Virus record (IMG/VR): IMGVR_UViG_3300037961_003161
Span: 1 to 61,892 of that record
DNA: 61,892 bases
Source of the DNA: a virus
Lineage: Duplodnaviria > Caudoviricetes
Strand: one strand, 5' to 3'
The notes under the pieces are model-generated. The model searched no databases and was not told where the DNA came from. It saw nothing but the letters and a program-made list of their open reading frames with translations. The position numbers were made by a program, and so were the translations under genes. Positions 1 through 61,892 of the stretch are shown piece after piece; position 1 is the stretch's first letter; each line of letters starts with the position of its first letter.

Positions 1-151
1 GCTCAACAACAACTGGGCCTTGATTACCAAACTGATCAGGCTCATCATTGAGCGTAATAGTTATTGGTAAATACTTACCTTTCTTACCGACATAGATCTT
101 GTCTTTCGGTATATCGTTGAGGTTGATACTCGTTTTAATAATACTTGCCAT
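1..151 (-). CDS. Putative single-stranded DNA-binding protein, N-terminal part (runs off window)
   Basis: Manual translation MASIIKTSINLNDIPKDKIYVGKKGKYLPITITLNDEPDQFGNQGPVVVE; follows ERF/exonuclease. Confidence 0.55.
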   Translation of the reverse strand, partial: MASIIKTSINLNDIPKDKIYVGKKGKYLPITITLNDEPDQFGNQGPVVVE

Positions 152-319
152 TTAGTAATTATTTATTTGGTGAAACATACGCTGCATCTGTGATTTAGTA
201 GCGCCACTTGATCTACGCAGATTATCTACAGCTTTTACGTGGCTTTGATTTTTGTAAAAATTAGTTTCTGATGTTTTAATTCCTGAAACATCACAAATTC
301 TAGTTTTAGTTCTAGGCAT
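152..319 (-). CDS. Hypothetical 55-aa protein
   Basis: Manual translation MPRTKTRICDVSGIK...HQINNY; stop abuts the next ATG. Confidence 0.7.
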   Translation of the reverse strand: MPRTKTRICDVSGIKTSETNFYKNQSHVKAVDNLRRSSGATKSQMQRMFHQINNY

Positions 320-323
320 TGGT

Positions 324-1055
324 TTAAAGGGTTTTAGTTAATAAATGTTGCTTGTGATCAAAATTATCTGTTTGATAGAACAACTCGTATGCGTCACAAG
401 CTCTACGCACTTTGTCTTCGCCTTTTGCATAAAAATCAGGCGAACAATCAAACAAACCTATTTGATGTGTTTCTTTGTCAATAACAATGAATAACATCTC
501 GTAGCCAAATAGAGTGCTATAAATAAAGGCTTGACTGTCATAATTAAACTTATTAGCTGACCATTGAAAACGATCTATATCGCTAGTAGTTTTAAGGTCA
601 ATAACTAATTTTTCTTCATGATTAATTACATCAGCTTTACCTTTCCACATTTGACCGTGGATTTTTGCCACACGTGGCTCTTCGTACTCAACTTCATTAA
701 GTACAGGTTTAATTAAGTCTCTGCAAACATCGTTTTCTAATATAGCTTCTGTCATTAGTTGGATTTTGTCGACCTCATGTTGTAGCAAGCAGATCTCTCC
801 GTTTGATATTTCTTTGTAAGCTTTAGTATTACGTGTTGTAGCTTCTACTATTTTAAACCTATTGAGCTTATCAGGCTCAAGTATTGCAGTATGAAAATAT
901 CCACCAACTAAGAGTGCCGGGCTGCTAGGCTTAGGTTTGTGCAGATCTTTAGGATTTTTTAACAAAGTTGATATGTCAGAGTTGCTAAGGAACTGTTTGC
1001 CAAAGTCGCCATAGTAATGCTCGTCATCTCTTAGTTTTTCGTAGATTTCTTTCAT
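324..1055 (-). CDS. PD-(D/E)xK exonuclease (RecE/ExoVIII, DUF3799-like)
   Basis: LSNSDI, G.YFH.AILEP, KGKAD..., IDLKTT, Y..Q...Y motifs; adjacent to ERF. Confidence 0.85.
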   Translation of the reverse strand: MKEIYEKLRDDEHYYGDFGKQFLSNSDISTLLKNPKDLHKPKPSSPALLVGGYFHTAILEPDKLNRFKIVEATTRNTKAYKEISNGEICLLQHEVDKIQLMTEAILENDVCRDLIKPVLNEVEYEEPRVAKIHGQMWKGKADVINHEEKLVIDLKTTSDIDRFQWSANKFNYDSQAFIYSTLFGYEMLFIVIDKETHQIGLFDCSPDFYAKGEDKVRRACDAYELFYQTDNFDHKQHLLTKTL

Positions 1056-1597
1056 TATGCTAATTGTTTAATTTGAGCGTCAGTTAATGTATACTTCTTT
1101 TTTATAGCTTCAACTGATCCGCCACCTTTTACAAACTCAATAGCTTTAGTCATTTGCTCTTTAGTTATTTTAGCTTTAGGCTTTGTTGTAACTTGAGCTG
1201 CTTTGCCATGATTGTTTGTAGCGTCAGCGTCTTCAGTATCATCAATTAAGAATAAATTACCAAGCGCATATTTTTTAGCGTATGTAGATGCTGCACCAAA
1301 CTGTTGGGCAGTCTGCATACCTTTTTGCTGCATATCAACGCCGACTACTGCTGTAGCGTGTATAGCATTTTTGCCATCGCTAATCGTAGCGGTTGATTTA
1401 ATCATTGGAACTGGATCTGTAGCGATTAGTTCTTCTGATACTGTTACATAAATATTGTGTTGTAATAAGAAAGGCTTTACACCTTCGAGAATGTCTTCAG
1501 CTTTACGGAAGTAATACTTACCAAAGCTATTATATGAAGACTTTTTTGCTTTTAACTTAGTCTGAACATCAGCTAATTTTTTAGTTAAATCTGTCAT
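1055..1597 (-). CDS. erf: ERF-family single-strand annealing recombinase
   Basis: K..YN.FGKY.FR.AEDI and Q.FGAASTYAKKYAL.NLF.IDD..DAD signatures. Confidence 0.88.
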   Translation of the reverse strand: MTDLTKKLADVQTKLKAKKSSYNSFGKYYFRKAEDILEGVKPFLLQHNIYVTVSEELIATDPVPMIKSTATISDGKNAIHATAVVGVDMQQKGMQTAQQFGAASTYAKKYALGNLFLIDDTEDADATNNHGKAAQVTTKPKAKITKEQMTKAIEFVKGGGSVEAIKKKYTLTDAQIKQLA

Positions 1598-1619
1598 TGG
1601 TATATTGGTTTAGGTTATA

Positions 1620-1630
1620 TATATAATTAC
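1620..1630 (-). promoter_or_regulatory. Putative middle/late promoter box GTAATTATATA
   Basis: Matches boxes at 10641, 13093, 27830, 40581; intergenic, upstream of erf. Confidence 0.55.
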
Positions 1631-1658
1631 GTATATTAAATAATTTTTAACGAGTAAC

Positions 1659-2408
1659 TTACAGATAATCAACCACTTGCGAGTGTTTTACATTAGCTTT
1701 TAGCTTGTCAACAGCTTGCTTTTTTAACTGAGAAACTCTAACATAAGAGCTAATACCACCTATGTTTAAATACTTAGCTATTTGCTTAGCTGATTGTTTA
1801 TTACAGCCAAGTCCATAACTTAGTCTTATTACATGATACTCTTTGTCAGTTAAATATTTTAACATTAAAGTGTTTAACTGTTGAAATAATATTTCTTTCT
1901 TCATAGGATTTTCGCTTTCGTCTTCATATTGTGGTAGCATATCATCTTCAACTTCTTGATCTATACTTTGAAACATTGAGTTGTAAAACATAGCTTGCTT
2001 TTCAGGATCATCTTCAAAGCCTTTACGTATGTCATTTAACTTATGCTCAGGTATACGCATTGGTGATCTATTAGCATCAGTACCACGACGTATTGCACCG
2101 CGTACGCGTTTAGCTAAATAAGATTTTATAGTCTTTTCAGGATCGCTAGATTCTAGTATTTGTTTCCACTGTATTTTGTCAACAGCTTGTATTAAACCTA
2201 TTTTACCCATGCTCATTAAATCTTGTATATTCATTATTCCTGACGCTGAATCAGATGTAGAAAATTTACGAGCTATGTTTTCTACTAATGGTAGAAATTT
2301 TATTATTAGCTCGTCTCTAGTATACTCGTCCCAAAACTTACCTTCTGGTTGTGACGCTTTAATATCATCTTTATATCTTTTATAATTATAGTTATTATAG
2401 TTTTTCAT
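1659..2408 (-). CDS. Phage sigma70-family RNA polymerase sigma factor
   Basis: Region 2 (LPLVENIARKF...DLMSMGKIGLIQAVDK), region 3 (MRIPEH), region 4 (LTDKEYHVIRLSYGL...IAKYL...RVSQLKKQAVDKLK). Confidence 0.9.
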   Translation of the reverse strand: MKNYNNYNYKRYKDDIKASQPEGKFWDEYTRDELIIKFLPLVENIARKFSTSDSASGIMNIQDLMSMGKIGLIQAVDKIQWKQILESSDPEKTIKSYLAKRVRGAIRRGTDANRSPMRIPEHKLNDIRKGFEDDPEKQAMFYNSMFQSIDQEVEDDMLPQYEDESENPMKKEILFQQLNTLMLKYLTDKEYHVIRLSYGLGCNKQSAKQIAKYLNIGGISSYVRVSQLKKQAVDKLKANVKHSQVVDYL

Positions 2409-3025
2409 AATTGTTGATTGAGTAATTCTTTTTCTTTTTTAAGATCGTTGCACATGTGTCTATGTATTGTGCGACTAGATACGTTCAGAAGCTCAGAGAG
2501 TTTGCGTATCGTTATCTTTTGTTTATTATCATGTATATCAACCATAACAGCATATATGTCGTCAGAACAAACCCTAGGGCTCTGACCTACTAGCTGACCT
2601 ACAATAGATAATTTCATTTCTTTTGTTAACCCACTAAACGGTTTAAATATAACTTTGCGTAGTTTATTTTTAGGTGGACGATCAAGATCAGACATACTAA
2701 CTGCATATATGACTTTTTCTAGCAAACGATCTGATACGTTAAAACTTACAAAGCCATTTGGCTTGTGTACTATATATTCTGCTAGTTGTACAAAGTCATC
2801 TTGATCAAGACTAGGATTTAGATACCATAATACAAGTAAATGCCATTTAAGAGATTTATACGTAGTAATTTTTGCAGACGATCTAAATAACTCATAACAT
2901 TGATGAGTGCCGTTTTCAAAGTACATAAACTCTTTAGTGTCGATGTCAGGTTTATCTGTAGTAGGTAAACGCCTATATATCAACCGCTTATTATTTAGGT
3001 ATGTTAGGTTTCTTTCGTGTGACAT
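2405..3025 (-). CDS. DNA-binding protein with C-terminal helix-turn-helix
   Basis: ITIRKLSELLNVSSRTIHRHM HTH; start codon lies inside a dyad element. Confidence 0.7.
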   Translation of the reverse strand: MSHERNLTYLNNKRLIYRRLPTTDKPDIDTKEFMYFENGTHQCYELFRSSAKITTYKSLKWHLLVLWYLNPSLDQDDFVQLAEYIVHKPNGFVSFNVSDRLLEKVIYAVSMSDLDRPPKNKLRKVIFKPFSGLTKEMKLSIVGQLVGQSPRVCSDDIYAVMVDIHDNKQKITIRKLSELLNVSSRTIHRHMCNDLKKEKELLNQQL

Positions 3026-3063
3026 TAGCCTGTTATTATTTATATATTAGGGGCTGTTGTCAC
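3019..3063. repeat. Dyad element copy 1, GTGACA-N33-TGTCAC
   Basis: GTGACATTAGCC...GGCTGTTGTCAC with AT-rich core; homologous to 9845 and 10572. Confidence 0.8.
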
Positions 3064-3097
3064 AGTCCCCTCTGGTTCCAATGTAGTTAATAAATGC

Positions 3098-3583
3098 TTA
3101 ATACGTTTCTTTAGGTCGTTGCTCATATAATTTTTCGGTTTTTAGGTTTGCAATATCTTTTTTACCATGTATATAATAATTCCAATAAGCTTGTATGCTA
3201 CAATCATCTTTATATTCATCTGGCATACACTGTGGCATCTTTGTTAGACCTGTTTCTAATATACCACCTGGTAGTTTAGATAATGGATCTTCACATTTAA
3301 TTATAGTTAAATGCTTTTTACCATAACGTTTTTCATACTCTCTACCTAACTCCATCATGTGATAGTACAGCCACGCGTAGTTCTCGCCTGATTGCCTAGC
3401 CCATATACTAGACGGATGGTTTCTGTGTGCAGGTTTGTATGGTACGTCAGCATCGGCACCCATAATACAGTGGTGTGCAGTGCATAACATTTGAGCAGAC
3501 TCAAGTATCATCTTAACCACATGCTTATTGTATTGGTATCTAGCGGCTTGCTCTGGATTTTGGTGTAGATAAAATATATTCAT
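3098..3583 (-). CDS. Pyrimidine-dimer DNA glycosylase/endonuclease V-like protein
   Basis: MNIFYL...KHVVKMILESAQMLCTAH...YKPAH.NHP..IW.R.S..NY.W...EY..RYGK.H. Confidence 0.8.
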   Translation of the reverse strand: MNIFYLHQNPEQAARYQYNKHVVKMILESAQMLCTAHHCIMGADADVPYKPAHRNHPSSIWARQSGENYAWLYYHMMELGREYEKRYGKKHLTIIKCEDPLSKLPGGILETGLTKMPQCMPDEYKDDCSIQAYWNYYIHGKKDIANLKTEKLYEQRPKETY

Positions 3584-3846
3584 TATTCGTAACCTCCAAC
3601 AATTTTTTCAAGTCTGTCTATATGTTTTTTAAGAATAGCACATTTTTCGTATTCTTCACGATCTTGATACAAAGCTGATAGTGTCATTAGCCTAGCTAAC
3701 TCACCAACAGCGTGATCTTCTTCGCGATCAGCATAATAAACAGCTTGATCTCTTTCTTTTTCTAATCCATATATACGTTTTACCATTTGCTCTGCTAAAC
3801 CGTCTATAAGCATTTTCATTTGTTCTTCTGTCATATTCTTTTTCAT
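3583..3846 (-). CDS. Hypothetical protein with C-terminal UVR-like motif
   Basis: EEYEKCAILKKHI resembles the UvrB/C coiled motif. Confidence 0.6.
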   Translation of the reverse strand: MKKNMTEEQMKMLIDGLAEQMVKRIYGLEKERDQAVYYADREEDHAVGELARLMTLSALYQDREEYEKCAILKKHIDRLEKIVGGYE

Positions 3847-4190
3847 TAGTTGTACTTATCTATAAGATTACTTGGTCTTCCAACGAATATACATTCGCCA
3901 GTTTGGTCTTGAAAAGGTTTTACTTTAAATATACTTATAAATGTTTCCTTCATAGGATGCTGCCATATATAATATATATATTCTAAGTCATCGTGTCTAG
4001 TGTTTAATTCTTCTATTTCCCAGTCTTTAATTTTTTTGTATCTAGTAAATGACTCAGCTATTTCTACACCTAAACTTTCTGGATAACCGTCGAAGTGTAC
4101 ATAAAACTGTGCGTTAACAACTTTTGGGTGTGTGGCAAATGATTGCCCTGATTCGCGTGTAGCAAATCTAACTTGCGCTCTCGTACTCAT
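3846..4190 (-). CDS. Conserved phage hypothetical protein
   Basis: MSTRA...YVHFDGYPESLG...EYIY motif pattern typical of phage early genes. Confidence 0.7.
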   Translation of the reverse strand: MSTRAQVRFATRESGQSFATHPKVVNAQFYVHFDGYPESLGVEIAESFTRYKKIKDWEIEELNTRHDDLEYIYYIWQHPMKETFISIFKVKPFQDQTGECIFVGRPSNLIDKYN

Positions 4191-4437
4191 AATATTTGTT
4201 TATTAGTTTATTAATAATTTCTCTTCCATTTGCTGTATGAAAACCATAGCTGTGCGTGTGTAACGCATCTATAGGTTTGTTTTCTAAAAGCAACTGCATA
4301 ACTCTAAAAGAATCAAACTCTAGCTCACGAGATATATCGTTAATAGCTTTAGCTAATGATTCACAGTTATGTCTTGGTTCGCTGTTTAAATCGTCCTGAA
4401 TGTATTCAAAAACGTCCATTGATCCTAACTCTATCAT
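4168..4437 (-). CDS. Hypothetical protein
   Basis: ORF in tightly packed early operon. Confidence 0.65.
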   Translation of the reverse strand: MIELGSMDVFEYIQDDLNSEPRHNCESLAKAINDISRELEFDSFRVMQLLLENKPIDALHTHSYGFHTANGREIINKLINKYYEYESAS

Positions 4438-4439
4438 AG

Positions 4440-4691
4440 TTAATCTAATAATACGTAATACGCCTCTGGGTTATTTTTTCTGAACCATGTAAGACCTTTA
4501 CGCATGTCATCAACTGTCTTTGGCGCATACATACCCATTTCCATAAGTTGATTAGCGCCCATGATAAAGTCATACATACTTAGCTCTTCAGCTGTAAGCT
4601 CGTAGCTTTGTCCGCTAAACGGGTTTGTAACCTCGCCGCCTTCGTTATATAGTTCTCCATTGAACCATTTTGGTAATTCTACTTTTGTCAT
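4440..4691 (-). CDS. Hypothetical protein
   Basis: ORF in packed operon; NPFSGQSYELT...NPEAYYVLLD. Confidence 0.7.
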   Translation of the reverse strand: MTKVELPKWFNGELYNEGGEVTNPFSGQSYELTAEELSMYDFIMGANQLMEMGMYAPKTVDDMRKGLTWFRKNNPEAYYVLLD

Positions 4692-4701
4692 AATTTTAAT
4701 T

Positions 4702-5307
4702 TTAGTGAAATATTAGTCCTACTTTATTTGTTTTATTAAACCACTTTGTGGCCATTAAGTCAATATTAGAAGCATCAGTGTAACCAGCAGATATAAGCTC
4801 GTTATGGCTATGAAATATTCTGGTGTGTCTATCTTTATCTTCATTTATTAAATGTTTTTGTTTACCTGAATCGCTAAATATAACGTCGTAGTTAGCTGGC
4901 AGTGTCACACTTTTTAGCATTTCTACACAGTTAGTATAGCTGTAAAACCGTACGCTTGGGTTGTGTATAGCAACGGCAAGCCACTTGTCGAGATAAGCTC
5001 GAGAATAGTAGTCGCCGCTGTCATGAACCCTTACGTAATCAGGTTTCTTTTTAGCTATTTCGTGATTCATTTTATTAACAAAGTCATCTGTTTTACTGAG
5101 TTGGTATCGCTTCTCGAACGCTGGTTGTACATTTGACCATATATAAGCACCTTTTTTAGCGTAACAAAACTTGACGCACGCATCAGCAAACGGGCATGTC
5201 AACTTACCCGATGCTGATTTGTACGCCGGAATACCAAAATTAAATACTCGTAAACCTAGCGACTTGCTAGTCTTTTTTAACTTGGAGTTCTGTGTTAATA
5301 AATTCAT
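4702..5307 (-). CDS. GP88-like radical-SAM-related protein
   Basis: N-terminal NSKL.K, TCPFADACVKFCYA Cys cluster, VRVHDSGDYY, FYSYT. Confidence 0.75.
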   Translation of the reverse strand: MNLLTQNSKLKKTSKSLGLRVFNFGIPAYKSASGKLTCPFADACVKFCYAKKGAYIWSNVQPAFEKRYQLSKTDDFVNKMNHEIAKKKPDYVRVHDSGDYYSRAYLDKWLAVAIHNPSVRFYSYTNCVEMLKSVTLPANYDVIFSDSGKQKHLINEDKDRHTRIFHSHNELISAGYTDASNIDLMATKWFNKTNKVGLIFH

Positions 5308-5540
5308 TTTTCTTCTATTAAGAATTTAGTGCCAAACGCCCAGTCTTCAAACTTAAGAGTATGCAAAGGCGTGTCTGTAAAAGATACAAAGTCTCTGACT
5401 TGAGACACTGTTAAGCGTGACCATAGTTCATTATAGTATAATGACTTTTTAATAGACTCAATAGTAGCGGGATAGTCTTTTGCGTTATTTTCTAGTTTGT
5501 CTCTGTATTCTGGTTTTATACTGTTATACAATGTCTTCAT
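5304..5540 (-). CDS. Hypothetical protein
   Basis: ORF with ATGA overlap to next gene. Confidence 0.65.
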   Translation of the reverse strand: MKTLYNSIKPEYRDKLENNAKDYPATIESIKKSLYYNELWSRLTVSQVRDFVSFTDTPLHTLKFEDWAFGTKFLIEEK

Positions 5541-5541
5541 A

Positions 5542-5922
5542 TTAGTCTTGGTTTAATTGGTTATTATCTTCATCTGGACACTCAGCTTCAGCAAACAACT
5601 CTTCAACAACGTTGTATATTTCTTGGCCTAAGTCGTACGCATTGTCAAAACTAAAGGACTCAATAGCTATTCTGTTATCGTAGTCGATATGAAAGTCGTA
5701 GCTGTAGTTGTCAGTATCATCAAAATCAAACTGACCTACACCTTCTTCAATAGCATCACGTAGCTCATCGAACTGTAACGGCGTAAGCTTTGGCTTGTTT
5801 AAGTCTGCTAGTTGTTTTTTAAGTGTATCGATTTGACCTCGATACGCGTTTTGCTCTTGTGTTTTAGTGTCAAGAGCTGCTTGCAAAGCTTCTATCTTTG
5901 CTTCTAATTCTGTTTTAGTCAT
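5542..5922 (-). CDS. Hypothetical protein, coiled-coil N-terminus and acidic C-terminus
   Basis: ORF directly downstream of an early promoter. Confidence 0.7.
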   Translation of the reverse strand: MTKTELEAKIEALQAALDTKTQEQNAYRGQIDTLKKQLADLNKPKLTPLQFDELRDAIEEGVGQFDFDDTDNYSYDFHIDYDNRIAIESFSFDNAYDLGQEIYNVVEELFAEAECPDEDNNQLNQD

Positions 5923-5946
5923 AATGGTTTAATTTAATTTGGTTTA

Positions 5947-5981
5947 TAATAATATCTATTAGTAATTGTTTTTAATTCGTG
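5947..5981 (-). promoter_or_regulatory. Early promoter copy (CACGAA-N18-AGATATTA)
   Basis: Bipartite motif with 18-nt spacer shared by 7 sites. Confidence 0.7.
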
Positions 5982-6121
5982 TTGGCGTAAAACGTTGCGT
6001 ACACCTTAGCACCTTTAACCTCTTTAATAAGTATTTGCTTATCAATAGGTTTTTGTTCTAATTTAATTTGTGCTTCTGACCTATACTTAGGATTTTTGCT
6101 GTTTAATTTTCTTTTTTTCAT
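5972..6121 (-). CDS. Hypothetical 49-aa basic protein
   Basis: Manual translation MKKRKLNSKNPKYRSEAQ...FYANTN; TAATG coupling. Confidence 0.65.
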   Translation of the reverse strand: MKKRKLNSKNPKYRSEAQIKLEQKPIDKQILIKEVKGAKVYATFYANTN

Positions 6122-6336
6122 TAGTCTTCTAAATAATGGAATTTATGTAATTGTTCTACTACATGACCGAAAGCTTCTTTGTAGTCCATGTAGAACTCAT
6201 CGCTATCATTATCGTCAAGTAGTTCATATAAAGCATCGTCTATAGTCTTTAATGCTCGTTCGTATACTTCGTCTATAACATCTTCTAGTCTAACTAGCTT
6301 ACCGTTAAATCTTGTGTCTTTGTAAAATGCGCTCAT
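6121..6336 (-). CDS. Hypothetical acidic protein
   Basis: Coupled ORF. Confidence 0.65.
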   Translation of the reverse strand: MSAFYKDTRFNGKLVRLEDVIDEVYERALKTIDDALYELLDDNDSDEFYMDYKEAFGHVVEQLHKFHYLED

Positions 6337-6842
6337 GATAAATTGTATCTATGTCCGTTAACTATTACTTGTACTTCATCGCCAAATGGTAACCTGTTAC
6401 TTGGCTGGTTGTTATAATCTCTTACGTATGCTTCACGCAAGCAGTCCATGACGTAATCACTCATTACATACGTAGTTTTTTGATAGTAGTTCTTGATAAT
6501 AAACTTAGCTAAGTATATTATACGCTCTTCCCAACTGTGAATAAGTATACGTTCTTTACCTGTCATACCTGATTCGTATACTACTGGTTTAGTTTTATTA
6601 ATTTGATAAGAACTTGATAAGCCTTCGGTAACATTACGCACATAACCTGTTTCATACGTAGCAAAACGTATAGGTTTAGGTTGTAGTGTTTGCCATACCT
6701 GGCTGATTGGTAATTCATATACTGTTGTACCGTTTTTACGTTGACGTAACGTAGAGACATTTTTGATACCTAGTATCTTAAAAATAGTCATTGCCTCGCG
6801 AGCTGATTTAATTTCTGTTGATAAGTAATCCATATTAGTCAA
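6333..6842 (-). CDS. Hypothetical protein
   Basis: 169-aa coupled ORF. Confidence 0.7.
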   Translation of the reverse strand: MTNMDYLSTEIKSAREAMTIFKILGIKNVSTLRQRKNGTTVYELPISQVWQTLQPKPIRFATYETGYVRNVTEGLSSSYQINKTKPVVYESGMTGKERILIHSWEERIIYLAKFIIKNYYQKTTYVMSDYVMDCLREAYVRDYNNQPSNRLPFGDEVQVIVNGHRYNLS

Positions 6843-7161
6843 ATATATCTAGTTTAGTTATTAATTCTTTTGTGTATTTAGCTACAAGCTTTTGTTTGTA
6901 GTTCATAGCTAATTCTAGTTCAAATTTTTTCTTCATAGCATAAGGCTCAACGTAAGACTTGTGATCACTTTTATCTTCAGGTTTTGCATTTTTATACTGA
7001 TTGTAATGAGTAATATAATCATAAAAGTTTTGACTCGTACCTACATATTTATTTATTTCTTGATAAATATCAAATATTTCTTGTGCTTTTTCTTCTAAGT
7101 AATTGTCAGCTTTACGCTGTAATTGCTTTTCTATTTCATTAGTGTCTTTCATAATATTCAA
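6835..7161 (-). CDS. Hypothetical protein
   Basis: Coupled ORF. Confidence 0.65.
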   Translation of the reverse strand: MNIMKDTNEIEKQLQRKADNYLEEKAQEIFDIYQEINKYVGTSQNFYDYITHYNQYKNAKPEDKSDHKSYVEPYAMKKKFELELAMNYKQKLVAKYTKELITKLDIFD

Positions 7162-7336
7162 TTTTATTTAAGTTAATTCTTGAGTCAGCGTGAGACATCC
7201 ACTCACAATCATCTAGTTTATGACCTTGATCTACCATAATATCTTCAAAGTCTTCTGTTTGTAGCTCTTTGTCAGTATCTATAATATACTGATATACTAA
7301 GCCGTCTTCAAAGTCTAATACTGTTAATGTATTCAT
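7139..7336 (-). CDS. Hypothetical acidic protein (start moved to MNTLT)
   Basis: AT-rich leader before ATG at 7336; the longer ORF would run into the structured RNA. Confidence 0.65.
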   Translation of the reverse strand: MNTLTVLDFEDGLVYQYIIDTDKELQTEDFEDIMVDQGHKLDDCEWMSHADSRINLNKIEYYERH

Positions 7337-7362
7337 AGTATTTAATTTAATAGTTAATAAAA

Positions 7363-7484
7363 ACGAGGTGGCCAAGTGAGTACACACAGTCAGGCTGGGG
7401 CCTCACCTGTTAGTTCCATTTTACCGTGCAAGATGACTACCAGCGAACACTGACTTGTCTACACGTCTCACGCGCCACTCTCGT
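7363..7484 (-). ncRNA. Putative rod-shaped structured RNA (~120 nt)
   Basis: Nested pairings ACGAG/CTCGT, GTGGC/GCCAC, GTGAG/CTCAC, AGTCAG/CTGACT, GCTGG/CCAGC in a GC-rich intergenic gap; strand inferred from context. Confidence 0.55.
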
Positions 7485-7493
7485 ATGCTATTG

Positions 7494-7652
7494 TGCCCAA
7501 GGGTGGAGTCGAACCACCAATTATCCACGTTGCTCTGCACACGCAACAAGGCTCTATTTTTGTTCTGTTCCAAAGAGGTCCACTAAATCGCTCTATCCCC
7601 CTGAAGAACTTCCCACATTACCATAGATTTACTGTTCACCTTGTACTTGGGC
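7494..7652 (-). ncRNA. tRNA-like RNA (159 nt) with ~85-nt insertion at the D-loop position
   Basis: Acceptor GCCCAAG/CTTGGGC+A, U8-A9, perfect T arm GGTGG-TTCGACT-CCACC, CAAGG/CCTTG stem, GTTGC/GCAAC hairpin. Confidence 0.7.
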
Positions 7653-7658
7653 TATATT

Positions 7659-7874
7659 TTATCTAAGACATGTACCGTAACCTTTACGTCTACTTGCCTT
7701 GTAAATAGCTGCAGATACTGACTGCGACACTATTTGTATTGTGTTACCTGTCTTGTGGTTAGTAATCGGAGCTGATGCTACACGCTCTACACCACTACAG
7801 CTTACACACGTTTTGTACCCGTATTTTTGTCTTACTGGGTGTACGGGCTCACCACATCTACAATAATTTGCCAT
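7659..7874 (-). CDS. DksA/TraR-like C4 zinc-finger protein
   Basis: CRCGEPVHPVR...KTCVSC. Confidence 0.55.
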   Translation of the reverse strand: MANYCRCGEPVHPVRQKYGYKTCVSCSGVERVASAPITNHKTGNTIQIVSQSVSAAIYKASRRKGYGTCLR

Positions 7875-7894
7875 AGTTAATAAGCTTTTGTCAT

Positions 7895-7929
7895 ATATAA
7901 TATCTGACGGTGGTCGTTTTTTATTTGTG
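7895..7929 (-). promoter_or_regulatory. Early promoter copy (CACAAA-N18-AGATATTATA)
   Basis: Bipartite motif, 18-nt spacer. Confidence 0.8.
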
Positions 7930-7988
7930 ATGGTGCCACCACTCGAAAAACATGTATAGCAAAACTGCTACAAATATTAGTATAGTAG

Positions 7989-8063
7989 TTAGCACTCGTC
8001 TTGTCTTTTTATAGCGCAGAATAAATACCATACGCTAGTTAATACTAAAGCCCACTCAAACAT
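7989..8063 (-). CDS. 24-aa hydrophobic microprotein
   Basis: MFEWALVLTSVWYLFCAIKRQDEC; TAATG coupling to the upstream ORF. Confidence 0.45.
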   Translation of the reverse strand: MFEWALVLTSVWYLFCAIKRQDEC

Positions 8064-8173
8064 TATCTAAATAAGTTAATTGCTATTAGTGATATAATAC
8101 ATAAGAACCCTAAGTACATTACTATATGTTCTACAACTTCAAAGAAGTCTGGTTTGTTACGGTATGCTTTCAT
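8063..8173 (-). CDS. 36-aa single-pass membrane microprotein
   Basis: MKAYRNKPDFFEVVEHIVMYLGFLCIISLIAINLFR. Confidence 0.5.
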   Translation of the reverse strand: MKAYRNKPDFFEVVEHIVMYLGFLCIISLIAINLFR

Positions 8174-8177
8174 AATA

Positions 8178-8291
8178 TTATTTTAAAGTCATGGTTAATA
8201 ATTCAAACTCATCTCTAGTAATTAAACCTTCTAGCAAAGCTATATAGTATTTAGTTACGTTTCTACCTGTTATTTTGTTAGTTACAATCAT
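8178..8291 (-). CDS. 37-aa hypothetical protein
   Basis: MIVTNKITGRNVTKYYIALLEGLITRDEFELLTMTLK; fills the gap exactly. Confidence 0.55.
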   Translation of the reverse strand: MIVTNKITGRNVTKYYIALLEGLITRDEFELLTMTLK

Positions 8292-8293
8292 AG

Positions 8294-8527
8294 TTAATCT
8301 CCTAGTTCTATTAATTGGTTAATATAATCTTTTCTGTACTGCGCGTTATGTGGTGCGTTCTCGTTCCAGAATATACATCTGTCACTTGTTTTAGCAAACA
8401 TTGCTTTAAGCTCATCTTGTATAAACTGATAGTGAGTTCTGCCTTGTTGCCACGCTCTGTGGTCATCACTCATGTTGTGAAAGTGGTCGTGTACTTGTAT
8501 TTCCTGTGCTAATTCTTCTCTTGACAT
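8294..8527 (-). CDS. Hypothetical protein
   Basis: HD.F..MSDD.R.W..G motif. Confidence 0.7.
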   Translation of the reverse strand: MSREELAQEIQVHDHFHNMSDDHRAWQQGRTHYQFIQDELKAMFAKTSDRCIFWNENAPHNAQYRKDYINQLIELGD

Positions 8528-8528
8528 A

Positions 8529-8618
8529 TTAGTATTTTTTACCGTTAATAATTCTGTGTGAGTTTACTCTTTGTTGTCTCACTTGTCTTTTTACTTTAAT
8601 AGTTCTAAATGTTGACAT
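8529..8618 (-). CDS. 29-aa basic microprotein
   Basis: MSTFRTIKVKRQVRQQRVNSHRIINGKKY; fills the gap exactly. Confidence 0.5.
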   Translation of the reverse strand: MSTFRTIKVKRQVRQQRVNSHRIINGKKY

Positions 8619-8621
8619 ATC

Positions 8622-8825
8622 TTACTTATTTATTCTGTTATATAATTCTTCTATTACAAAGGCAAACATTTCTTCTTTCTCATCAAAGAATTTATTGTCT
8701 GACTCTTCATAGTCTCCGTACTCGTACATGTAATCTACTAGTACTTCATCTATTTTATCTATTATAGTATCGACTGTTTCATCTACTACTTTATTTATAA
8801 TTTTCTGAGGTGTTAATTTTGACAT
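8622..8825 (-). CDS. Hypothetical acidic protein
   Basis: Packed ORF. Confidence 0.65.
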   Translation of the reverse strand: MSKLTPQKIINKVVDETVDTIIDKIDEVLVDYMYEYGDYEESDNKFFDEKEEMFAFVIEELYNRINK

Positions 8826-8829
8826 AGTA

Positions 8830-9054
8830 TTATCTTCTTTGAGTATAGTTTAAATCTTTATTTAGTGTGTGCAAGTCAAAGTTGTGAGATTTGAGTGCAT
8901 TGTAATTTATATAACAATAACCTTTGTGGTTAAACTGGTCAGACAGTGATATTTCTTCGTAATACTTAGGCAGTTGGTGTAACTGAAATGGTATATATTT
9001 AGTATTGTTGATAGTAATAATATTAGTTGACGAGTCGATTTTTAAAGTTCGCAT
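8830..9054 (-). CDS. Hypothetical protein
   Basis: ORF directly after an early promoter. Confidence 0.65.
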   Translation of the reverse strand: MRTLKIDSSTNIITINNTKYIPFQLHQLPKYYEEISLSDQFNHKGYCYINYNALKSHNFDLHTLNKDLNYTQRR

Positions 9055-9077
9055 AGTATATAATTTATTTGTTACAG

Positions 9078-9112
9078 TTATATTATCTGTAGGTGATTTA
9101 ATTTAATTTGTG
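9078..9112 (-). promoter_or_regulatory. Early promoter copy (CACAAA-N18-AGATAATATA)
   Basis: Bipartite motif, 18-nt spacer. Confidence 0.8.
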
Positions 9113-9436
9113 TTAGTATATTTCTTCTATTTGTAATTCAGAAGTAATACTGTTATTTGTTACATAGAAGCTCCACTCGTCTGTAAATTCTACTAATGGT
9201 ATAGATATTTTGTTACTTGACATTAGAGTATCGCCTTGGTAGTTAACACCGTAGAATTTGTAGTCACAAGATATACTTTCTACTTGAGGCAAAGAACCTA
9301 CATTTACTAAGTATATTTCTTCTGCCTGAGTATTAATTTTCAAGTGTGGATTAAGTGACGTTGGGTAATATACTTCCTCTTTAGTGCATGAGGTCATACC
9401 TAGTATGACACTCACACCTAATAATATTTTCTTCAT
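9113..9436 (-). CDS. Putative lipoprotein
   Basis: MKKILLGVSVILGMTSC signal peptide with lipobox. Confidence 0.7.
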   Translation of the reverse strand: MKKILLGVSVILGMTSCTKEEVYYPTSLNPHLKINTQAEEIYLVNVGSLPQVESISCDYKFYGVNYQGDTLMSSNKISIPLVEFTDEWSFYVTNNSITSELQIEEIY

Positions 9437-9438
9437 GA

Positions 9439-9678
9439 TTACTCAGTAATTTCAGATAAGTTACGAGCGAAGGCAGGCACCGCATTACTATTTGTATAGT
9501 TACCATATTGTTGGAAGCAAGGCATTGACTCAAATCTTTCTTGGAATGTAGAGTAGATTTCATCATGGTTATACTTGTAAGTTATACCTTTTTTGTTAGT
9601 AAAAGTGATTGTAGTATTAGTGCCAATTAGAGTTTTTCTAATAACAAATCTTTTAGTAGTTAAAGTGTTAGTTGACAT
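9439..9678 (-). CDS. Hypothetical early protein, paralog A
   Basis: Clearly homologous to 10102..10335 (TLTTKRFV.RK.LIG.NT.ITFTNKK...YGNYTNSN..P..AR). Confidence 0.8.
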   Translation of the reverse strand: MSTNTLTTKRFVIRKTLIGTNTTITFTNKKGITYKYNHDEIYSTFQERFESMPCFQQYGNYTNSNAVPAFARNLSEITE

Positions 9679-9716
9679 AGTATTTAATTTAAGTTAATTA
9701 TTTATTTTAGTTACAG

Positions 9717-9751
9717 TTTTAATATCTTTTAGTGAACTGTTTTATTTTGTG
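9717..9751 (-). promoter_or_regulatory. Early promoter copy (CACAAA-N18-AGATATTAAA)
   Basis: Bipartite motif, 18-nt spacer. Confidence 0.8.
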
Positions 9752-9844
9752 TAAAGTATATGTTTTGTTTAGTGAATAATTATAGTTGTAGAGTACTGCA
9801 CTATTTCTCTTTGTTCACAAGTACAATTATAATTAGTACAAAGT

Positions 9845-9890
9845 GTGACACAAGGTAGTTAAGTAAAGTATAGTAGTAGGCTCTTGTCAC
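9845..9890. repeat. Dyad element copy 2, GTGACA-N34-TGTCAC
   Basis: Same arms and AT-rich core as 3019 and 10572. Confidence 0.7.
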
Positions 9891-9964
9891 TATTTTTTGA
9901 CAGGTAATAGACCTTTTACTTTCATTACTTCATATTTTACTTTTAATGATTGAAATGTAGACAT
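9890..9964 (-). CDS. 24-aa basic microprotein
   Basis: MSTFQSLKVKYEVMKVKGLLPVKK; directly after an early promoter; shares MSTF...KVK with 8529..8618. Confidence 0.5.
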   Translation of the reverse strand: MSTFQSLKVKYEVMKVKGLLPVKK

Positions 9965-9989
9965 AGTATTATATTTTATTTGGTTACAG

Positions 9990-10024
9990 TTTTAATATCT
10001 GTAGGTGGACTAAATGAATTTGTG
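9990..10024 (-). promoter_or_regulatory. Early promoter copy (CACAAA-N18-AGATATTAAA)
   Basis: Bipartite motif, 18-nt spacer. Confidence 0.8.
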
Positions 10025-10026
10025 TT

Positions 10027-10077
10027 GGTGGCGAGTGCTATACACGTCGTGCTATACACGCCTTCGGCGTTGCCGCC
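10027..10077. repeat. GC-rich element with 12-bp direct repeat and hairpin
   Basis: GTGCTATACACG at 10035 and 10049; ACGCC-TTC-GGCGT hairpin at 10058-10070. Confidence 0.6.
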
Positions 10078-10101
10078 TCAGCGCGTTGCATTTAGTAGAG
10101 A

Positions 10102-10335
10102 TTATTTAGTCTCTACTTGGTGCTCTCTTGCCCATGTTGGTAAGTTGTTACTGTTAGTATAGTTACCGTACTTGTGCCAGCACTCCATGTTATTTAGTCT
10201 TTCTTGATTGACAGAGTATACTGCGTCGTGGTCGTAAGTATAAGTTTCATTTTTCTTGTTAGTGAATGTAATGATAGTGTTGTTACCTATTAGTGACTTT
10301 CTCATTACAAATCTTTTAGTAGTTAATGTTGACAT
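10102..10335 (-). CDS. Hypothetical early protein, paralog B
   Basis: Homologous to 9439..9678. Confidence 0.8.
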   Translation of the reverse strand: MSTLTTKRFVMRKSLIGNNTIITFTNKKNETYTYDHDAVYSVNQERLNNMECWHKYGNYTNSNNLPTWAREHQVETK

Positions 10336-10367
10336 GTTATTAAAATTTAATTAGTTATTGTTTACAT

Positions 10368-10402
10368 TTATATTATCTGTTGTAAGACTTATTAAGTTTG
10401 TG
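10368..10402 (-). promoter_or_regulatory. Early promoter copy (CACAAA-N18-AGATAATATA)
   Basis: Bipartite motif, 18-nt spacer. Confidence 0.8.
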
Positions 10403-10435
10403 TGTTACAGTAGTTACTTAATAAATAACTTACAA

Positions 10436-10470
10436 ATATAATATCTGAAAACTTTCGAGGTAAATTTGTG
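10436..10470 (-). promoter_or_regulatory. Early promoter copy (CACAAA-N18-AGATATTATA)
   Basis: Bipartite motif, 18-nt spacer; first of the tandem pair at the strand switch. Confidence 0.8.
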
Positions 10471-10571
10471 TAAAAGGGCCCCGTGGGGCTAAATAAATTG
10501 ATTTTTGTAACGTGCTGGCTATCAGGTAGTTAGGGGGCTACACTATAACCCTATATTTATAACGCTAAATA

Positions 10572-10616
10572 GTGACATTAGCCTATTAAGATTATATAAT
10601 AACAAGCTATTGTCAC
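10572..10616. repeat. Dyad element copy 3, GTGACA-N33-TGTCAC
   Basis: Left arm GTGACATTAGCC identical to copy 1. Confidence 0.8.
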
Positions 10617-10640
10617 ACTTTTAATATACTTTCGATGCGA

Positions 10641-10651
10641 GTAATAATATA
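10641..10651 (+). promoter_or_regulatory. Putative late promoter box GTAATAATATA
   Basis: Identical to box at 13093; at head of plus-strand arm, 3 nt before ATG. Confidence 0.6.
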
Positions 10652-10654
10652 CTC

Positions 10655-11017
10655 ATGGCATATATACAGAAAAATAATCCTTTTCCTATCACTGCTTGTG
10701 GTAGACGTAGAGCTGGTGGTATTGGCCGTGGTTTTGAGATGGACGAGCCTAGCAGCTTTAAAAAGCTACGTAAAACTACTAAAGGTAAAGGCCGTCATTT
10801 TTTATCTGCAAAAGAAGGTGCAGGTATGACTGCTGCCGGTAGAGCCGCATATAATAGAGAAACAGGTGGTAACTTAAAAGCACCTCAACCTGGCGGTGGT
10901 AAACGTAAAAGATCATATTGTGCTAGATCTGCCGGTCAAATGAAAATGCACAATATAAATTGCAAAAAAACACCTGAAAAAAGAATATGCGCAGCAAGAC
11001 GCAGATGGAAGTGCTAA
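10655..11017 (+). CDS. Basic protein (DUF6321-like)
   Basis: GMTAAGRAAYNRETGGNLKAP...KRKRSYCARS...RRRWKC. Confidence 0.75.
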   Translation: MAYIQKNNPFPITACGRRRAGGIGRGFEMDEPSSFKKLRKTTKGKGRHFLSAKEGAGMTAAGRAAYNRETGGNLKAPQPGGGKRKRSYCARSAGQMKMHNINCKKTPEKRICAARRRWKC

Positions 11018-11029
11018 TAAAACAAAGAC

Positions 11030-11278
11030 ATGGCTTTTAAATTAAAAAACGAAGAAATAAAAAAAATAGTAGGTCAATTAAAAAACTCTGCTACAATGCA
11101 TGCTAAACAAGCTAAAAAGCTAGAAAGTGGTATGAAACTAAAATCACCTATGAAAGGTAAGATTAGCGAGCCCTGCAAAAGAGCTGCAAAACGTAAATTT
11201 AAAGTATGGCCTTCGGCTTATGCTTCTGGTTGGGGCGTAAGATGTACACGTAATCCTAGAAAATATTTAAAAAGATAA
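11030..11278 (+). CDS. Small basic protein
   Basis: MAFKLK leader, SPMK, KFKVWPSAYASGW motif. Confidence 0.75.
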   Translation: MAFKLKNEEIKKIVGQLKNSATMHAKQAKKLESGMKLKSPMKGKISEPCKRAAKRKFKVWPSAYASGWGVRCTRNPRKYLKR

Positions 11279-11826
11279 TGTTTGAAGACTTTGACATAAA
11301 AAAGTATTTAGACAAAAAGCCGCCAAGTGATAATTCGTTTACTACGATGCAAGAAATAAAGCAGCTTAACAAAATTCCTATTAATGTTAAGTTTGTAAAA
11401 GAAAAAGATGATATTAATGCATCGTTTAAAAAGCTTATAGACGAAAAAAAGCTAGATGTGCCAAAAAACATGATCGATAATCTTATAAAAGATTCTGCCC
11501 CGATCATAATGAAAATAAAAAAACATCACAATAGGCCAAGACCTAAAGTTTTAGCTAAAAAATTAAATATTAAATTTGATGATAAAGAGCTAGATTCAAT
11601 GAAAACGCCGTCATATCCATCAGGGCACTCTGCTCAAGGCGTAATGATAGCTGAAATATTATCTGATATGCATCCAAAACACGCTAAAGCGTTTAGAAAA
11701 ATAGGTAAAGACATATCTTATAGTAGAAACGTAGCTCACGCGCACTACAAATCAGACAGTAAATTCGGCGAACAGCTAGGAAAAGACATGTATAAGCACT
11801 TAAAAAGCAAAAAAAATGAAAGTTAA
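11278..11826 (+). CDS. PAP2/haloperoxidase-superfamily acid phosphatase
   Basis: K....RPRP, PSYPSGH, SR.....HY.SD motifs. Confidence 0.85.
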   Translation: MFEDFDIKKYLDKKPPSDNSFTTMQEIKQLNKIPINVKFVKEKDDINASFKKLIDEKKLDVPKNMIDNLIKDSAPIIMKIKKHHNRPRPKVLAKKLNIKFDDKELDSMKTPSYPSGHSAQGVMIAEILSDMHPKHAKAFRKIGKDISYSRNVAHAHYKSDSKFGEQLGKDMYKHLKSKKNES

Positions 11827-12094
11827 AAACTCTACATTCACAGGTTCGCCAAATAAAAAGAAAATGGGTGAGTTTAAGCACTCAGACGCGCCTGATGCTA
11901 AAGGTAAATTTAAGAGTTTATCAGCTTCTGCACTAGCTAGCTGGCTAATTAAGTCAAGAAAAGGTAATTTATCGCGAATTATTAGTAGTTTAAACCAACA
12001 AGTGGTTTTTAACCGCAAAAAAAATCCTAGTTACGCAGCAAAAATGCGCAAAACTATGGATATTGTACGTAAAAGACTAGGTAAAAAGAAATAA
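11816..12094 (+). CDS. Small basic protein
   Basis: SPNKKK; HSDAPDAKGKF. Confidence 0.7.
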   Translation: MKVKNSTFTGSPNKKKMGEFKHSDAPDAKGKFKSLSASALASWLIKSRKGNLSRIISSLNQQVVFNRKKNPSYAAKMRKTMDIVRKRLGKKK

Positions 12095-12561
12095 TGGCAG
12101 AAAAAGCGTACAGAGGAGTTCTAAAAGCACGCATCGCTAAGATATATGGTGGTGATGTAACTATAGAAAAGTGTAGAAAGCTAAAATCTAGACCAGGTGC
12201 TACGCCTCGCGACAAACAGTTGTGCAATTGGTTTATAAACATGCAAACTAACAGGCCTTCGCCTAACAAAAAGCGCAAGGACCCAGTTGTAGGGACAGGT
12301 AAAAAACCTAAAGGTAGTGGCAGAAGGTTATATACAGACGAAAACCCAAAAGACACGGTAAGTATTAAGTTTGCTACTGTAGCTGACGCTAGAAAGACTA
12401 TAGCTAAAGTAATGAGGATTAAAAAGCCTTACGCTAGAAAAATACAAATACTAACTGTGTTAGAGCAAAGAGCTGAAGTTATGGGTAAAATGGAACAAGC
12501 AAGGCTTGCAAGAGCTGCTAAAAAGAAATTAAAAGCACAACATGTACAATCAACCAAATAA
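12094..12561 (+). CDS. Basic two-module protein
   Basis: Modules joined by SPNK; GTGKKPKGSGRRLYTDENPKDTV. Confidence 0.75.
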   Translation: MAEKAYRGVLKARIAKIYGGDVTIEKCRKLKSRPGATPRDKQLCNWFINMQTNRPSPNKKRKDPVVGTGKKPKGSGRRLYTDENPKDTVSIKFATVADARKTIAKVMRIKKPYARKIQILTVLEQRAEVMGKMEQARLARAAKKKLKAQHVQSTK

Positions 12562-12817
12562 TCCGTTTAAAAAAATTAAAGGTGGCGGCACTAAAAAAGT
12601 ATGCTTGCCTAAAGCTAAAGTTATGAGCATGTCTAAAGAAGAGCGTGAAAAAGTTGTTCGTGCTAAAAGATCTGCTGCTAGTAAAGGTAAATACAAAAGA
12701 TCTAGCAAGAGCTTTGTTAAAGGAGCTAGAAAAAAAGGTGCTACGCTTCGCGATTGGTTTCAAAAAGAAAACTGGGTGCAAGTAAATAACCCAAGTAAAA
12801 AATGCGGTGAATCATGA
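12542..12817 (+). CDS. Small basic protein (DUF5872-like)
   Basis: NNPFK; CLPKAK; LRDWF..ENWV. Confidence 0.7.
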   Translation: MYNQPNNPFKKIKGGGTKKVCLPKAKVMSMSKEEREKVVRAKRSAASKGKYKRSSKSFVKGARKKGATLRDWFQKENWVQVNNPSKKCGES

Positions 12818-13092
12818 GAAGAAGACGTATACACGGAAGACGTAGAAAAAGATCTTGCCCTATGAAAAAGCAAGAGTTATCTCCACAAGCGGCAGCAGAC
12901 AAAGCGGCTAGAGATTTAGCTTTTGCTAAAACTGATGATCGTAGAGAGAAAAAAGCAGAAAATCAAAGATTAAGACGCTCTGCAAAGAAGAAGGGTGTAA
13001 ATCTAGCTGGCAAAGACTACGACCATAGCAAAGGTAAATTTGTATCTGTCAAAGACAACCGCGGTGAGTATGGTAAAGGTACAAGAACATAA
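12814..13092 (+). CDS. Arg/Lys-rich protein with minimal HNH-like D.DH...NR motif
   Basis: MRRRRIHGRRRKR; GKDYDH...KDNRG. Confidence 0.65.
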   Translation: MRRRRIHGRRRKRSCPMKKQELSPQAAADKAARDLAFAKTDDRREKKAENQRLRRSAKKKGVNLAGKDYDHSKGKFVSVKDNRGEYGKGTRT

Positions 13093-13103
13093 GTAATAAT
13101 ATA
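13093..13103 (+). promoter_or_regulatory. Putative late promoter box GTAATAATATA
   Basis: Intergenic exact copy of the 10641 box. Confidence 0.6.
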
Positions 13104-13130
13104 AACATCGATAACTTAATATATTAAGAC

Positions 13131-13454
13131 ATGGCATTTAAAATGAAAGGTCCATCTCTAATGAAGATGGCAAAAGAAACGGGTTCAGCAATGAAAAATA
13201 AAGGCTTAGAAAAATTAGCAGCTGCAAACCCAGAGTTAACATATACTCCTAAAAAACTAAAGAAAACTCCTGTGCAGATGAAAAAAGCTGCTATGAAGTT
13301 AAAAGACGAAGCTATGAAGCTTAAAGAAAAGTCTGCAATGATGATGAAAAAAGCGGCAATGAAACTTAAGAAAGAAGAAGACGCTGCTATGAAGATGAAA
13401 AAAGAGGAGCCTATGAAAATGAAAAAGGCTGCTATGAAAATGAAGAAGAAGTAA
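13131..13454 (+). CDS. Met/Lys-rich repeat protein
   Basis: MAFKMKGPSL leader; tandem (A/P)MK(L/M)K repeats. Confidence 0.75.
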   Translation: MAFKMKGPSLMKMAKETGSAMKNKGLEKLAAANPELTYTPKKLKKTPVQMKKAAMKLKDEAMKLKEKSAMMMKKAAMKLKKEEDAAMKMKKEEPMKMKKAAMKMKKK

Positions 13455-13470
13455 TTCGGAAAGTCCGAAT
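13454..13470 (+). other. Intergenic hairpin
   Basis: ATTCGGA-AAG-TCCGAAT; no U-tract. Confidence 0.4.
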
Positions 13471-13499
13471 ACCACGTTATTAACCTAAAACCAATTATT

Positions 13500-13799
13500 A
13501 TGACGTATTTGTATTACAAACAAAGTAGTACGTGGACAGGTAGTCCACAAGTAGATGATAAAACCAAAACGCAATGGGAACACCTAGCCAATAAAGAAAA
13601 CTGGCGAATAACCCAACTGCCCAACGGTTACTATCAAACCGAAGTTTCTCACCCTAATGATGAAGACAAATGGTCAGACGTTACTAGAAGAGAAACCCTT
13701 GAAGGTGCTGAATCAGCGATTGACGGAAGTATAGAACACTTCAACAAAAAGCTAGAAGCAATCAAAGGACCGAAAGTAATAAAGACTTTTAAACAATAA
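13500..13799 (+). CDS. Conserved phage hypothetical protein
   Basis: WRITQLPNGYYQTE...W.DVTRRETLEGAE.AID. Confidence 0.75.
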   Translation: MTYLYYKQSSTWTGSPQVDDKTKTQWEHLANKENWRITQLPNGYYQTEVSHPNDEDKWSDVTRRETLEGAESAIDGSIEHFNKKLEAIKGPKVIKTFKQ

Positions 13800-13830
13800 A
13801 CTCAAACCTAATTAAATTAAATAAAATCAA

Positions 13831-15402
13831 ATGGAGTACAATAATCCTAGTCTCCTCATCAAAGAATTAAACTTTGGTGAGGACGCTAAATCTAAAATTA
13901 GTGCTGGTGTTGAAAAGCTTGCCAAAGCTGTTAAGTCAACTCTAGGCGCTTCCGGTAAATGTGTAATATATGAAGACGCTCGAGGCGTACCAGTTATAAC
14001 TAAAGACGGTGTAACTGTAGCTGAATCTGTAGTGCTTTACGATTCTGTAGAAAACTTAGGCGCAACGCTTATTAAAGAAGCTGCTAAGAATACAGTTAAA
14101 GAAGCTGGTGACGGAACAACTACAGCAACCGTTTTAGCTGAGTCTTTGCTAAATGAAGTTAACGATACAGATCTAGCAACTAACTCAATACGCGATGTCA
14201 AGCAAGGTGTTAATAAAGCTTTGTCTAACGTTAACGAATATTTAGATAGTATTAAAATAGATGTTGACGCTGACATGCTAACCAATGTAGCTACTATTAG
14301 CTGCAACAATGATAAAGAGCTAGGTTTAATTATAGCCGAGGCTTATAATACTGTAGGTAAAGACGGTGTAGTACTCATGGAGACTTCAGACACCGAAGAA
14401 ACATACGTAGAAGTAGTTGACGGCGTTCAACTGCAAGAGTGTGGTTTAACATCACCTCATTTTATAACTAACACTGATAAACAAAAAGCAGAGTTAGAAA
14501 ATCCTTTAGTTTTGATATGTATGTCAGAAATACCTAATGTACGTAAGATACAGAACGTTCTTGAGTATGCTATTAAAAACAATAGAGCATTATTAATAGT
14601 AGCACCGGTTGCTCAACAAGTCAAGTCTGCATTATTAATGAATAAGGTTAAAGGTAACATTAAGGTTAACATTATTGACTTGCCTGGCTTTGGGCCTACC
14701 AAAAAAGACACGTGTGAAGACCTTGCAATACTTACAGGCGCTACTGTCATGAACGAAGAGCTAGGTGATGATTTAGATGCAATAACTATAGATATGCTAG
14801 GTGAAGCAGAGCTTTCTGTTACAGATGACAAAACTACAGTTATTACAACTTTAGAGTTTGAAGGCAATGACTTAGAAGAAAGGATAGATCAAGTAGCAAA
14901 ACAAGTTGCAGATGAAAAAAATGGTTATATTAAAAAGAAGTTGGAACAAAGACTGTCTATGCTATCGGGTAGTGTTGGAATTATCCGTGTTGGGGCTGAT
15001 TCTAAAGTTGAACTTAAAGAGAAGCGGGATAGGGTGGAAGACGCGATATACGCTACAAAAGCTGCGCTAAAAGAAGGTATAGTACCTGGCGGTGGTATTG
15101 CTCTGCTTAATGCGTCTCAAAAAATTTCGACCGACTCCGTCGGTGAACAACTGCTTGTTAACGCAATACAAGCTCCTTTTAAAACTATAATGGATAACGC
15201 AGGACTTGGATCAGAAGCTGATCTTGGTGAAGGGCTAGGTATAGACGTGGTGACAGGTAGTTTAGTTAACATGGTAGACGCTGGTATCATTGACCCCGTG
15301 CTTGTAACTAAGTCAGCACTTAAAAATGCAGTAAGTGTTGTTATGACTATTGTGTCTGCAGACTGTATAATCTCAAATGCTAGAGCAGATGAAAGCAATT
15401 AA
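13831..15402 (+). CDS. groEL: Chaperonin GroEL (phage-encoded)
   Basis: ITKDGVTVA, AGDGTTTATVLA, GIVPGGG, GIIDP motifs; no GGM tail. Confidence 0.97.
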   Translation: MEYNNPSLLIKELNFGEDAKSKISAGVEKLAKAVKSTLGASGKCVIYEDARGVPVITKDGVTVAESVVLYDSVENLGATLIKEAAKNTVKEAGDGTTTATVLAESLLNEVNDTDLATNSIRDVKQGVNKALSNVNEYLDSIKIDVDADMLTNVATISCNNDKELGLIIAEAYNTVGKDGVVLMETSDTEETYVEVVDGVQLQECGLTSPHFITNTDKQKAELENPLVLICMSEIPNVRKIQNVLEYAIKNNRALLIVAPVAQQVKSALLMNKVKGNIKVNIIDLPGFGPTKKDTCEDLAILTGATVMNEELGDDLDAITIDMLGEAELSVTDDKTTVITTLEFEGNDLEERIDQVAKQVADEKNGYIKKKLEQRLSMLSGSVGIIRVGADSKVELKEKRDRVEDAIYATKAALKEGIVPGGGIALLNASQKISTDSVGEQLLVNAIQAPFKTIMDNAGLGSEADLGEGLGIDVVTGSLVNMVDAGIIDPVLVTKSALKNAVSVVMTIVSADCIISNARADESN

Positions 15403-15646
15403 TCACTATGTAGTCGTAGATAAAGTCAAGACTGAACCTAAAAAAGTTGCTGGCCTTATAATGACAGAAGACTTAGATGAAGATAATAGATATATAAAAG
15501 CAAACGTTATATCTACAGGTAATTTAGTAGAAGGAGTAAAAGACGGTGATGTTATACACTACGATAAACACGCTGGCCACGGCATACAATATAAAGATAA
15601 ACTTTATTTTGTTATTAAGGCAAGTGATATTGTACTAGTAGATTAA
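15389..15646 (+). CDS. groES: Co-chaperonin GroES
   Basis: MKAIN..VVV...GLIM...VISTG...VKDGDVI; overlaps groEL end. Confidence 0.88.
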   Translation: MKAINHYVVVDKVKTEPKKVAGLIMTEDLDEDNRYIKANVISTGNLVEGVKDGDVIHYDKHAGHGIQYKDKLYFVIKASDIVLVD

Positions 15647-15718
15647 ACATAAACCATTATCCACAAACTGTAAACATAAAATCTTTAAACAAATTTATTA
15701 ATTATTAAAAACAAAATT

Positions 15719-16036
15719 ATGAACTTATTAAAGTTTAAAAAAGTGGCATCTAGCGCGAACGACGCTAACATAGCTTATTTAGTTAATCCTGATAAAATAA
15801 AAGGGATTGTAACTGCAAGTACTACTACTGATATATTCTTAGCTCCAGCCGACGGAACAAACGACAATACTGTTGGTGACAAGATTGTTATTACTCACGG
15901 ATCAGGAGATGGAGAAGCTATTACAGATAAATTATTAGAGTTTGCTTATGGCAATAAGTCAAACGGTGGCGTTCCAGTTACTGTTGACGTTGACTTTTTC
16001 TCAGGAATCACAGATCTAGTTTTAACAGCTGTATAA
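15719..16036 (+). CDS. Hypothetical protein (paralog of next ORF)
   Basis: LLKFKK...YLVNPDKI. Confidence 0.7.
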   Translation: MNLLKFKKVASSANDANIAYLVNPDKIKGIVTASTTTDIFLAPADGTNDNTVGDKIVITHGSGDGEAITDKLLEFAYGNKSNGGVPVTVDVDFFSGITDLVLTAV

Positions 16037-16063
16037 TTATTAACTTATAAAAAAAATAAAAAA

Positions 16064-16351
16064 ATGAGATTTATAAAATTTAGAAGAGACGCAAATATAA
16101 GCTTCTATGTTCAAGCTGATAAAATAGAATTATTAGAATCTTCGTCTAACACAAATGTACATGTTTATGCTAATTTCACTAACGATGATTTAGCTACAGA
16201 TAGATTGCTAATAACTACTGCTACTGACAAAGCTCAAGAGACACTTGACTCGTTAGGTGAGCACATATCTGAACCGCGTGGGACTGCAATATTAGCTGTA
16301 ACTAGTGATTTATTTAGACATATTACTGGAATAGGTATAGACATACAGTAA
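16064..16351 (+). CDS. Hypothetical protein (paralog of previous ORF)
   Basis: FIKFRR...FYVQADKI. Confidence 0.7.
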   Translation: MRFIKFRRDANISFYVQADKIELLESSSNTNVHVYANFTNDDLATDRLLITTATDKAQETLDSLGEHISEPRGTAILAVTSDLFRHITGIGIDIQ

Positions 16352-16792
16352 TTGAGATTAACTAGTCACGACATACGTGAATTACAAATCCTTAAGTATT
16401 ACAGGCTCACAAGAAAGTGGGCTTGTAAGACTTACGGGTTAACAGACGCAGATTTAGAGCTGTTAATATACCTAGACTGCAAAGGGCGGTTTACAAGGCA
16501 AGAGTTTATAGACGGTACCTACACCATGAGTTGGGATAAAAACCGTTGGGAAAAACTAAGACGTGAAGGTTGGATAGAGGTTTGGAGGCAAAGAAACCGT
16601 ACCACGATAAAATACACTGTGTACAAAACTTCAATGAAGTGTTCGCAGATAATAAGTAGAATATACAGAATACTGCTAGGTGAAGAAGATCTACCTACAT
16701 CAGAGAGAAGTATATTTTTTAATAACAAAACATATACAGATAAAGTCTTTAACAAGGCTATAGATGATATGATTAAAGATCCCGATAGATAA
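16352..16792 (+). CDS. Putative winged-helix DNA-binding protein (TTG start)
   Basis: YGLTDADLELLIYL...LRREGWIEV MarR-like pattern. Confidence 0.6.
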   Translation: MRLTSHDIRELQILKYYRLTRKWACKTYGLTDADLELLIYLDCKGRFTRQEFIDGTYTMSWDKNRWEKLRREGWIEVWRQRNRTTIKYTVYKTSMKCSQIISRIYRILLGEEDLPTSERSIFFNNKTYTDKVFNKAIDDMIKDPDR

Positions 16793-17133
16793 TGGCGTTT
16801 AAGTTAGGTAAAGAAAAAAGACAAATTAGAACATCTGAGACTACACCAATTTTTAGAAAGAACCTAGACGCAGGCATTATGGGTGAAGCTAACTCAGATG
16901 GCTCTATATACATTGACGTTAGCGTTCCTAAGAATATGATAAACTATGTAGCTACACACGAGATGCAGCATCAGACAGATATGAGGATAGGTAAAACTAC
17001 TTACGACGATAACGCTGTTTATCACATGGGCCAAGTATGGCCAAGAGGAAATGGATATATAACAGACCCATTTACAGGTAAGAAATACCCTGAAGGGAGT
17101 AGAGAATTACCTTGGGAAAAAAATAAAGTATGA
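16792..17133 (+). CDS. Small zincin-like metallopeptidase
   Basis: GEAN.DGSIYI...HEMQH (HExxH)...LPWE; MAFKLG leader. Confidence 0.65.
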   Translation: MAFKLGKEKRQIRTSETTPIFRKNLDAGIMGEANSDGSIYIDVSVPKNMINYVATHEMQHQTDMRIGKTTYDDNAVYHMGQVWPRGNGYITDPFTGKKYPEGSRELPWEKNKV

Positions 17134-17552
17134 TACAGAATTTAGTAGGAGGATTATTTGGTAAAATTGTTGACAACGCTGAAGGTATACTCGACAAGGT
17201 TATTACTACAGACAAAGAACGCGATGAAGCAAAGCTTGCTTTAAAAAAGCTTTTATTAGACGCAGAGCGCGAAGCTTTTACAAAAGAAGTTGAAGATCGC
17301 AAATCTGCACGTGATCTTTATAAAGACGATGCTATTATTCAAAAGGTATTAGCAACGCTATTTACTATAGCTTATTTTGGTATAACGTTTGTAATGTTTA
17401 ATTACTTTGTTACTAAAACATTAGAGCTTGGTGAATTTGAAATAAGTTTTATATCAACTATATTTGGCGCTATGAGTGCTAAAGTAAATACAATAATAGA
17501 CTTCTTCTTTGGTGGAAGTTCAAAGAAAAACGAACAAATAAAAGAAAAATAA
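17130..17552 (+). CDS. Putative holin
   Basis: Amphipathic N-terminus, DRKSAR, two TM segments, FFFGGSS. Confidence 0.7.
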   Translation: MIQNLVGGLFGKIVDNAEGILDKVITTDKERDEAKLALKKLLLDAEREAFTKEVEDRKSARDLYKDDAIIQKVLATLFTIAYFGITFVMFNYFVTKTLELGEFEISFISTIFGAMSAKVNTIIDFFFGGSSKKNEQIKEK

Positions 17553-17553
17553 A

Positions 17554-17916
17554 ATGGCAATGAATTCAACTGCAACAGCTTATAACTTCGGACAGCTAGG
17601 TAGTGCTCACATGCACAACGATCACACCGAAGATTTAACTCCACCCGATGGCATGGTGATAGTAGCTATAACTATGATTGACGCTACTAAATTTGACAAG
17701 TTAGCTTGCGACACTAGCAACTCTGTAGTATATGGTGGAACCGAAACTAACAACGTATACTTTGGTATTACAAATGGTAATACTGGCGGAAATAGTGAAA
17801 TTATTCAAAATGATATAGAATTTCCAGCTGGTATGACTATATATGGTAGATGGAAAATCGTATCTTTACAAGCAGCGCAAACTACAGGTGGTATAATCGC
17901 TTACTTCGGATTTTAA
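17554..17916 (+). CDS. Putative virion structural protein
   Basis: Beta-rich; FPAGMTIYGRW...IIAY. Confidence 0.6.
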   Translation: MAMNSTATAYNFGQLGSAHMHNDHTEDLTPPDGMVIVAITMIDATKFDKLACDTSNSVVYGGTETNNVYFGITNGNTGGNSEIIQNDIEFPAGMTIYGRWKIVSLQAAQTTGGIIAYFGF

Positions 17917-18281
17917 TGGCATTAGGTAACGCGAATTCAAAAGCCCAGTCTAGAGGTAAAAACAAACCTGTTATTGTTAAGCGACGCAAAGAGGTTGTTG
18001 CAGGTAAAGCGCTTTTCACTGGAACTATACTTAATTTACCAGTAGATGTTAATAAACCTTTAAACGCGTGCGGTCTTGGCACACCTGATACTATTGTTTT
18101 TCACGATGGAGGTGGTGATAATTTTGGAGGCGTAGTTATTGGAACTAAAGTATATACAAGGCGTAGAGTTAATGATAAATTTGCTCTTGCAACCGGTGCT
18201 TACAAAGCTATTGATGATAGAGGAAGTAATGTCTCTATATCAATAGTCAACGGAGGTATAACAGCTTTAAACCGTTGTTAA
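17916..18281 (+). CDS. Hypothetical/structural protein (start moved to MALG)
   Basis: TAATG coupling at 17916. Confidence 0.6.
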   Translation: MALGNANSKAQSRGKNKPVIVKRRKEVVAGKALFTGTILNLPVDVNKPLNACGLGTPDTIVFHDGGGDNFGGVVIGTKVYTRRRVNDKFALATGAYKAIDDRGSNVSISIVNGGITALNRC

Positions 18282-18307
18282 ATAAATAACTAATTAAATT
18301 AAATAAA

Positions 18308-18589
18308 ATGGCAAAAAGAAAGACGCCTAAGATTAAAGATCTTGGGCCTAAAAAAATTACTGACGAGCAATTAAATAAATTACAAAACTTGGTGCGAGCT
18401 ATTAACGAGTGTCAAAACGACATAGGATCTATAGAGACTAGAAAGCACGCTTTGCTTCACCAAATAATAAAGTTTCAAGAGTTACTTGAGCAATTGCAAA
18501 AAGATTTTAAAGAGCAATACGGAGATGTTGATATTAACATAAACGATGGAACTATAAAAGAAAAGCAAGATGAGCAAGCTAATTCGTAA
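18308..18589 (+). CDS. Coiled-coil protein
   Basis: Heptad pattern; YGDVDININDGTI. Confidence 0.7.
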   Translation: MAKRKTPKIKDLGPKKITDEQLNKLQNLVRAINECQNDIGSIETRKHALLHQIIKFQELLEQLQKDFKEQYGDVDININDGTIKEKQDEQANS

Positions 18590-18791
18590 AATTACAATAG
18601 GTAAAGACTATAAAATTGACGCTATGCACTATTCTGTTGGACAGGAGGTTTATGGTGGTCACACTATAAGTAATATTGTAGAAGAGAAAGATAAATACAG
18701 CATTTACATTAAGAAAAACAAGGATATTATGCCTTGGAAAGACTTTAATAAAAACATGGCTGTATCTATTGAGTACAACCTAGAGTATTAA
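18570..18791 (+). CDS. Conserved phage hypothetical protein
   Basis: IRKITIGKDYK.DAMHY.VGQEVYGGH. Confidence 0.75.
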   Translation: MSKLIRKITIGKDYKIDAMHYSVGQEVYGGHTISNIVEEKDKYSIYIKKNKDIMPWKDFNKNMAVSIEYNLEY

Positions 18792-19396
18792 TGAAGTCGG
18801 TATATAACTACATAATAAAGCCTAAAGGCCAACGCTACAACAACTCTGTTGATGTTGGAGAAAAAAGTTTAATACTTAATACAGAAATATATAATCATCA
18901 GTTTGTAAATAGAGAGGCTGAAATAATATCTACACCTAGTGTTGGAAGTTCTGAGCTTAAGGTTGGTGACACTGTAATAGTTCATCACAATGTGTTTAGA
19001 CGTTGGCATAATATGAAAGGTATAGAAAAAAACAGTAGAGCCTTTTATAAAGAAGATATGTATTTTGTAAGCGAAGATCAAATATTTGCCTATAAACGAA
19101 ATCAAAACTGGAGTAGATTTAAAGAGTCTAAATGGCACGCGTTAAAAGGTTTTTGTTTTATTAAACCTATAAAATCTATAGATAAATTTTCTACAGAAGA
19201 AGAACAACCTTTGATAGGTATAGTTAAGTATACAGATGGATCTGTAGATGTAGGCGACTTAGTAGGTTTTAGACCTAACAGTCAATACGAGTTTGTTATT
19301 GATGGGCAAAGACTTTATAGAGTTTATTCTCATTTTATTACAATTAAATATGAATATCAAGGAAACGAAGAAGAGTATAATCCAAGCTGGGCATAA
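18791..19396 (+). CDS. Tandem GroES-like domain protein
   Basis: Two units: IIKP...LIL...LKVGDTVIV and FIKP...GIV...VDVGDLV.F...EFVIDGQRL. Confidence 0.6.
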   Translation: MKSVYNYIIKPKGQRYNNSVDVGEKSLILNTEIYNHQFVNREAEIISTPSVGSSELKVGDTVIVHHNVFRRWHNMKGIEKNSRAFYKEDMYFVSEDQIFAYKRNQNWSRFKESKWHALKGFCFIKPIKSIDKFSTEEEQPLIGIVKYTDGSVDVGDLVGFRPNSQYEFVIDGQRLYRVYSHFITIKYEYQGNEEEYNPSWA

Positions 19397-19628
19397 AGCA
19401 GTTGAAGAGCTTATAAAAGTTGCTCAAGAACAAATTATTACTCATAGCGAAGACGATGTATCTGCAGATAGATTAAAAAATGCTGCAGCAACAAAAAAGC
19501 TAGCTATATTCGATGCTTTTGAAATACTTAATCGTATACAAGAAGAAGAAAATATATTAGAAGGTAAAGAGCCTGAAGATAAAAAAGAAAGAGTATTTAA
19601 AGGCTTTGCCGAAGGAAGATCTAAATAA
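19350..19628 (+). CDS. Probable terminase small subunit
   Basis: Small helical protein coupled (TAATG) to terL. Confidence 0.55.
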   Translation: MNIKETKKSIIQAGHKAVEELIKVAQEQIITHSEDDVSADRLKNAAATKKLAIFDAFEILNRIQEEENILEGKEPEDKKERVFKGFAEGRSK

Positions 19629-21841
19629 TGTACGAACAAACGTTATATAAAATTGTTGAACCAGTTAAGAAGACAACTATAAATCGACTTAACAAAACTA
19701 AAAAATGGAAATATGGATATAATAAAGAAAACGATATTGTCGTTATTAGCAAAACTGGAAAAATTGGACAAGTGGTGGAGATTCAAGGTCTGCGAATTGG
19801 GTTGCCGACTGAACCGAAACGAGTGCATTTGTTCGACAAAGGTAAATGGCAAAGGCTAGAATATCCTAAAGAGTTAGGTAAATTAAAGAATATATTTGAT
19901 TGGAGATCGTATCCTGAAGAAGCAAAAGAGCAGTGGTATGATTATATAGACGAAGAGTTTAAACGTCGTGACGAAGGCTTTTGGTTTGAAAACAACGGTA
20001 AGCCTACGTATATAACTGGAAGCCATTATATGTATCTTCAATGGAGTAAGATAGATGTTGGAGCTCCAGACTTTCGTGAAGCAAATAGATTATTCTTTAT
20101 ATTTTGGGAAGCTTGTAAAGCTGATACAAGATGCTACGGTATGTGTTATTTAAAAAACAGACGTAGTGGCTTTTCGTTTATGAGCTCAGCTGAAACAGTT
20201 AATCTAGCTACAATATCATCAGACGCTAGATATGGAATATTATCAAAATCAGGGGCAGATGCTAAAAAAATGTTTACCGACAAGGTTGTACCAATATCTA
20301 TTAACTATCCGTTCTTCTTCAAACCCATACAAGATGGTATGGACAGACCTAAGAGTGAACTTGCTTATAGGGTTCCTGCTAGTAAGTTTACGCGTAGAAA
20401 AATTACTACGAACGAACAAGAGGAAGAGTTGGTTGGACTTGACACTACTATTGATTGGAAAAACACAGGTGATAACAGCTACGATGGTGAAAAGCTTAGC
20501 TTGTTAGTTCACGATGAAAGTGGTAAATGGGAAAGACCTGACAATATACTAAATAACTGGCGAGTAACAAAAACTTGTTTACGTCTTGGTAGTAGAATTA
20601 TAGGTAAGTGCATGATGGGAAGTACATCAAACGCTTTAGAAAAAGGTGGTAACAATTTTAAAAAATTATACAATGACTCAGACGTCAGAAGTAGAAATAA
20701 AAATGGACAGACAAAGTCTGGTTTATATTCTTTGTTTATGCCAATGGAATGGAACTTTGAAGGATTTATTGACGAATATGGACAACCAGTATTTAATAAC
20801 CCTAGCGATGATGTATTCGGACCAGATGGTGAATTAATAGACATTGGCGTTATTGATCATTGGGAAAATGAAGTAGAAGGACTAAAAGACGATCAAGACG
20901 CTTTAAATGAATTTTACCGTCAGTTTCCAAGAACTGAAGAGCATGCGTTTAGAGATGAAACTAAAAACAGTCTATTTAATCTTGCGAAAATATACGAGCA
21001 AATAGACTATAATGAAGGTACAGATAGCTCTGCTGTTTTAACTACTGGTAATTTTCAATGGGTTAATGGTATTAAAGATACTAGCGTAGTTTTTAATCCT
21101 GACCCTCAAGGTAGGTTTAAAGTTAGTTGGGTACCAGATAGAAATTTACAAAACCGAGTAATACTTAAAAATGGAATAAAATACCCAGGAAATGAACATA
21201 TTGGTGCCTTTGGCTGCGATAGCTATGATATTAGTGGTACTGTTGATGGTAGAGGATCCAACGGATCTCTTCATGGACTAACCAAATTTAGCATGGAGTC
21301 TGCTCCTGCTAATACTTTTTTTTTAGAATATATTTCTAGACCACAGACCGCTGAAATATTTTTTGAAGACGTATTAATGGCTTGTATATTTTATGGCATG
21401 CCAATACTCGCGGAGAACAATAAGCCAAGACTTCTTTATTATTTTAAAAGAAGAGGCTATAGAGGTTTTAGTATGAATAGACCAGATAAAGTTTGGAACA
21501 AATTATCTACGGCAGAAAAAGAAGTAGGTGGTATACCAAACTCTAGCGAAGATATTAAGCAAGCTCATGCTGCTGCGATTGAGATGTATATTAACGATCA
21601 CGTAGGTATACTTCAAGATGGAACATACGGTACGATGTACTTTAATGAAACGCTAAATGATTGGGCTAAGTTTGATATAAATAAAAGAACAAAGCATGAT
21701 GCTTCTATTAGTTCTGGTTTAGCTGTAATGGCTTGCAATAGACACTTGTATAAACCTGTTGCTGATAGGCAAAAACAAAAATTAAATTTAGGCATAGCTA
21801 GATACGATAATCAAGGCTTTGCTTCAAAAATAATAAAGTAG
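19628..21841 (+). CDS. terL: Terminase large subunit
   Basis: Walker A-like KNRRSGFS, Walker B LLVHDESGK, GSTS, nuclease FGCDSYD...HDA. Confidence 0.92.
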   Translation: MYEQTLYKIVEPVKKTTINRLNKTKKWKYGYNKENDIVVISKTGKIGQVVEIQGLRIGLPTEPKRVHLFDKGKWQRLEYPKELGKLKNIFDWRSYPEEAKEQWYDYIDEEFKRRDEGFWFENNGKPTYITGSHYMYLQWSKIDVGAPDFREANRLFFIFWEACKADTRCYGMCYLKNRRSGFSFMSSAETVNLATISSDARYGILSKSGADAKKMFTDKVVPISINYPFFFKPIQDGMDRPKSELAYRVPASKFTRRKITTNEQEEELVGLDTTIDWKNTGDNSYDGEKLSLLVHDESGKWERPDNILNNWRVTKTCLRLGSRIIGKCMMGSTSNALEKGGNNFKKLYNDSDVRSRNKNGQTKSGLYSLFMPMEWNFEGFIDEYGQPVFNNPSDDVFGPDGELIDIGVIDHWENEVEGLKDDQDALNEFYRQFPRTEEHAFRDETKNSLFNLAKIYEQIDYNEGTDSSAVLTTGNFQWVNGIKDTSVVFNPDPQGRFKVSWVPDRNLQNRVILKNGIKYPGNEHIGAFGCDSYDISGTVDGRGSNGSLHGLTKFSMESAPANTFFLEYISRPQTAEIFFEDVLMACIFYGMPILAENNKPRLLYYFKRRGYRGFSMNRPDKVWNKLSTAEKEVGGIPNSSEDIKQAHAAAIEMYINDHVGILQDGTYGTMYFNETLNDWAKFDINKRTKHDASISSGLAVMACNRHLYKPVADRQKQKLNLGIARYDNQGFASKIIK

Positions 21842-21844
21842 AAT

Positions 21845-24265
21845 ATGGCTAATAAAAAAGGTAATTATTTTCCAAGTCAAGCTGTCAGTGATATAGAAAA
21901 AGTTAGTTATGACTATGGCTTAAAAGTTGCTAAAGCTATCGAGCAAGAGTGGTATAGCGATAATCAAGGTGTTTATGCGTCTAGCTACAATATGCACTCT
22001 CATAATCAAAGAAATTTTCACAACTTAAGACTTTACGCTAGAGGCGAACAATCAATACAAAAATATAAAGATGAGTTATCTATAAACGGTGACTTAAGCT
22101 ACTTAAACTTAGACTGGAAGCCTGTACCTATTATACCTAAGTTTGTCGATATAGTTGTTAACGGTATGGCAGACAAAGAATACGATATAAAAGCGTATTC
22201 ACAAGATCCTTACGGAGTTGCTAAGAGAACCGAGTATATGGAAAGCATATTGAGAGATATGAAAACGCAAAATCTTAACAACTACGTTAAGAAAGCTTTT
22301 GGCGTAGATTTGTATCAAAACGATCCAGAGACTTTGCCAGGCTCAAAAGAAGAGTTAGACCTTCACATGCAGTTAAGCTACAAGCAGTCTATTGAAATAG
22401 CTGAAGAGCAAGCTTTAAATGTTTTGTTTGAAGGAAATCAATATGATTTAATTAAAAGAAGATTTTTTTATGATTTAACTATTTTAGGTATTGGAGCTGT
22501 AAAAACAAACTTTACAACTTCTGAAGGTGTAACTATAGATTACGTTGATCCAGCAGACTTAGTTTATTCTTATACTGAGTCACCATATTTTGATGATATA
22601 TATTATGTAGGTGAGGTTAAGAAAGTACCTATTAACGAACTAGCAAAACAATTCCCACACTTAACACAAGAAGATTTAGAAAAAATATCTAAGAACAATT
22701 ATCAAAGACCTGAAAATTACGCTAGCTATACTGAAGAAGATAATAACAAGGTTCAAGTTTTATATTTTAACTATAAAACATATATGAACCAAGTTTACAA
22801 AATAAAAGAAACAGGTACAGGTGGAGATAGAGCTATAGAAAAAGACGACACTTTTGACCCACCAGAAGAAGCTCAAACTAACTTTTCAAAGCTTCAAAGT
22901 AATGTAGAGTGCATATATGAAGGCGCTTATATAATAGGCACAGGAAAACTTTTAAAGTGGGAGATGTCTAAAAACATGATGCGTCCAAAAAGTGACTACA
23001 CTAAAGTTAAAATGAATTATTCTATAGTAGCTCCTCGTATGTATAAAGGTCGCATAGAGTCTTTAGTTAGTCGTATTACTGGTTTTGCTGATATGATTCA
23101 ATTAACACACTTGAAGATACAGCAAGTTATGTCAAGAATAGTTCCTGATGGAGTTTATTTAGATGCTGATGGTTTAGCTGAAATAGATTTAGGTAATGGC
23201 ACAAACTATAATCCACAAGAAGCTTTAAACATGTTCTTTCAAACAGGTTCTGTTATAGGTAGATCGTTTACACAAGATGGTGATATAAATCCTGGAAAAG
23301 TACCTATACAAGAAATAAGAAATGGTAGCGGTGGAAACAAGCTTCAAGCGCTTATTGGTAATTACAATTATTACCTGCAAATGATTAGAGATACCACCGG
23401 TCTTAATGAAGCTAGAGATGGTAGCACGCCAGACTCAAACGCTTTAGTTGGTATACAGAAGCTTGCTGCTGCTAATAGCAACACTGCGACTAGACACATA
23501 TTACAAGCTGGTATGTTTTTAACTTCTGAAATAGCAGAGTGTTTATCATTAAGAATATCTGACATAATAGAGTTTTCACCTACTAAAGACGCGTTTATAC
23601 AAGCGATAGGCGCTCATAACGTAGCTACACTTGAAGAGATCTCTGAATTACACTTGTACGACTTTGGTATATTTTTAGAATTAGCTCCAGATGAAGAAGA
23701 AAAAGCTTTACTTGAAAATAACATACAAGTAGCTATAGCTCAAAAAAATATTGACTTAGAAGATGCTATAGATGTAAGAGCGGTAAAAAATATTAAGTTA
23801 GCTAATCAACTGTTAAAAATTAGAAGAAAAGAAAAGGAAGCTAAAGATAAGGAGTTGAAGAAGTTGAATATACAAATGCAGACTGAAGCTAACACAAAGG
23901 CAGCTCAAAACTCAGCTCAAATAGAAATGCAAAAAGAGCAAGTGTCAGGTCAAATTAAAGCTCAATTAGCTCAAGCACAAGCTCAATTAGAATCTCAAAA
24001 GTTAATACAAGAAGCTGAAGTTAAAAAGCAATTAATGCAGCTAGAGTTTCAAATGAACATGCAATTAAAGTCTTTAGAGACTGAAGGTATGAAGGCTAGA
24101 GAAAAAGAAAAAGAAGATCGTAAAGATGAGAGAACTAGAATACAAGCGTCTCAGTCTAGCGAGCTTATAGATCAAAGAAAAACAGGTAAGCCACCTAAAA
24201 AGTTTGAATCATCAGGTAATGATGTACTTGGTGGGTTTGACTTAGGTGGATTTGAACCTAGATAA
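21845..24265 (+). CDS. Portal protein
   Basis: Follows terL; 806 aa; PIIPKFVDIVVNG; Q-rich helical C-terminal barrel. Confidence 0.88.
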   Translation: MANKKGNYFPSQAVSDIEKVSYDYGLKVAKAIEQEWYSDNQGVYASSYNMHSHNQRNFHNLRLYARGEQSIQKYKDELSINGDLSYLNLDWKPVPIIPKFVDIVVNGMADKEYDIKAYSQDPYGVAKRTEYMESILRDMKTQNLNNYVKKAFGVDLYQNDPETLPGSKEELDLHMQLSYKQSIEIAEEQALNVLFEGNQYDLIKRRFFYDLTILGIGAVKTNFTTSEGVTIDYVDPADLVYSYTESPYFDDIYYVGEVKKVPINELAKQFPHLTQEDLEKISKNNYQRPENYASYTEEDNNKVQVLYFNYKTYMNQVYKIKETGTGGDRAIEKDDTFDPPEEAQTNFSKLQSNVECIYEGAYIIGTGKLLKWEMSKNMMRPKSDYTKVKMNYSIVAPRMYKGRIESLVSRITGFADMIQLTHLKIQQVMSRIVPDGVYLDADGLAEIDLGNGTNYNPQEALNMFFQTGSVIGRSFTQDGDINPGKVPIQEIRNGSGGNKLQALIGNYNYYLQMIRDTTGLNEARDGSTPDSNALVGIQKLAAANSNTATRHILQAGMFLTSEIAECLSLRISDIIEFSPTKDAFIQAIGAHNVATLEEISELHLYDFGIFLELAPDEEEKALLENNIQVAIAQKNIDLEDAIDVRAVKNIKLANQLLKIRRKEKEAKDKELKKLNIQMQTEANTKAAQNSAQIEMQKEQVSGQIKAQLAQAQAQLESQKLIQEAEVKKQLMQLEFQMNMQLKSLETEGMKAREKEKEDRKDERTRIQASQSSELIDQRKTGKPPKKFESSGNDVLGGFDLGGFEPR

Positions 24266-24287
24266 TTATTAACTTATATTTTATATT

Positions 24288-25466
24288 ATGGAAGAAAACG
24301 AGAACGTAGAAGAAACTACTAATGTAGTTGATGAAAGTAAATTTGAATCTGCCGGTGATGACAGTGTTATTAAAGTAGATTTAAGTAAACCAGTTGAAAA
24401 TGAAACCAAAGAAGAAACAACAGAGCCTGCAGATGACGCAGCTGACGACACAGGAGTGGTTGGAAGCGATGAAAACACCGAGTCCGTACAAGAACAGAAA
24501 GAAGTACAACCGGAAGCTGAAGCACAAGAAGAGTCAGTTGCTTTAGAAGAAGTAACAGATGAAGAGGTTGTTGAAGAAGCTAAAGAGCTAGCTGAAGAAG
24601 CCGCTGAGGCTATAGCTGAAGCTCAAGAGACAGGTAGAGAGCTGCCAGAAAATATTCAGAAGTTAATTGACTTTATGGAAGAAACTGGTGGTAGCTTAGA
24701 AGATTACGTTGAGCTAAATAGAGATTATTCTGAATTAGATAATCTTACGGCCTTAACAGAATATTATAGAAGAACAAAGCCGCATTTAACGGCTGAAGAA
24801 GTAAATTTTTTAATTGAAGATTCTTTTAACTACGACGAAGAAGTAGACGAGGAAAGAGATATTAAAAAGAAAAAGATAGCGCTAAAAGAGCAAGTTGCCA
24901 GTGCTAAAGCCTACTTAGACGGGCAAAAGTCTAAATATTATGACGAGATTAAAGCAGGATCACGCTTAACGCCTGAACAGCAAAAAGCTTGGAACTTTTT
25001 TAATCGATATAACAAAGAGTCAGAAGAAAATAAAAAAATAGCAGATAGAGCTAAAACGCATTTTGACAAAAAAACTAACGAAGTTTTTAACGACAAGTTC
25101 AAAGGTTTTGAATATAATGTTGGTGACAAAAAGTATAGGTTCAACGTAAAAAATGCTGATGAGGTTAAAGCAACTCAAAGCGACATTAATAACTTTGTCA
25201 AAAAGTTTTTGGCAGAAGATAATACAATGTCAGACGCTAAGGGTTATCACAAATCTTTATTTACAGCAATGAACGCAGACGCTATTGCAAAACACTTTTA
25301 CGAGCAAGGTAAAGCCGACGCTTTGAAAGAAAACGTGGCTAAAAGTAAAAACGTAAGTATGAGTCCTAGACAGTCTTACGGTAATGCTGAAACTGGCGGC
25401 TTAAAATTTAAAGTGTTAAATGAAGGTTCTTCTGGTTACAAGTTTAAATTTAAAAACAAAAAGTAA
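24288..25466 (+). CDS. Putative scaffolding protein
   Basis: Very acidic N-terminus, helical body, between portal and capsid. Confidence 0.65.
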   Translation: MEENENVEETTNVVDESKFESAGDDSVIKVDLSKPVENETKEETTEPADDAADDTGVVGSDENTESVQEQKEVQPEAEAQEESVALEEVTDEEVVEEAKELAEEAAEAIAEAQETGRELPENIQKLIDFMEETGGSLEDYVELNRDYSELDNLTALTEYYRRTKPHLTAEEVNFLIEDSFNYDEEVDEERDIKKKKIALKEQVASAKAYLDGQKSKYYDEIKAGSRLTPEQQKAWNFFNRYNKESEENKKIADRAKTHFDKKTNEVFNDKFKGFEYNVGDKKYRFNVKNADEVKATQSDINNFVKKFLAEDNTMSDAKGYHKSLFTAMNADAIAKHFYEQGKADALKENVAKSKNVSMSPRQSYGNAETGGLKFKVLNEGSSGYKFKFKNKK

Positions 25467-25493
25467 TTTATTAACATTTAAAAACACTTAATT

Positions 25494-26933
25494 ATGGCAA
25501 TTACAAGTGCAAGTGGTATAGATGCGGCTCCTAGAAAACAGACGCTATCATCTAACTACGTAGACTTTACGTCGTCCGATACTGAAGGTTGGGCGCAACA
25601 ATACTTACCAGACCTTATGGAAAAAGAAGCTGAGGTTTATGGTAAAAGAACTATCGCAGGATTTTTAGCGCAAGTTGGAGCTGAAGAGCCATCTGCTTCT
25701 GACAGAGTAATCTGGTCTGAGCAAGGTCGTCTTCACTTAGCTTACACTGCTAAGTATAAAGATTCTAACGATACTTACGAAATTGAAAATGATATTGACG
25801 GTAACTCTGTTGGTGTAAACCACGGTTTAAGAGTTGGTGATATGGTTATCATGTCTGTAGCTGATCAAACAGCTAAAGGCTATGTATCAGCTATTAACGA
25901 AGACGGTGACAACGCTGCTGAGTTTACAGTATTAGCTTACGGTGCAGCTAACATGGCTACCGCTTTAGGTTCTACTGCTACAGGTTCAGAATTAGTTAGA
26001 GTTTTAGTTATTGGTTCTGAATTTGAAAAAGGAACTGATGGAAGATCTTCTGCTAACGCTCCACAGTTTAAATCTCACTCTAACAAGCACATCATTATGA
26101 AGGATTACTACGAAGTATCTGGATCTGATGCGTCTCAAATTGGTTGGGTTGAAATTTCTGGTGAAGAAGGACAGAACGGTTACCTATGGTATTTAAAAGC
26201 TGAAGGTGATACAAGAGCTCGTTTTTCTGATTACTTAGAAATGACTATGCTAGAAGCTGAAAAAGCTATTGACGGTGCTGGTGCTATTGGTGGTACTGAC
26301 CAAAGTACTTCTGATGGTACTGAAGGTTTGTTTGCTGCTATCGAAACAAGAGGTCACCAATCAACTGGTATTACTGGCGTTAACGCTGCTAACGATTTAG
26401 CTGAGTTTGATGCTATTTTAGCTGTGTTTGATCAAAACGGTGCTATTGAAGAAAACATGTTCTTTGTTGATCGTTCAACTAGTTTGGCTATCGATGATAT
26501 GTTAGCTTCAATGAACTCTTACGGAGCTGGTGGTACATCTTACGGTGTGTTTGACAACTCTGAAGATATGGCGTTGAACTTAGGTTTCTCTGGATTTAGA
26601 AGAGGTTCTTATGACTTCTATAAGTCTGACTTCCGTTACTTAAACGACAAAGGTACTCGTGGAGCTCTTAATGATACTGTGAATAATATTCGTGGTGTTG
26701 TTATTCCTGCTGGTGTATCTTCTGTTTATGACGAGCAGTTAGGTAGAAACATGAAGCGTCCTTTCTTACACGTACGTTTCCGTCAGTCTCAAACTGAGTC
26801 TAGAAAATACAAGACTTGGGTTACTGGTTCTGTTGGAGCAGCTACGTCTGGTAAAGACACAATGGAAGTACATTATTTATCTGAAAGATGTTTAATTGTA
26901 CAAGGTGCTAACAACTTTATGTTGTTAAACTAA
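25494..26933 (+). CDS. Major capsid protein
   Basis: Position, 479 aa, strongly biased codon usage, followed by strong terminator. Confidence 0.85.
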   Translation: MAITSASGIDAAPRKQTLSSNYVDFTSSDTEGWAQQYLPDLMEKEAEVYGKRTIAGFLAQVGAEEPSASDRVIWSEQGRLHLAYTAKYKDSNDTYEIENDIDGNSVGVNHGLRVGDMVIMSVADQTAKGYVSAINEDGDNAAEFTVLAYGAANMATALGSTATGSELVRVLVIGSEFEKGTDGRSSANAPQFKSHSNKHIIMKDYYEVSGSDASQIGWVEISGEEGQNGYLWYLKAEGDTRARFSDYLEMTMLEAEKAIDGAGAIGGTDQSTSDGTEGLFAAIETRGHQSTGITGVNAANDLAEFDAILAVFDQNGAIEENMFFVDRSTSLAIDDMLASMNSYGAGGTSYGVFDNSEDMALNLGFSGFRRGSYDFYKSDFRYLNDKGTRGALNDTVNNIRGVVIPAGVSSVYDEQLGRNMKRPFLHVRFRQSQTESRKYKTWVTGSVGAATSGKDTMEVHYLSERCLIVQGANNFMLLN

Positions 26934-26942
26934 TACTTTATT

Positions 26943-26975
26943 AAGGTCGAGGGCTTCGGTCCTCGATCTTTTTTT
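26943..26975 (+). terminator. Rho-independent terminator
   Basis: AAGGTCGAGGGC-TTCG-GTCCTCGATCTT then T-run. Confidence 0.9.
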
Positions 26976-26995
26976 AATTTTTATTATATTATATT

Positions 26996-27829
26996 ATGGC
27001 AAAGAAACAAACAAAAAAGGCTGAAGTAGCGCCTGAGATAAAAGCTACTAATGATATGGTTGAAGTGGTTATTGAAAAGCCGGTTCAAAAAAGTAAAAGC
27101 GTTGAAGATGGTTGGGAAATAAAAGATAGAATGTACTATCTTAAAAACAATAGATCTCCGTTAACGTATTTAATAAGAGGTAGCAATATTTTCTGGTTTG
27201 ACGAAGAGAAAGGCTACGAAAGAGAATTAAAGTACACGTCTAATCAAAGAACTTGCTTTGTTGATGAGATGAAAGGCGAGCAAAGATTAGAGCATATTAT
27301 ATTTCAAAACGGACAGCTTTTTGTACCTAAAAACAAAAGTGTACTTCAAAAGTTATTAAGTTTATATCACCCTCACAGAGATAAACTCTTTGAAGAGCAT
27401 AAGCCTGTTGAAATAGCTGCTAACGAAATAGATGTTCTAGAACTAGAAGTAGAAGCTTTAGTTGCTGCTAGAAGTTTAGATATTGATATTGCTGAAGCGG
27501 TTATGCGAGTAGAAGTTGGCTCTGAGGTTAATCAGATGAGTTCTAAGGAATTAAAAAGAGATTTACTATTATACGCTAAAAGAAATCCTTCTTTGTTCTT
27601 AGAGTTAGTTAATGATGACAATGTTATGTTAAGAAACTTTGGTATTAAAGCCGTAGAAGCTGGATTAATAAAGTTGTCACCTAATCAAAGAGAGTTTTTA
27701 TGGGCTACAAATGATAGAAAACTTATGACAGTTCCTTTTGATGAGCACCCATATTCTGCTTTAGCCGCTTGGTTTAAAACAGATGAAGGTATGGAGATAT
27801 ACTCCAATATTGAAAAGCGCTTAAAATAA
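26996..27829 (+). CDS. Conserved morphogenesis-module protein
   Basis: 277-aa ORF after capsid. Confidence 0.7.
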   Translation: MAKKQTKKAEVAPEIKATNDMVEVVIEKPVQKSKSVEDGWEIKDRMYYLKNNRSPLTYLIRGSNIFWFDEEKGYERELKYTSNQRTCFVDEMKGEQRLEHIIFQNGQLFVPKNKSVLQKLLSLYHPHRDKLFEEHKPVEIAANEIDVLELEVEALVAARSLDIDIAEAVMRVEVGSEVNQMSSKELKRDLLLYAKRNPSLFLELVNDDNVMLRNFGIKAVEAGLIKLSPNQREFLWATNDRKLMTVPFDEHPYSALAAWFKTDEGMEIYSNIEKRLK

Positions 27830-27840
27830 GTGATTATTTA
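27830..27840 (+). promoter_or_regulatory. Putative late promoter box GTGATTATTTA
   Basis: Variant of GTAATWATATA in intergenic gap. Confidence 0.4.
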
Positions 27841-27841
27841 T

Positions 27842-27875
27842 AAAGTTGAGCTGCCAAGTGAGGTGGCTCAACTTT
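27842..27875 (+). other. Stem-loop (terminator or RNA stability/processing element)
   Basis: AAAGTTGAGCTGCC-AAGTGA-GGTGGCTCAACTTT. Confidence 0.65.
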
Positions 27876-27893
27876 GTAATAAAAATAAAATAA

Positions 27894-29132
27894 ATGGCAA
27901 TATCTATAAACACAGTATATCAAAGAGTATTGGCTATTGCCAACAAAGAGCAAAACGGTTATTTAACACCGCAAGAGTTTAATATTTTTGCAAACTTAGC
28001 TCAAACAGAAATATTTGAGCAATATTTTTACGACACTAATCAATACGGTAGAGTTTCTGGAAACAGTAAAGAGTATAGTGATATGCTCAATATATTAGAC
28101 GAAAAAATAATTCCGTTTACTAAAAATCAAACTTCTTCTATAACTTCAAGCTCTGAGCCTGCTTACGCCGCTACGTTTGGTAGTACTTTAGTTACTAACG
28201 GTACGTTTGACTCTGGAATAACTAATTGGACAGCTGGTACTGCTAGTGATGAAAATGGCGGTAGTCAATTATATGATTCTGACACGCAAAGTATAAAGCT
28301 AGAAAATGACGCCGCAAACAATGTTTTTAAGTCTAAGCAAACTATTACTACTGTAGCAGGAACTCTTTATAGAGTTAAAGCTGACATTAACGCTGCCAGC
28401 TTAAATACTACAGCTACTAATGCTAATGCTACAGCTCACGTAAAAGCTGGAATTGTATCTTCTAACAAAGTAGTATCTGGCACTAGCCAATCTATAGAAT
28501 TTTATTTTACAGCATTATCTACAAGTACTTCGTTAGAACTAATTATAACATGTACGGGAAACACTGGAGCCACTGATTTCGCTTTGTTTGACAATGTAAA
28601 AGTACAAGAAGCTAGCGGTAGAAAATTAAGAATATTTCCTGGAGGAAATTATCCTGGATCATTAAATAGTGCTAAAATATATATGTTAGGAACAGTAATG
28701 TATACAGATTCTAACGGTAATTTTAAAAAGCTAGATAAAGTGCTACCTAACGATTTTATACATATAAACTCTTCGCCATTAACAAAGCCTACACTTAGCA
28801 ACCCAGTTTATGTAGCTGATGAGTCGCATACGGTTAGAGGTGTAGATTTAAATAGATACGAAATATCAGTATATCCTTCGTCAATATCTTCCGGAGAAAT
28901 AGCTGTAAATTATATAGCAGCACCAACAAGATGTTATTGGGCTTACAATGTTGTTAATGAAAAACCATTGTATGACGCTAGTAAGTCAGTGAACTTTGAA
29001 TTACATCAATCTGAGACTAATACACTAGTAAATAAAATATTACAGTTAGCTGGCATATCAATGCAAAAAGATAATATTGAAAAGTCTGCTATAGCAAGAG
29101 AAAATAAAGAAATACAACAACAAAAATCATAA
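27894..29132 (+). CDS. Head-tail adaptor/ring protein with inserted CBM-like domain
   Basis: VYQRVLAIANKEQNGYLTPQEFN N-terminus; internal LVTNGTFD...W...FDNVKVQE. Confidence 0.7.
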   Translation: MAISINTVYQRVLAIANKEQNGYLTPQEFNIFANLAQTEIFEQYFYDTNQYGRVSGNSKEYSDMLNILDEKIIPFTKNQTSSITSSSEPAYAATFGSTLVTNGTFDSGITNWTAGTASDENGGSQLYDSDTQSIKLENDAANNVFKSKQTITTVAGTLYRVKADINAASLNTTATNANATAHVKAGIVSSNKVVSGTSQSIEFYFTALSTSTSLELIITCTGNTGATDFALFDNVKVQEASGRKLRIFPGGNYPGSLNSAKIYMLGTVMYTDSNGNFKKLDKVLPNDFIHINSSPLTKPTLSNPVYVADESHTVRGVDLNRYEISVYPSSISSGEIAVNYIAAPTRCYWAYNVVNEKPLYDASKSVNFELHQSETNTLVNKILQLAGISMQKDNIEKSAIARENKEIQQQKS

Positions 29133-29135
29133 TAA

Positions 29136-30008
29136 ATGGGATTAATAACAGAAACTGGTTCGGCATATTATAGCGGTAGTAATTTAGGAGGCTATCAGTT
29201 TACTTCTCTTGAAAATATTATTGATCAATTTATTATAGCGTATGTTGGAGAAGATAAAATAATAAGCAAGGTAAGAAAGCAAGATGTAGTTTTTCATGCT
29301 AAAAGAGGTTTACAAGAACTTAGTTTTGATGTTTTTAAATCTACAAAAGCTTTTGAAATAGTTGTACCTGCTACGCTTCAAATGTCATTACCTCAAGATT
29401 ACGTTAATTACGTTAAACTTTCTTACACTGACAGTTCTGGTATAGAGCATAATTTATATCCAGCTAGAGTAACTAGCAATCCAGAAAAAATAACTCAAGG
29501 CGCTGATGGTAGTTACACTTTTAGCGGTGATGAAATACAAACCTCAGACTCTACAACTTGGGATAACTATAAAAGCAACACTCCTTCTGAAAACAATAAG
29601 AACGACTTTGATTACGACGACAATATTCCTGACTACAATATAGGTAGAAGATATGGTATTGATCCTGCTCATGCTCAAGTAAATGGATCTTATTATATCG
29701 ATGAGTTGAAAGGTAAAATACACTTTAGCTCAAACTTATCTGGAGAAACTATAACGCTAAAATATATTAGTGATAGCTTAGGTACAGACGCTGAGATGCA
29801 GGTTCATAAGTTTGCAGAGGAAGCAATGTATAAATATATAGCTTACGCTATATTATCTACTAGAGCTAACGTTCCTATAAATACAGTTCTTAGATTTAAA
29901 AAAGAAGCTGCTGCATCAAAACGCCAAGCTAAACTTAGACTTTCTAATATTAAGCTTGAAGAAATAACACAAATACTAAGAGGAAAGTCTAAACGAATTA
30001 AACACTAA
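29136..30008 (+). CDS. Tail ring/tubular structural protein
   Basis: LPQDYVNYVKL, LKYISD motifs; position. Confidence 0.7.
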   Translation: MGLITETGSAYYSGSNLGGYQFTSLENIIDQFIIAYVGEDKIISKVRKQDVVFHAKRGLQELSFDVFKSTKAFEIVVPATLQMSLPQDYVNYVKLSYTDSSGIEHNLYPARVTSNPEKITQGADGSYTFSGDEIQTSDSTTWDNYKSNTPSENNKNDFDYDDNIPDYNIGRRYGIDPAHAQVNGSYYIDELKGKIHFSSNLSGETITLKYISDSLGTDAEMQVHKFAEEAMYKYIAYAILSTRANVPINTVLRFKKEAAASKRQAKLRLSNIKLEEITQILRGKSKRIKH

Positions 30009-30010
30009 AT

Positions 30011-33000
30011 ATGGCGCAGTTACAAAGAAATTTTCTCAAGGCTAGAATGAACAAAGATCTTGACGAGAGACTTGTTCCTGACGGCGAATACACAGATGCT
30101 TTAAATATTCAAATAGCAACTTCAGAAAGCGCTCAAGTAGGATCAGTACAGTCAATACCTAGTAATCACGAGTGGCTAATGAACTCAGGCGTTTCTAGCT
30201 CTGCTCAAACAGTTGGTGTTTTTAATGACAGCGAAAAAAATCACATATACAATTTTGTTTGTGATAGTATAAATTTTGAGCAAGAAAATATTATTTTACC
30301 AGACGGTACAGAGAAAAAATTACTACTTGGCGTAAGATCAGACACTATATATAGAATATCACCTGACAAAAACGCGGCTGTTAGAAGTACTGCTGACATT
30401 GTAATACACGATATATACGAGGTCAGATTAATGCCAAAGATAACATCTGTTACTAATAACACTACAGATCAAATAACGCTTGGTGGTGATATTCAATTTA
30501 GTTTACAAGCAACTGATAGTAATCAGGTTTATGATAGAAATAAGCATATTAGACCTGGTATGCGCGTTCAAGCTATAGACTTAGCGGGTAATGATGTTTA
30601 CGGATTAAACAATAAAATAATAGTTAAATATGTAAGTCAAGTTGGAGCTTCCACAATAATACAAACTACAGGTATAAACGGAGTTTTTGAGTCTTTGTAT
30701 ACTTCTACTATGGCAGATCAGGGTGTTTATTTAAAGTTTACAATGCCTAGAATTTTAAAGTTTAGAAAAGGTGATAGTTTAGAATTAGAAATAAACAATG
30801 GCTCTCCTTTTAACTCAGAAGGTAGCTATGTTGAGCCAAATTATTTCCCTAAAAGTCTTGATGATACAAGATCTAAAATACCTAAATCAAGCGGTAAAAA
30901 CACTTATACACCTTATAATTCTTATATTTCTTCTATAAGTCTAATAGACAACTATCTAATGTGGACTGATGGTAGAAACGAGCCTAAAAAAATAAACATA
31001 GATAGATGTATTAAAGGTAATGACCAGAATAGCTTTAGTGACTTTGTTGGTTTAAACATACAAAGAGCTCACCACACTATGCTTGTTGTGGAGTCAAATC
31101 AAAAAACTTTTGGTGTTGGTTATTTAAAAGAGTCACATATTACTACTTTAAAACCTAATCCATGTAATGCTTTAGAAGCTCAGGCTGTAAACTCTAGCTC
31201 TTCTTCATACTCTAACATACCTATATTTGGAAAAGATGCTAATACTGATCAGCCTTTTGCAGCTTGGTCACTTCATGACAATTCTAATAATTTCTTTAGC
31301 CCTAGTGATCCAATATGGATTAAGCCAGGAATTGCTGGAACTTCATTTGCTGTAGGCGCAATAATTACGCTAACAGGACAACAGTCATCTACTCAAGTTC
31401 AAGTTCAAATAGATAGTATAGTTAATCAAGGCTCTGCTGAGCAATACTACGTTGCTAACTTAATAACTGAAGTACCAGATGGCTATACAGTAGAAGCTCC
31501 TGATGAAGTTTGGAGTGCTTTTGTAAAACCTACTGATGGCTTATATAATCAAGACTTTGTTAGCTTTTCTTATAGATATGTTTATTCTGATGGAGAGGTT
31601 TCTTGTTTAGCACCGTTTACATCACCGGTTTTTGCGGCAGGTGATTATGCTTATAGCTCTAAAAACGGTTTTAATCTTGGCATGCAGAATAATATTGAAG
31701 AAATAAAGCTGCACAGTTACGAAAATAAAAGTATGCCTTTAGATGTTGTTTCGTTAGAATTTGTTTTTAAAAGTCAAAAATCAGACAACGTATATTCTTT
31801 TAGAACAATAGATAGAGTTTTTCAACCTATATCTAATTTTGAGTTAGGATCTCTTGTTCTTCAGTATTCGCCAAGCTTTTTTCACTCTGGACCACAAGGT
31901 AGTTATACTATTAAAGAAAAGTTGTTTGGCTATACAATACCATCTGATCAGCTTACTAGATCTTTTGACGCTGTACCTAAGAAAGCTATAGCTCAAGAAG
32001 TTCAAGCTAATAGATTGATGTATGCTAACTACACTCAAGATTACAATTTAGTAGATACTAACGGTTTATATGTACAGCCAAATATTAACACTCAAGTTCT
32101 TAGCACTAGTTCTGGCTTTGGAGCTTCTTTTTCGTCTGTAAATATACTGTCAGCTTCTATAGGTTCTTACAATGTAGTAAACAATGATCCAGACACTGTT
32201 GAAACCGATCCTTTTGTGTCAGTAAACGATCCTACAACTTATGCGTTAGATAATTTAGGACCACAAAACTTATACACTACATCAGCAATACAAATGGGTG
32301 TAGAATACGACCCTGGAGATAATTGGAACGGTACAGTTTACACTGCTCCGGAAACAGGTGAGTATACTATATCAGGTTTTGCGCGCGTTAGAGGTAGTTA
32401 TGGAGTTTACGATACTAGTGGTAGTGTTTTTGTTTATACGGTTGTACCTAGAAATTTAAGATTAGCAATATACTACGCTAATGGTCAAATAGCTGTTGGA
32501 GAACCGCTTTATACCACAGGTTACAATAACGCGGCAGCGATGGAGGCTAATGGTTTTGAGCTTGAACAAACTAACTTCAATAGCGGCGGTCAGTTTCCGC
32601 AGCAAAATTACATAACTTTATCGCCACTAGAAGCTAATTATATATATTTTGAAGCTACAATAAATTTATTCGCAGGAAATCAAATAGCTCTTTTTGCACA
32701 ATCAAACCAACTAGGAGAAGGACCGATTGACAGTGATCCTAACGATGTTGAAATAGCTATTGCTGATTTTAATGTAACAGGCACGCCTTCATCTCAGTTT
32801 GATTTGCCTAGCTTAAGAGGTCAAAAATCTATAAAGTCAGAAAGAAACTACAATGTTGGTATAGTTTATAGAGATGAACTTGGAAGAGAGTCGTCTGTGT
32901 TAATTGGTGACGACGAAGACTTTAATTGTTTAAAAGAAAAGTCAGCGTTTTCTAATTATTTATCTTTTGCTATAAATAATAACGCGCCTCAATGGGCTAA

Positions 33001-35347
33001 AACTTATAAACTCTTTATAAAAGAAAATACTTCTAAATACAGTAATTTAGTTTTAGAATCAGCTTTTATATCAGATCCAGAAGAAGGTGATTATGTTTAT
33101 TTAGTTTTTAATTCGTTAGATATAAATAAGGTAAAAATAGGTGATTATTTAGTAGCTAAAAAACAGCAAGGTACAAGTGTTGCTATAACAGACACGGAAG
33201 CTAAGTATAGAATAATTTCAATAATTGGTGACGCTGAGTTTAACGACGACGGTAGCGCTTTAACAGTTGGTAACACAGCTGTACCTAACAGTGTTATAGC
33301 TACAGCCGATCAATTAGATGGTAAGTTTTTTGTTAAAGTGTTTAGAGAAGGTATTCAAGGGCCAGACGCTGTGCTAGGAGTTTTTGAAACTGGTGATGAT
33401 GGAGAAGCGGCAATTATATCTAGTGGAAATAACAACGGCGCCGTGTTTGAAGTAGAACCAGACTCTACTTTAGACTTAGACTTATACTATGAAATTAGCG
33501 ACGCTTTACCTATAAGGTTAGATAATTACTACGCCGACAAGTATATACGTAAAGGTTCTTATGTGTCTATAAGCAACAGCTCTGGAAGTTCTTTTGGAGT
33601 GTTCAGTAGCGCTAACTACCAGCAGCTACCTCGAGTAAACAGCGTAAGAGGAGCCATGACAAATGGATCTTTACAACAGCTACATAGCAACGTAGATGCT
33701 TATTGCGCTGTAATTTTAGATGACTTTGCAAACGTGTATATAGACACGAGCTATGAGTATAATGGTGTGCCAGACACAGTTGTTACTTTTTATGTTTCTG
33801 CAAGAGAGTCTTATCAAGCGTACTTAGCTAAACCTGTATCACCCGGCGATACTACAATATACGTTCTTCCGGATGTTCACGGTAACGGTTTAAAAGTAGC
33901 GCCAGGTTTTTACAATTGTATTTCTTTTGGCAACGGCGTAGAGTCTGATACTATTAGAGATGATTTTAACGCGGCTGAACTATTAAAATATACCGCTACA
34001 GGAAAGCAAAGTGGCGTTAGAGCAAGTCTACCCGCGAAAAGCTACAAGGAGTATACTAGCCCTAGCAATATAATATTTTCAGAAATATACAACGATTCTG
34101 CAGGATCAAATAGATTTAACGAGTTTTTAGTTTCAAAAAATATTATTAAGCAAATAAATCCTGACTATGGTAGTATACAAAAACTATTTTCAAGAGATAA
34201 TGATTTGCTAACTTTATGTGAGAAAAAATGTTTAAGGGTTTTGTCTGAAAAAGACGCTCTATTCAATGCTGATGGTAACCCACAGTTGTTAGCTACAGAC
34301 AAAGTTTTAGGACAAGCTATACCTTTTGCCGGCGACTATGGTATATCTAAAAATCCAGAAAGCTTTGCGGCTGACGAGTACAGATGTTATTTTACAGACT
34401 CTAACAGAGGTGCTGTTTTAAGGCTCTCTAAAGACGGCATAACTCCAATATCTAGATCAGGTATGGACGATTGGTTTTCAGACCATCTAGTAAACTCTAG
34501 AGCTATTATAGGATCTTTTGATGGCGACAAAGAAGAATATAACGTAACTTTGCACGAAATACTTCAACCAGGTGTTAGCAAATTAGTTTATACTGTTTCT
34601 TTTTCAGAAGAAGTTGATGGTTGGACAAGTTTTAAATCTTATATACAGGATGCTGGATTAACTATAAATAATAAGTATTATACTTTTAAAAATGGGCTAC
34701 CTTGGAGGCATAGCGTTCAAGAAATAGCTCCAGTTTTGTTAACTACATCTGTTGGTGACGGGTCAACTATACTTTCGCCTGAGAACGATGCTTTACAAGA
34801 CTTTTTATTTAATTCGCCAAAGTATAATTCTTTTTACGGTGTTCAATATATATCTGAAATAACTACTTTATTTAACAGTAACTCGGACGTTGTTAAAACT
34901 TTTAGATACTTTAACTACGAAGGTAGTCAAGCTAGAGTTATTCAAAACCATGATGACGATGAGTACTATAACTTAAACTCAAAACCTGGTTGGTATTGTG
35001 AGTTCATAAACACTGACTTGCAAGAAGCTGGCAGATCTTACTTTGTAGAAAAAGAAGGTAAATGGTTTGGATATGTTAAAGGAGCTCAAACAAAGCATAA
35101 GAACATTGCTGATGGCGGAACTGAGCTAGACACTAATATAGATACAAAAGAACATAACATTCAAGGTTTAGGTAATGTGGTTGAAGATGTAACTTTAATA
35201 AGTGGTACATTACCTAGTTTCGGCTATAACGTTTATATTAGTACTAACTACGAATTTGCCTCCCAACTTTCTGGGCCAGAATCATCTGTCTTTAGTTCAG
35301 GTGGATCAGGAACTTCTAGCGGAGGATCAGGTGGTGGTGGTTATTAA
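30011..35347 (+). CDS. Tail nozzle/stabilisation protein
   Basis: MNKDLDERLVPDGEY.DALN start; YGISKNPESFA...YFTD..RGAVLRLS.DG. Confidence 0.75.
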   Translation: MAQLQRNFLKARMNKDLDERLVPDGEYTDALNIQIATSESAQVGSVQSIPSNHEWLMNSGVSSSAQTVGVFNDSEKNHIYNFVCDSINFEQENIILPDGTEKKLLLGVRSDTIYRISPDKNAAVRSTADIVIHDIYEVRLMPKITSVTNNTTDQITLGGDIQFSLQATDSNQVYDRNKHIRPGMRVQAIDLAGNDVYGLNNKIIVKYVSQVGASTIIQTTGINGVFESLYTSTMADQGVYLKFTMPRILKFRKGDSLELEINNGSPFNSEGSYVEPNYFPKSLDDTRSKIPKSSGKNTYTPYNSYISSISLIDNYLMWTDGRNEPKKINIDRCIKGNDQNSFSDFVGLNIQRAHHTMLVVESNQKTFGVGYLKESHITTLKPNPCNALEAQAVNSSSSSYSNIPIFGKDANTDQPFAAWSLHDNSNNFFSPSDPIWIKPGIAGTSFAVGAIITLTGQQSSTQVQVQIDSIVNQGSAEQYYVANLITEVPDGYTVEAPDEVWSAFVKPTDGLYNQDFVSFSYRYVYSDGEVSCLAPFTSPVFAAGDYAYSSKNGFNLGMQNNIEEIKLHSYENKSMPLDVVSLEFVFKSQKSDNVYSFRTIDRVFQPISNFELGSLVLQYSPSFFHSGPQGSYTIKEKLFGYTIPSDQLTRSFDAVPKKAIAQEVQANRLMYANYTQDYNLVDTNGLYVQPNINTQVLSTSSGFGASFSSVNILSASIGSYNVVNNDPDTVETDPFVSVNDPTTYALDNLGPQNLYTTSAIQMGVEYDPGDNWNGTVYTAPETGEYTISGFARVRGSYGVYDTSGSVFVYTVVPRNLRLAIYYANGQIAVGEPLYTTGYNNAAAMEANGFELEQTNFNSGGQFPQQNYITLSPLEANYIYFEATINLFAGNQIALFAQSNQLGEGPIDSDPNDVEIAIADFNVTGTPSSQFDLPSLRGQKSIKSERNYNVGIVYRDELGRESSVLIGDDEDFNCLKEKSAFSNYLSFAINNNAPQWAKTYKLFIKENTSKYSNLVLESAFISDPEEGDYVYLVFNSLDINKVKIGDYLVAKKQQGTSVAITDTEAKYRIISIIGDAEFNDDGSALTVGNTAVPNSVIATADQLDGKFFVKVFREGIQGPDAVLGVFETGDDGEAAIISSGNNNGAVFEVEPDSTLDLDLYYEISDALPIRLDNYYADKYIRKGSYVSISNSSGSSFGVFSSANYQQLPRVNSVRGAMTNGSLQQLHSNVDAYCAVILDDFANVYIDTSYEYNGVPDTVVTFYVSARESYQAYLAKPVSPGDTTIYVLPDVHGNGLKVAPGFYNCISFGNGVESDTIRDDFNAAELLKYTATGKQSGVRASLPAKSYKEYTSPSNIIFSEIYNDSAGSNRFNEFLVSKNIIKQINPDYGSIQKLFSRDNDLLTLCEKKCLRVLSEKDALFNADGNPQLLATDKVLGQAIPFAGDYGISKNPESFAADEYRCYFTDSNRGAVLRLSKDGITPISRSGMDDWFSDHLVNSRAIIGSFDGDKEEYNVTLHEILQPGVSKLVYTVSFSEEVDGWTSFKSYIQDAGLTINNKYYTFKNGLPWRHSVQEIAPVLLTTSVGDGSTILSPENDALQDFLFNSPKYNSFYGVQYISEITTLFNSNSDVVKTFRYFNYEGSQARVIQNHDDDEYYNLNSKPGWYCEFINTDLQEAGRSYFVEKEGKWFGYVKGAQTKHKNIADGGTELDTNIDTKEHNIQGLGNVVEDVTLISGTLPSFGYNVYISTNYEFASQLSGPESSVFSSGGSGTSSGGSGGGGY

Positions 35348-35365
35348 TTAACAATTTAATAAATA

Positions 35366-38300
35366 ATGAATATTACAAGTTCAAGTGGTTTAACCATATA
35401 TAATGTTACACAGTTAGGTACTGCTGGAGGCACAGGAGTTACAACTATGTTTGAAATATCACCTAACTACGGGTTTTTTATAGCTGCCTCTCAATTTACT
35501 GTAACTAACTTAGAAGATTATCCAGAAGTAGCGGGAATTACGTTTTCAGATTCATCGTCTGCTAATACACCTGGAAATGTTGTAAACGTTGTTGTAACTT
35601 GGGATGGAACTACTGACATTACTGAAGATTATTTTTTAAACTTAAACATAAGCGTAGACGACGCTTCGATATATGACTCTAGCACTACCTTAATAGATTT
35701 TTATTTAGTAGAAAATTACGATGTTAACATAGGCAATGGAACTGTTACTTTATCTGTGTCAGAAGTTAATGACGGTAGCTTAGTTCCAAATGACTTAGTA
35801 ATAACTTCTATAACAGGCGCATATAGGTTCCAAGGTTGGGTTGGAAGCTCTAATACTGTAGCTGTAGCTGATGTTACTATTTCCGTGACAGAAGGAGTTA
35901 GATATATTAATAGTTCTTCTGAAACAGAAAACCTATTTTTTAATCAGTTTATAGATCAGCCAGACACTTCTCAAGGTCAGTTTTCTTTTGAATATTTAAG
36001 TAAAACTTTAGACTCTTTTGGCTTACCTAAAACAGTTACATATAGAATATTCTTTACTAGAGCTGAGTTTGCTCAAGAAGACATTGGCACACAAATTGAA
36101 TACTCAACAGTTGGTGTTACTGATTACTACGCAAATTTTGTTTATGATACCGTAACGCTTACAGAAGCTGCTGGCAATGAGTATAATTTAATTTTTAACA
36201 CTAACATACCTTTTTATTCTAACACTTTTAGTTTAAGCTTTTCTGCTACTTGGGCTGAAACTGGAGACACATCACCTAGTATTGATGGTTTGCAAGTTTC
36301 TTATCCTATAGATTATAGCGCTATACCAGATGGTACAGCTATAAGGTATAATACAGTAACTTTAAAAGATATTTATTACCCTACTATAACAAGAGACACT
36401 GTAACCTTACAGCAGGTTGAAGACGCTTATGTTAATTTAACAATACAACTAAATCCGCCGGGAGAATATACTTCAAGTGATAGTCCTGCGTCTTTTCAAT
36501 ATGGTAGCTCTGCTAAAGTCATAAGCTACAACAACGGTAATGATCCTATTTATGAAAATGTTTTCTTAGCTAACAGCCCAGGCAACAATGTAAATGTTTA
36601 TGACGATCCATACACTTCTTCTACGCAGTATTATTTAAGAGCAGAAGTAAATGAAACTATTACGTTAGAAATGCTTAACAACGGAACCGTAGGATTTGAA
36701 GTAACTCAAGATCAATACCCTATCGACGCTTTTCCAGCTAAAGACTGGTGTGACTTTAGTACTACTCAATGGTATGAATCTTCGCCCGGAGTTTATAAAA
36801 GAGGATTTTACATTAGAAACCAAGATGCTGTGAACTTTCAAGGAACACACGTTAACACTACTGATAGAACTGCAACGTTTACTTTAACGCATCCTCTTGG
36901 AACAGCATCAAGCTCTGTTACTTTAACTCAAGACGATAGATACACAATATCTGAAGCTGGTGGGTCTGTTAAAATTGTAGAGTACGACTCTGGTATTTTC
37001 GCGCCATCAGAAGACAGTCAATTTAGCTCTGTTGGTTACTCTAACGCGTCTGATCCAGGCAACGTGAATTTTACAGCTACTGCTACTAGTGGATTTGGTA
37101 CTACTCAATATAAGGTTAGAATAAAATTTGATAACCTTGATTTTGATTTTAACTTATATAATAATGTAACAACTAGTCAAGACGCGCCAACGTTTAAGCA
37201 GTACCCTACGCCAAGCTATGCTGGCCAACCAAGTGGTCAATTAATACCTAACGACAGTCCTGGAGGCCCTCCATACTATGTAGATTTTGATGATGATAGT
37301 TTTTTTACAAACTACACGCAAGAACTTATATATAACGAAAACTATGACGCTTCTAATCCTGACGAAGATCACCATTATACATTTGTATTTACGTTAAAAA
37401 ACAACGATACTTACAGTAATAGACATGTTACTTGGAACTTCACGCATCCTAAAAATGAAGCCGCAGGACCACTTAGCGTAAACTACGACGGAACTGCAGC
37501 TACAGACGTTTCTTTTAAAATACTTCAGCCAGCTTTTGATCAACTAGATGCTAATATTAATGATCCAGACTCAGGTCAACCGCTAGGTATTTACAGCCAG
37601 AGTTATCCTTATGTAATAAGTTCAGAAGCTCAAACAGTAACTATTAGTCTAGCTTATTCAGGTACGACACTACCTACTATAGGCCTTTACTCTGACGCTG
37701 GTGTTTATACGCCTTTAGCTCAAAGCACCGTTGTTAATGGAATTAGTTATGTTGTTAATAACGATGCTCAGATAGTAGAAGGTGGAACAACTAGAACTAT
37801 TACAGTTACACTTACTGGAAATACAGATTCTGAAGATAGAGAAAACACTTTAGGTTTTTGGCACGCTAATTCTACTGCAGCTATAGACTCACCAAACGAT
37901 GCTATAAAAATTACGCAAGAAGGTGTAGAGTTTGACGAGGTTGATCATGATATTATATTATATACTACGCAGCCTTACGAGCAAAGCACTGGCGGTAATA
38001 CAATAACTCTTTTAGTAAAAGTTTTAAACTATACCGCTGAAAACTATGCTAATTCTGTTGCTAACACAGATAACTCTTTAGATCCTGTAGTAGAAGTTTA
38101 TAGATGGAACGGACCTAACGTTCAAGACGGTATATATTACGATACTGAGGGCAACTATGATAATGGTACTTTAACTTCTCCAACAGTATTAAGTGTTACT
38201 GCTAACCCACTATACAACTCTTCTGGCCCATTATCAACGTTTGGCGGAGTTCAGGTAAGCTACACTCATACAGTTCAAGTTTCTTATACAGAAAATAATC

Positions 38301-40189
38301 TTGATCAAAACGTATACTACGCTGTAAGAGCTAGGCATTTTTATAACAGCACTTTCGACGAAGATGATTATGTAATATTTACAATACCTTCTCAGTCAGT
38401 AATTGAGTTTACCGGTGTTACAAAAGACAACTCTCCAGAAGACATAATGGGGCTTGTAAATAATTATAAATTTTGCAATTTATCTTCTGGCACTGACTTA
38501 TTAAAAATTGATATTAAAGTAAACAACTATGAGTACAATATAAGCGATAATGACGATTTTCCTAGTTTTATTTCAAGTTATTCTCCTTATTTTGTGCTTA
38601 GGTTTTTAGACGCTAGCTATCTTGATTCTTCTGGAAATGTTGTTAGTGGCAGCGAAAAGGTTTGGAAAAATCCTGACACCCCTACTTATAGCCTTCTAAA
38701 TCCTCCTTACTCAGACCCTGCTAAACACTTACCTATAACATTTTTTGATATTAACGCAGAGAATAGTGAGTGGGTTGCAGAAGCTCCAACAGCAATACCA
38801 ACGTCTATAGGTAGTATTAGCAACCCTGTTGATTTTATAAACAATATAGAAATACAGCCAGCTACTTATCCTGATAAAAAGTTTAGTGTACTTTTAAATG
38901 TTAGCGGTCAAAGTACTGGTGGAGTAGTGAATTCTTTTATTGGTGTTTGGAGCTACGACTCAATGCCGTTTACTAATATTTATGACTTATCACAGCCTTT
39001 TCAATTCATTAATGCAGCTAACGGAACACAGCCTTATGAAAACACTATAAGCAGGCCTACCAACACTATTCTTGCAGGGTTCCAGCAGTCATATTTTAAC
39101 CACATGGTTGAGAATCCACAGCAATGGCAAGGCTCTACAGATGGCTATAGCATCTCAAGCTTATATGGCCTTACAAACCTTATTAAGGATAAGTTACTTC
39201 AAATAAACTCAAGCTACGATGGTTGGGACTGGAATAGAGGCGATACTACCTTTGACGCAGAAAGCAATCATATCAGTTTGGCTTACATAAACTTGTTTTC
39301 TAATCAGTCTGCCTTTGGTATCTCTGGTGGTAATCAAATGTCAGTCAATGGAAAAGTAGTGTATATTTCTTTCACAATATCAAACTTTGAGTATATTGGC
39401 GACTGGGAGTACGAAAATGCTTTTGCCGTTGGTTTACCATATTTTGTAACTAATGGTAGATATTCATCAGCATGGTACGATGAAAATCTCTTGTCCATAA
39501 ACGCTGGTGAAATGAGCACGCTTGCAGTTGAGCGACTACAAGCTAGAGGGTCAAACCCTAATGGTCGTTATTTTGGTAAAATAAAAATAAACCAACTTAA
39601 CAATATTACTTTTGCTACTAAATTAGGTTGTAGATATACTCTTAGTGATTTAAAAATATTTGCGGCTGACGAAGAGCTAAAAATAAAGCCTGGCGCAGGA
39701 AATATTTTTGACAGAGCTCCTGACGATGTTTTAAAAATAATACATCAATCTACTGGCTCTTCGCTTAGATTCTCTGATGCTCAATATTTAGGCGGTTGTT
39801 TTTCACCTTTCTTAGCTACACAGGTAAACGTGTTTGGTGAGCAGCATGTAATTTCTTCAAACTCAGAAGAGTCTACTATTAGTGGTTGGCAACCTTCATA
39901 CCAAGTAATAAATTTTGAAAACTACACAGGTACAAACCCTGTTCTTAAAGCTTGGGACGGTAGTAACTCTAGCAGCTTAGTACAAGACGCAATGGTTGAA
40001 TGGACTACGTTTAATTCAGCAGGAGGAAACACATTGTCATGTGACATACAGTTTGAAAACAACACAACGGGCGCACAAAGAACTTTAACTATAGGTCTTT
40101 ACAATGGAACTCCTTCTACTAGTACCCAAGCTCCTGTAGACACAATTTTAATAACACAACCATCGGTTGATTTAGACGAAGTATTGTAA
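35366..40189 (+). CDS. Large tail/adhesin protein with BACON/Ig-like repeats
   Basis: Repeated N....R....T...(V/I).(L/I).Q units; T/S/N/Y-rich. Confidence 0.65.
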   Translation: MNITSSSGLTIYNVTQLGTAGGTGVTTMFEISPNYGFFIAASQFTVTNLEDYPEVAGITFSDSSSANTPGNVVNVVVTWDGTTDITEDYFLNLNISVDDASIYDSSTTLIDFYLVENYDVNIGNGTVTLSVSEVNDGSLVPNDLVITSITGAYRFQGWVGSSNTVAVADVTISVTEGVRYINSSSETENLFFNQFIDQPDTSQGQFSFEYLSKTLDSFGLPKTVTYRIFFTRAEFAQEDIGTQIEYSTVGVTDYYANFVYDTVTLTEAAGNEYNLIFNTNIPFYSNTFSLSFSATWAETGDTSPSIDGLQVSYPIDYSAIPDGTAIRYNTVTLKDIYYPTITRDTVTLQQVEDAYVNLTIQLNPPGEYTSSDSPASFQYGSSAKVISYNNGNDPIYENVFLANSPGNNVNVYDDPYTSSTQYYLRAEVNETITLEMLNNGTVGFEVTQDQYPIDAFPAKDWCDFSTTQWYESSPGVYKRGFYIRNQDAVNFQGTHVNTTDRTATFTLTHPLGTASSSVTLTQDDRYTISEAGGSVKIVEYDSGIFAPSEDSQFSSVGYSNASDPGNVNFTATATSGFGTTQYKVRIKFDNLDFDFNLYNNVTTSQDAPTFKQYPTPSYAGQPSGQLIPNDSPGGPPYYVDFDDDSFFTNYTQELIYNENYDASNPDEDHHYTFVFTLKNNDTYSNRHVTWNFTHPKNEAAGPLSVNYDGTAATDVSFKILQPAFDQLDANINDPDSGQPLGIYSQSYPYVISSEAQTVTISLAYSGTTLPTIGLYSDAGVYTPLAQSTVVNGISYVVNNDAQIVEGGTTRTITVTLTGNTDSEDRENTLGFWHANSTAAIDSPNDAIKITQEGVEFDEVDHDIILYTTQPYEQSTGGNTITLLVKVLNYTAENYANSVANTDNSLDPVVEVYRWNGPNVQDGIYYDTEGNYDNGTLTSPTVLSVTANPLYNSSGPLSTFGGVQVSYTHTVQVSYTENNLDQNVYYAVRARHFYNSTFDEDDYVIFTIPSQSVIEFTGVTKDNSPEDIMGLVNNYKFCNLSSGTDLLKIDIKVNNYEYNISDNDDFPSFISSYSPYFVLRFLDASYLDSSGNVVSGSEKVWKNPDTPTYSLLNPPYSDPAKHLPITFFDINAENSEWVAEAPTAIPTSIGSISNPVDFINNIEIQPATYPDKKFSVLLNVSGQSTGGVVNSFIGVWSYDSMPFTNIYDLSQPFQFINAANGTQPYENTISRPTNTILAGFQQSYFNHMVENPQQWQGSTDGYSISSLYGLTNLIKDKLLQINSSYDGWDWNRGDTTFDAESNHISLAYINLFSNQSAFGISGGNQMSVNGKVVYISFTISNFEYIGDWEYENAFAVGLPYFVTNGRYSSAWYDENLLSINAGEMSTLAVERLQARGSNPNGRYFGKIKINQLNNITFATKLGCRYTLSDLKIFAADEELKIKPGAGNIFDRAPDDVLKIIHQSTGSSLRFSDAQYLGGCFSPFLATQVNVFGEQHVISSNSEESTISGWQPSYQVINFENYTGTNPVLKAWDGSNSSSLVQDAMVEWTTFNSAGGNTLSCDIQFENNTTGAQRTLTIGLYNGTPSTSTQAPVDTILITQPSVDLDEVL

Positions 40190-40190
40190 T

Positions 40191-40568
40191 ATGTCGTACG
40201 TAGTAAGAATAAGATTAGATAATATAAATGACTCGGCAAGCGTGGGTGACACAGTGTACTACACGTCTGCCGCTTTAGTAGGTAGCGTTACAAATAACTT
40301 TTTAGTTAATCAAAACAGCTATAGTGATATTATAACTTTTGGAACAATAAGAGCTGTAAATCACACACAAGGCTACATAGACGTAGAAGGTAGCGCTAAT
40401 GTAGACCTTCCTAGTTCTAACTCATATATATTCTTTAGTAAAAACAATTTAATAAATCAAGGATTTGTAAAAGGATATTATGCAGAGTTAAAAATGGTAA
40501 ACACAGATTTTATTAATAAATCTGAATTATTTAGAATATCTCTAGCTGCTGACGAAAGTAGTAAATAG
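40191..40568 (+). CDS. Structural protein
   Basis: IN.S.SVGD.VYY...FFSK...KGYYAE...SELF....ESSK. Confidence 0.7.
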   Translation: MSYVVRIRLDNINDSASVGDTVYYTSAALVGSVTNNFLVNQNSYSDIITFGTIRAVNHTQGYIDVEGSANVDLPSSNSYIFFSKNNLINQGFVKGYYAELKMVNTDFINKSELFRISLAADESSK

Positions 40569-40580
40569 AGCACCTAGAAT

Positions 40581-40591
40581 GTAACTATATA
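40581..40591 (+). promoter_or_regulatory. Putative late promoter box GTAACTATATA
   Basis: Variant box in gap before ejection genes. Confidence 0.5.
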
Positions 40592-40606
40592 TAAATAAAT
40601 TAAATT

Positions 40607-41368
40607 ATGGCAAGAGGAAGTTTAGCGGATCCATTTGGACAAGAACAAGAAAGTCCAATGAAAAAGGTCACAGGTCAGCAGATAGGTTCAACTATCGGTG
40701 GCGTTGCTGGCGCGCTTATACCAATACCAGGAGTTGGAACAGCTTTAGGCTCTGCTCTAGGCGGTGGCATAGGTGGTCTTATCGGTGGTTTGTTTGATGG
40801 TGGTGGTGATGAAGAGCCTACTGGCCCATCTCAAGCAGAGCTTGACTTACAAAGACGTATGCAAGAATATGAGGATTTTAAGTTTAGAACTACGAATCCT
40901 TACGAAGACATGACTGTTAATCTGCAAGCTGCAGATTATCAAAGAGAAATGTCAGCGCAACAACAAGCTGATGCTCTACAGGCACTTAGAGGTGGTGTAG
41001 GAGCTGCAGGGGTAGCTTCTTTAGCTACGGCAATGTCTAGACAAGCGGCTGAAAAAGAAAGAGCTATAGCAGCTGACATAGGCGCGCAAGAACAAGAAAT
41101 ACAAAAATTACAAGCAGAACAACAAGCGGCAAACTTCGCCGCAGCTCAACAGTTTGAATTAGATCGTATGCAAACTATGCTAGGTATTAATATGGCTCAA
41201 GTTACTGGAGAAGAGCAGGCTAGGCTAGCAGATGAACAAAGTAGACTTAATAGACAAAGTCAACTTCTTGCTACAGGTGTATCTGTTTTAGGAGATGTAG
41301 CTGGTTCTTATTTAACTAGTAGATCCGCACCGGGTATAGATATTGATGGAGACGGAAGACCCGATTAA
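40607..41368 (+). CDS. Putative internal virion/ejection protein
   Basis: Gly-rich hydrophobic segment and Q/A-rich helices; ESPMK motif. Confidence 0.65.
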   Translation: MARGSLADPFGQEQESPMKKVTGQQIGSTIGGVAGALIPIPGVGTALGSALGGGIGGLIGGLFDGGGDEEPTGPSQAELDLQRRMQEYEDFKFRTTNPYEDMTVNLQAADYQREMSAQQQADALQALRGGVGAAGVASLATAMSRQAAEKERAIAADIGAQEQEIQKLQAEQQAANFAAAQQFELDRMQTMLGINMAQVTGEEQARLADEQSRLNRQSQLLATGVSVLGDVAGSYLTSRSAPGIDIDGDGRPD

Positions 41369-41382
41369 TAAATAATAAAAAC

Positions 41383-42822
41383 ATGGCAAACCAATCATTA
41401 ATAAACGCAGCACAAAAAATGTATAGCGCTAAAGCGGCTAAAGGTCAGATGGATCTTGAGCCTGTACTTAAAGCTGCAGATAGCGCTACAGATAGAATAG
41501 TTAAAGGAATAGCAACTAAAAGAAGCTTACAACTTGAAGAGAGTAAGCAGCAGATAGAAAGCTTTAAAGAAATATTATTAAAAAATCCTAAACTCAGACC
41601 TCAACTTGTTGAAAGACTAAAAGATCTTCAAGAAGAATACTTTGAAAACTTAAAAACAGCTGAAAAAGTTTTTGCTAGTAAAAAAGATAGAGAAGACGCT
41701 GTAAGAAGAAACAACGATATTGCTGGAATTTTACGTAAATATGAAACCCAAATAAACAGTGTAGACTTAAATAGAAAATTTACTACAAATATTTCTGAGT
41801 CTAATTTACTAACAAGAAAAGTTGACGATACTATAATTAAAGATAAAACTATTGGAGATAATATTGTTATCACTGACGACAGTATTAATCTTATAAGCGC
41901 TACAGGCGATGAAATACCTCTTGATAAGTTTGTACCTTTAAATCCAATAGCTACACAAAGTATAAATAATTTAGGCGCTACTCTTGTTAATGCTCAAAAA
42001 GAAGGAAAAGGCGGAATTGGTTATGATGGCACGGCTGTTGAGCAGGCCACATTAATTACAATAGACAGAGAGCTTCAAGATGATAAAAATCTTATGTCTA
42101 TGCTTTTTGACAATATAGGAACTTTTAATTACGCTAAAGAAAACTTAAAAACAAGAACTTTTCCTTTTGCTGATCAAATTGACTCTTCTAAAACAGAGCA
42201 AGAGCAGTTAGAAGATCTTAAAAAGTTAATAATGGCTAATCCTCAACAATTTAGAGATGATTTTAAAAACGATTACGTCGCGTCTGTAAAATCAGCTAAT
42301 CAAGCAGGTTTAGACTTGTATAACAAAGCAGAAAGAAACGCAGATCTAAGAAGCAAAAAAGATTATTATCCAAACGCTTTTAACTCAGGGACTAGATCAT
42401 TTGTTGAAGGTAAATTTAAAGATATTAAAGACGGTTTTGTTGTAACTAAAAAAGGTAGTTATAAAAGATTTGATGATGGGTTCTATTTATTAGACAAAGA
42501 TGGCAATAAACTTCGTCCCGATGCTGCGCCTACGTCAGAAACTCAATTAGTTGCTGAAATGGGTATGACTGGTTACACTACTGAATTTGGTTTTGAACCG
42601 GCAGGTAGCGATTCACCAGAAGTTTCAGAAAATAAAAACAAAATAAAAGAGTTAAACGCTCAAATTGCAATACTGCAAGCAGAAGCTGACGAAGCTGAAG
42701 TTAAATCTTCAGGCGCTGTTTTTAGGCCAACGAGAGAAAAAAATCAAAAAATACTCGAGATAAAAAATAGAAAGATAGAAGAGCTTAAAAATCAAATTAA
42801 AGAACTAGAATCACAAGAATAG
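41383..42822 (+). CDS. Putative internal virion/ejection protein
   Basis: Helical 479 aa, between pilot-like and giant protein. Confidence 0.6.
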   Translation: MANQSLINAAQKMYSAKAAKGQMDLEPVLKAADSATDRIVKGIATKRSLQLEESKQQIESFKEILLKNPKLRPQLVERLKDLQEEYFENLKTAEKVFASKKDREDAVRRNNDIAGILRKYETQINSVDLNRKFTTNISESNLLTRKVDDTIIKDKTIGDNIVITDDSINLISATGDEIPLDKFVPLNPIATQSINNLGATLVNAQKEGKGGIGYDGTAVEQATLITIDRELQDDKNLMSMLFDNIGTFNYAKENLKTRTFPFADQIDSSKTEQEQLEDLKKLIMANPQQFRDDFKNDYVASVKSANQAGLDLYNKAERNADLRSKKDYYPNAFNSGTRSFVEGKFKDIKDGFVVTKKGSYKRFDDGFYLLDKDGNKLRPDAAPTSETQLVAEMGMTGYTTEFGFEPAGSDSPEVSENKNKIKELNAQIAILQAEADEAEVKSSGAVFRPTREKNQKILEIKNRKIEELKNQIKELESQE

Positions 42823-42823
42823 T

Positions 42824-45800
42824 ATGTTTGAACTTAACGGTGATGTTTTAACAGTAGAAGATATACAAGCTGCAGCTGATAGCTTAAACATGTCTTATGA
42901 TGACGCATTTGCTAAGCTAACAAAGCAAGGTTTAATACAACCTACGTCTACAAATAATATGGATCTTGATACGGATCAACAGCCTAAAAAAACAGTAAAG
43001 CTTTGGGGTGGTTTAGTGCCTATAGAGGTTGATGAAGAAAAAGTAGATCCAGATGACTTACCAGCTTACAAACAAATAATTAATGCTTTTACAGGGGCAC
43101 CGGAAAGAGCTTTTAATAAATTTGAAAACTTTAGAGTAGCACTTGCTGATCCAATACAAGACATGTTTGGTGATGAATATGCTACATATTATTTAAAATC
43201 AACAGATTTAGACAAGTCTATACCTTGGATTGCTAATATGATGAAGTTTGACTTTGGTGATTACACGGCCGCAGACCTTGTTGATCCTCAAACAAAAGAA
43301 AGAATTAAATTTAACCAAAAAGCTTACGATGAAAAAGGTGTTGACGCTCCAGAGAATAAAAGGTTTTTTGAGCTTCTTAAAATGCATCGAGAAGGAGGTT
43401 TTGAAAGCGTAATAGCGTTAGCTCCTAATGAAACTTATGAAGAAGCTACTAGAACTTTCTCTGAAGAACTTCAGTTTCAAAAAGGAATTATTGATGAAAG
43501 AGTAAAAAACTTTAAGCCTATAAAAGATCCAAACGTTACAGGTTTTACTGACGCTATGAAAAAAGGTGAGCTTGACGACATGGTTTCTACAGGTTTAAGC
43601 TTTGTAACAGACATGACTATAGATGTTGTTGCAGCTATAGCCACTAGAGGTATTTCTATGGCTGGGACTATGTTTGGTATGGGTTGGAATATGTTTAATG
43701 ATGAAAAGTCAAAAGCTCTTTATGGTGAAGATGATCCTGATAGAGTAAAAAAACTTATAGAAAATAACGAAGAAGAACTTGCTATTCCCGCTACTTTAAG
43801 CGCTCTTGGTTTTGCTTTAGAAAGAATTGGTATGAAGCAGGTTGTAGGCGCTATAATGAAAAGAGCGGCTACTATGTCTGTGCCTGCTGTAATGTTAAAG
43901 TCTGGTAGTGTTGAAGGTGGTACAGAATATATGCAAGGCTTAATAGAAGAGTTTAATAGACAGTTAGGCTCTCAAGGAAACGACAAAGACGTAGAAAAAG
44001 CTACTGAAAAAACTATAGAGTTTGCTACTTCTGACCGAGCTTTAGATAATTTGTTTGCTGGTATTATTGGTGGTAGTGGTTTAGCTGGCGGTAGCGCTAC
44101 AGTTCAAGCGGCTTTTAGAGCAGACGAAACTAGTAATCAGTTTGTAAACGAACAATTAAAAAATTTAAAATACCTTCAAGAAGCTGAGTTTAGAGCTACT
44201 TCAAGAAGAAAGAAAAAACAATTCCGAGAAGCTATAAATCAAACTACAAACGACTTAGTATATTTTTTAAAGAAAAATAGAGATAAAACTGAATACTTAA
44301 GTAAAGAACAGTCAGAATCCTTAGAAAACTTAATAGGTGAAAAAAGAAAAGCAACTAAAGAGTTAAAAGATTTAAGAAAGCTATTTAAAAAAGGTATAAT
44401 AAGCAAAGAAGCCTATGACCAAGCTGTTCTTGATAAGAGACAAGAGGTTTTAGATTTTGACGCTAAAATGCAAGAAATAAAGAACGATGCTAATATGAAG
44501 CTCGTTATGCAAAATTTAGACGGTGGCGGAAAGTTAGTTAAAGATATTAAAAACATAAATCAAAAAGTATACAAAACTGAAGCTGAGTTTTTTAAAGCTA
44601 TGTTAAATGAATATTTAGCGATGGGTAAAACCGTAAAAGACTTTGAAGCAGACACTAAAGGATTTAGTATTCCTGGTATAAAAATTGGTAACACCATGTT
44701 GATCAATGCTGAAGAAGCTGCTAGAACAAATAAATTTGGTGTTGGTGTACATGAAGTAGCTCACATGGCGCTAAAAGCTAAAATACAAACTAAAGACGGT
44801 ACTGGTAATTTAAGTGTTGATGGCGAGCGAATAGTAAAACAGTTTATAGAAGATCTTAGCTCTAAGGAAAAAGAATACATAGAAGATCAGCTTGAGAGTG
44901 GTAAATACAAAGTAAATGCAGATGGCACTGCTAAACAGTTTAAAGAGTATGGAGAAGAATATTTAGCTTTTTATGCTCAGGGGGCTAGAGAAGGTAAATT
45001 TACTAAAAACGCTATACAAAAAGCTGGTAACAATATAGCTCAAATATTTAGAACTGAAACAGAGTTTGAAAGCTTTAATTTTGAAAACGCTGATCAAACT
45101 AGAGCTTTTTTAAATGCCTTAGTTGAAGATTCTAAAGAAGGTATATATAGACAAGAGTTTGTTGAAATGGCTAGAGAAGGAGCTACTATAGAGGACTCTA
45201 GTGTTAAAAAGTCTATGACTGCTAAGGAAAAAGCTACAGTTGAAAAAAATATAAATAAACTTGGAAAAGAAGGTTTGCTTGGTGAAAACTTTGTTGAACA
45301 AGCTGAAAAGCTTGGTAAAGGCATGGGCAAAAAACTGTTTGAAGCAGAGTTTGACGATATATACAAGAGAATACAAAATGAAGGTTATCTTGATAAATTA
45401 ATAGCGGCTCAATACAAAGCAAAAACAGTACCTAGAAACTTTGTTAAGAAAGTGTACTCAGAACTAACTTCGCATGCTAAGAATTTTAATCCAGAAATAA
45501 ATGACAGTTATTTTATTTGGCTAAACTCACAAATAGGAAATAAAGCAACGCAAGTATATAACAGAGAATATGAGGTTGATCAAACAACCGCTGGTAGAGC
45601 TAGAAACATAGGCGAGACAACACAAGAAGGCGAAATTAAAGTACAAGTCGCTGCAGATACAGATACTGCCTTAAAAGCGCTAGAAACAGAAGATTTATCT
45701 ATAGTGGGTCAAACTAAAAAAGAAGCTCAAGAAACTAGAAGCAAAGTTTCTAAGTTTAGAAAGCAGCTTGGTTTTGAAACTGGTGGTGAGTTTTATAATA

Positions 45801-48800
45801 GAGTTTTACAGTCTGCTAAAAAAAGCTTGTTGCTAGCTTATAATAAAACAAAAAACATAACAGATAAGTCAGAGCGAGCTGTAGCTATACGTGAACTTAT
45901 ACGTAAAGAGTATTTTACTAAAGGTCTTACCAGTGATTTATTCAAGCCGTTAAAGAATTTTTTAGGAACAGCACAATACCTCAACAATTTAGTAGAATAT
46001 AAAGAGGCTTTTATTAACGCTATGTCTACAGCTGATCTTGTTCAAATGGAACGTAAAGTCGCTGAGCACGAAAGAGTGTTTACTATATTTGACAAAAAGC
46101 TTACTAAAATAGAAGAAGTACAAGACGCTGTAAATAGAGACTTACTGCCTCCTGATGCAATTAACGCTATAAAAAAAGGTCAAGCAGTAAACCTTTACAA
46201 AAAGCGTATGCCTACAGACTCTGAAATCGTAGCGTTTGCAAATCAACCCGCCATTAATCCTGTAACAGGTCAAAGATCTGGTTTAAAAGGTACTAGAAAA
46301 GATGGTTTTGCTAAAGCTATGGCTAACAGCTTGTTGCTTGATGCTGTTATGCAGGTTAGGCAAAGCGCTGAAGTTGTTGAAGCCTTACAAGACGATGCTG
46401 TTGCGCTAGGTGATGAAGCTACACTAGCAGGTAAAATAGGTAGAGAGGTTGATGTTAAGTTTAGTAGAGAGGCTAAAGAAATTGTTGAAGCTACTAAACC
46501 CATAACTAAAACTATGGGTGCTAATCAAATACGAAAAGCAGGTATTGCCATTGACGAAATAGTAAGAACTATAGAAAAAGAAGGCGTAGACAACTCTGTT
46601 GTAAGCATGTTTGAAGATATTAAGTCTTTAATACAACAAGGATTATCTGTTCAAGAAGTTGCTGAAATAGCTTGGAATCGTAACGGTTATTTATTTGAAG
46701 ATGCTTCTAAATATGGTGTTGAAGGCAGCTTATTAACAGGCGTTTTTGACAAAAAACACTTAGCTCAAATACTAGCTAATGCTAAATCAATAACTGAAGC
46801 TCAAATAAAACAAATAGGATTTATCGATTCTGTTAATTTCTTACAAAAACTAAAAAGCCCTAATGCTGTAATCGACTGGCTAAAAACATATAGTAAATCA
46901 CTTAGAACAGCTAAAGTTATATACAACGGACAAACTATTACTACTAACGAACAAGTTCACGACTTGTTAATAGCTCCTTTAGGTATAGAAGGCTTTAGCG
47001 TTAGAAAAACAGGAAGAGGTAACACTAAAATAGTTTACAACGGTAAAGATATAAATACTTACAAGAAGATAATTGAAATAAAACAAGATGCTAGAGGATC
47101 TTATAACACTATATCTCAAGAAGCTAAATCTGCCATAAAAGCAGTTGTTGATATTGTTAAGTCAGATAAAAGCAAAGAAATTAAAAAGTCTTTAATTAAA
47201 CTTATGGGCGTTGACCAGGTTGGCACATTAAGAAAAATGGCAAAGCCTGGTATAATGTTTTGGAATTTTAAAGGTGAAACAATATTAGATCACAGGCCTA
47301 CTATAAACGACATTACTAAAAAAATATACGAAACTATAAATAATCCTACAAGCCAAGCCGTGCAAGAGCTTGAGAGTTATTTAAACAATACTTACGTAAA
47401 TTTAATACCTAAATCTTTAGACACTGAAATTACAAAAGCAGGCTTTAAGAATAAAGGTGGTATGGAGATTATGTCTAATTTTACGCTTAAAAACTTAATA
47501 GCTGATGAAATTTATGACAACTTAAGTAACACAAGTGTTAATTTTACAAAAGAAAATAATAGTATACAAAAGTCTTTTCAGTTTGCAAGGTCTGCTAAAA
47601 AACCAACTAAAGGAATTAGTATTTTAGATTTTGATGATACGTTAGCTACAAGCAAGTCACTAGTAAAATTTACAAAGCCAGACGGTACAGAAGGTACTTT
47701 AACACCAGAGCAATACGCTGCAACTTATGAAGACTTAACAGACTTAGGTTATAAATTTGATTTCTCTGAGTTTAGCAAAGTTGTTGATGGTAAACCTGCG
47801 CCTTTGTTGAACAAAGCTAAAAAGTTAGCTGGTAAGTTTGGTACAGATAACATGTTTGTATTAACTGCTAGGCCTGCTGACTCAGCTCCTGCTATAAAAG
47901 CTTTTTTAGATCAAAACGGTTTGAATATACCTTTAAAAAATATAACTGGTTTAGGTAACTCAACAGCTGAAGCTAAAGCTTTGTGGGTTGCTGGTAAGGC
48001 TGCTGACGGTTATAATGACTTTTATTTTGCAGATGACGCGCTTAAAAATGTGCAAGCTGTAAAAAATATGCTAGATCAGTTTGACGTTAAATCAAAAGTT
48101 CAGCAAGCTAAAGTTAATTTTAGTAGAACAATGAACGACGAGTTTAATCAAATGCTTGAGCGTACTAAAGGCGTGCCGTTTGATGAGAGTTTTTCAAGAG
48201 CTAGAGCTTTAAAGCTTGGTAAAAATAAAGGTAAATTTCAAATATTTGTACCTCCTGCAGCTGATGATTTTGAAGGACTACTATATTACTTTGTAGGTAA
48301 AGGTGAGCAAGGAAATAAAGACTTAGAGTTTTTTAAGCAATCTGTAATAGATCCGTTTTCAAGAGCTTACACAGAGCTTGATCAGTCAAGGCAAACAATA
48401 ATAAATGATTGGGATAGATTAAGAAAAAATCATAAAGAAGTAACTAAAAAGCTAGGTGACATGATGCCTGCTAGTGAGTTTACTTTTGACAATGCTATTA
48501 GAGTTTATTTATACAATAAAGCTGGTCATACTGTGCCTGGTTTGTCAGAGCAAGAGGTTAGCAATATGGTTGAAAGAGTTGAGACAGATAAAGCGCTTTT
48601 AGCATTTGCAGAAAACTTACAGTCTATATTACAGCTAGATGATGTTTATGTAAAGCCAAACGAGTACTGGATAGCTGGATCTACCTCTGCTGACGTACAT
48701 GAGGTTTCAGAAAGAATACGTAGGGCTGAGTTTTTAGGCGAGTGGATTGAAAATAAAAACGAAATATTCAACGAGGCTAACTTAAATAAAATAGAGGCCA

Positions 48801-50230
48801 CTTATGGTAGTAAATTTAGATCTGCGCTTGAAGATGTGTTATACCGTATGGAAACTGGTAGAACAAGATCTGAGGGCAGTAAAGACGCTATAGCTAGTAA
48901 ATGGATGCGTTGGCTAAACAACTCTGTTGGAGCTATAATGTTTATTAACACTAAATCTGCTTTACTACAGACTATATCGATGGTAAACTACGTTAACTAC
49001 GTAGATAATAATCCTCTTCAAGCGGCTAGAGCTTTTGCTAATCAAAAACAATATTGGTCTGACTTTAGCATGATATTTAATTCTGACTTTTTAAAGCAAA
49101 GACGTAAAGGTTTAAAGACAGATGTACAGACCGCTGAGATAGCCTCCGCTGTCGCTAACGCTACTAATAAAGCACAAGCTGCTGTAGCATATCTACTTAA
49201 AAAAGGATTTTTACCAACACAAATGGCTGATAGCTTTGCTATCGCCGCGGGCGGTGCCACGTTCTATAGAAACAGAATAAAAACCTACTTAAACGAAGGA
49301 TTAAGTCAAAAAGAAGCAGAAGAAAAAGCATTTAATGATTTTAGAAACTCTACAGAAGAATCACAACAGTCTGCAAGACCAGATCGTATATCTCAACAGC
49401 AAGTTTCTAACGCTGGTCGTTTGCTTTTAAACTTCCAAAACTATCCAATGCAACAAGCTAGATTATTTAAAAAAGCTATTCTTGGATTATCTAGAGGCAC
49501 TGGTGATAAAAAACAACATTTATCTCGTATTGCTTTTTATGGGTTTGCTCAAAACATTATATTCTTAAGCTTACAAAACGCTTTATTTGCAATGCTTTTT
49601 GATAGTGATGATGAAGAGAAAAAGCAAGAGCTTCTTGATACTAAAACAAGTCGTATATTAAATGGTATGGTTGATACTATGCTAAGAGGTTCTGGTATCG
49701 CGGGAGGTGTTATTGCTACTGCTAAAAACACTATACTAAGAGCTATACAAGAGCTTGACAAGAAAGGTAGAGCTAATGAGGCGAACGTAATATTAGAAGC
49801 TACAAATCTATCGCCAGCTATAGGATCTAAACTTAGAAAAATAAACAAAGGTTTTAGAACTTATAAGTATAATAAAGACGCTATTAATGAAATGAGTAAG
49901 CTCAACATTAATAACCCACTATGGACAACTGCTGCGCCTGTAATAGAAGGCGTTACTAACGCTCCAACCGATAGAGCTATTAGACTAATAAATCAAGTTA
50001 GAGAAGGATTTAATACTGATAACACTGTTGCTCAAAGAATGTCTTTGTTGTTAGGATTTAGTCCTTACGAAATAGGCGTTGATCCAAACAAAGAAGTAAA
50101 AGAAGCTAAAAAAAGAGGTCAAGAAAAAGGTAAAGCAAAGAAAAAACAATGTAGAGCTTTTACTGCCTCAGGAAAACCTTGTTCAAACATGACAACTAAC
50201 GAGTCTGGCCTTTGTTATGCTCACGAGTAA
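42824..50230 (+). CDS. Giant multidomain internal virion (polyvalent) protein: zincin, sigma2-like, HAD, C-terminal Zn finger
   Basis: HEVAH; NFNPE..DSYFIWLN; ILDFDDT..LTAR..K..FADD; C-x9-C-x10-C-x2-H. Confidence 0.75.
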   Translation: MFELNGDVLTVEDIQAAADSLNMSYDDAFAKLTKQGLIQPTSTNNMDLDTDQQPKKTVKLWGGLVPIEVDEEKVDPDDLPAYKQIINAFTGAPERAFNKFENFRVALADPIQDMFGDEYATYYLKSTDLDKSIPWIANMMKFDFGDYTAADLVDPQTKERIKFNQKAYDEKGVDAPENKRFFELLKMHREGGFESVIALAPNETYEEATRTFSEELQFQKGIIDERVKNFKPIKDPNVTGFTDAMKKGELDDMVSTGLSFVTDMTIDVVAAIATRGISMAGTMFGMGWNMFNDEKSKALYGEDDPDRVKKLIENNEEELAIPATLSALGFALERIGMKQVVGAIMKRAATMSVPAVMLKSGSVEGGTEYMQGLIEEFNRQLGSQGNDKDVEKATEKTIEFATSDRALDNLFAGIIGGSGLAGGSATVQAAFRADETSNQFVNEQLKNLKYLQEAEFRATSRRKKKQFREAINQTTNDLVYFLKKNRDKTEYLSKEQSESLENLIGEKRKATKELKDLRKLFKKGIISKEAYDQAVLDKRQEVLDFDAKMQEIKNDANMKLVMQNLDGGGKLVKDIKNINQKVYKTEAEFFKAMLNEYLAMGKTVKDFEADTKGFSIPGIKIGNTMLINAEEAARTNKFGVGVHEVAHMALKAKIQTKDGTGNLSVDGERIVKQFIEDLSSKEKEYIEDQLESGKYKVNADGTAKQFKEYGEEYLAFYAQGAREGKFTKNAIQKAGNNIAQIFRTETEFESFNFENADQTRAFLNALVEDSKEGIYRQEFVEMAREGATIEDSSVKKSMTAKEKATVEKNINKLGKEGLLGENFVEQAEKLGKGMGKKLFEAEFDDIYKRIQNEGYLDKLIAAQYKAKTVPRNFVKKVYSELTSHAKNFNPEINDSYFIWLNSQIGNKATQVYNREYEVDQTTAGRARNIGETTQEGEIKVQVAADTDTALKALETEDLSIVGQTKKEAQETRSKVSKFRKQLGFETGGEFYNRVLQSAKKSLLLAYNKTKNITDKSERAVAIRELIRKEYFTKGLTSDLFKPLKNFLGTAQYLNNLVEYKEAFINAMSTADLVQMERKVAEHERVFTIFDKKLTKIEEVQDAVNRDLLPPDAINAIKKGQAVNLYKKRMPTDSEIVAFANQPAINPVTGQRSGLKGTRKDGFAKAMANSLLLDAVMQVRQSAEVVEALQDDAVALGDEATLAGKIGREVDVKFSREAKEIVEATKPITKTMGANQIRKAGIAIDEIVRTIEKEGVDNSVVSMFEDIKSLIQQGLSVQEVAEIAWNRNGYLFEDASKYGVEGSLLTGVFDKKHLAQILANAKSITEAQIKQIGFIDSVNFLQKLKSPNAVIDWLKTYSKSLRTAKVIYNGQTITTNEQVHDLLIAPLGIEGFSVRKTGRGNTKIVYNGKDINTYKKIIEIKQDARGSYNTISQEAKSAIKAVVDIVKSDKSKEIKKSLIKLMGVDQVGTLRKMAKPGIMFWNFKGETILDHRPTINDITKKIYETINNPTSQAVQELESYLNNTYVNLIPKSLDTEITKAGFKNKGGMEIMSNFTLKNLIADEIYDNLSNTSVNFTKENNSIQKSFQFARSAKKPTKGISILDFDDTLATSKSLVKFTKPDGTEGTLTPEQYAATYEDLTDLGYKFDFSEFSKVVDGKPAPLLNKAKKLAGKFGTDNMFVLTARPADSAPAIKAFLDQNGLNIPLKNITGLGNSTAEAKALWVAGKAADGYNDFYFADDALKNVQAVKNMLDQFDVKSKVQQAKVNFSRTMNDEFNQMLERTKGVPFDESFSRARALKLGKNKGKFQIFVPPAADDFEGLLYYFVGKGEQGNKDLEFFKQSVIDPFSRAYTELDQSRQTIINDWDRLRKNHKEVTKKLGDMMPASEFTFDNAIRVYLYNKAGHTVPGLSEQEVSNMVERVETDKALLAFAENLQSILQLDDVYVKPNEYWIAGSTSADVHEVSERIRRAEFLGEWIENKNEIFNEANLNKIEATYGSKFRSALEDVLYRMETGRTRSEGSKDAIASKWMRWLNNSVGAIMFINTKSALLQTISMVNYVNYVDNNPLQAARAFANQKQYWSDFSMIFNSDFLKQRRKGLKTDVQTAEIASAVANATNKAQAAVAYLLKKGFLPTQMADSFAIAAGGATFYRNRIKTYLNEGLSQKEAEEKAFNDFRNSTEESQQSARPDRISQQQVSNAGRLLLNFQNYPMQQARLFKKAILGLSRGTGDKKQHLSRIAFYGFAQNIIFLSLQNALFAMLFDSDDEEKKQELLDTKTSRILNGMVDTMLRGSGIAGGVIATAKNTILRAIQELDKKGRANEANVILEATNLSPAIGSKLRKINKGFRTYKYNKDAINEMSKLNINNPLWTTAAPVIEGVTNAPTDRAIRLINQVREGFNTDNTVAQRMSLLLGFSPYEIGVDPNKEVKEAKKRGQEKGKAKKKQCRAFTASGKPCSNMTTNESGLCYAHE

Positions 50231-50249
50231 ACGTGTAATATTTATTACT

Positions 50250-51293
50250 ATGAAATATATATTTTTAATATTAGTTTTTTTAACATCTTGTGTTGCACCT
50301 AAAAAATGTTGCTCACAGATTAAAAAAGCGTTTAAATTTTCAACTTTTTACGTTGCGGCAAACGGCGGTACATCTTTGTCTGACGAAGATATTTATTCTG
50401 TTGATGGTAGCAAGTTAGTATATGATACTATATTTACTCCTTATGATTATTCACTAACAATGGGTATACGTAAAATTAAAAGATTTAACTACGAAGGATC
50501 AACGCCGTTTAAAGATGGTACAGAAACATCGTTTTCAGACGCAGCTAACGTAGGGTTATCTCCTTTTGAGTTTTTGTTTGAAGTAGATTATAAAAGACAA
50601 GAGGGTGTAGAGTATTTTGATCAACAACACTTTCTAAGATATGTTAAGCCAGTATGGCTTGCTAAAGTAGAATATATTAAAGATGGTTTTGCAGACATTG
50701 AATATTTTGAAAGCACACAAAGACTGCGATTACTTGGTAACAAAAAGTTATCATTTAATCTAGGCGCGGTTCAAAGGCTTGCAGAGCCTTATGGTTACGA
50801 TCCGCTTGAAGAGTGGTCGTTTGAAAATAATAGAATACATTATACATGTTTAGCTATTGAAGAAGGATATAGCGTAGATGTGTATGAATCAGAATACAGA
50901 GATCCTGACGGAAACATTGTGGCTACTAGTTCAGAGATATGGAACGAAGTAGTAATGCCTAACATGTTAAAAAATTATGTAGAAAAGAAAAGAAACGAGC
51001 TTGACAATCAGTGGCAATACTCATTAGTTGTTGGCTTTGACTTTTACCATTATACCAAAGACTTTTGGCTTCACAGCTGGGGTAATTTAATGCCTTATCA
51101 CTATGATGACGGCGGACAATTCTCATACCATAACTTTAATGATGGCGAGCAATGGTACGACTACTCTGGTGGTCTTATATTTGGCTATAAGCTAAATAAA
51201 AACTTAGGTTGCTTTATTGAAGGTAAGTATAACAAATATTGGAATCGCGAGTGGTATGATTTCAAAGCAGGTATAAACTACATTATATTTTAA
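50250..51293 (+). CDS. Putative outer-membrane beta-barrel protein
   Basis: Signal/lipobox MKYIFLILVFLTSC; alternating aromatic strands; C-terminal GINYIIF beta-signal. Confidence 0.65.
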   Translation: MKYIFLILVFLTSCVAPKKCCSQIKKAFKFSTFYVAANGGTSLSDEDIYSVDGSKLVYDTIFTPYDYSLTMGIRKIKRFNYEGSTPFKDGTETSFSDAANVGLSPFEFLFEVDYKRQEGVEYFDQQHFLRYVKPVWLAKVEYIKDGFADIEYFESTQRLRLLGNKKLSFNLGAVQRLAEPYGYDPLEEWSFENNRIHYTCLAIEEGYSVDVYESEYRDPDGNIVATSSEIWNEVVMPNMLKNYVEKKRNELDNQWQYSLVVGFDFYHYTKDFWLHSWGNLMPYHYDDGGQFSYHNFNDGEQWYDYSGGLIFGYKLNKNLGCFIEGKYNKYWNREWYDFKAGINYIIF

Positions 51294-51294
51294 A

Positions 51295-51576
51295 ATGGCA
51301 ACTGAAATAGGTAAAGACACAAAAGTAAAATTAAGCTTAGAAACTATTATATCTCTAGGCGTTGTATTAGTAGCAGGCACTGGCATGTGGTTTTCTTTGC
51401 AAGCTGAAATTGCAGAAGCAAAAGAGCTACCAATAGCTCCAGATCCTGAAGTAACTCGTATGGAGTTTGATATGAAAGATCAAATGATACGTAATACTAT
51501 TATGACAACACAAGAAGACGTTAAAGAGTTAAAAGAAACTGTTAGGCGTATAGAAGATAAATTAGACAGACGATGA
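51295..51576 (+). CDS. Single-TM coiled-coil membrane protein
   Basis: IISLGVVLVAGTGMWFSL then coiled coil. Confidence 0.7.
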   Translation: MATEIGKDTKVKLSLETIISLGVVLVAGTGMWFSLQAEIAEAKELPIAPDPEVTRMEFDMKDQMIRNTIMTTQEDVKELKETVRRIEDKLDRR

Positions 51577-51920
51577 AAAAACTGTGTATAGCAAATTACT
51601 TGTACGTGCTAATTATGATATTAGTGTTTACAGTATCAACAGCTTTTGGCCAAGTAAAAGTAATACATTTTAACGCAGGTTGGAACGAAGCTAATGACGT
51701 TGAGTGGTTTGATAAATTATCAGACGCTGGTAAAAAAAGTTTAAGTATAGACGATACAGAAATACAAAAGAAATATGCTATTGCTATTGTACCTACTATC
51801 ATTGTGTTTGACGAAGGCGAAGAAGTAAAACGTTTTCAAGCAGACCTTAGTTTTAAAATGGTTGCTACTAGAGAAGAAATACAAGAGTATATTGACGAAT
51901 TAATTATAAGTAAATTTTAA
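51573..51920 (+). CDS. Exported thioredoxin-fold protein lacking CxxC
   Basis: Signal peptide; VIHFNAGWN; KY.I..VPTIIVF.EGEEVKRF. Confidence 0.75.
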   Translation: MKKLCIANYLYVLIMILVFTVSTAFGQVKVIHFNAGWNEANDVEWFDKLSDAGKKSLSIDDTEIQKKYAIAIVPTIIVFDEGEEVKRFQADLSFKMVATREEIQEYIDELIISKF

Positions 51921-53752
51921 TGAAAAAAATAGCTTACATATACATATTTTTATTTTTTGCAATGTTAATATCTTGCATTGCAAACGCTCAGTGTCCTAAT
52001 GGCACATACGTAGATATAATTATTAACCCTGATCAATATCCGCAAGAAACTTCTTGGGCTATTATTACAGATTTAGAAGATACTATTGCTTCTGGTGGAC
52101 CTTATGTTGATATAGTAGATTACGAACCACAGTTAACACAAGTGTGTATACCTAACGGTGATTACATATTTAATATAGCTGATCAATATGGAGATGGTAT
52201 TGCTGGTAGTTTGTGGGGTGGTCAAGACGGATCGTATTACGTAGTACACTGTGGTGACACTTTAGTGCAAGCAGATTCTGCTGACTTTGGATTTGCTGCT
52301 TTCCATGGCTTTACATTAGAAGATTGTGCGCCACCACCACCTGTGTTTGGGTGTATGGACGATAACTTTGTAGAGTTTTTGCCGCAAGCAACTGTAGATA
52401 CAGGTATGTGTTTTACAGAAAAAGTATTTGGCTGTACAGATGTAGAAGCATTTAACTACGACAGTGTAGCTAACACAGATATACTGGTCGATAGTTGTAC
52501 CCACACACTAAGACTTACAGATTTAGCTGGTAACGGTTGGGCTGGATCATACCTGCAAGTGTTTCAAGGTAATAACTTTTTAGGTGTATTTACGCTTGAA
52601 GATGGCTTTGACACAACATTTACTTTTGATTTAAGTATATCAGAACCTGTTGGCGTTAAATTTAATATAACACAGCAATCAGACTTTACAGCTGTACAAT
52701 GTGGTTACAGCTTATATTCTGAAGAAAACGTAGCTATAGAGATAGAAGGCGGTTTTGTAAATCCAATACCACCATTTGTTATTTTGTATGGCGAACCTGG
52801 CTGTGGTGATAATTGTATAGAAAAAACATACGGCTGTATAGATGAAGCAGCTTTAAATTATAATGATAGTGTTAACACAGACGACGGAAGTTGCTACTAT
52901 GTTGCTGGGTGTACGAATCCAAATTACATCGAGTATAATCAAGACGCTGACTTTGACGACGGTTCTTGTGAAACACTAATCGTTTTAGGCTGTATGGATT
53001 CTACGGCCTTTAATTATAATCCTGAAGCTAATGTAGAGCTTGAAGGATCTTGCATTGAAGTTGTACTAGGTTGCATGGACGACGATGCTTTTAACTATAA
53101 CCCTAATGCAAATGTAGAAGATGGTAGTTGTATACCTGTAGTGTTTGGCTGCATCGATCCCACAGCTTTTAACTATTGTGACACATGCAATACTGATAAT
53201 GGAAGCTGTATACCTACTATTAACGGCTGTACTGATACTACGGCAATAAACTATAACGCGCTTGCAAACACTGATAATGGCTCTTGTATTTATCCACTGC
53301 CTGGTTGTACTGATCCAACCGCTGTTAATTATAACGCGGAGGCAAACATCGCCGATAGCTCGTGTTATTACTCTGCTGGTTGTGCTAGTGGTGACATATA
53401 TTATACACCTAACGCTTGTTTTGAGTGGGTGATAGAAGTAGATCCATATTGCTGTGATGATCAATGGGATTACGCTTGCGACGACTTATACGTGTACTGT
53501 CAAGATGGTTGGACAGGGCCAGTGAGCGTTACAGAGAGAACAAACAATTTAATTATATATCCTAATCCAGCAAGTGATTATATATACATAAGTAAAAAAG
53601 TTGACCTTAAAGTGTTTAACATTGCAGGCAAGCTTATTATATCTGAAGATCAAACAAATGCGCTAGATGTATCTAAAATAAAAACTGGCGTGTACAATAT
53701 AATCATACAGCATAATAATAAAATAATAAATAAAAAAATTATAAAACAATAA
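51920..53752 (+). CDS. Cys-rich repeat protein with T9SS (Por) C-terminal sorting domain
   Basis: Signal peptide; nine GC(M/T/I)(D/N) repeats; IYPNPA...G.Y.I.I...KKIIKQ. Confidence 0.85.
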   Translation: MKKIAYIYIFLFFAMLISCIANAQCPNGTYVDIIINPDQYPQETSWAIITDLEDTIASGGPYVDIVDYEPQLTQVCIPNGDYIFNIADQYGDGIAGSLWGGQDGSYYVVHCGDTLVQADSADFGFAAFHGFTLEDCAPPPPVFGCMDDNFVEFLPQATVDTGMCFTEKVFGCTDVEAFNYDSVANTDILVDSCTHTLRLTDLAGNGWAGSYLQVFQGNNFLGVFTLEDGFDTTFTFDLSISEPVGVKFNITQQSDFTAVQCGYSLYSEENVAIEIEGGFVNPIPPFVILYGEPGCGDNCIEKTYGCIDEAALNYNDSVNTDDGSCYYVAGCTNPNYIEYNQDADFDDGSCETLIVLGCMDSTAFNYNPEANVELEGSCIEVVLGCMDDDAFNYNPNANVEDGSCIPVVFGCIDPTAFNYCDTCNTDNGSCIPTINGCTDTTAINYNALANTDNGSCIYPLPGCTDPTAVNYNAEANIADSSCYYSAGCASGDIYYTPNACFEWVIEVDPYCCDDQWDYACDDLYVYCQDGWTGPVSVTERTNNLIIYPNPASDYIYISKKVDLKVFNIAGKLIISEDQTNALDVSKIKTGVYNIIIQHNNKIINKKIIKQ

Positions 53753-53756
53753 AAAA

Positions 53757-54122
53757 ATGGCAACATTAACACCAACATTAACTTTATCAAGTACTAACGC
53801 TACTTCAGATGCTATATCTGTTTCTGTTACAGACTCATTAACTATTGGCGAGCCTACTACAGGGCTTTCAAGACAGTCGATAGCTACTGGATCTGCTCAA
53901 TCTGTATTAGCTAGTAACAGTGCTTTTTCTTATTTATTTATAAAAAACGCGTCGTCTTCTAATGCGGCTGCTTTTTTACAAATAAAACTTGGAGGTAGCG
54001 CGGTTATAAGATTAGATGTAGAAGAGTTTGCTTTTGTACCAATGTATAGTGGCTTAACCGTTGAAGCAGAAGCTTATACGGCAGCTTGTATACTTGAGTT
54101 TGCTCAGTTCTCTAAGGCATAA
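53757..54122 (+). CDS. Putative structural protein
   Basis: MATLT.TLTLSS, YLFIKN, beta-rich. Confidence 0.6.
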   Translation: MATLTPTLTLSSTNATSDAISVSVTDSLTIGEPTTGLSRQSIATGSAQSVLASNSAFSYLFIKNASSSNAAAFLQIKLGGSAVIRLDVEEFAFVPMYSGLTVEAEAYTAACILEFAQFSKA

Positions 54123-54589
54123 TGAAGTTAGAAGTATTAAGATTTAGCTCGCAAATAGACTCTACTTCTGGTCTTTTATTTGAAATAACTGACGTAGGAA
54201 GAAAGTTCTTATGCTACACTCTGGAAGATGAACGTAGAGTTTTAAAAGTAAAAGGCGAAACTAGAGTGCCAGCTGGAACTTATAAAATAGAGTTAAGAAA
54301 AGAAGGAGGTTTCCATGCGCGTTATGATAAAAAATATCCTGGTATACACCGTGGTATGTTACATATCATTGATGTTCCTAACTTTGAGTATATTCTTATT
54401 CATACTGGAAATACTGACGAACACACTGCTGGCTGCCTCATTGTTGGTGACGCGCAGGAAAATAATCTCTTACTGCCAGATGGCTTTGTTGGTAAAAGTG
54501 TTAACGCTTACAAAAGGATTTATCCGAGCATTGCGAAGGCTATAGCGCAAGGAGAAGAAGTAACAATAACATATATAGACTACGACTAA
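54122..54589 (+). CDS. DUF5675-like putative endolysin (L,D-transpeptidase-like His/Cys)
   Basis: CYTLED...GETRVPAGTY...ILIHTGNT..HTAGCLIVG. Confidence 0.75.
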   Translation: MKLEVLRFSSQIDSTSGLLFEITDVGRKFLCYTLEDERRVLKVKGETRVPAGTYKIELRKEGGFHARYDKKYPGIHRGMLHIIDVPNFEYILIHTGNTDEHTAGCLIVGDAQENNLLLPDGFVGKSVNAYKRIYPSIAKAIAQGEEVTITYIDYD

Positions 54590-55089
54590 TGGGTAATTTA
54601 ACATTAAATATAACAGAAAACATAGATGTTTCTACAGGTGGTTTTCAATACAACTACACCACTACTGGTAATGATTTTAATTTAACAATAGCTAACGTAG
54701 ATGCTTACAATGCTCAAACAGTAAATGTAACTACTGCGTTTACTCAAATAGCTAAATTTTCATCAGGCGCCACTCAAGCTATGGGCACTTATGATTCTGT
54801 TAAGTTTAAATATATGAGATTTAGAAATACTCATGCTAGCGCTACGTTAACTTTACAGCTTAGTGACTCGACAGCTAATAAGCAAGTAAATTATAAAATA
54901 GCGGCAGGTGAAGCTATGTATTTCACAAGTTTAGTTTTCGACTGTAACTCAGCTACTGACGCGCCTGCAGCCGAAGTAACTCAAGGAACTCAAAACGTAA
55001 CTGGGCTAGCGGCAACAGCTGATGAAGTTCAAATAAAGTCGTCATCTGGTACTGTTAGTGTAGATACACTAATAGCGTACGACTTATAA
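54589..55089 (+). CDS. Putative structural protein
   Basis: Beta-rich; KYMRFRN. Confidence 0.6.
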   Translation: MGNLTLNITENIDVSTGGFQYNYTTTGNDFNLTIANVDAYNAQTVNVTTAFTQIAKFSSGATQAMGTYDSVKFKYMRFRNTHASATLTLQLSDSTANKQVNYKIAAGEAMYFTSLVFDCNSATDAPAAEVTQGTQNVTGLAATADEVQIKSSSGTVSVDTLIAYDL

Positions 55090-56456
55090 TGGCAATAAAA
55101 ACACCCAAAGGATATAGAGTATTAGGTAGAATACCAACCGAAAGCTTAGATTTATATATTAAATCTTTTACTGCAGGTAGTGGTGAAACTATATTAGTTG
55201 GTAAGTCAGACACTCTTGACTTAACAATAACAAGAGGTACAAGAACATCTGACGGCGCTGGTAACGCTTTACAAATACAAGGTGGGCAAGCTACAGGAAC
55301 TAATCAAGTCGGCGGTCATGTTAATATATACACTGGTTATCCTACTGGTAATGCCGCTGCTGGAGACTTTAGAGTTTTTGGCGCTTTAGTAAACGGATCT
55401 AGCGGCACATCTGTTAATCCTTCAAACTCAACAATGTTTTCTGTTTCTGGTGATACTGGAGATGCTACTTTTGCTAATGATATAACAATAGGTGGAGATA
55501 GAATTTCTAACCAAGGGTCTGACAACGACTTATCTATAGTAAGCGAGGGAAATATATACTTTCAAATAGATTATGACGCAGACGAAGCTAGTAAGTTTTC
55601 TTTTGCCAAACATGGCTCAAGCCCAGGATATGCTGAGGTCGCTAGTATAGACGAAAGTGGTAACCTACAAATAGACGGTAGCTTAACTATTGGATCAACA
55701 GAAGTTATAAATAGCTCTGCTCAAGTTTCAGCGTCATCTATACCTACATTAAATCAAAACACAACAGGATCAGCGGCAACACTAACAAATTCTAGAGATT
55801 TAAAAGTAGATTTAACTTCTACTAGCGCTCAAGGGTTTAATGGTGGATCTAATGCTACAAGCATTGGAGTTGATGGAACTTTGCCGGTAGCTAATGGAGG
55901 AACAGGAGTTACTAGTCTAGGCAGTTTATATGCTTATCAATATTTAAATTGGGAAGTTAATACTAATAGTTTTACTGGCACAAACTATGAACTACCTGCA
56001 GCTAATGGAGGTTTTGGTTCTGATAGCTTTACTATAAATAGTGGTTTAGCTAGAGACACAGCTATTGACGGTAGTGTTACTATGTCATTAGCTAGCAACT
56101 CGCAGCAACAAGGTTGGTTTGTGCCACATGCCTGTAAATTAGTTGCTGTTAGTGGATCATTTAGAAATAATGGCGGTGAATCAAACCCAAGAGATGTGGC
56201 TATATTTGTAGGTACGCCTGATATAGGAACAAGTAATTCTTCAACATACACTCAAAGACTTTTTGCTGCTGGTGATGATAACGGAGGTTCTTCTAATAGT
56301 AAAATATATAAAGTTAATACTGTTCTTGGAACTCCTTTTAGTTTATCTGCAGGAGATATTATTATGCCAGCTGTGTGTAATAGTACAGGTAGCTCAACTG
56401 TTTCTATGCAAGGAAACTTTAATATAATAATTGCAACACCAATATTTACTATTTAA
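55089..56456 (+). CDS. Tail fibre / receptor-binding protein
   Basis: G/S/T-rich; IPTLNQNTTGSAATL, GTLPVANGGTG fibre motifs. Confidence 0.75.
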   Translation: MAIKTPKGYRVLGRIPTESLDLYIKSFTAGSGETILVGKSDTLDLTITRGTRTSDGAGNALQIQGGQATGTNQVGGHVNIYTGYPTGNAAAGDFRVFGALVNGSSGTSVNPSNSTMFSVSGDTGDATFANDITIGGDRISNQGSDNDLSIVSEGNIYFQIDYDADEASKFSFAKHGSSPGYAEVASIDESGNLQIDGSLTIGSTEVINSSAQVSASSIPTLNQNTTGSAATLTNSRDLKVDLTSTSAQGFNGGSNATSIGVDGTLPVANGGTGVTSLGSLYAYQYLNWEVNTNSFTGTNYELPAANGGFGSDSFTINSGLARDTAIDGSVTMSLASNSQQQGWFVPHACKLVAVSGSFRNNGGESNPRDVAIFVGTPDIGTSNSSTYTQRLFAAGDDNGGSSNSKIYKVNTVLGTPFSLSAGDIIMPAVCNSTGSSTVSMQGNFNIIIATPIFTI

Positions 56457-56458
56457 TT

Positions 56459-56839
56459 ATGGCAAGAGTAGACACAATACAATTATCAGGTACAAATTAT
56501 CAAAAAGTTGGTAGATTAAATATATTAAACGTAATAGTTGCTAATACTTTTACAGCAGATATTACTTTTGATTTAATTATTGGTGATAAAACATTAAGTG
56601 AAACTAGCTCGTCAACTAATGCAGTTTTTGTTTTAAAAGATGTTCCTATACCAACGGGAGGAAGTTTAGTGTGGGACGACGATGGACTGTTGACCGATGT
56701 TTTCTCTTCTGGTTCTAAAATAAATGAATTTAATGAAAGCACAAAAACTTTTACTGAGCTAAAAGATAAAGTGTTTTTAATTAGAATAAACACAAGCGCT
56801 GGAACACCTACCGCTAGCGTTCTTATGAAAAGAAAATAA
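56459..56839 (+). CDS. Putative structural protein
   Basis: Last ORF of plus arm; beta-rich. Confidence 0.6.
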   Translation: MARVDTIQLSGTNYQKVGRLNILNVIVANTFTADITFDLIIGDKTLSETSSSTNAVFVLKDVPIPTGGSLVWDDDGLLTDVFSSGSKINEFNESTKTFTELKDKVFLIRINTSAGTPTASVLMKRK

Positions 56840-56863
56840 AAAAAGGAGAGCCGAAGCTCTCCT
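56838..56863 (-). terminator. Rho-independent terminator at convergence point
   Basis: Minus strand AGGAGAGC-TTCG-GCTCTCC followed by T-run. Confidence 0.85.
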
Positions 56864-56867
56864 GTAG

Positions 56868-57059
56868 TTACGCTGCAACAGCATTTTTTTGTTCTTGAAC
56901 AGTGACTCTAACTTTTTGAGCCAGATCTTTTATGATCTGCATGTTCTTACGAACTCTTGTTCCAGCTGACATATTGCCAGCTTCAAACTTCTCTAAGTCA
57001 GTCATACCTTGTTCTAAAGTATCAGCCATATTCTGATACAACTTTTCTAATTCAGTCAT
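56868..57059 (-). CDS. Hc1 / histone H1-like small protein
   Basis: D.EKF..GN.SAGTR.RK.MQ.IK.LAQ..R..VQ..KN. Confidence 0.8.
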   Translation of the reverse strand: MTELEKLYQNMADTLEQGMTDLEKFEAGNMSAGTRVRKNMQIIKDLAQKVRVTVQEQKNAVAA

Positions 57060-57075
57060 AGTAAATAAAATTTAA

Positions 57076-58929
57076 TTAAACAACTTCACAGCTACCACCA
57101 GCGCAAGCAAGCTCGCCTGATAGATCTGTGTTATCATCAGTTTCAATAACTTTAGTTAGATCAACTTCAGATAATACTTTGGACATTTTATTAAACTCAG
57201 CTTCGCTAATGTCCTCAAACGGAGCTTGAGTATATGTACCGCCATTATAAGGTAGTACAGACAAGCCATTATAATGATCTCTGTTTTGCCACATCCACTC
57301 ACCAGCAGCTTCCCACTCGTTATCTTTCAACGATATTGTTGCAGACACATTATGTGTATTACTACCAACTCTGTGACCTGGTTTAACCCACTCAGTAGCC
57401 ACGCGCTTAACACGTTCAAGCGTATCAAACGGTGATTCAGTTCTAAGTATGGAGTTATCAGGTGCTTTTTGTGGTACAGATATAACAGCTGTATCATGAG
57501 GCCTGAAATACTCATCTTCAATTAACTCAGGGTGATTAATATTAAGATATGTATATATAGCCTCGTTTTTTCCTACGCGCATCCTACGGACATAATAATC
57601 ATTATGCCATGCATGAATACCAGATGATGTTCCTAGCACCAGAGAAGTCGTCCCTGCAGGCTTTACGGTTGTACATCTAGCGCTTTTGTTTATGCCTAAC
57701 AGCTTTGCTACTCTCGTGTTCTCTCTTTTTACGATACTTGCAGCTGCCTTCATATCCAGCTGGAGCACAGCGGCACTCCCTATTCCTGTCATTGACACAC
57801 CGATAAGCGCGTCTTTTTCTGTTGTTTCTTTCCATATTTCTCTTAAATAATGAAAGTCAGTATAACTAGCTTGCAGTGTACCTATAAATGCTGCGGCTTT
57901 AACTCTAGCATTTAAATCATCTTGATCTTCAAGATCAGATACGTTTACCTCACACAAATTACAAAACTGAAAAGGACGCAGTGCTATTTCACAGCATGGG
58001 TTTGTGCCCCAGTCTTTATCATTATTTAGATATATACCAGGTTCGCCTGCACCAGAAAGCTCAACACGTTTCCACAGATCCATAAAAAAGTCTTTAGTTA
58101 TTTTATGTCTCATGAGTACAGCAGAGTTGTTAGCACGGCCACGCTGTGGATCTGTTTCCCACCAATTACCTGATTTACAACTTATCATTTCATCGTCCGA
58201 AGCACTAAACAAAGCTATAAGCGCAGCACGTCTTATACCGCCAGCAAGTACAGCGTCAGCAATATGGCAGATAATGTCATGAGTCTCGAGACTACTGAGA
58301 GTCGATCCGTCTTCTTTCGCATTTAGTATACCTTCAATTTTAATTAAACACTCTTTTAATGGTTGTGGGCCAGGTGCTTTACCGCCAGATGTTACAAGTC
58401 TCGCACCTTTAGGTCTTATATCTGTATAATCAAAGTTTATCTTTGACGTACGCTTATCACCTAAATAAGACTTCATTAATACTTTAACAGCGTCAGACCA
58501 ACCTTCAATACTGTCACCAATAACAAAACGTCTACTACGTTTGTCAAACGGTTTGATTATAGCTGGTAACTTTTTAATATGATGTTTTTGTACTGAGTAG
58601 CCTACGCCACAACCAGATAAAAGCAAGAACATTACTTCGTTAAAAGCATCAACACTATCAGCAGGCAAATAGCTACAGTTATATAAGCGATTAGGTGATA
58701 TTTCAATGGGCTTGCCTGCGAACTGTAATGATCGCATGCTTGGCAAAACTTTTTTATTATATACAAACTTATATGCTTCATCTATTTGGTCTATTAGGTT
58801 AGGGTATTTCTTTTTATGCATTGCTACATTACGATCTACAAGCTCTTCCCAAGTTTCACGGCGATTAAGCTCTGGAATATACTTGGCGTACTTCATGTGG
58901 ACCGTAATGTCTGATAGTATGTTATTCAT
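57076..58929 (-). CDS. nrdJ: Class II (B12-dependent) ribonucleotide reductase
   Basis: RETWEE, YNC, TNPCCEI, CNL, TTVKPAGT, C-terminal CAGGSCE; no beta subunit in window. Confidence 0.92.
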   Translation of the reverse strand: MNNILSDITVHMKYAKYIPELNRRETWEELVDRNVAMHKKKYPNLIDQIDEAYKFVYNKKVLPSMRSLQFAGKPIEISPNRLYNCSYLPADSVDAFNEVMFLLLSGCGVGYSVQKHHIKKLPAIIKPFDKRSRRFVIGDSIEGWSDAVKVLMKSYLGDKRTSKINFDYTDIRPKGARLVTSGGKAPGPQPLKECLIKIEGILNAKEDGSTLSSLETHDIICHIADAVLAGGIRRAALIALFSASDDEMISCKSGNWWETDPQRGRANNSAVLMRHKITKDFFMDLWKRVELSGAGEPGIYLNNDKDWGTNPCCEIALRPFQFCNLCEVNVSDLEDQDDLNARVKAAAFIGTLQASYTDFHYLREIWKETTEKDALIGVSMTGIGSAAVLQLDMKAAASIVKRENTRVAKLLGINKSARCTTVKPAGTTSLVLGTSSGIHAWHNDYYVRRMRVGKNEAIYTYLNINHPELIEDEYFRPHDTAVISVPQKAPDNSILRTESPFDTLERVKRVATEWVKPGHRVGSNTHNVSATISLKDNEWEAAGEWMWQNRDHYNGLSVLPYNGGTYTQAPFEDISEAEFNKMSKVLSEVDLTKVIETDDNTDLSGELACAGGSCEVV

Positions 58930-58935
58930 TAGTTA

Positions 58936-59073
58936 TTATTTATATATTGTTAAACAAATGTCTAAGAAACCTAGGTATAATACGTGATTGTCTCTTAGCT
59001 CTTCTCTATATGTTCTCACGCCAAACAATATGCCCGGAAAAGTTCCGAAGCTCAACTCCCAATCATTGTTCAT
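58936..59073 (-). CDS. Hypothetical 45-aa protein
   Basis: MNNDWELSFGTFPGILFGVRTY...LTIYK fills the gap. Confidence 0.6.
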   Translation of the reverse strand: MNNDWELSFGTFPGILFGVRTYREELRDNHVLYLGFLDICLTIYK

Positions 59074-59503
59074 TTTGAATAAGTTTAATTGTTTCGTCGC
59101 AGTCTTTTTGATTTTGAGGTTTATATAAAGTTACATGCGGTAAATTTTCTTTTACGTACTTTTTAAACATTTTCCATCGCATTGGAAAACTTTCGTTTGC
59201 TCGGCCTTTACATTCAATAATAAAGTTTTTGCCAACAAAGTCAGGTGTATATTTAACTGGTAGTATTTTTTTATTACCTCTGTTTTTATATTCGCCTTTA
59301 CCATTGCTTTGTTTTTCGTAAGCAGCTTGAGTAAATTCAAAGCCTTCTTGTACTACATAAGTTTCACCTTCGTAAACAGCTTTGATCTTTGCTTTTTTCA
59401 GAGCCAGATACATATATCGTTCTAGCCCTGAAGCAAAGTTAATACCGTCTTGTCTTACGCGCTTAGCTCTGACTGGACCTCTTTTTTTAGATCTTTTTCT
59501 CAT
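59063..59503 (-). CDS. T7 endonuclease I/DUF1064-like PD-(D/E)xK endonuclease
   Basis: FASGLE...YE...YTPDF...IIECKG. Confidence 0.82.
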   Translation of the reverse strand: MRKRSKKRGPVRAKRVRQDGINFASGLERYMYLALKKAKIKAVYEGETYVVQEGFEFTQAAYEKQSNGKGEYKNRGNKKILPVKYTPDFVGKNFIIECKGRANESFPMRWKMFKKYVKENLPHVTLYKPQNQKDCDETIKLIQNEQ

Positions 59504-59759
59504 CAGCAAGTTCTTCGCGTGCAGTCTGTATGTACAGGATAGCATCCATTAATTCCTCTTGTATATCGTTTAGATATGCAGCTAAATCTTTTACGCCAGA
59601 AGTTCTTTCACTGTGTAATGTTTGGCCATACTTTTGATAGCCAATATTAGATCTTTCAACAAACTTATCAACTACATTTTTAACAACTTCATCACGGAAG
59701 CCATAAGACTTTCTTACAGCAATACCATTTTTTCCGTCCATAATCTCTCTATCGCTCAT
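59487..59759 (-). CDS. Small all-alpha NTP pyrophosphatase-like protein
   Basis: R...G..KYG.TL...EELMDAILY. Confidence 0.55.
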   Translation of the reverse strand: MSDREIMDGKNGIAVRKSYGFRDEVVKNVVDKFVERSNIGYQKYGQTLHSERTSGVKDLAAYLNDIQEELMDAILYIQTAREELADEKKI

Positions 59760-60670
59760 TATAATGTTTTTCTTGATTTCATTCTACCCCAGCTTGTCAT
59801 TGGCTCTTCTTTAACAAATGTACCGTTAATCATTTTACCTTTACGCTTTGCAATAACATTATAAGCTGATTGTATACACTCTTCGATAGGCACGCCAATA
59901 AGTTCAGCTAGATTAGTTAATACAACTACAGCATCGCCTATACCATCAACTATTTCATCGTGATCTTCTTTTAGTATAGCTCTACCGATCTCGCCAGTCT
60001 CTTCCATTAACTTAATGTATTGAGTTTTAGGATCGCCTTTATCGTACAAGCCACGCTCATCAGCCCACATTCTAATACACTCAAATATTTCTTCACCACA
60101 ATCATCACAAGCTGTAGTACAGTCTTTTGACTTAGGAAACAGCTTAGCATTTATTTTATCTAGCTCATCTGCACCAGCTAACTTTATTGTTTGTTTATGT
60201 GGATCATTATTATCAAACCATCTAGCAAAAGCTTTATTGTATACATAGCATCTGCCAGCTGTATATTGTGATGGTTTAACATTATTTAAAATCCATTTTA
60301 TTGATGACTCTGTTATCATAACATCACCATAGTTTGTTTTCCAAGACTTACCTATGTTATCCATAAGCTGTCCTTTTAGTTTATTGACTGGACATGGGAA
60401 CGTCGAAGTCATATCGGTTACGTTTACATTCATATTGTTTAATTCTATAAAATTGTTATTAAATATTTCTTTATAAAGTTGTTCGTCAACTTTATAGCCA
60501 TAGCGCTCTTGCAAATACAGCTCACGCTTAGAGATATAATCTATATCGTCAGACATTTCAAGTATCTCGTATTCATCAGGTTCGTAGCCCTGTTGCTCTT
60601 CAACTCTGTTTTTAACATTGTTAGTTACACCGATTTTAACACCGGGTATATGGTATATACAATACGTCAT
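59759..60670 (-). CDS. Fusion: GIY-YIG-like N-terminus + MazG-family NTP pyrophosphohydrolase
   Basis: YCIYH...KIG.T..R...E; C-terminal Q..KL.EE.GE...DGIGD..VVL. Confidence 0.78.
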   Translation of the reverse strand: MTYCIYHIPGVKIGVTNNVKNRVEEQQGYEPDEYEILEMSDDIDYISKRELYLQERYGYKVDEQLYKEIFNNNFIELNNMNVNVTDMTSTFPCPVNKLKGQLMDNIGKSWKTNYGDVMITESSIKWILNNVKPSQYTAGRCYVYNKAFARWFDNNDPHKQTIKLAGADELDKINAKLFPKSKDCTTACDDCGEEIFECIRMWADERGLYDKGDPKTQYIKLMEETGEIGRAILKEDHDEIVDGIGDAVVVLTNLAELIGVPIEECIQSAYNVIAKRKGKMINGTFVKEEPMTSWGRMKSRKTL

Positions 60671-61341
60671 AAGTGGTAGTTTCTAGTTGTGTCTTCTGGT
60701 AATTTATCATTATACAAATGCAAGTTATGCGCAAAATGATAATACGTACCAACTGGCAAATTAAGCTGATAGGCAACATACATTTGTAAGCTTGAAAACT
60801 GATACTGATCGTTACAGAAACCATACCAGAGATCATTAGAACGCATTACAACAGACATATTAAGCTTATTGTTTAACACTGTAAACTGTACAGCATAAGT
60901 GCAAGGAGTGTCGTAGGTATAATCGCTTATCTCTTTACCATCGTAAATAGATATTGCTGCTTGTCTAGTTTCAGGATTATCCTTTAACATTTGTATAACA
61001 ATATCTAGTTGACTTGTTCTTTCCCACTGCCAACCATAGTTAGAGTTAACGTTACCATCATCATCAGCCATACGTTTCCATATAGCTGGAACTTTACCGT
61101 ACAACTCACCAAGCTTAGCTATGTTACGATCACCAGATAAATACCATTGCCATTCAGCTTCAGCATACTCTTGTGACCAGTTACGCTTGATGCGGCTGTT
61201 ATGTATAGCGTTGTGAGCAGGAAACTGCAGTTCAAAGCCTACGTTAAACAAAGCTTTAGTGCCTGCAAAGTCTACGCCATCACGAACTATACGCCAGTAC
61301 AACGTATGAAAAGCATTTGATGCCGTGTCAAAACTATGCAT
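60667..61341 (-). CDS. Thymidylate synthase superfamily, dCMP hydroxymethylase/methylase-like
   Basis: NSNYGW, PCT, MRSNDLWYGFCND, HNLHLY; Asp at the ThyA N177 position. Confidence 0.82.
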   Translation of the reverse strand: MHSFDTASNAFHTLYWRIVRDGVDFAGTKALFNVGFELQFPAHNAIHNSRIKRNWSQEYAEAEWQWYLSGDRNIAKLGELYGKVPAIWKRMADDDGNVNSNYGWQWERTSQLDIVIQMLKDNPETRQAAISIYDGKEISDYTYDTPCTYAVQFTVLNNKLNMSVVMRSNDLWYGFCNDQYQFSSLQMYVAYQLNLPVGTYYHFAHNLHLYNDKLPEDTTRNYHL

Positions 61342-61429
61342 ATATATCTCCTTTAATGTTATACCAAGATGATAAACCAAGAGTACTAGATCGTTTAGTT
61401 AGTATTTTAACTGAACCATTACGATTCAT
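61334..61429 (-). CDS. Possible 31-aa protein
   Basis: MNRNGSVKILTKRSSTLGLSSWYNIKGDIYA; overlaps next start. Confidence 0.35.
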   Translation of the reverse strand: MNRNGSVKILTKRSSTLGLSSWYNIKGDIYA

Positions 61430-61445
61430 TGCTATTGTTTTATAA

Positions 61446-61709
61446 TCAAGGTGTTTTATTGTATTTGTCATAATAGTATTTATAATATTCGTACTTTTTA
61501 TCGTGAACATTTGCTACTGTATAAACAGCAGGATCAACGTGTACATTGTTATTAATTTTAATTTCTATCTTCCAGTACTCATAAGATTTACTCCAATCAG
61601 GCACAACACAGACAGCAATGCTATTATCTAAACACCATTGTATCATTTTACTATAACCTTCTGGAATATTACTAGGGCCTGGGCTACGGCTAACTTTTTT
61701 CTTAGCCAT
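61446..61709 (-). CDS. Hypothetical protein
   Basis: TAATG-coupled to helicase end. Confidence 0.7.
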   Translation of the reverse strand: MAKKKVSRSPGPSNIPEGYSKMIQWCLDNSIAVCVVPDWSKSYEYWKIEIKINNNVHVDPAVYTVANVHDKKYEYYKYYYDKYNKTP

Positions 61710-61891
61710 TATTCCCAAGGCATTGGCTCAGCTTCAGCGTCGACAACGTCATGAGGTACAAAGCAGCCAGAGCGTGGCTCCCACGTAAAGAAAGACTCGG
61801 CGCCGTTTTCACCAAGGTTTTGAAACTTAACTTTAAGTACTTTAACTTTAGTTGTTTTAGCTTCATAATCTCTGTGAACTAATAAGCCGTG
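61709..61891 (-). CDS. SF4 primase-helicase, C-terminal fragment (starts outside window)
   Basis: HGLLVHRD...KVKVLKVKFQNLGENG...W...SG.F...PWE. Confidence 0.75.
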   Translation of the reverse strand, partial: HGLLVHRDYEAKTTKVKVLKVKFQNLGENGAESFFTWEPRSGCFVPHDVVDAEAEPMPWE

Positions 61892-61892
61892 A

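Follow-up and report, generated by a model that had tools for sequence, protein, structure and literature searches.

Phages that encode sigma factors commonly follow the order of host sigma first and phage sigma later, and their own sigmas usually act on replication or structural genes, as in SPO1, phiEco32 and T4. SPO1 gp28 and phiEco32 gp36 serve middle and late genes, the early genes of these phages using host-type promoters, and T4 gp55 is a minimal sigma that has a region-2-like domain only. Promoters of ECF sigmas carry AAC at -35 and CGT at -10. To our knowledge, nothing is known so far of transcription in the clade of phages described here, which is common in aquatic metagenomes (at least 600 terminase relatives in IMG/VR).

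The minus strand of the window (the whole stretch of viral DNA analysed, 61,892 nt) matches CACRAA-N18-AGATAWTA exactly at seven places, which lie between 5950 and 10470, and the plus strand nowhere; dinucleotide shuffling gave an expected count of 0.01, and none of 100 shuffles reached seven. The spacing of 18 nt is invariant in all seven, as the original prediction had held, and the sites lie within about 3 nt of the approximate starts that it gave and are all directed, again as it had said, into the small-gene arm. A 40-nt weight matrix trained on 26 sites of related phages, with the window excluded, picks exactly these seven at 15.4-40.5 bits and places nothing else above 12 bits on either strand of the window (best of 20 shuffles, 8.1). 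In an unguided repeat search the same sites made up family D1, the largest one (7 copies of 54 nt), and were the only multi-copy non-coding motif in the window. The sites, with their matrix scores and the starts predicted from the geometry given below, are:

10439..10470, minus strand: site 1, CACAAA-N18-AGATATTA, upstream member of the tandem pair that heads the small-gene arm; 18.8 bits; predicted start about 10433
10371..10402, minus strand: site 2, CACAAA-N18-AGATAATA; 32.4 bits; predicted start about 10365; 35 nt upstream of the ATG of ORF 10102-10335 (77 aa)
9993..10024, minus strand: site 3; 15.4 bits; predicted start about 9987; 28 nt upstream of a 24-codon ORF starting at 9964
9720..9751, minus strand: site 4; 18.4 bits; predicted start about 9714; upstream of ORF 9439-9678 (79 aa), whose paralogue follows site 2 (repeat D7)
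9081..9112, minus strand: site 5; 27.3 bits; predicted start about 9075; abuts the stop codon of the lipoprotein-like ORF 9113-9436; upstream of ORF 8830-9054 (74 aa)
7898..7929, minus strand: site 6, best match to the family consensus; 40.5 bits; predicted start about 7892; AAAAACGA in the spacer; upstream of ORF 7659-7874 (71 aa, Cys-rich)
5950..5981, minus strand: site 7, CACGAA variant; 28.9 bits; predicted start about 5944; overlaps the last codons of ORF 5972-6121; upstream of ORF 5542-5922 (126 aa)

The site at 10470 (site 1) lies 68 nt upstream of its tandem partner at 10402, and an ATG follows 28-59 nt downstream of six of the seven. The 32-mer of site 6 recurs identically in one relative (G001), while orthologues of site 7 are kept before the same gene in four (G001, G003, G004 and G005).

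Across the family the consensus widens to YACAAA-nn-AAAWACGA-N8-RGATAATA, and the spacer is under constraint, AAAWACGA being conserved within it among the relatives. In degenerate form the motif occurs in 8 of 23 related records, always on one strand, with a reversed control at 0 in all 23. A motif search in related phages, proposed with the original prediction, was positive in each of the four complete relatives (IMG/VR records at least 90% complete), which hold 5, 5, 8 and 5 copies on one strand only. All four of these motif-bearing relatives have the same 249-aa sigma-70-family gene, and both sigma and motif are missing from MW202828, a complete relative whose TerL is 64% identical; the co-occurrence is observed, but it is confounded by common descent. 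We infer that the seven are promoters, and that their class is special to a single clade of uncultured marine flavobacterial podoviruses.

Each of the seven window sites has GATAWT, as do 33 of 33 family sites; with a constant distance between its boxes, an A at -11 and a T at -7, the motif has the general marks of a sigma-70-family promoter. Under a sigma-70-type reading, GATAAT would be the -10 hexamer (-12 to -7), (T)TACAAA would be the -35 element (-37 to -32), and transcription would start 7 nt past the last T of GATAAT. Distances to the next start codon were taken over 170 distinct sites from 67 sigma-bearing loci: the codon lies exactly 5 nt after the motif in 14 sites, as against none at 4 or 6 nt, three at 3 nt and five at 7 nt. 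Those 14 sites precede several different genes, the sigma gene among them, and since the A of the ATG is there the predicted +1 for a GATAAT -10 box, leaderless messages are implied. One metatranscriptome run gave four short contigs and no RNA ends. The promoter-like behaviour that had been proposed for the sites is seen in their being intergenic, confined to one strand and conserved in relatives, and in the way start codons peak at the +1 that the geometry predicts. So sharply defined a promoter class offers a handle for early-gene annotation across the clade and could be useful for phage-responsive reporters in marine Flavobacteriia.

Searches for a phage RNA polymerase (PDB sequence search, BLAST against phi14:2, PHROGs, Pfam and motif scans, the folded part of the giants being aa 790-1250) found none, with no PDB sequence match to gp66 or N4, no BLAST similarity to phi14:2 gp65-72 and no T7-like motifs; host core polymerase would therefore act at the sites. 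A candidate for its specificity subunit is encoded downstream of them, where the original prediction had placed the phage sigma gene:

1659..2408, minus strand: phage sigma-70-family factor, 249 aa (phrog_351; TIGR02937 60 bits, cut-off 42.9), candidate reader of the sites
2405..3025, minus strand: protein of 206 aa, its C-terminus a helix-turn-helix (HTH_11 E 9e-5, below cut-off) and its stop overlapping the sigma start; a possible co-factor or regulator

The reading that we tentatively favour is that the seven sites are read by host RNA polymerase directed by the phage's own sigma. The host core enzyme would transcribe from the sites with the 249-aa sigma as specificity subunit; the sites would fire into the small-gene arm, and read-through from them would serve the HTH-sigma pair together with recombination and nucleotide-metabolism genes. 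In the first round, before phage sigma exists, there would be weak use by the host sigma-A holoenzyme, or the help of a virion-brought protein; in the window it is site 10470 that has a perfect host -7 box. Afterwards the phage sigma would amplify its own arm.

In an alignment, the sigma-A of host genome G024 reads YAVWWIRQSILQ in region 2.4 and TRERVRQIK in region 4.2, where the phage sigma reads SYLAKRVRGAIRR and SSYVRVSQLK. The WW pair, the Q437-equivalent residue and the -35-contacting R/E/R are thus all replaced in the phage sigma (numbering and roles are those of E. coli sigma-70), and, judged from sequence, its boxes should differ from those of host sigma-A. Weak host use of the sites is plausible. 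The -10 hexamer of the T7 A1 promoter is GATACT. The polymerase of Cellulophaga baltica transcribes a T7 A1 promoter fragment, according to the available part of a preprint (bioRxiv 10.1101/2020.03.07.982082). The sigma gene lies directly behind a motif site in 4 of 67 loci, and in the window nothing but read-through from site 7, which lies 3.5 kb upstream, serves it, apart from whatever the repeat at 3019-3063 contributes. No separate host-type promoter for it was found in the arms upstream of sigma genes, and the gene lies downstream of the promoters that its product would read; this start-up problem counts against the favoured reading. An earlier reader other than the phage sigma, which the original prediction took to be necessary, is a conjecture.

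Covariation of sigma and box was looked for and not found among 67 sigmas with 28 region-4.2 helix variants. Box 1 stays (T)TACAAA in nearly every helix-variant group; only G022 has an altered box 1 (TGCnnn), and its helix variant, xTAN, pairs with a normal TACAAA elsewhere. Region 2.4 and the GATAAT box are both near-invariant, hence uninformative on covariation. The motif is uniform though the sigmas are 57-86% identical and their helix varies, and a conserved host reader would fit this too.

Such a reader could be unmodified host polymerase acting at time zero, through sigma-A on an unusual architecture or through another host sigma or an activator, with the phage sigma serving the plus (late) arm only. 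We regard this as somewhat unlikely, although it agrees with the usual phage order and with the position of the sites, which precede the sigma gene and stand in front of small early-type genes rather than replication or structural genes; the plus arm, moreover, has a conserved head element of its own. The boxes themselves speak on both sides. The original prediction had them mismatched to the Bacteroidota consensus, and from TTG(-33)/TAnnTTTG(-7) they do differ: TTG at -33 is found in none of the seven and the TAnnTTTG -7 box in one, the other sites having TAnnnnTG or less, and the box region with the inferred start reads GATAATAT, which agrees with the host -7 box at no positions but A-11 and T-7. 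The mismatch is not total, however, since site 10470 alone carries a perfect host-type -7 box, TATATTTG, after the motif, with TTTA 20 nt upstream in the place of TTG, and a degenerate TAnnnnTG(TA) follows the AGATAWTA box in six of the seven sites. The 439 kb upstream of sigma genes hold 190 motif sites, and canonical TTG-N18-21-TAnnTTTG is not enriched in those arms (14 on the same strand against 35 on the other). At the same place, the sigma-less cultured relative elemoA has two tandem canonical promoters, TTG-N19/20-TATATTTG, heading its small-gene arm, which argues against a host reader of the unusual sites; the middle promoters of phi14:2 are canonical as well.

Host genomes likewise bear on this alternative. 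In three small genomes of Flavobacteriaceae or Flavobacteriales, chromosomal genes are preceded by perfect matches to the three-block consensus (in G023 a gene with a TerB domain, in G024 and G025 genes for small secreted proteins), as a host reader would have it, but only 1-2 copies occur in the three, and the two-box pattern gives 4 matches there against 2 for the control. Among 300 sampled Flavobacteriaceae genomes the motif occurs in 2, with no enrichment over the reversed control (3). No host regulon carrying the motif was found in either set of genomes, in agreement with the original prediction. Nor does any of the six sigma motifs reported for Flavobacterium psychrophilum, as given in the available part of PMC9723704, fit that of the sites.

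The start-up problem would disappear if the virion brought in a factor. It could be a packaged sigma, or a sigma region-2-like domain of a giant protein, reading or priming the sites on host core polymerase; we think this improbable. The domain in question is:

45227..45580, plus strand: sigma region-2-like domain (about aa 802-919) in the 2468-aa giant protein encoded at 42824-50230

Modelled with AlphaFold, the stretches aa 790-1110 and 790-1250 each yielded a helical domain (pLDDT 61-86). In a fold search against 48,161 PDB representatives, the best 24 rows for the first model and the best 8 for the second were, by title, sigma factors or initiation-complex sigma chains (Z 5-6.9; 72-99 residues aligned; rmsd 2.4-5.9 A, at most 4.4 A except in two rows). 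Z values so modest, below the threshold under which the tool cautions that a match between helices may reflect a common arrangement, indicate likeness of fold and not shown homology. The sigma2-like segment that had been predicted near 45.4 kb is accordingly retained as a modelled fold like that of sigma region 2. No sigma-4 partner was matched in the 270 following residues, and the domain at model residues 191-396 matched no sigma-4. The segment gave no Pfam match at E up to 10, no NCBIfam match up to 1 and no Foldseek match at E<=0.001. It is patchy, being detected in 6 of 22 TerL relatives, by profile in 0 of 5, and in 8 of 40 sigma-bearing records, 5 of the 27 complete ones, while the motif is near-invariant across these phages; the domain stands alone within a giant protein that evolves fast. 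The giant gene lies among structural genes, though presence of the protein in the virion is presumed, and the giant of MW202828, a phage with a different early motif, has no such segment. In G005 the giant gave one borderline profile match (E 7e-4, probability 26%); this relative of the giant is 3605 aa long, has several domains and matches LPD14 weakly. Polyvalent proteins like it have been proposed to be injected with the DNA in a survey (PMC5512222) whose main text, as far as available, does not contain the word 'sigma'.

A more elaborate scheme, offered as speculation and a long shot, would have the lone domain of an injected giant act as a tethered minimal sigma like T4 gp55, docked on host core polymerase and opening GATAAT at time zero, with the free sigma taking over later and the host motif copies switched on by infection only. 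The chromosomal copies before TerB-domain and small secreted-protein genes would then be phage-derived cassettes or host sentinels. The fold matches of the giant's domain include 7d7d_F, which comes from the gp45-dependent activation complex of T4 (Z 5.8).

Very improbable, finally, is the proposal that the sites are not promoters but either binding sites of a phage regulator (such as the 206-aa HTH protein) over weak promoters or signals unrelated to transcription: a contiguous conserved block of about 18 nt (tTTACAAAcTAAATACGA) does exceed the usual length of a -35 element, and the +1 is a predicted one, but the motif lacks symmetry and precedes genes in the sense orientation throughout, start codons that pile up at a single distance are difficult to account for unless transcription begins at a fixed point, and these arms have no other promoter type.

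With the phage sigma as favoured reader, the locus may be compared with described systems. Bacteroidota sigma-A promoters (the phi14:2 middle promoters, the elemoA arm head and SM1-3 of F. psychrophilum in the available part of PMC9723704) belong to the same host phylum and share the two-box layout; the window sites keep a TAnnnnTG(TA) remnant, and site 10470 the full -7 box, but what they conserve is CACAAA and AGATAWTA, with TTG at -33 in none of the seven. As in the systems of the N4 virion polymerase and of crAss-like phi14:2 gp66, the early arm of the window, a podovirus with the crAss-like order GroEL-terminase-portal-giant, has signals that are not of host type. N4 promoters are hairpins, whereas the window sites form none, and the early transcripts made by phi14:2 gp66 have no common motif, whereas this arm has one. 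Many relatives read TACAAAC ... CGATAATA, in resemblance (and resemblance only) to ECF sigma promoters, and ECF sigmas are the best fold matches of the giant's domain; unlike ECF promoters, the window sites have C at position 7 in one of seven, and their -10 box starts with A. The giant, like T4 gp55, carries a region-2-like domain alone, but gp55 is a free late protein and the giant's domain, known as a fold model, is part of a structural giant, which would place a sigma-like domain in a probably injected protein. SPO1 gp28 and phiEco32 gp36 likewise combine a sigma-70-family factor of the phage's own, a phage-specific two-box motif and the host core polymerase. In contrast to these phages, the window motif heads the earliest-looking genes and the sigma-encoding arm, with no host-type early promoter seen, and a phage sigma that runs the earliest genes would need a start-up trick that the known systems do not need.

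Seven exact matches to CACRAA-N18-AGATAWTA occur in the window, all on the minus strand, where shuffled sequences lead one to expect 0.01. When a 40-nt weight matrix is built from 26 sites of related phages, excluding the window, it picks out precisely these seven (15.4-40.5 bits) and never exceeds 12 bits in the rest of the window, the top score on 20 shuffles being 8.1 bits. An unguided repeat search returns the same sites as the largest repeat family of the window (D1, 7 copies of 54 nt) and as its sole multi-copy non-coding element. The original prediction of seven minus-strand sites of fixed spacing is thus borne out, and the sites very probably represent a clade-specific class of promoters.

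Features of the window
5950-5981, 7898-7929, 9081-9112, 9720-9751, 9993-10024, 10371-10402 and 10439-10470, minus strand: promoter-like sites, each an exact motif match
10470 down to 1, wrapping to 61892-57076, minus strand: minus arm, with small ORFs, a 206-aa HTH protein, a 249-aa sigma-70-family factor, Erf and exonuclease, and further ThyX, MazG, resolvase and ribonucleotide reductase
10530-10564, plus strand: conserved block GGGCTACAC-TATAACCC-TATATTTATAA at the head of the plus arm, common to the related phages G004, G005 and G021
10572-10616 and 3019-3063: two copies of the inverted repeat GTGACAWTAGCCT-N19-AGGCTAWTGTCAC, with 13-nt arms
From 10655, plus strand: plus arm, with GroEL, terminase, portal, capsid-like proteins and giants of 1778, 1607 and 2468 aa

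An ATG lies 28-59 nt downstream of six of the seven sites, while the seventh (site 10470, named by its upstream end) stands in tandem, 68 nt ahead of the next. Immediately 5' of this first site and on the same strand, a GC-rich hairpin followed by TTTT (10476-10489) would halt any transcript arriving from the region of the inverted repeat. One metatranscriptome run contained 6% of the sampled words, yielding four contigs of 162-217 nt without ends; one of the four covers site 9081-9112 and could be DNA.

The window is the whole 61.9-kb record, with an estimated completeness of 95%, and its gene order resembles that of the crAss-like Cellulophaga phage phi14:2. A flavobacterial host is well supported, because every named host among the 87 records retrieved from the phage collection with the terminase belongs to Flavobacterium, Cellulophaga, Tenacibaculum or Maribacter. 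The phage sigma factor matches TIGR02937 at 60 bits (cut-off 42.9); in the same collection it was absent from cultured phages and had three weak matches to gut phage contigs, and the DNA at 5000-12000 matched nothing there but cyanophages, over 100 nt. ARAGORN and Rfam found no RNA gene in the window. The non-coding stretch 7492-7652 (minus strand) pairs a 7-bp acceptor-like stem (GCCCAAG/CTTGGGC) with a T-arm-like GGTGGTTCGACTCCACC, enclosing about 100 extra bases, with a terminator-like hairpin downstream; neither program recognized it, and its fold energy is no better than that of shuffles (z 0.51). In the plus arm, a 44-nt coding repeat (GGCTGTA...TTTAATTATAA...) occurs six times at 52430-53346 within a 610-aa ORF (51920-53752), giving this late protein a repeated module that contains Cys.

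In related phages, the degenerate form YACRAA-N18-RGATAWTA was found in 8 of 23 records, on one strand each time, and a reversed control motif matched none of the 23. Copy numbers are 5, 5, 8 and 5 in the four records with a completeness of at least 90%, all of which encode the sigma factor. Alignment of 33 sites gives the consensus YACAAA-nn-AAAWACGA-N8-RGATAATA-TAnaTG, which a further 80 loci around sigma relatives reproduce. The two-box motif is therefore kept across relatives but proves wider than first described, with a middle block, AAAWACGA, that is clear in the window only at sites 7929 and 5981. One related phage, G022 (locus L101, 1808-1851, 3740-3783 and 5679-5722), keeps boxes 2 and 3 and carries CATGC/TGC where TACAAA would stand; the third of these sites directly precedes the sigma gene, whose ATG comes 5 nt past the motif. 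Both sigma factor and motif are absent from the complete relative MW202828.1, which encodes a 3859-aa giant protein and which, at 43800-50000, has at least eight copies of a perfect palindrome, GTGTCGTTAACGACAC, about 20-30 nt ahead of early-arm start codons.

Taking GATAAT as the -10 hexamer would place (T)TACAAA at about -37 to -32 and the start 7 nt past the last T; in the window, starts would then fall at about 10433, 10365, 9987, 9714, 9075, 7892 and 5944. The distance from the motif to the start of the next ORF was taken for 170 distinct sites: it is exactly 5 nt in 14, 4 or 6 nt in none, 3 nt in three and 7 nt in five; the 14 precede several unrelated genes, including the sigma gene at four loci. 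With an ATG 5 nt after the motif, its A coincides with the predicted +1, so that leaderless messages are implied. This spacing is specific, if indirect, evidence for the predicted start, whereas reading the downstream TAnnnnTG as a host -7 box would put the start within the 14 ORFs.

The three-block pattern was also sought in 185,579 bacterial species genomes, where it occurs in 41 stretches, most of them short contigs that resemble phage DNA binned into metagenome-assembled genomes. A 117-kb contig in one such Flavobacteriaceae assembly (G027 contig C7, loci L117 and L138) contains two sets of the promoter sites, spaced about 63 kb apart, and looks like a concatemer of a clade phage, not host DNA. 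Chromosomal copies with all three blocks identical to the phage consensus (loci L123, at 323-354, L125 and L135) occur in three small marine Flavobacteriaceae or Flavobacteriales genomes.

Chromosomal copies of the motif
G023: ahead of a TerB-domain gene adjoining parAB and dapB
G024, C2:141676-141707 and C2:160149-160180: ahead of two paralogous small secreted-protein genes, inside a 266-nt repeat (96% identical)
G025: ahead of an orthologue of the G024 small secreted-protein genes

A phage locus encodes a weak homologue of one of the small secreted proteins (E 4e-5), and a search with the phage sigma factor found no relative in these three genomes. These rare copies have the look of exchanged cassettes or of infection-responsive genes. 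As 300 other genomes of the family gave two matches to the motif versus three to a control, it is not a host regulon.

No phage RNA polymerase was found among the window's genes by PDB sequence, BLAST or motif searches, and the host core polymerase would therefore have to transcribe them. We tentatively favour the phage sigma factor as the reader of the sites, which it would recognize on the host core after some priming step. It travels with the motif, which is the only multi-copy non-coding element of the window; aligned with host sigma-A, it differs at positions that read -12 and -35 in E. coli sigma-70. Against it, its own gene lies downstream of the sites, the sites stand before early-type genes, and a covariation test of the region-4 helix with box 1, promising with eight sequences (SSSY to STAN in the genome with the altered box), failed with 67, in which 28 helix variants face one box. 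A self-regulating placement of the sigma gene was also rejected, the motif being directly upstream of only 4 of 67 sigma genes.

Recognition by the host polymerase alone, which would agree with the usual order of phage transcription and with the uniformity of the motif, is possible but rather unlikely; the box sequences do not fit it. In 439 kb upstream of the 67 sigma genes, which contain 190 motif sites, canonical promoter matches number 14 on the same strand versus 35 on the other (two of the 14 fall in the window's late region, as the whole reversed window was scanned) and are thus not enriched on the motif strand. The sites had been described as unlike the Bacteroidota housekeeping consensus; their boxes do differ from it, the one exception being site 10470, just past which stands a perfect TATATTTG, itself preceded by TTTA at 20 nt. 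The original inference that the host housekeeping sigma is an unlikely reader is reasonable but unproven.

A virion-borne factor that reads or primes the sites, such as the 2468-aa giant, is improbable. The sigma2-like segment proposed at about 45.4 kb was right as to fold: a domain predicted at about residues 802-919 of this giant (pLDDT 61-86) has sigma region-2 domains, almost without exception, as its best structural matches (Z 5-6.9, modest), with no match among sequence families and no region-4-like domain seen after it. Searches of relatives detected this segment in 6 of 22, 0 of 5 and 8 of 40, with one borderline profile match in the G005 giant. The giants have only the C-terminal third in common and resemble polyvalent proteins, which PMC5512222 proposes to enter the cell with injected DNA. 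The window's giant is a mosaic in which an HExxH motif, the sigma region-2-like domain and a HAD-type DxDxT motif are combined with a Cys-rich C-terminal tail (weak DUF5763 match); the G005 giant (3605 aa) shares residues 1626-2468 alone with it (53% identical) and bears an AAA_33 kinase-like domain instead. A crAss-like or N4-like virion polymerase was rejected: PDB sequence searches with this protein gave nothing better than E 0.4, BLAST showed similarity to neither phi14:2 gp65-72 nor the MW202828 giant, T7-like motifs are absent, and its DFDDT is the HAD-type motif. The only DFDxD in a large ORF, DFDDD, lies in the Ser/Thr/Asn-rich 1607-aa protein (weak Atlas leads BACON/fn3-like, score 0.85) and is read as chance. 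Least probable of all, and very improbable, is that the sites are not promoters.

The block at 10530-10564, with which the plus arm opens, reads TTA-N19-TATATTTA in the window, each box one base off the host consensus, and is a candidate plus-arm promoter. GTGACA-N17-TATAAT was rejected as a sigma-70-type promoter, its -10-like part being lost in G005 and G021; the conserved part is the inverted repeat. One copy of this repeat heads the plus arm and the other overlaps the start codon of the HTH gene preceding the sigma gene; it recurs in G003 (ahead of the HTH gene) and G021 (at the arm head), and could either act as an operator bound by the HTH protein or form an RNA hairpin covering the start codon.

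The consensus 15-mer was not found in the literature searched, and the main-text accounts of Cellulophaga or Flavobacterium phage promoters that were retrieved contain nothing on the motif; the word 'promoter' does not occur in the phi38:1 transcriptome paper (PMC5335546). For F. psychrophilum, the accessible text of PMC9723704 describes TAnnTTTG in three sigma-A variants, along with a sigma-54 motif, TAnnTTGY, and an ECF motif that contains CGT, and the phage motif fits none of those set out there. The middle promoters of phi14:2, read by the host polymerase according to bioRxiv 10.1101/2020.03.07.982082, are canonical TTG-N20-TAnnTTTGTA, unlike the sites of the window, and the sigma-less cultured relative elemoA heads its small-gene arm with two tandem canonical promoters; the probable promoter class described here is new for phages of Bacteroidota.

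Follow-up and report, generated by a model that had tools for sequence, protein, structure and literature searches.

A sigma region-2-like domain inside a giant, probably virion-packaged protein of an uncultured marine flavobacterial podophage

Two ways are known in which phages begin early transcription: they rely on the host holoenzyme, or they inject a polymerase of their own, as N4, crassviruses and phiKZ-like phages do. The giant open reading frame P0001, the final large gene of the structural block in the window (the whole stretch of 61,892 nucleotides that was analysed), raises the question of what a domain resembling region 2 of sigma factors would be doing in such a protein. In sigma factors, region 2 is the part which grips the beta-prime coiled-coil of RNA polymerase and makes contact with the -10 element. 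The reading that we favour, and to which we give about an even chance of being right, is that a diverged sigma-2-type domain is carried by a probably packaged, injected multi-domain protein and docks onto the host core RNA polymerase.

Architecture, distribution and probable delivery of P0001

P0001 belongs to an uncultured marine flavobacterial podophage; Flavobacteriia are important algal-bloom degraders. Its gene follows those for terminase, portal, capsid-type proteins and a crAss-muzzle-like protein of 1,778 aa, in that order. The features of P0001 are the following (positions are those of the window, with the basis of each assignment in brackets):

42824..50230, + strand: giant multi-domain open reading frame P0001, 2,468 aa (open reading frame list and translation)
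44600..45271, + strand: zincin-like module, with HEVAH at aa 643-647 (nt 44750-44764) and a downstream Glu (motif level)
45272..45589, + strand: sigma-2-like helical domain, aa 817-922, about 105 aa (AlphaFold2 models, hhalign)
45386..45565, + strand: peptide YLDKLIAAQY...QVYNR, aa 855-914, corresponding to sigma regions 2.1-2.4 (translation; hhalign register)
45578..45697, + strand: acidic linker, predicted to be disordered, aa 919-958 (low pLDDT; conserved TKEGE and LETEDxS motifs)
45749..46420, + strand: highly conserved basic alpha/beta domain, aa 976-1199 (pLDDT about 90 in the 383-aa model; invariant columns)
46640..46669, + strand: GLSVQEVAEI, aa 1273-1282, the "region-4-like" fragment of the first-pass annotation (translation)
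47627..47641, + strand: DxDxT motif ILDFDDTLA, aa 1602-1606, HAD-phosphatase-like (motif only)
48101..50143, + strand: most conserved C-terminal block, aa ~1760-2440 (covered by 106-121 alignments)

Members of the family occur widely across marine metagenomes, with at least 2,427 homologues of the whole protein (clusters at 90%) among 8,000 scored candidates, and 289 clusters at 50% identity that carry the sigma-2-like domain (profile search of 1.84 billion proteins, E ≤ 1e-3). Among the matches listed, 93 of 150 domain-bearing clusters are at least 1,500 aa long and the median length is 2,125 aa, so that these are not free subunits of ~20-70 kDa, though cleavage might release the domain; short stand-alone forms of the module are rare (8 matches of 166-749 aa). 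No member of the family was found in isolated phages by tblastn, BLASTP or HMM comparisons: P0001 had zero matches by tblastn in 50,697 phage records and none among the PHROGs families, and comparison (BLASTP, HMM) with the giant proteins of MW202828 and elemoA gave just a faint match in the HExxH region, under --max. Searches of PDB sequences with P0001 and with alignments A2, A3 and A4 returned no relevant match.

In a comparison of 120 homologues, conservation was concentrated in two stretches, aa ~600-1200 and ~1600-2400. The order of the modules is kept across the family and runs from the zincin-like HExxH...E through the sigma-2-like domain, a disordered acidic linker of ~40 aa and the invariant basic alpha/beta domain to a variable region, the HAD-like motif and the conserved C-terminal block. 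One very large polypeptide holds at least five separately conserved blocks, in keeping with the many unrelated domains of polyvalent proteins. The HExxH motif that the first-pass annotation had placed in the same chain is indeed present, as HEVAH at aa 643, and its H, E and H together with the downstream E (positions 51, 52, 55 and 120 of alignment A2) show conservation of 90% or more across 17 sequences; Pfam (E ≤ 1) and PDB sequence searches gave no match for this module. The linker has pLDDT below 50 at residues 103-138 and 140-142 of the 383-aa model, a net charge of -5 over aa 919-959, and T, G, D and S residues conserved at 90% or more. The domain after it is basic (net charge +8 over aa 960-1199), with KGQAVNLY invariant in a 17-sequence alignment and RSGLKGTRK largely invariant in a 90-sequence one; a search of the ESM Atlas with aa 960-1199 gave no usable match. 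The HAD-like block is conserved in 102-116 of the 120 homologues and its motif has no Pfam match. The C-terminal block contains a hydrophobic segment at aa 2241-2259 according to hydropathy, and a weak match to DUF5763 (PF19067, E 0.0055) which is below the cut-off.

The proteins found at the same place in related phages are also giants, namely one of 3,694 aa in Elemovirus, annotated as "structural protein", and one of 3,859 aa in MW202828. For crAss001, the cargo and RNAP-associated proteins gp45-gp50 are described as present in virions according to mass spectrometry, and their ejection has been proposed (PMC10172136). From this gene position, at which crassviruses encode ejected cargo and RNAP proteins, we infer that P0001 is probably packaged in the virion and may be injected as a "polyvalent" early effector. 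Among injected polyvalent proteins, the zincin MPTase is described as the hub domain, with a proposed role in releasing other domains (PMC5512222), and domains which modify RNAP are described among those that such proteins carry (PMC7824862).

Fold and profile similarity of the sigma-2-like domain

The peptide YLDKLIAAQY...QVYNR, on which the suggestion of a sigma region 2 was first based, is present as quoted and falls inside the interval 45340-45570 in which it had been placed; it forms the core of the helical domain. Position 45340 itself is out of the coding frame of P0001. AlphaFold2 was run on alignments of 86-90 natural homologues and gave a model of aa 817-922 (106 aa, 86 sequences) with pLDDT 89.5 and pTM 0.82, as well as a 383-aa model (90 sequences) with pLDDT 80.4. 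The predicted structure contains the helices of regions 1.2/2.1-2.4 which make up the sigma-2 fold. When the 383-aa model was compared with 48,161 chains using VIA-align, a sigma factor was named in 25 of the top 35 rows, the others being RNAP initiation-complex chains (8) and unrelated chains (2), and 19 different sigma families outranked the first unrelated chain. The structural match to sigma-2 covers 76-93 residues with an rmsd of 2.4-4.6. All of the best 50 rows lie on residues 1-125 of the model, and none on the basic domain. The first 13 rows listed by Foldseek are of the sigma type, with 19-22% identity to region 2 of E. coli sigmaE and E-values that are all 0.38 or higher. Viral sigma factors stand out in BFVD (probability 0.3-0.75), and the sole lead from the ESM Atlas (0.76) is a viral zinc metalloprotease cluster. 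For the predicted complex between the domain (alignment A4) and residues 1-450 of RPOC_FLAJ1 the scores were 0.00 and 0.01, where the mark is 0.32; this speaks neither for nor against binding.

At the level of sequence profiles, hhalign matched the 86-sequence alignment A4 to 27 bacterial sigma region-2 sequences (A6) with a score of 25.3, a P of 4.7e-4 and a probability of 32.5%. This weak similarity extends over 47 columns and places aa 869-916 on regions 2.2-2.4, in the register proposed by the first-pass annotation, which is also that of the structural match. The highest score among 42 controls (2 reversed and 40 column-shuffled) was 11.8, and none reached 25.3; together with the AlphaFold2 model, this suggests that the resemblance to sigma region 2 goes beyond chance. 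Against the phage's own sigma factor, the hhalign probability was 0.2-0.3%. Given the confident AlphaFold2 models and the in-register hhalign match, a sigma-2 fold of aa 817-922 is supported for the modelled domain, and distant homology to sigma region 2 is plausible.

It could be argued that the domain is a convergent helical bundle, in which a sigma-2-like arrangement serves packing, ejection or channel building and has no tie to transcription. This would agree with the absence of a sigma match at the HMM level. Pfam scans of P0001 (E ≤ 1) contained zero Sigma70 families, nor was Sigma70 among the 25 Pfam families most often matched by 90 homologues; the domain does not reach the gathering threshold of Sigma70_r2 (PF04542), a six-frame scan of the whole phage with this family gave 0 matches at E ≤ 10, and profile searches of PDB sequences returned zero sigma factors. 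Since the profile search of 1.84 billion proteins yielded only the 289 matches mentioned above, ordinary sigma factors were not reached by it either. The low sequence conservation of the domain, whose mean column identity is 25%, points in the same direction. A bundle formed by convergence does not however readily account for the ranking of 19 sigma families ahead of any unrelated chain, for a profile match which beats every control in the register of the structural match, or for the conserved positions F..V..EL....NFNPE....LFGWI, which coincide with the equivalents of regions 2.2-2.3. We consider convergence to be possible but rather doubtful; if it were the case, the finding would amount to no more than a new conserved domain architecture.

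Host polymerase, early motif and the search for region 4

Docking of the domain onto the host polymerase, as in the reading that we favour, bears on how the phage starts its own transcription. P0001 had been described as lacking the DxDxD motif of RNA polymerases. It does contain a single DLDTD at aa 47, in a poorly conserved N-terminus, but the motif is not conserved, as only 3 of 120 homologues have a DxDxD within their first 150 aa. No virion-RNAP signature was found in P0001 or in its large neighbour, and the search of PDB sequences gave no polymerase match. The neighbour, a protein of 1,607 aa (35366-40189), was considered as a candidate virion RNAP and rejected, its DFDDD at aa 640 being in a fibre-like stretch rich in N, T and S and the protein having no homologue in four related contigs. 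Since the window shows no virion-RNAP signature, early transcription appears to need the host RNAP. Two further features are relevant here:

6846..10470, - strand: seven CACAAA-N18-AGATA sites heading small leftward genes, presumed early promoters (exact motif scan)
1659..2408, - strand: free-standing phage sigma factor, 249 aa (Pfam Sigma70_r4 8.2e-6, r2 1.5e-3)

Both had been reported by the first-pass annotation and both are real. In addition to the seven exact copies on the minus strand there is one on the plus strand, and with at most one mismatch 13 sites are found where 2.8 are expected. An extended consensus, CACAAA-N18-cAGATA-TATAa-tgtaa, could be derived from 19 sites in three genomes. 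The free sigma is highly conserved in metagenomes, where the source databases name it as sigma-70 family; no related loci of it were found in genome contigs. Its gene occupies the distal end of the leftward block headed by the motif sites, and it would therefore be absent at time zero.

These elements had been combined into a model in which a virion-delivered sigma sends the host core RNAP to the CACAAA-N18-AGATA sites, the HExxH protease releases the module, and the free sigma takes over. The fold and register of the domain, the clustering of a genuine motif ahead of small leftward genes, and the absence of the free sigma at time zero all fit this scheme. The motif is also conserved in relatives, G001 and G004 keeping 7 and 5 exact sites, respectively, in the same early region (9 in G004 when spacers of N17-19 are allowed), while the zero counts for G003 and G005 are uninformative because those contigs, which have neither a GroEL nor a sigma match, do not include the early region. 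The domain does not, however, co-vary with the motif, a check that the first-pass annotation had called for. In G004 only 21 of 96 aligned residues are identical to those of the window's domain (22%), which makes it invisible to tblastn, although the phages are otherwise 75-88% identical (75% for the free sigma of G004 and 83% for its terminase). A divergence of this extent is unusual for a part which binds a conserved host surface, and was counted against the favoured reading. Subfamilies of the sigma-2-like domain include those of the LFGWINSQ, ITVGEFLMAN and GLSGFINQR types.

The motif is moreover bipartite, with its halves 24 bp apart, and would need a second DNA-reading domain, of which none of the sigma-4 type was found. 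The GLSVQEVAEI fragment put forward as region-4-like exists but did not hold up, as P0001 itself is the sole one of 120 family proteins to have it at that place, within a block that is covered by only about half of the homologues. Pfam scans of P0001 and of 90 homologues contained no Sigma70_r4 or HTH families, and hhalign gave no sigma-4 signal; a collinear alignment of the whole module through sigma-4 with full-length sigmas reached a probability of 4%, and was rejected as evidence because all of its score came from the sigma-2 part. The Bacteroidetes -7 box has the consensus TAnnTTTG, to which TATAa.TG, the downstream half of the motif, bears a partial resemblance, and the host holoenzyme may therefore suffice. 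We do not think that specificity for the CACAAA-N18-AGATA motif comes from the domain, and regard the complete scheme as unlikely.

The rapid turnover of the domain between close phages is what would be expected of a conflict protein, and could mean that the domain is a decoy for host shut-off, filling the sigma site of the core RNAP or capturing a host sigma partner and starting no transcription. A sigma-2 fold with no sigma-4 would suit this role, as would the presence of RNAP-modifying domains in injected polyvalent proteins described in PMC7824862. The phage nevertheless appears to depend on the host RNAP for its own genes, given that no phage RNAP was found, and the conservation of the linker and of the basic domain points to a role beyond that of a plug. 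We hold a decoy to be quite improbable.

According to the favoured reading, P0001 would be injected as a polyvalent early effector and its sigma-2-like domain would dock onto the host core RNA polymerase during genome entry, so that the polymerase would be seized for the incoming DNA or the host sigma displaced; the basic domain downstream would probably provide nucleic-acid contacts. A more far-reaching version, which we find unlikely as well, is that a sigma-2-only module, with the linker acting as sigma finger and the basic domain reading DNA, assembles the core RNAP of the host at the end of the genome that enters. No host sigma would then be needed for the start of early transcription, or perhaps of a DNA entry driven by transcription, and this would be a third phage route to transcription besides the host holoenzyme and an injected polymerase.

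Comparison with known systems

The domain shares its predicted helical fold with the sigma-70 family (ECF sigmaE/SigW/SigR, sigma32, SigB, RpoS), as well as the order of motifs, i.e. the region 2.2 helix, an F/Y-D/N-P loop and the aromatic-bearing region 2.3-2.4 helix. It differs in being located inside a protein of 2,468 aa rather than forming a free subunit, in failing to reach Pfam Sigma70_r2, and in what comes after it, where no sigma-3 or sigma-4 was found and an acidic linker leads to a basic domain that is larger and unrelated. T4 gp55 represents the minimal late sigma with sigma-2 only; it is small and free, is produced in the course of infection, and has gp33 and the sliding clamp as partners. 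The domain of P0001, in contrast, is built into what is presumed to be a virion protein, and has no known link to a clamp.

P0001 resembles the polyvalent proteins (Iyer et al. 2017, PMC5512222) in being giant and multi-domain, with a zincin-like HExxH...E motif beside unrelated effector domains, and differs from them in that no named LPD or MPTase Pfam families are found in it at E ≤ 1. According to the proposal made there, polyvalent proteins reach the host together with the DNA, and their own peptidase may cut them (PMC5512222). The main text of that paper has no occurrence of the word "sigma", and its supplementary catalogues may list the domain under an LPD name. In the open-access literature that was searched we found no report of a virion-borne or injected sigma, or of a sigma-2 fusion of the P0001 type. 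If the favoured reading is correct, a virion protein that contains a sigma-type RNAP-binding domain would stand between the two known strategies, and the repertoire of injected polyvalent effectors would reach the core of transcription initiation. With the virion RNAPs and cargo proteins of crassviruses and N4-like phages, P0001 has in common that it is a very large protein encoded after a muzzle-like tail gene in a podophage of Bacteroidota. It has neither a sequence match to the solved virion RNAPs nor a conserved DxDxD, and unlike them it would recruit the host enzyme instead of being the polymerase itself.

The giant protein and its place in the genome

The virus record (61.9 kb, 35% GC, estimated completeness 95%) has a podophage-typical gene order, in which the following features are placed:

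19628-21841, large terminase
21845-24265, portal, followed by virion structural proteins
35366-40189 (+), 1,607-aa ORF, N/T/S-rich and of beta-type sequence
42824-50230 (+), giant ORF of 2,468 aa, containing the peptide read as sigma-2-like

A 1,778-aa protein, which weakly matches the C-terminal domain of the crassvirus muzzle (PF25729, E 1.6e-5, narrowly below the cut-off), is followed by the 1,607-aa ORF, three smaller ORFs and the giant ORF. The 1,607-aa ORF matched nothing in Pfam, PHROG or PDB, and four related contigs whose other shared genes are 70-88% identical lack a homologue of it. It probably encodes a hypervariable fibre or receptor-binding protein. By terminase (47-64% identity), the closest cultured relatives are Flavobacterium elemoviruses and Cellulophaga, Tenacibaculum and Maribacter phages. 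They carry giants of 3,694-3,859 aa in the equivalent position (one annotated as “structural protein”), which have no detectable similarity to the giant protein studied here. The phage also encodes a GroEL-type chaperonin (13831-15402 (+), Cpn60_TCP1, E 1e-50; 75-78% conserved in the related contigs G001 and G004), and GroEL/GroES pairs are annotated in MW202828 and an elemovirus too.

At least 2,427 metagenomic homologues of the giant ORF were found (8,000 candidates scored), almost all without names, with conservation concentrated in two blocks (aa ~600-1200 and ~1600-2400). The module at aa 593-1199 was gathered from 103 viral and metagenomic loci, giving the alignments A3 (aa 817-1199, 90 sequences) and A4 (aa 817-922, 86 sequences); short stand-alone proteins with this module are rare (8 found). 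The module is only ~31% identical between the window and G004 (C1, ~3574-4752), while other genes are 75-88% identical, a divergence in sequence that points either to swapping of the module or to very rapid evolution of the gene. In the second block, ILDFDDTLA (DxDxT; 47627-47641 (+), aa 1602-1606) lies in a stretch conserved in 102-116 of 120 homologues; the motif is HAD-phosphatase-like, although Pfam reported no HAD family there.

A sigma-2-like domain in sequence and predicted structure

The peptide in which the first-pass annotation saw a sigma region-2 pattern exists as quoted, at aa 855-914 (nt 45386-45565), the start given for it (45340) being out of the coding frame. Its motif is moderately conserved (..GYLD.LI..K.K.....F...V..EL.....NFNPE....LFG.I..QI), with the proline of NFNPE at least 90% conserved in the family alignments. 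Sequence tests of region 2 identity were mostly negative. A Pfam scan of the entire giant protein (E up to 1) returned no Sigma70 family, a scan of all 90 homologues placed none in its 25 most-matched families, a six-frame scan of the phage gave no match to PF04542, and searching PDB sequences with profiles A3 and A4 brought up no sigma. When 1.84 billion representatives were searched exhaustively with a profile, only 289 proteins matched (E up to 1e-3), which are the giant-protein family itself (median length 2,125 aa across the 150 that were listed).

A4 was also compared with A6, an alignment of 27 out of 30 bona fide region-2 segments taken from five bacterial genomes (groups 1, 3 and 4). 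Hhalign paired aa 869-916 with regions 2.2-2.4 (RNFVKK with DLVQE, NFNPE with the F-D loop, LFGW with F.TW), with a score of 25.3 (P 4.7e-4, probability 32.5%) compared to a maximum of 11.8 for the controls (2 reversed and 40 column-shuffled). Against the poorly diverse alignment of the phage's own sigma, hhalign found nothing.

AlphaFold2 on A3 predicted three parts, namely a helical subdomain (model residues 1-100), an acidic disordered linker (103-142) and a confident alpha/beta domain (160-383); the N-terminal subdomain folded alone on A4 reached pLDDT 89.5 and pTM 0.82. The best 35 rows of a VIA-align search of 48,161 PDB representatives, which is independent of Foldseek, comprise 25 titles naming a sigma factor, 8 chains from RNAP initiation complexes and 2 unrelated entries. 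Foldseek gives a similar ranking without significance: its best match is SigI6 (E 0.38, probability 0.91), and E. coli sigmaE region-2 entries give TM 0.45-0.61 at 19-22% identity. Viral sigma factors stand out, weakly, in a BFVD search. The modelled structure thus favours sigma region 2. A look-alike helical bundle, with which the largely negative sequence searches sit well, is rather unlikely beside the register first read by eye, which hhalign reproduced above all 42 controls. We consider a sigma-2-like fold likely, and distant homology to sigma-2 plausible.

The early-region motif and the polymerase probably in use

The CACAAA-N18-AGATA motif, proposed earlier as the early promoter, is real: seven exact minus-strand sites (6846-10470) lie ahead of small leftward genes, and one further exact site is on the plus strand. 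The consensus is longer than first described, CACAAA-N18-cAGATA-TATAa-tgtaa (19 sites, three genomes), and its sites span:

5953-10470 (-), window
49671-53555, G001
23656-33012, G004

Its downstream half, TATAa.TG, partially resembles a degenerate Bacteroidetes -7 box. The motif is kept in the equivalent early region of both near-complete relatives, with 7 sites in G001 and 5 in G004 (9 when N17-19 is permitted); the comparison excludes contigs G003 and G005, both of which are without an early region. The expected co-variation of domain and promoter was not borne out, because G004 retains the motif although its sigma-2-like domain (not detected by tblastn) shares just 21 of 96 aligned residues with that of the window, while its free sigma, terminase and 617-aa protein are 75%, 83% and 88% identical. 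A conserved factor, be it the host holoenzyme or the free phage sigma, is the likelier reader of the motif. The leftward block adjoining the free sigma gene (324-3583 (-)) encodes a PDDEXK-like DUF3799 protein, an ERF single-strand annealing protein, an HTH protein and a pyrimidine-dimer glycosylase-like protein.

GTAATWATATA occurs in three exact copies (0.36 expected), at 1620-1630 (-), 10641-10651 (+) and 13093-13103 (+). The second ends 3 nt ahead of an ATG (10655); were this site a promoter, its transcript would be leaderless or nearly so.

The sole DxDxD of the giant ORF is a non-conserved DLDTD at aa 47, and neither this ORF nor its 1,607-aa neighbour matched solved polymerases in sequence searches. 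The neighbour was rejected as a polymerase, its DFDDD lying in a fibre-like, non-conserved protein. Since neither large protein has a polymerase signature, the phage most likely depends on host RNAP, which makes it plausible that a protein arriving early would carry an RNAP-docking module.

Neighbouring modules and likeness to injected proteins

Upstream of the sigma-2-like domain is a zincin-type signature (HExxH and a downstream Glu, at least 90% conserved). HExxH also occurs in the unrelated giants of two cultured or assembled relatives, MW202828 (HEFGH twice, aa 1615 and 2500) and elemoA (HEIFH once, aa 1543), which fits zincin modules being common to the giant proteins of these phages. 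Downstream, an acidic linker of ~40 aa with conserved TKEGE and LETEDxS motifs leads to a basic domain (net charge +8 for aa 960-1199) that is better conserved than any other part of the module, with RSGLKGTRK largely invariant in a 90-sequence alignment and KGQAVNLY invariant in a 17-sequence one. This domain received no fold assignment, none of the best 50 VIA-align rows for the 383-residue A3 model falling on it. It seems unlike sigma-4: Pfam scans of the giant protein and its homologues gave no HTH or Sigma70_r4 family. A collinear hhalign alignment through sigma-4 was discarded (probability 4%, zero score gain). GLSVQEVAEI, taken before for a region-4-like fragment, is present in 1 of 120 family members.

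The first-pass proposal of a virion-delivered sigma for the early promoters is partly supported, its sigma-2-like fold and its motif having held while its region-4 fragment and promoter co-variation did not; as a full model it is improbable. That the domain is a decoy for host shut-off, which would share the sigma-2-like fold and start no transcription itself, is a little more improbable still. The best reading, to which we give an even chance, is a sigma-2-type RNAP-docking domain within a probably packaged, injected multi-domain protein. By gene position and analogy with crAss001, whose virions are reported to contain the cargo and RNAP-associated proteins gp45-gp50 (PMC10172136), the giant protein is probably packaged. 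Injected ART and GNAT domains may, according to a review, act on RNAP (PMC7824862). The open-access literature searched yielded no description of a sigma domain carried by a virion or injected protein, and the word sigma is absent from the main text of the paper on polyvalent proteins (PMC5512222). It is this “polyvalent protein” class, in which a zincin MPTase serves as the hub and the proteins have been proposed to cleave themselves once injected, that the architecture of the giant protein resembles (PMC5512222).
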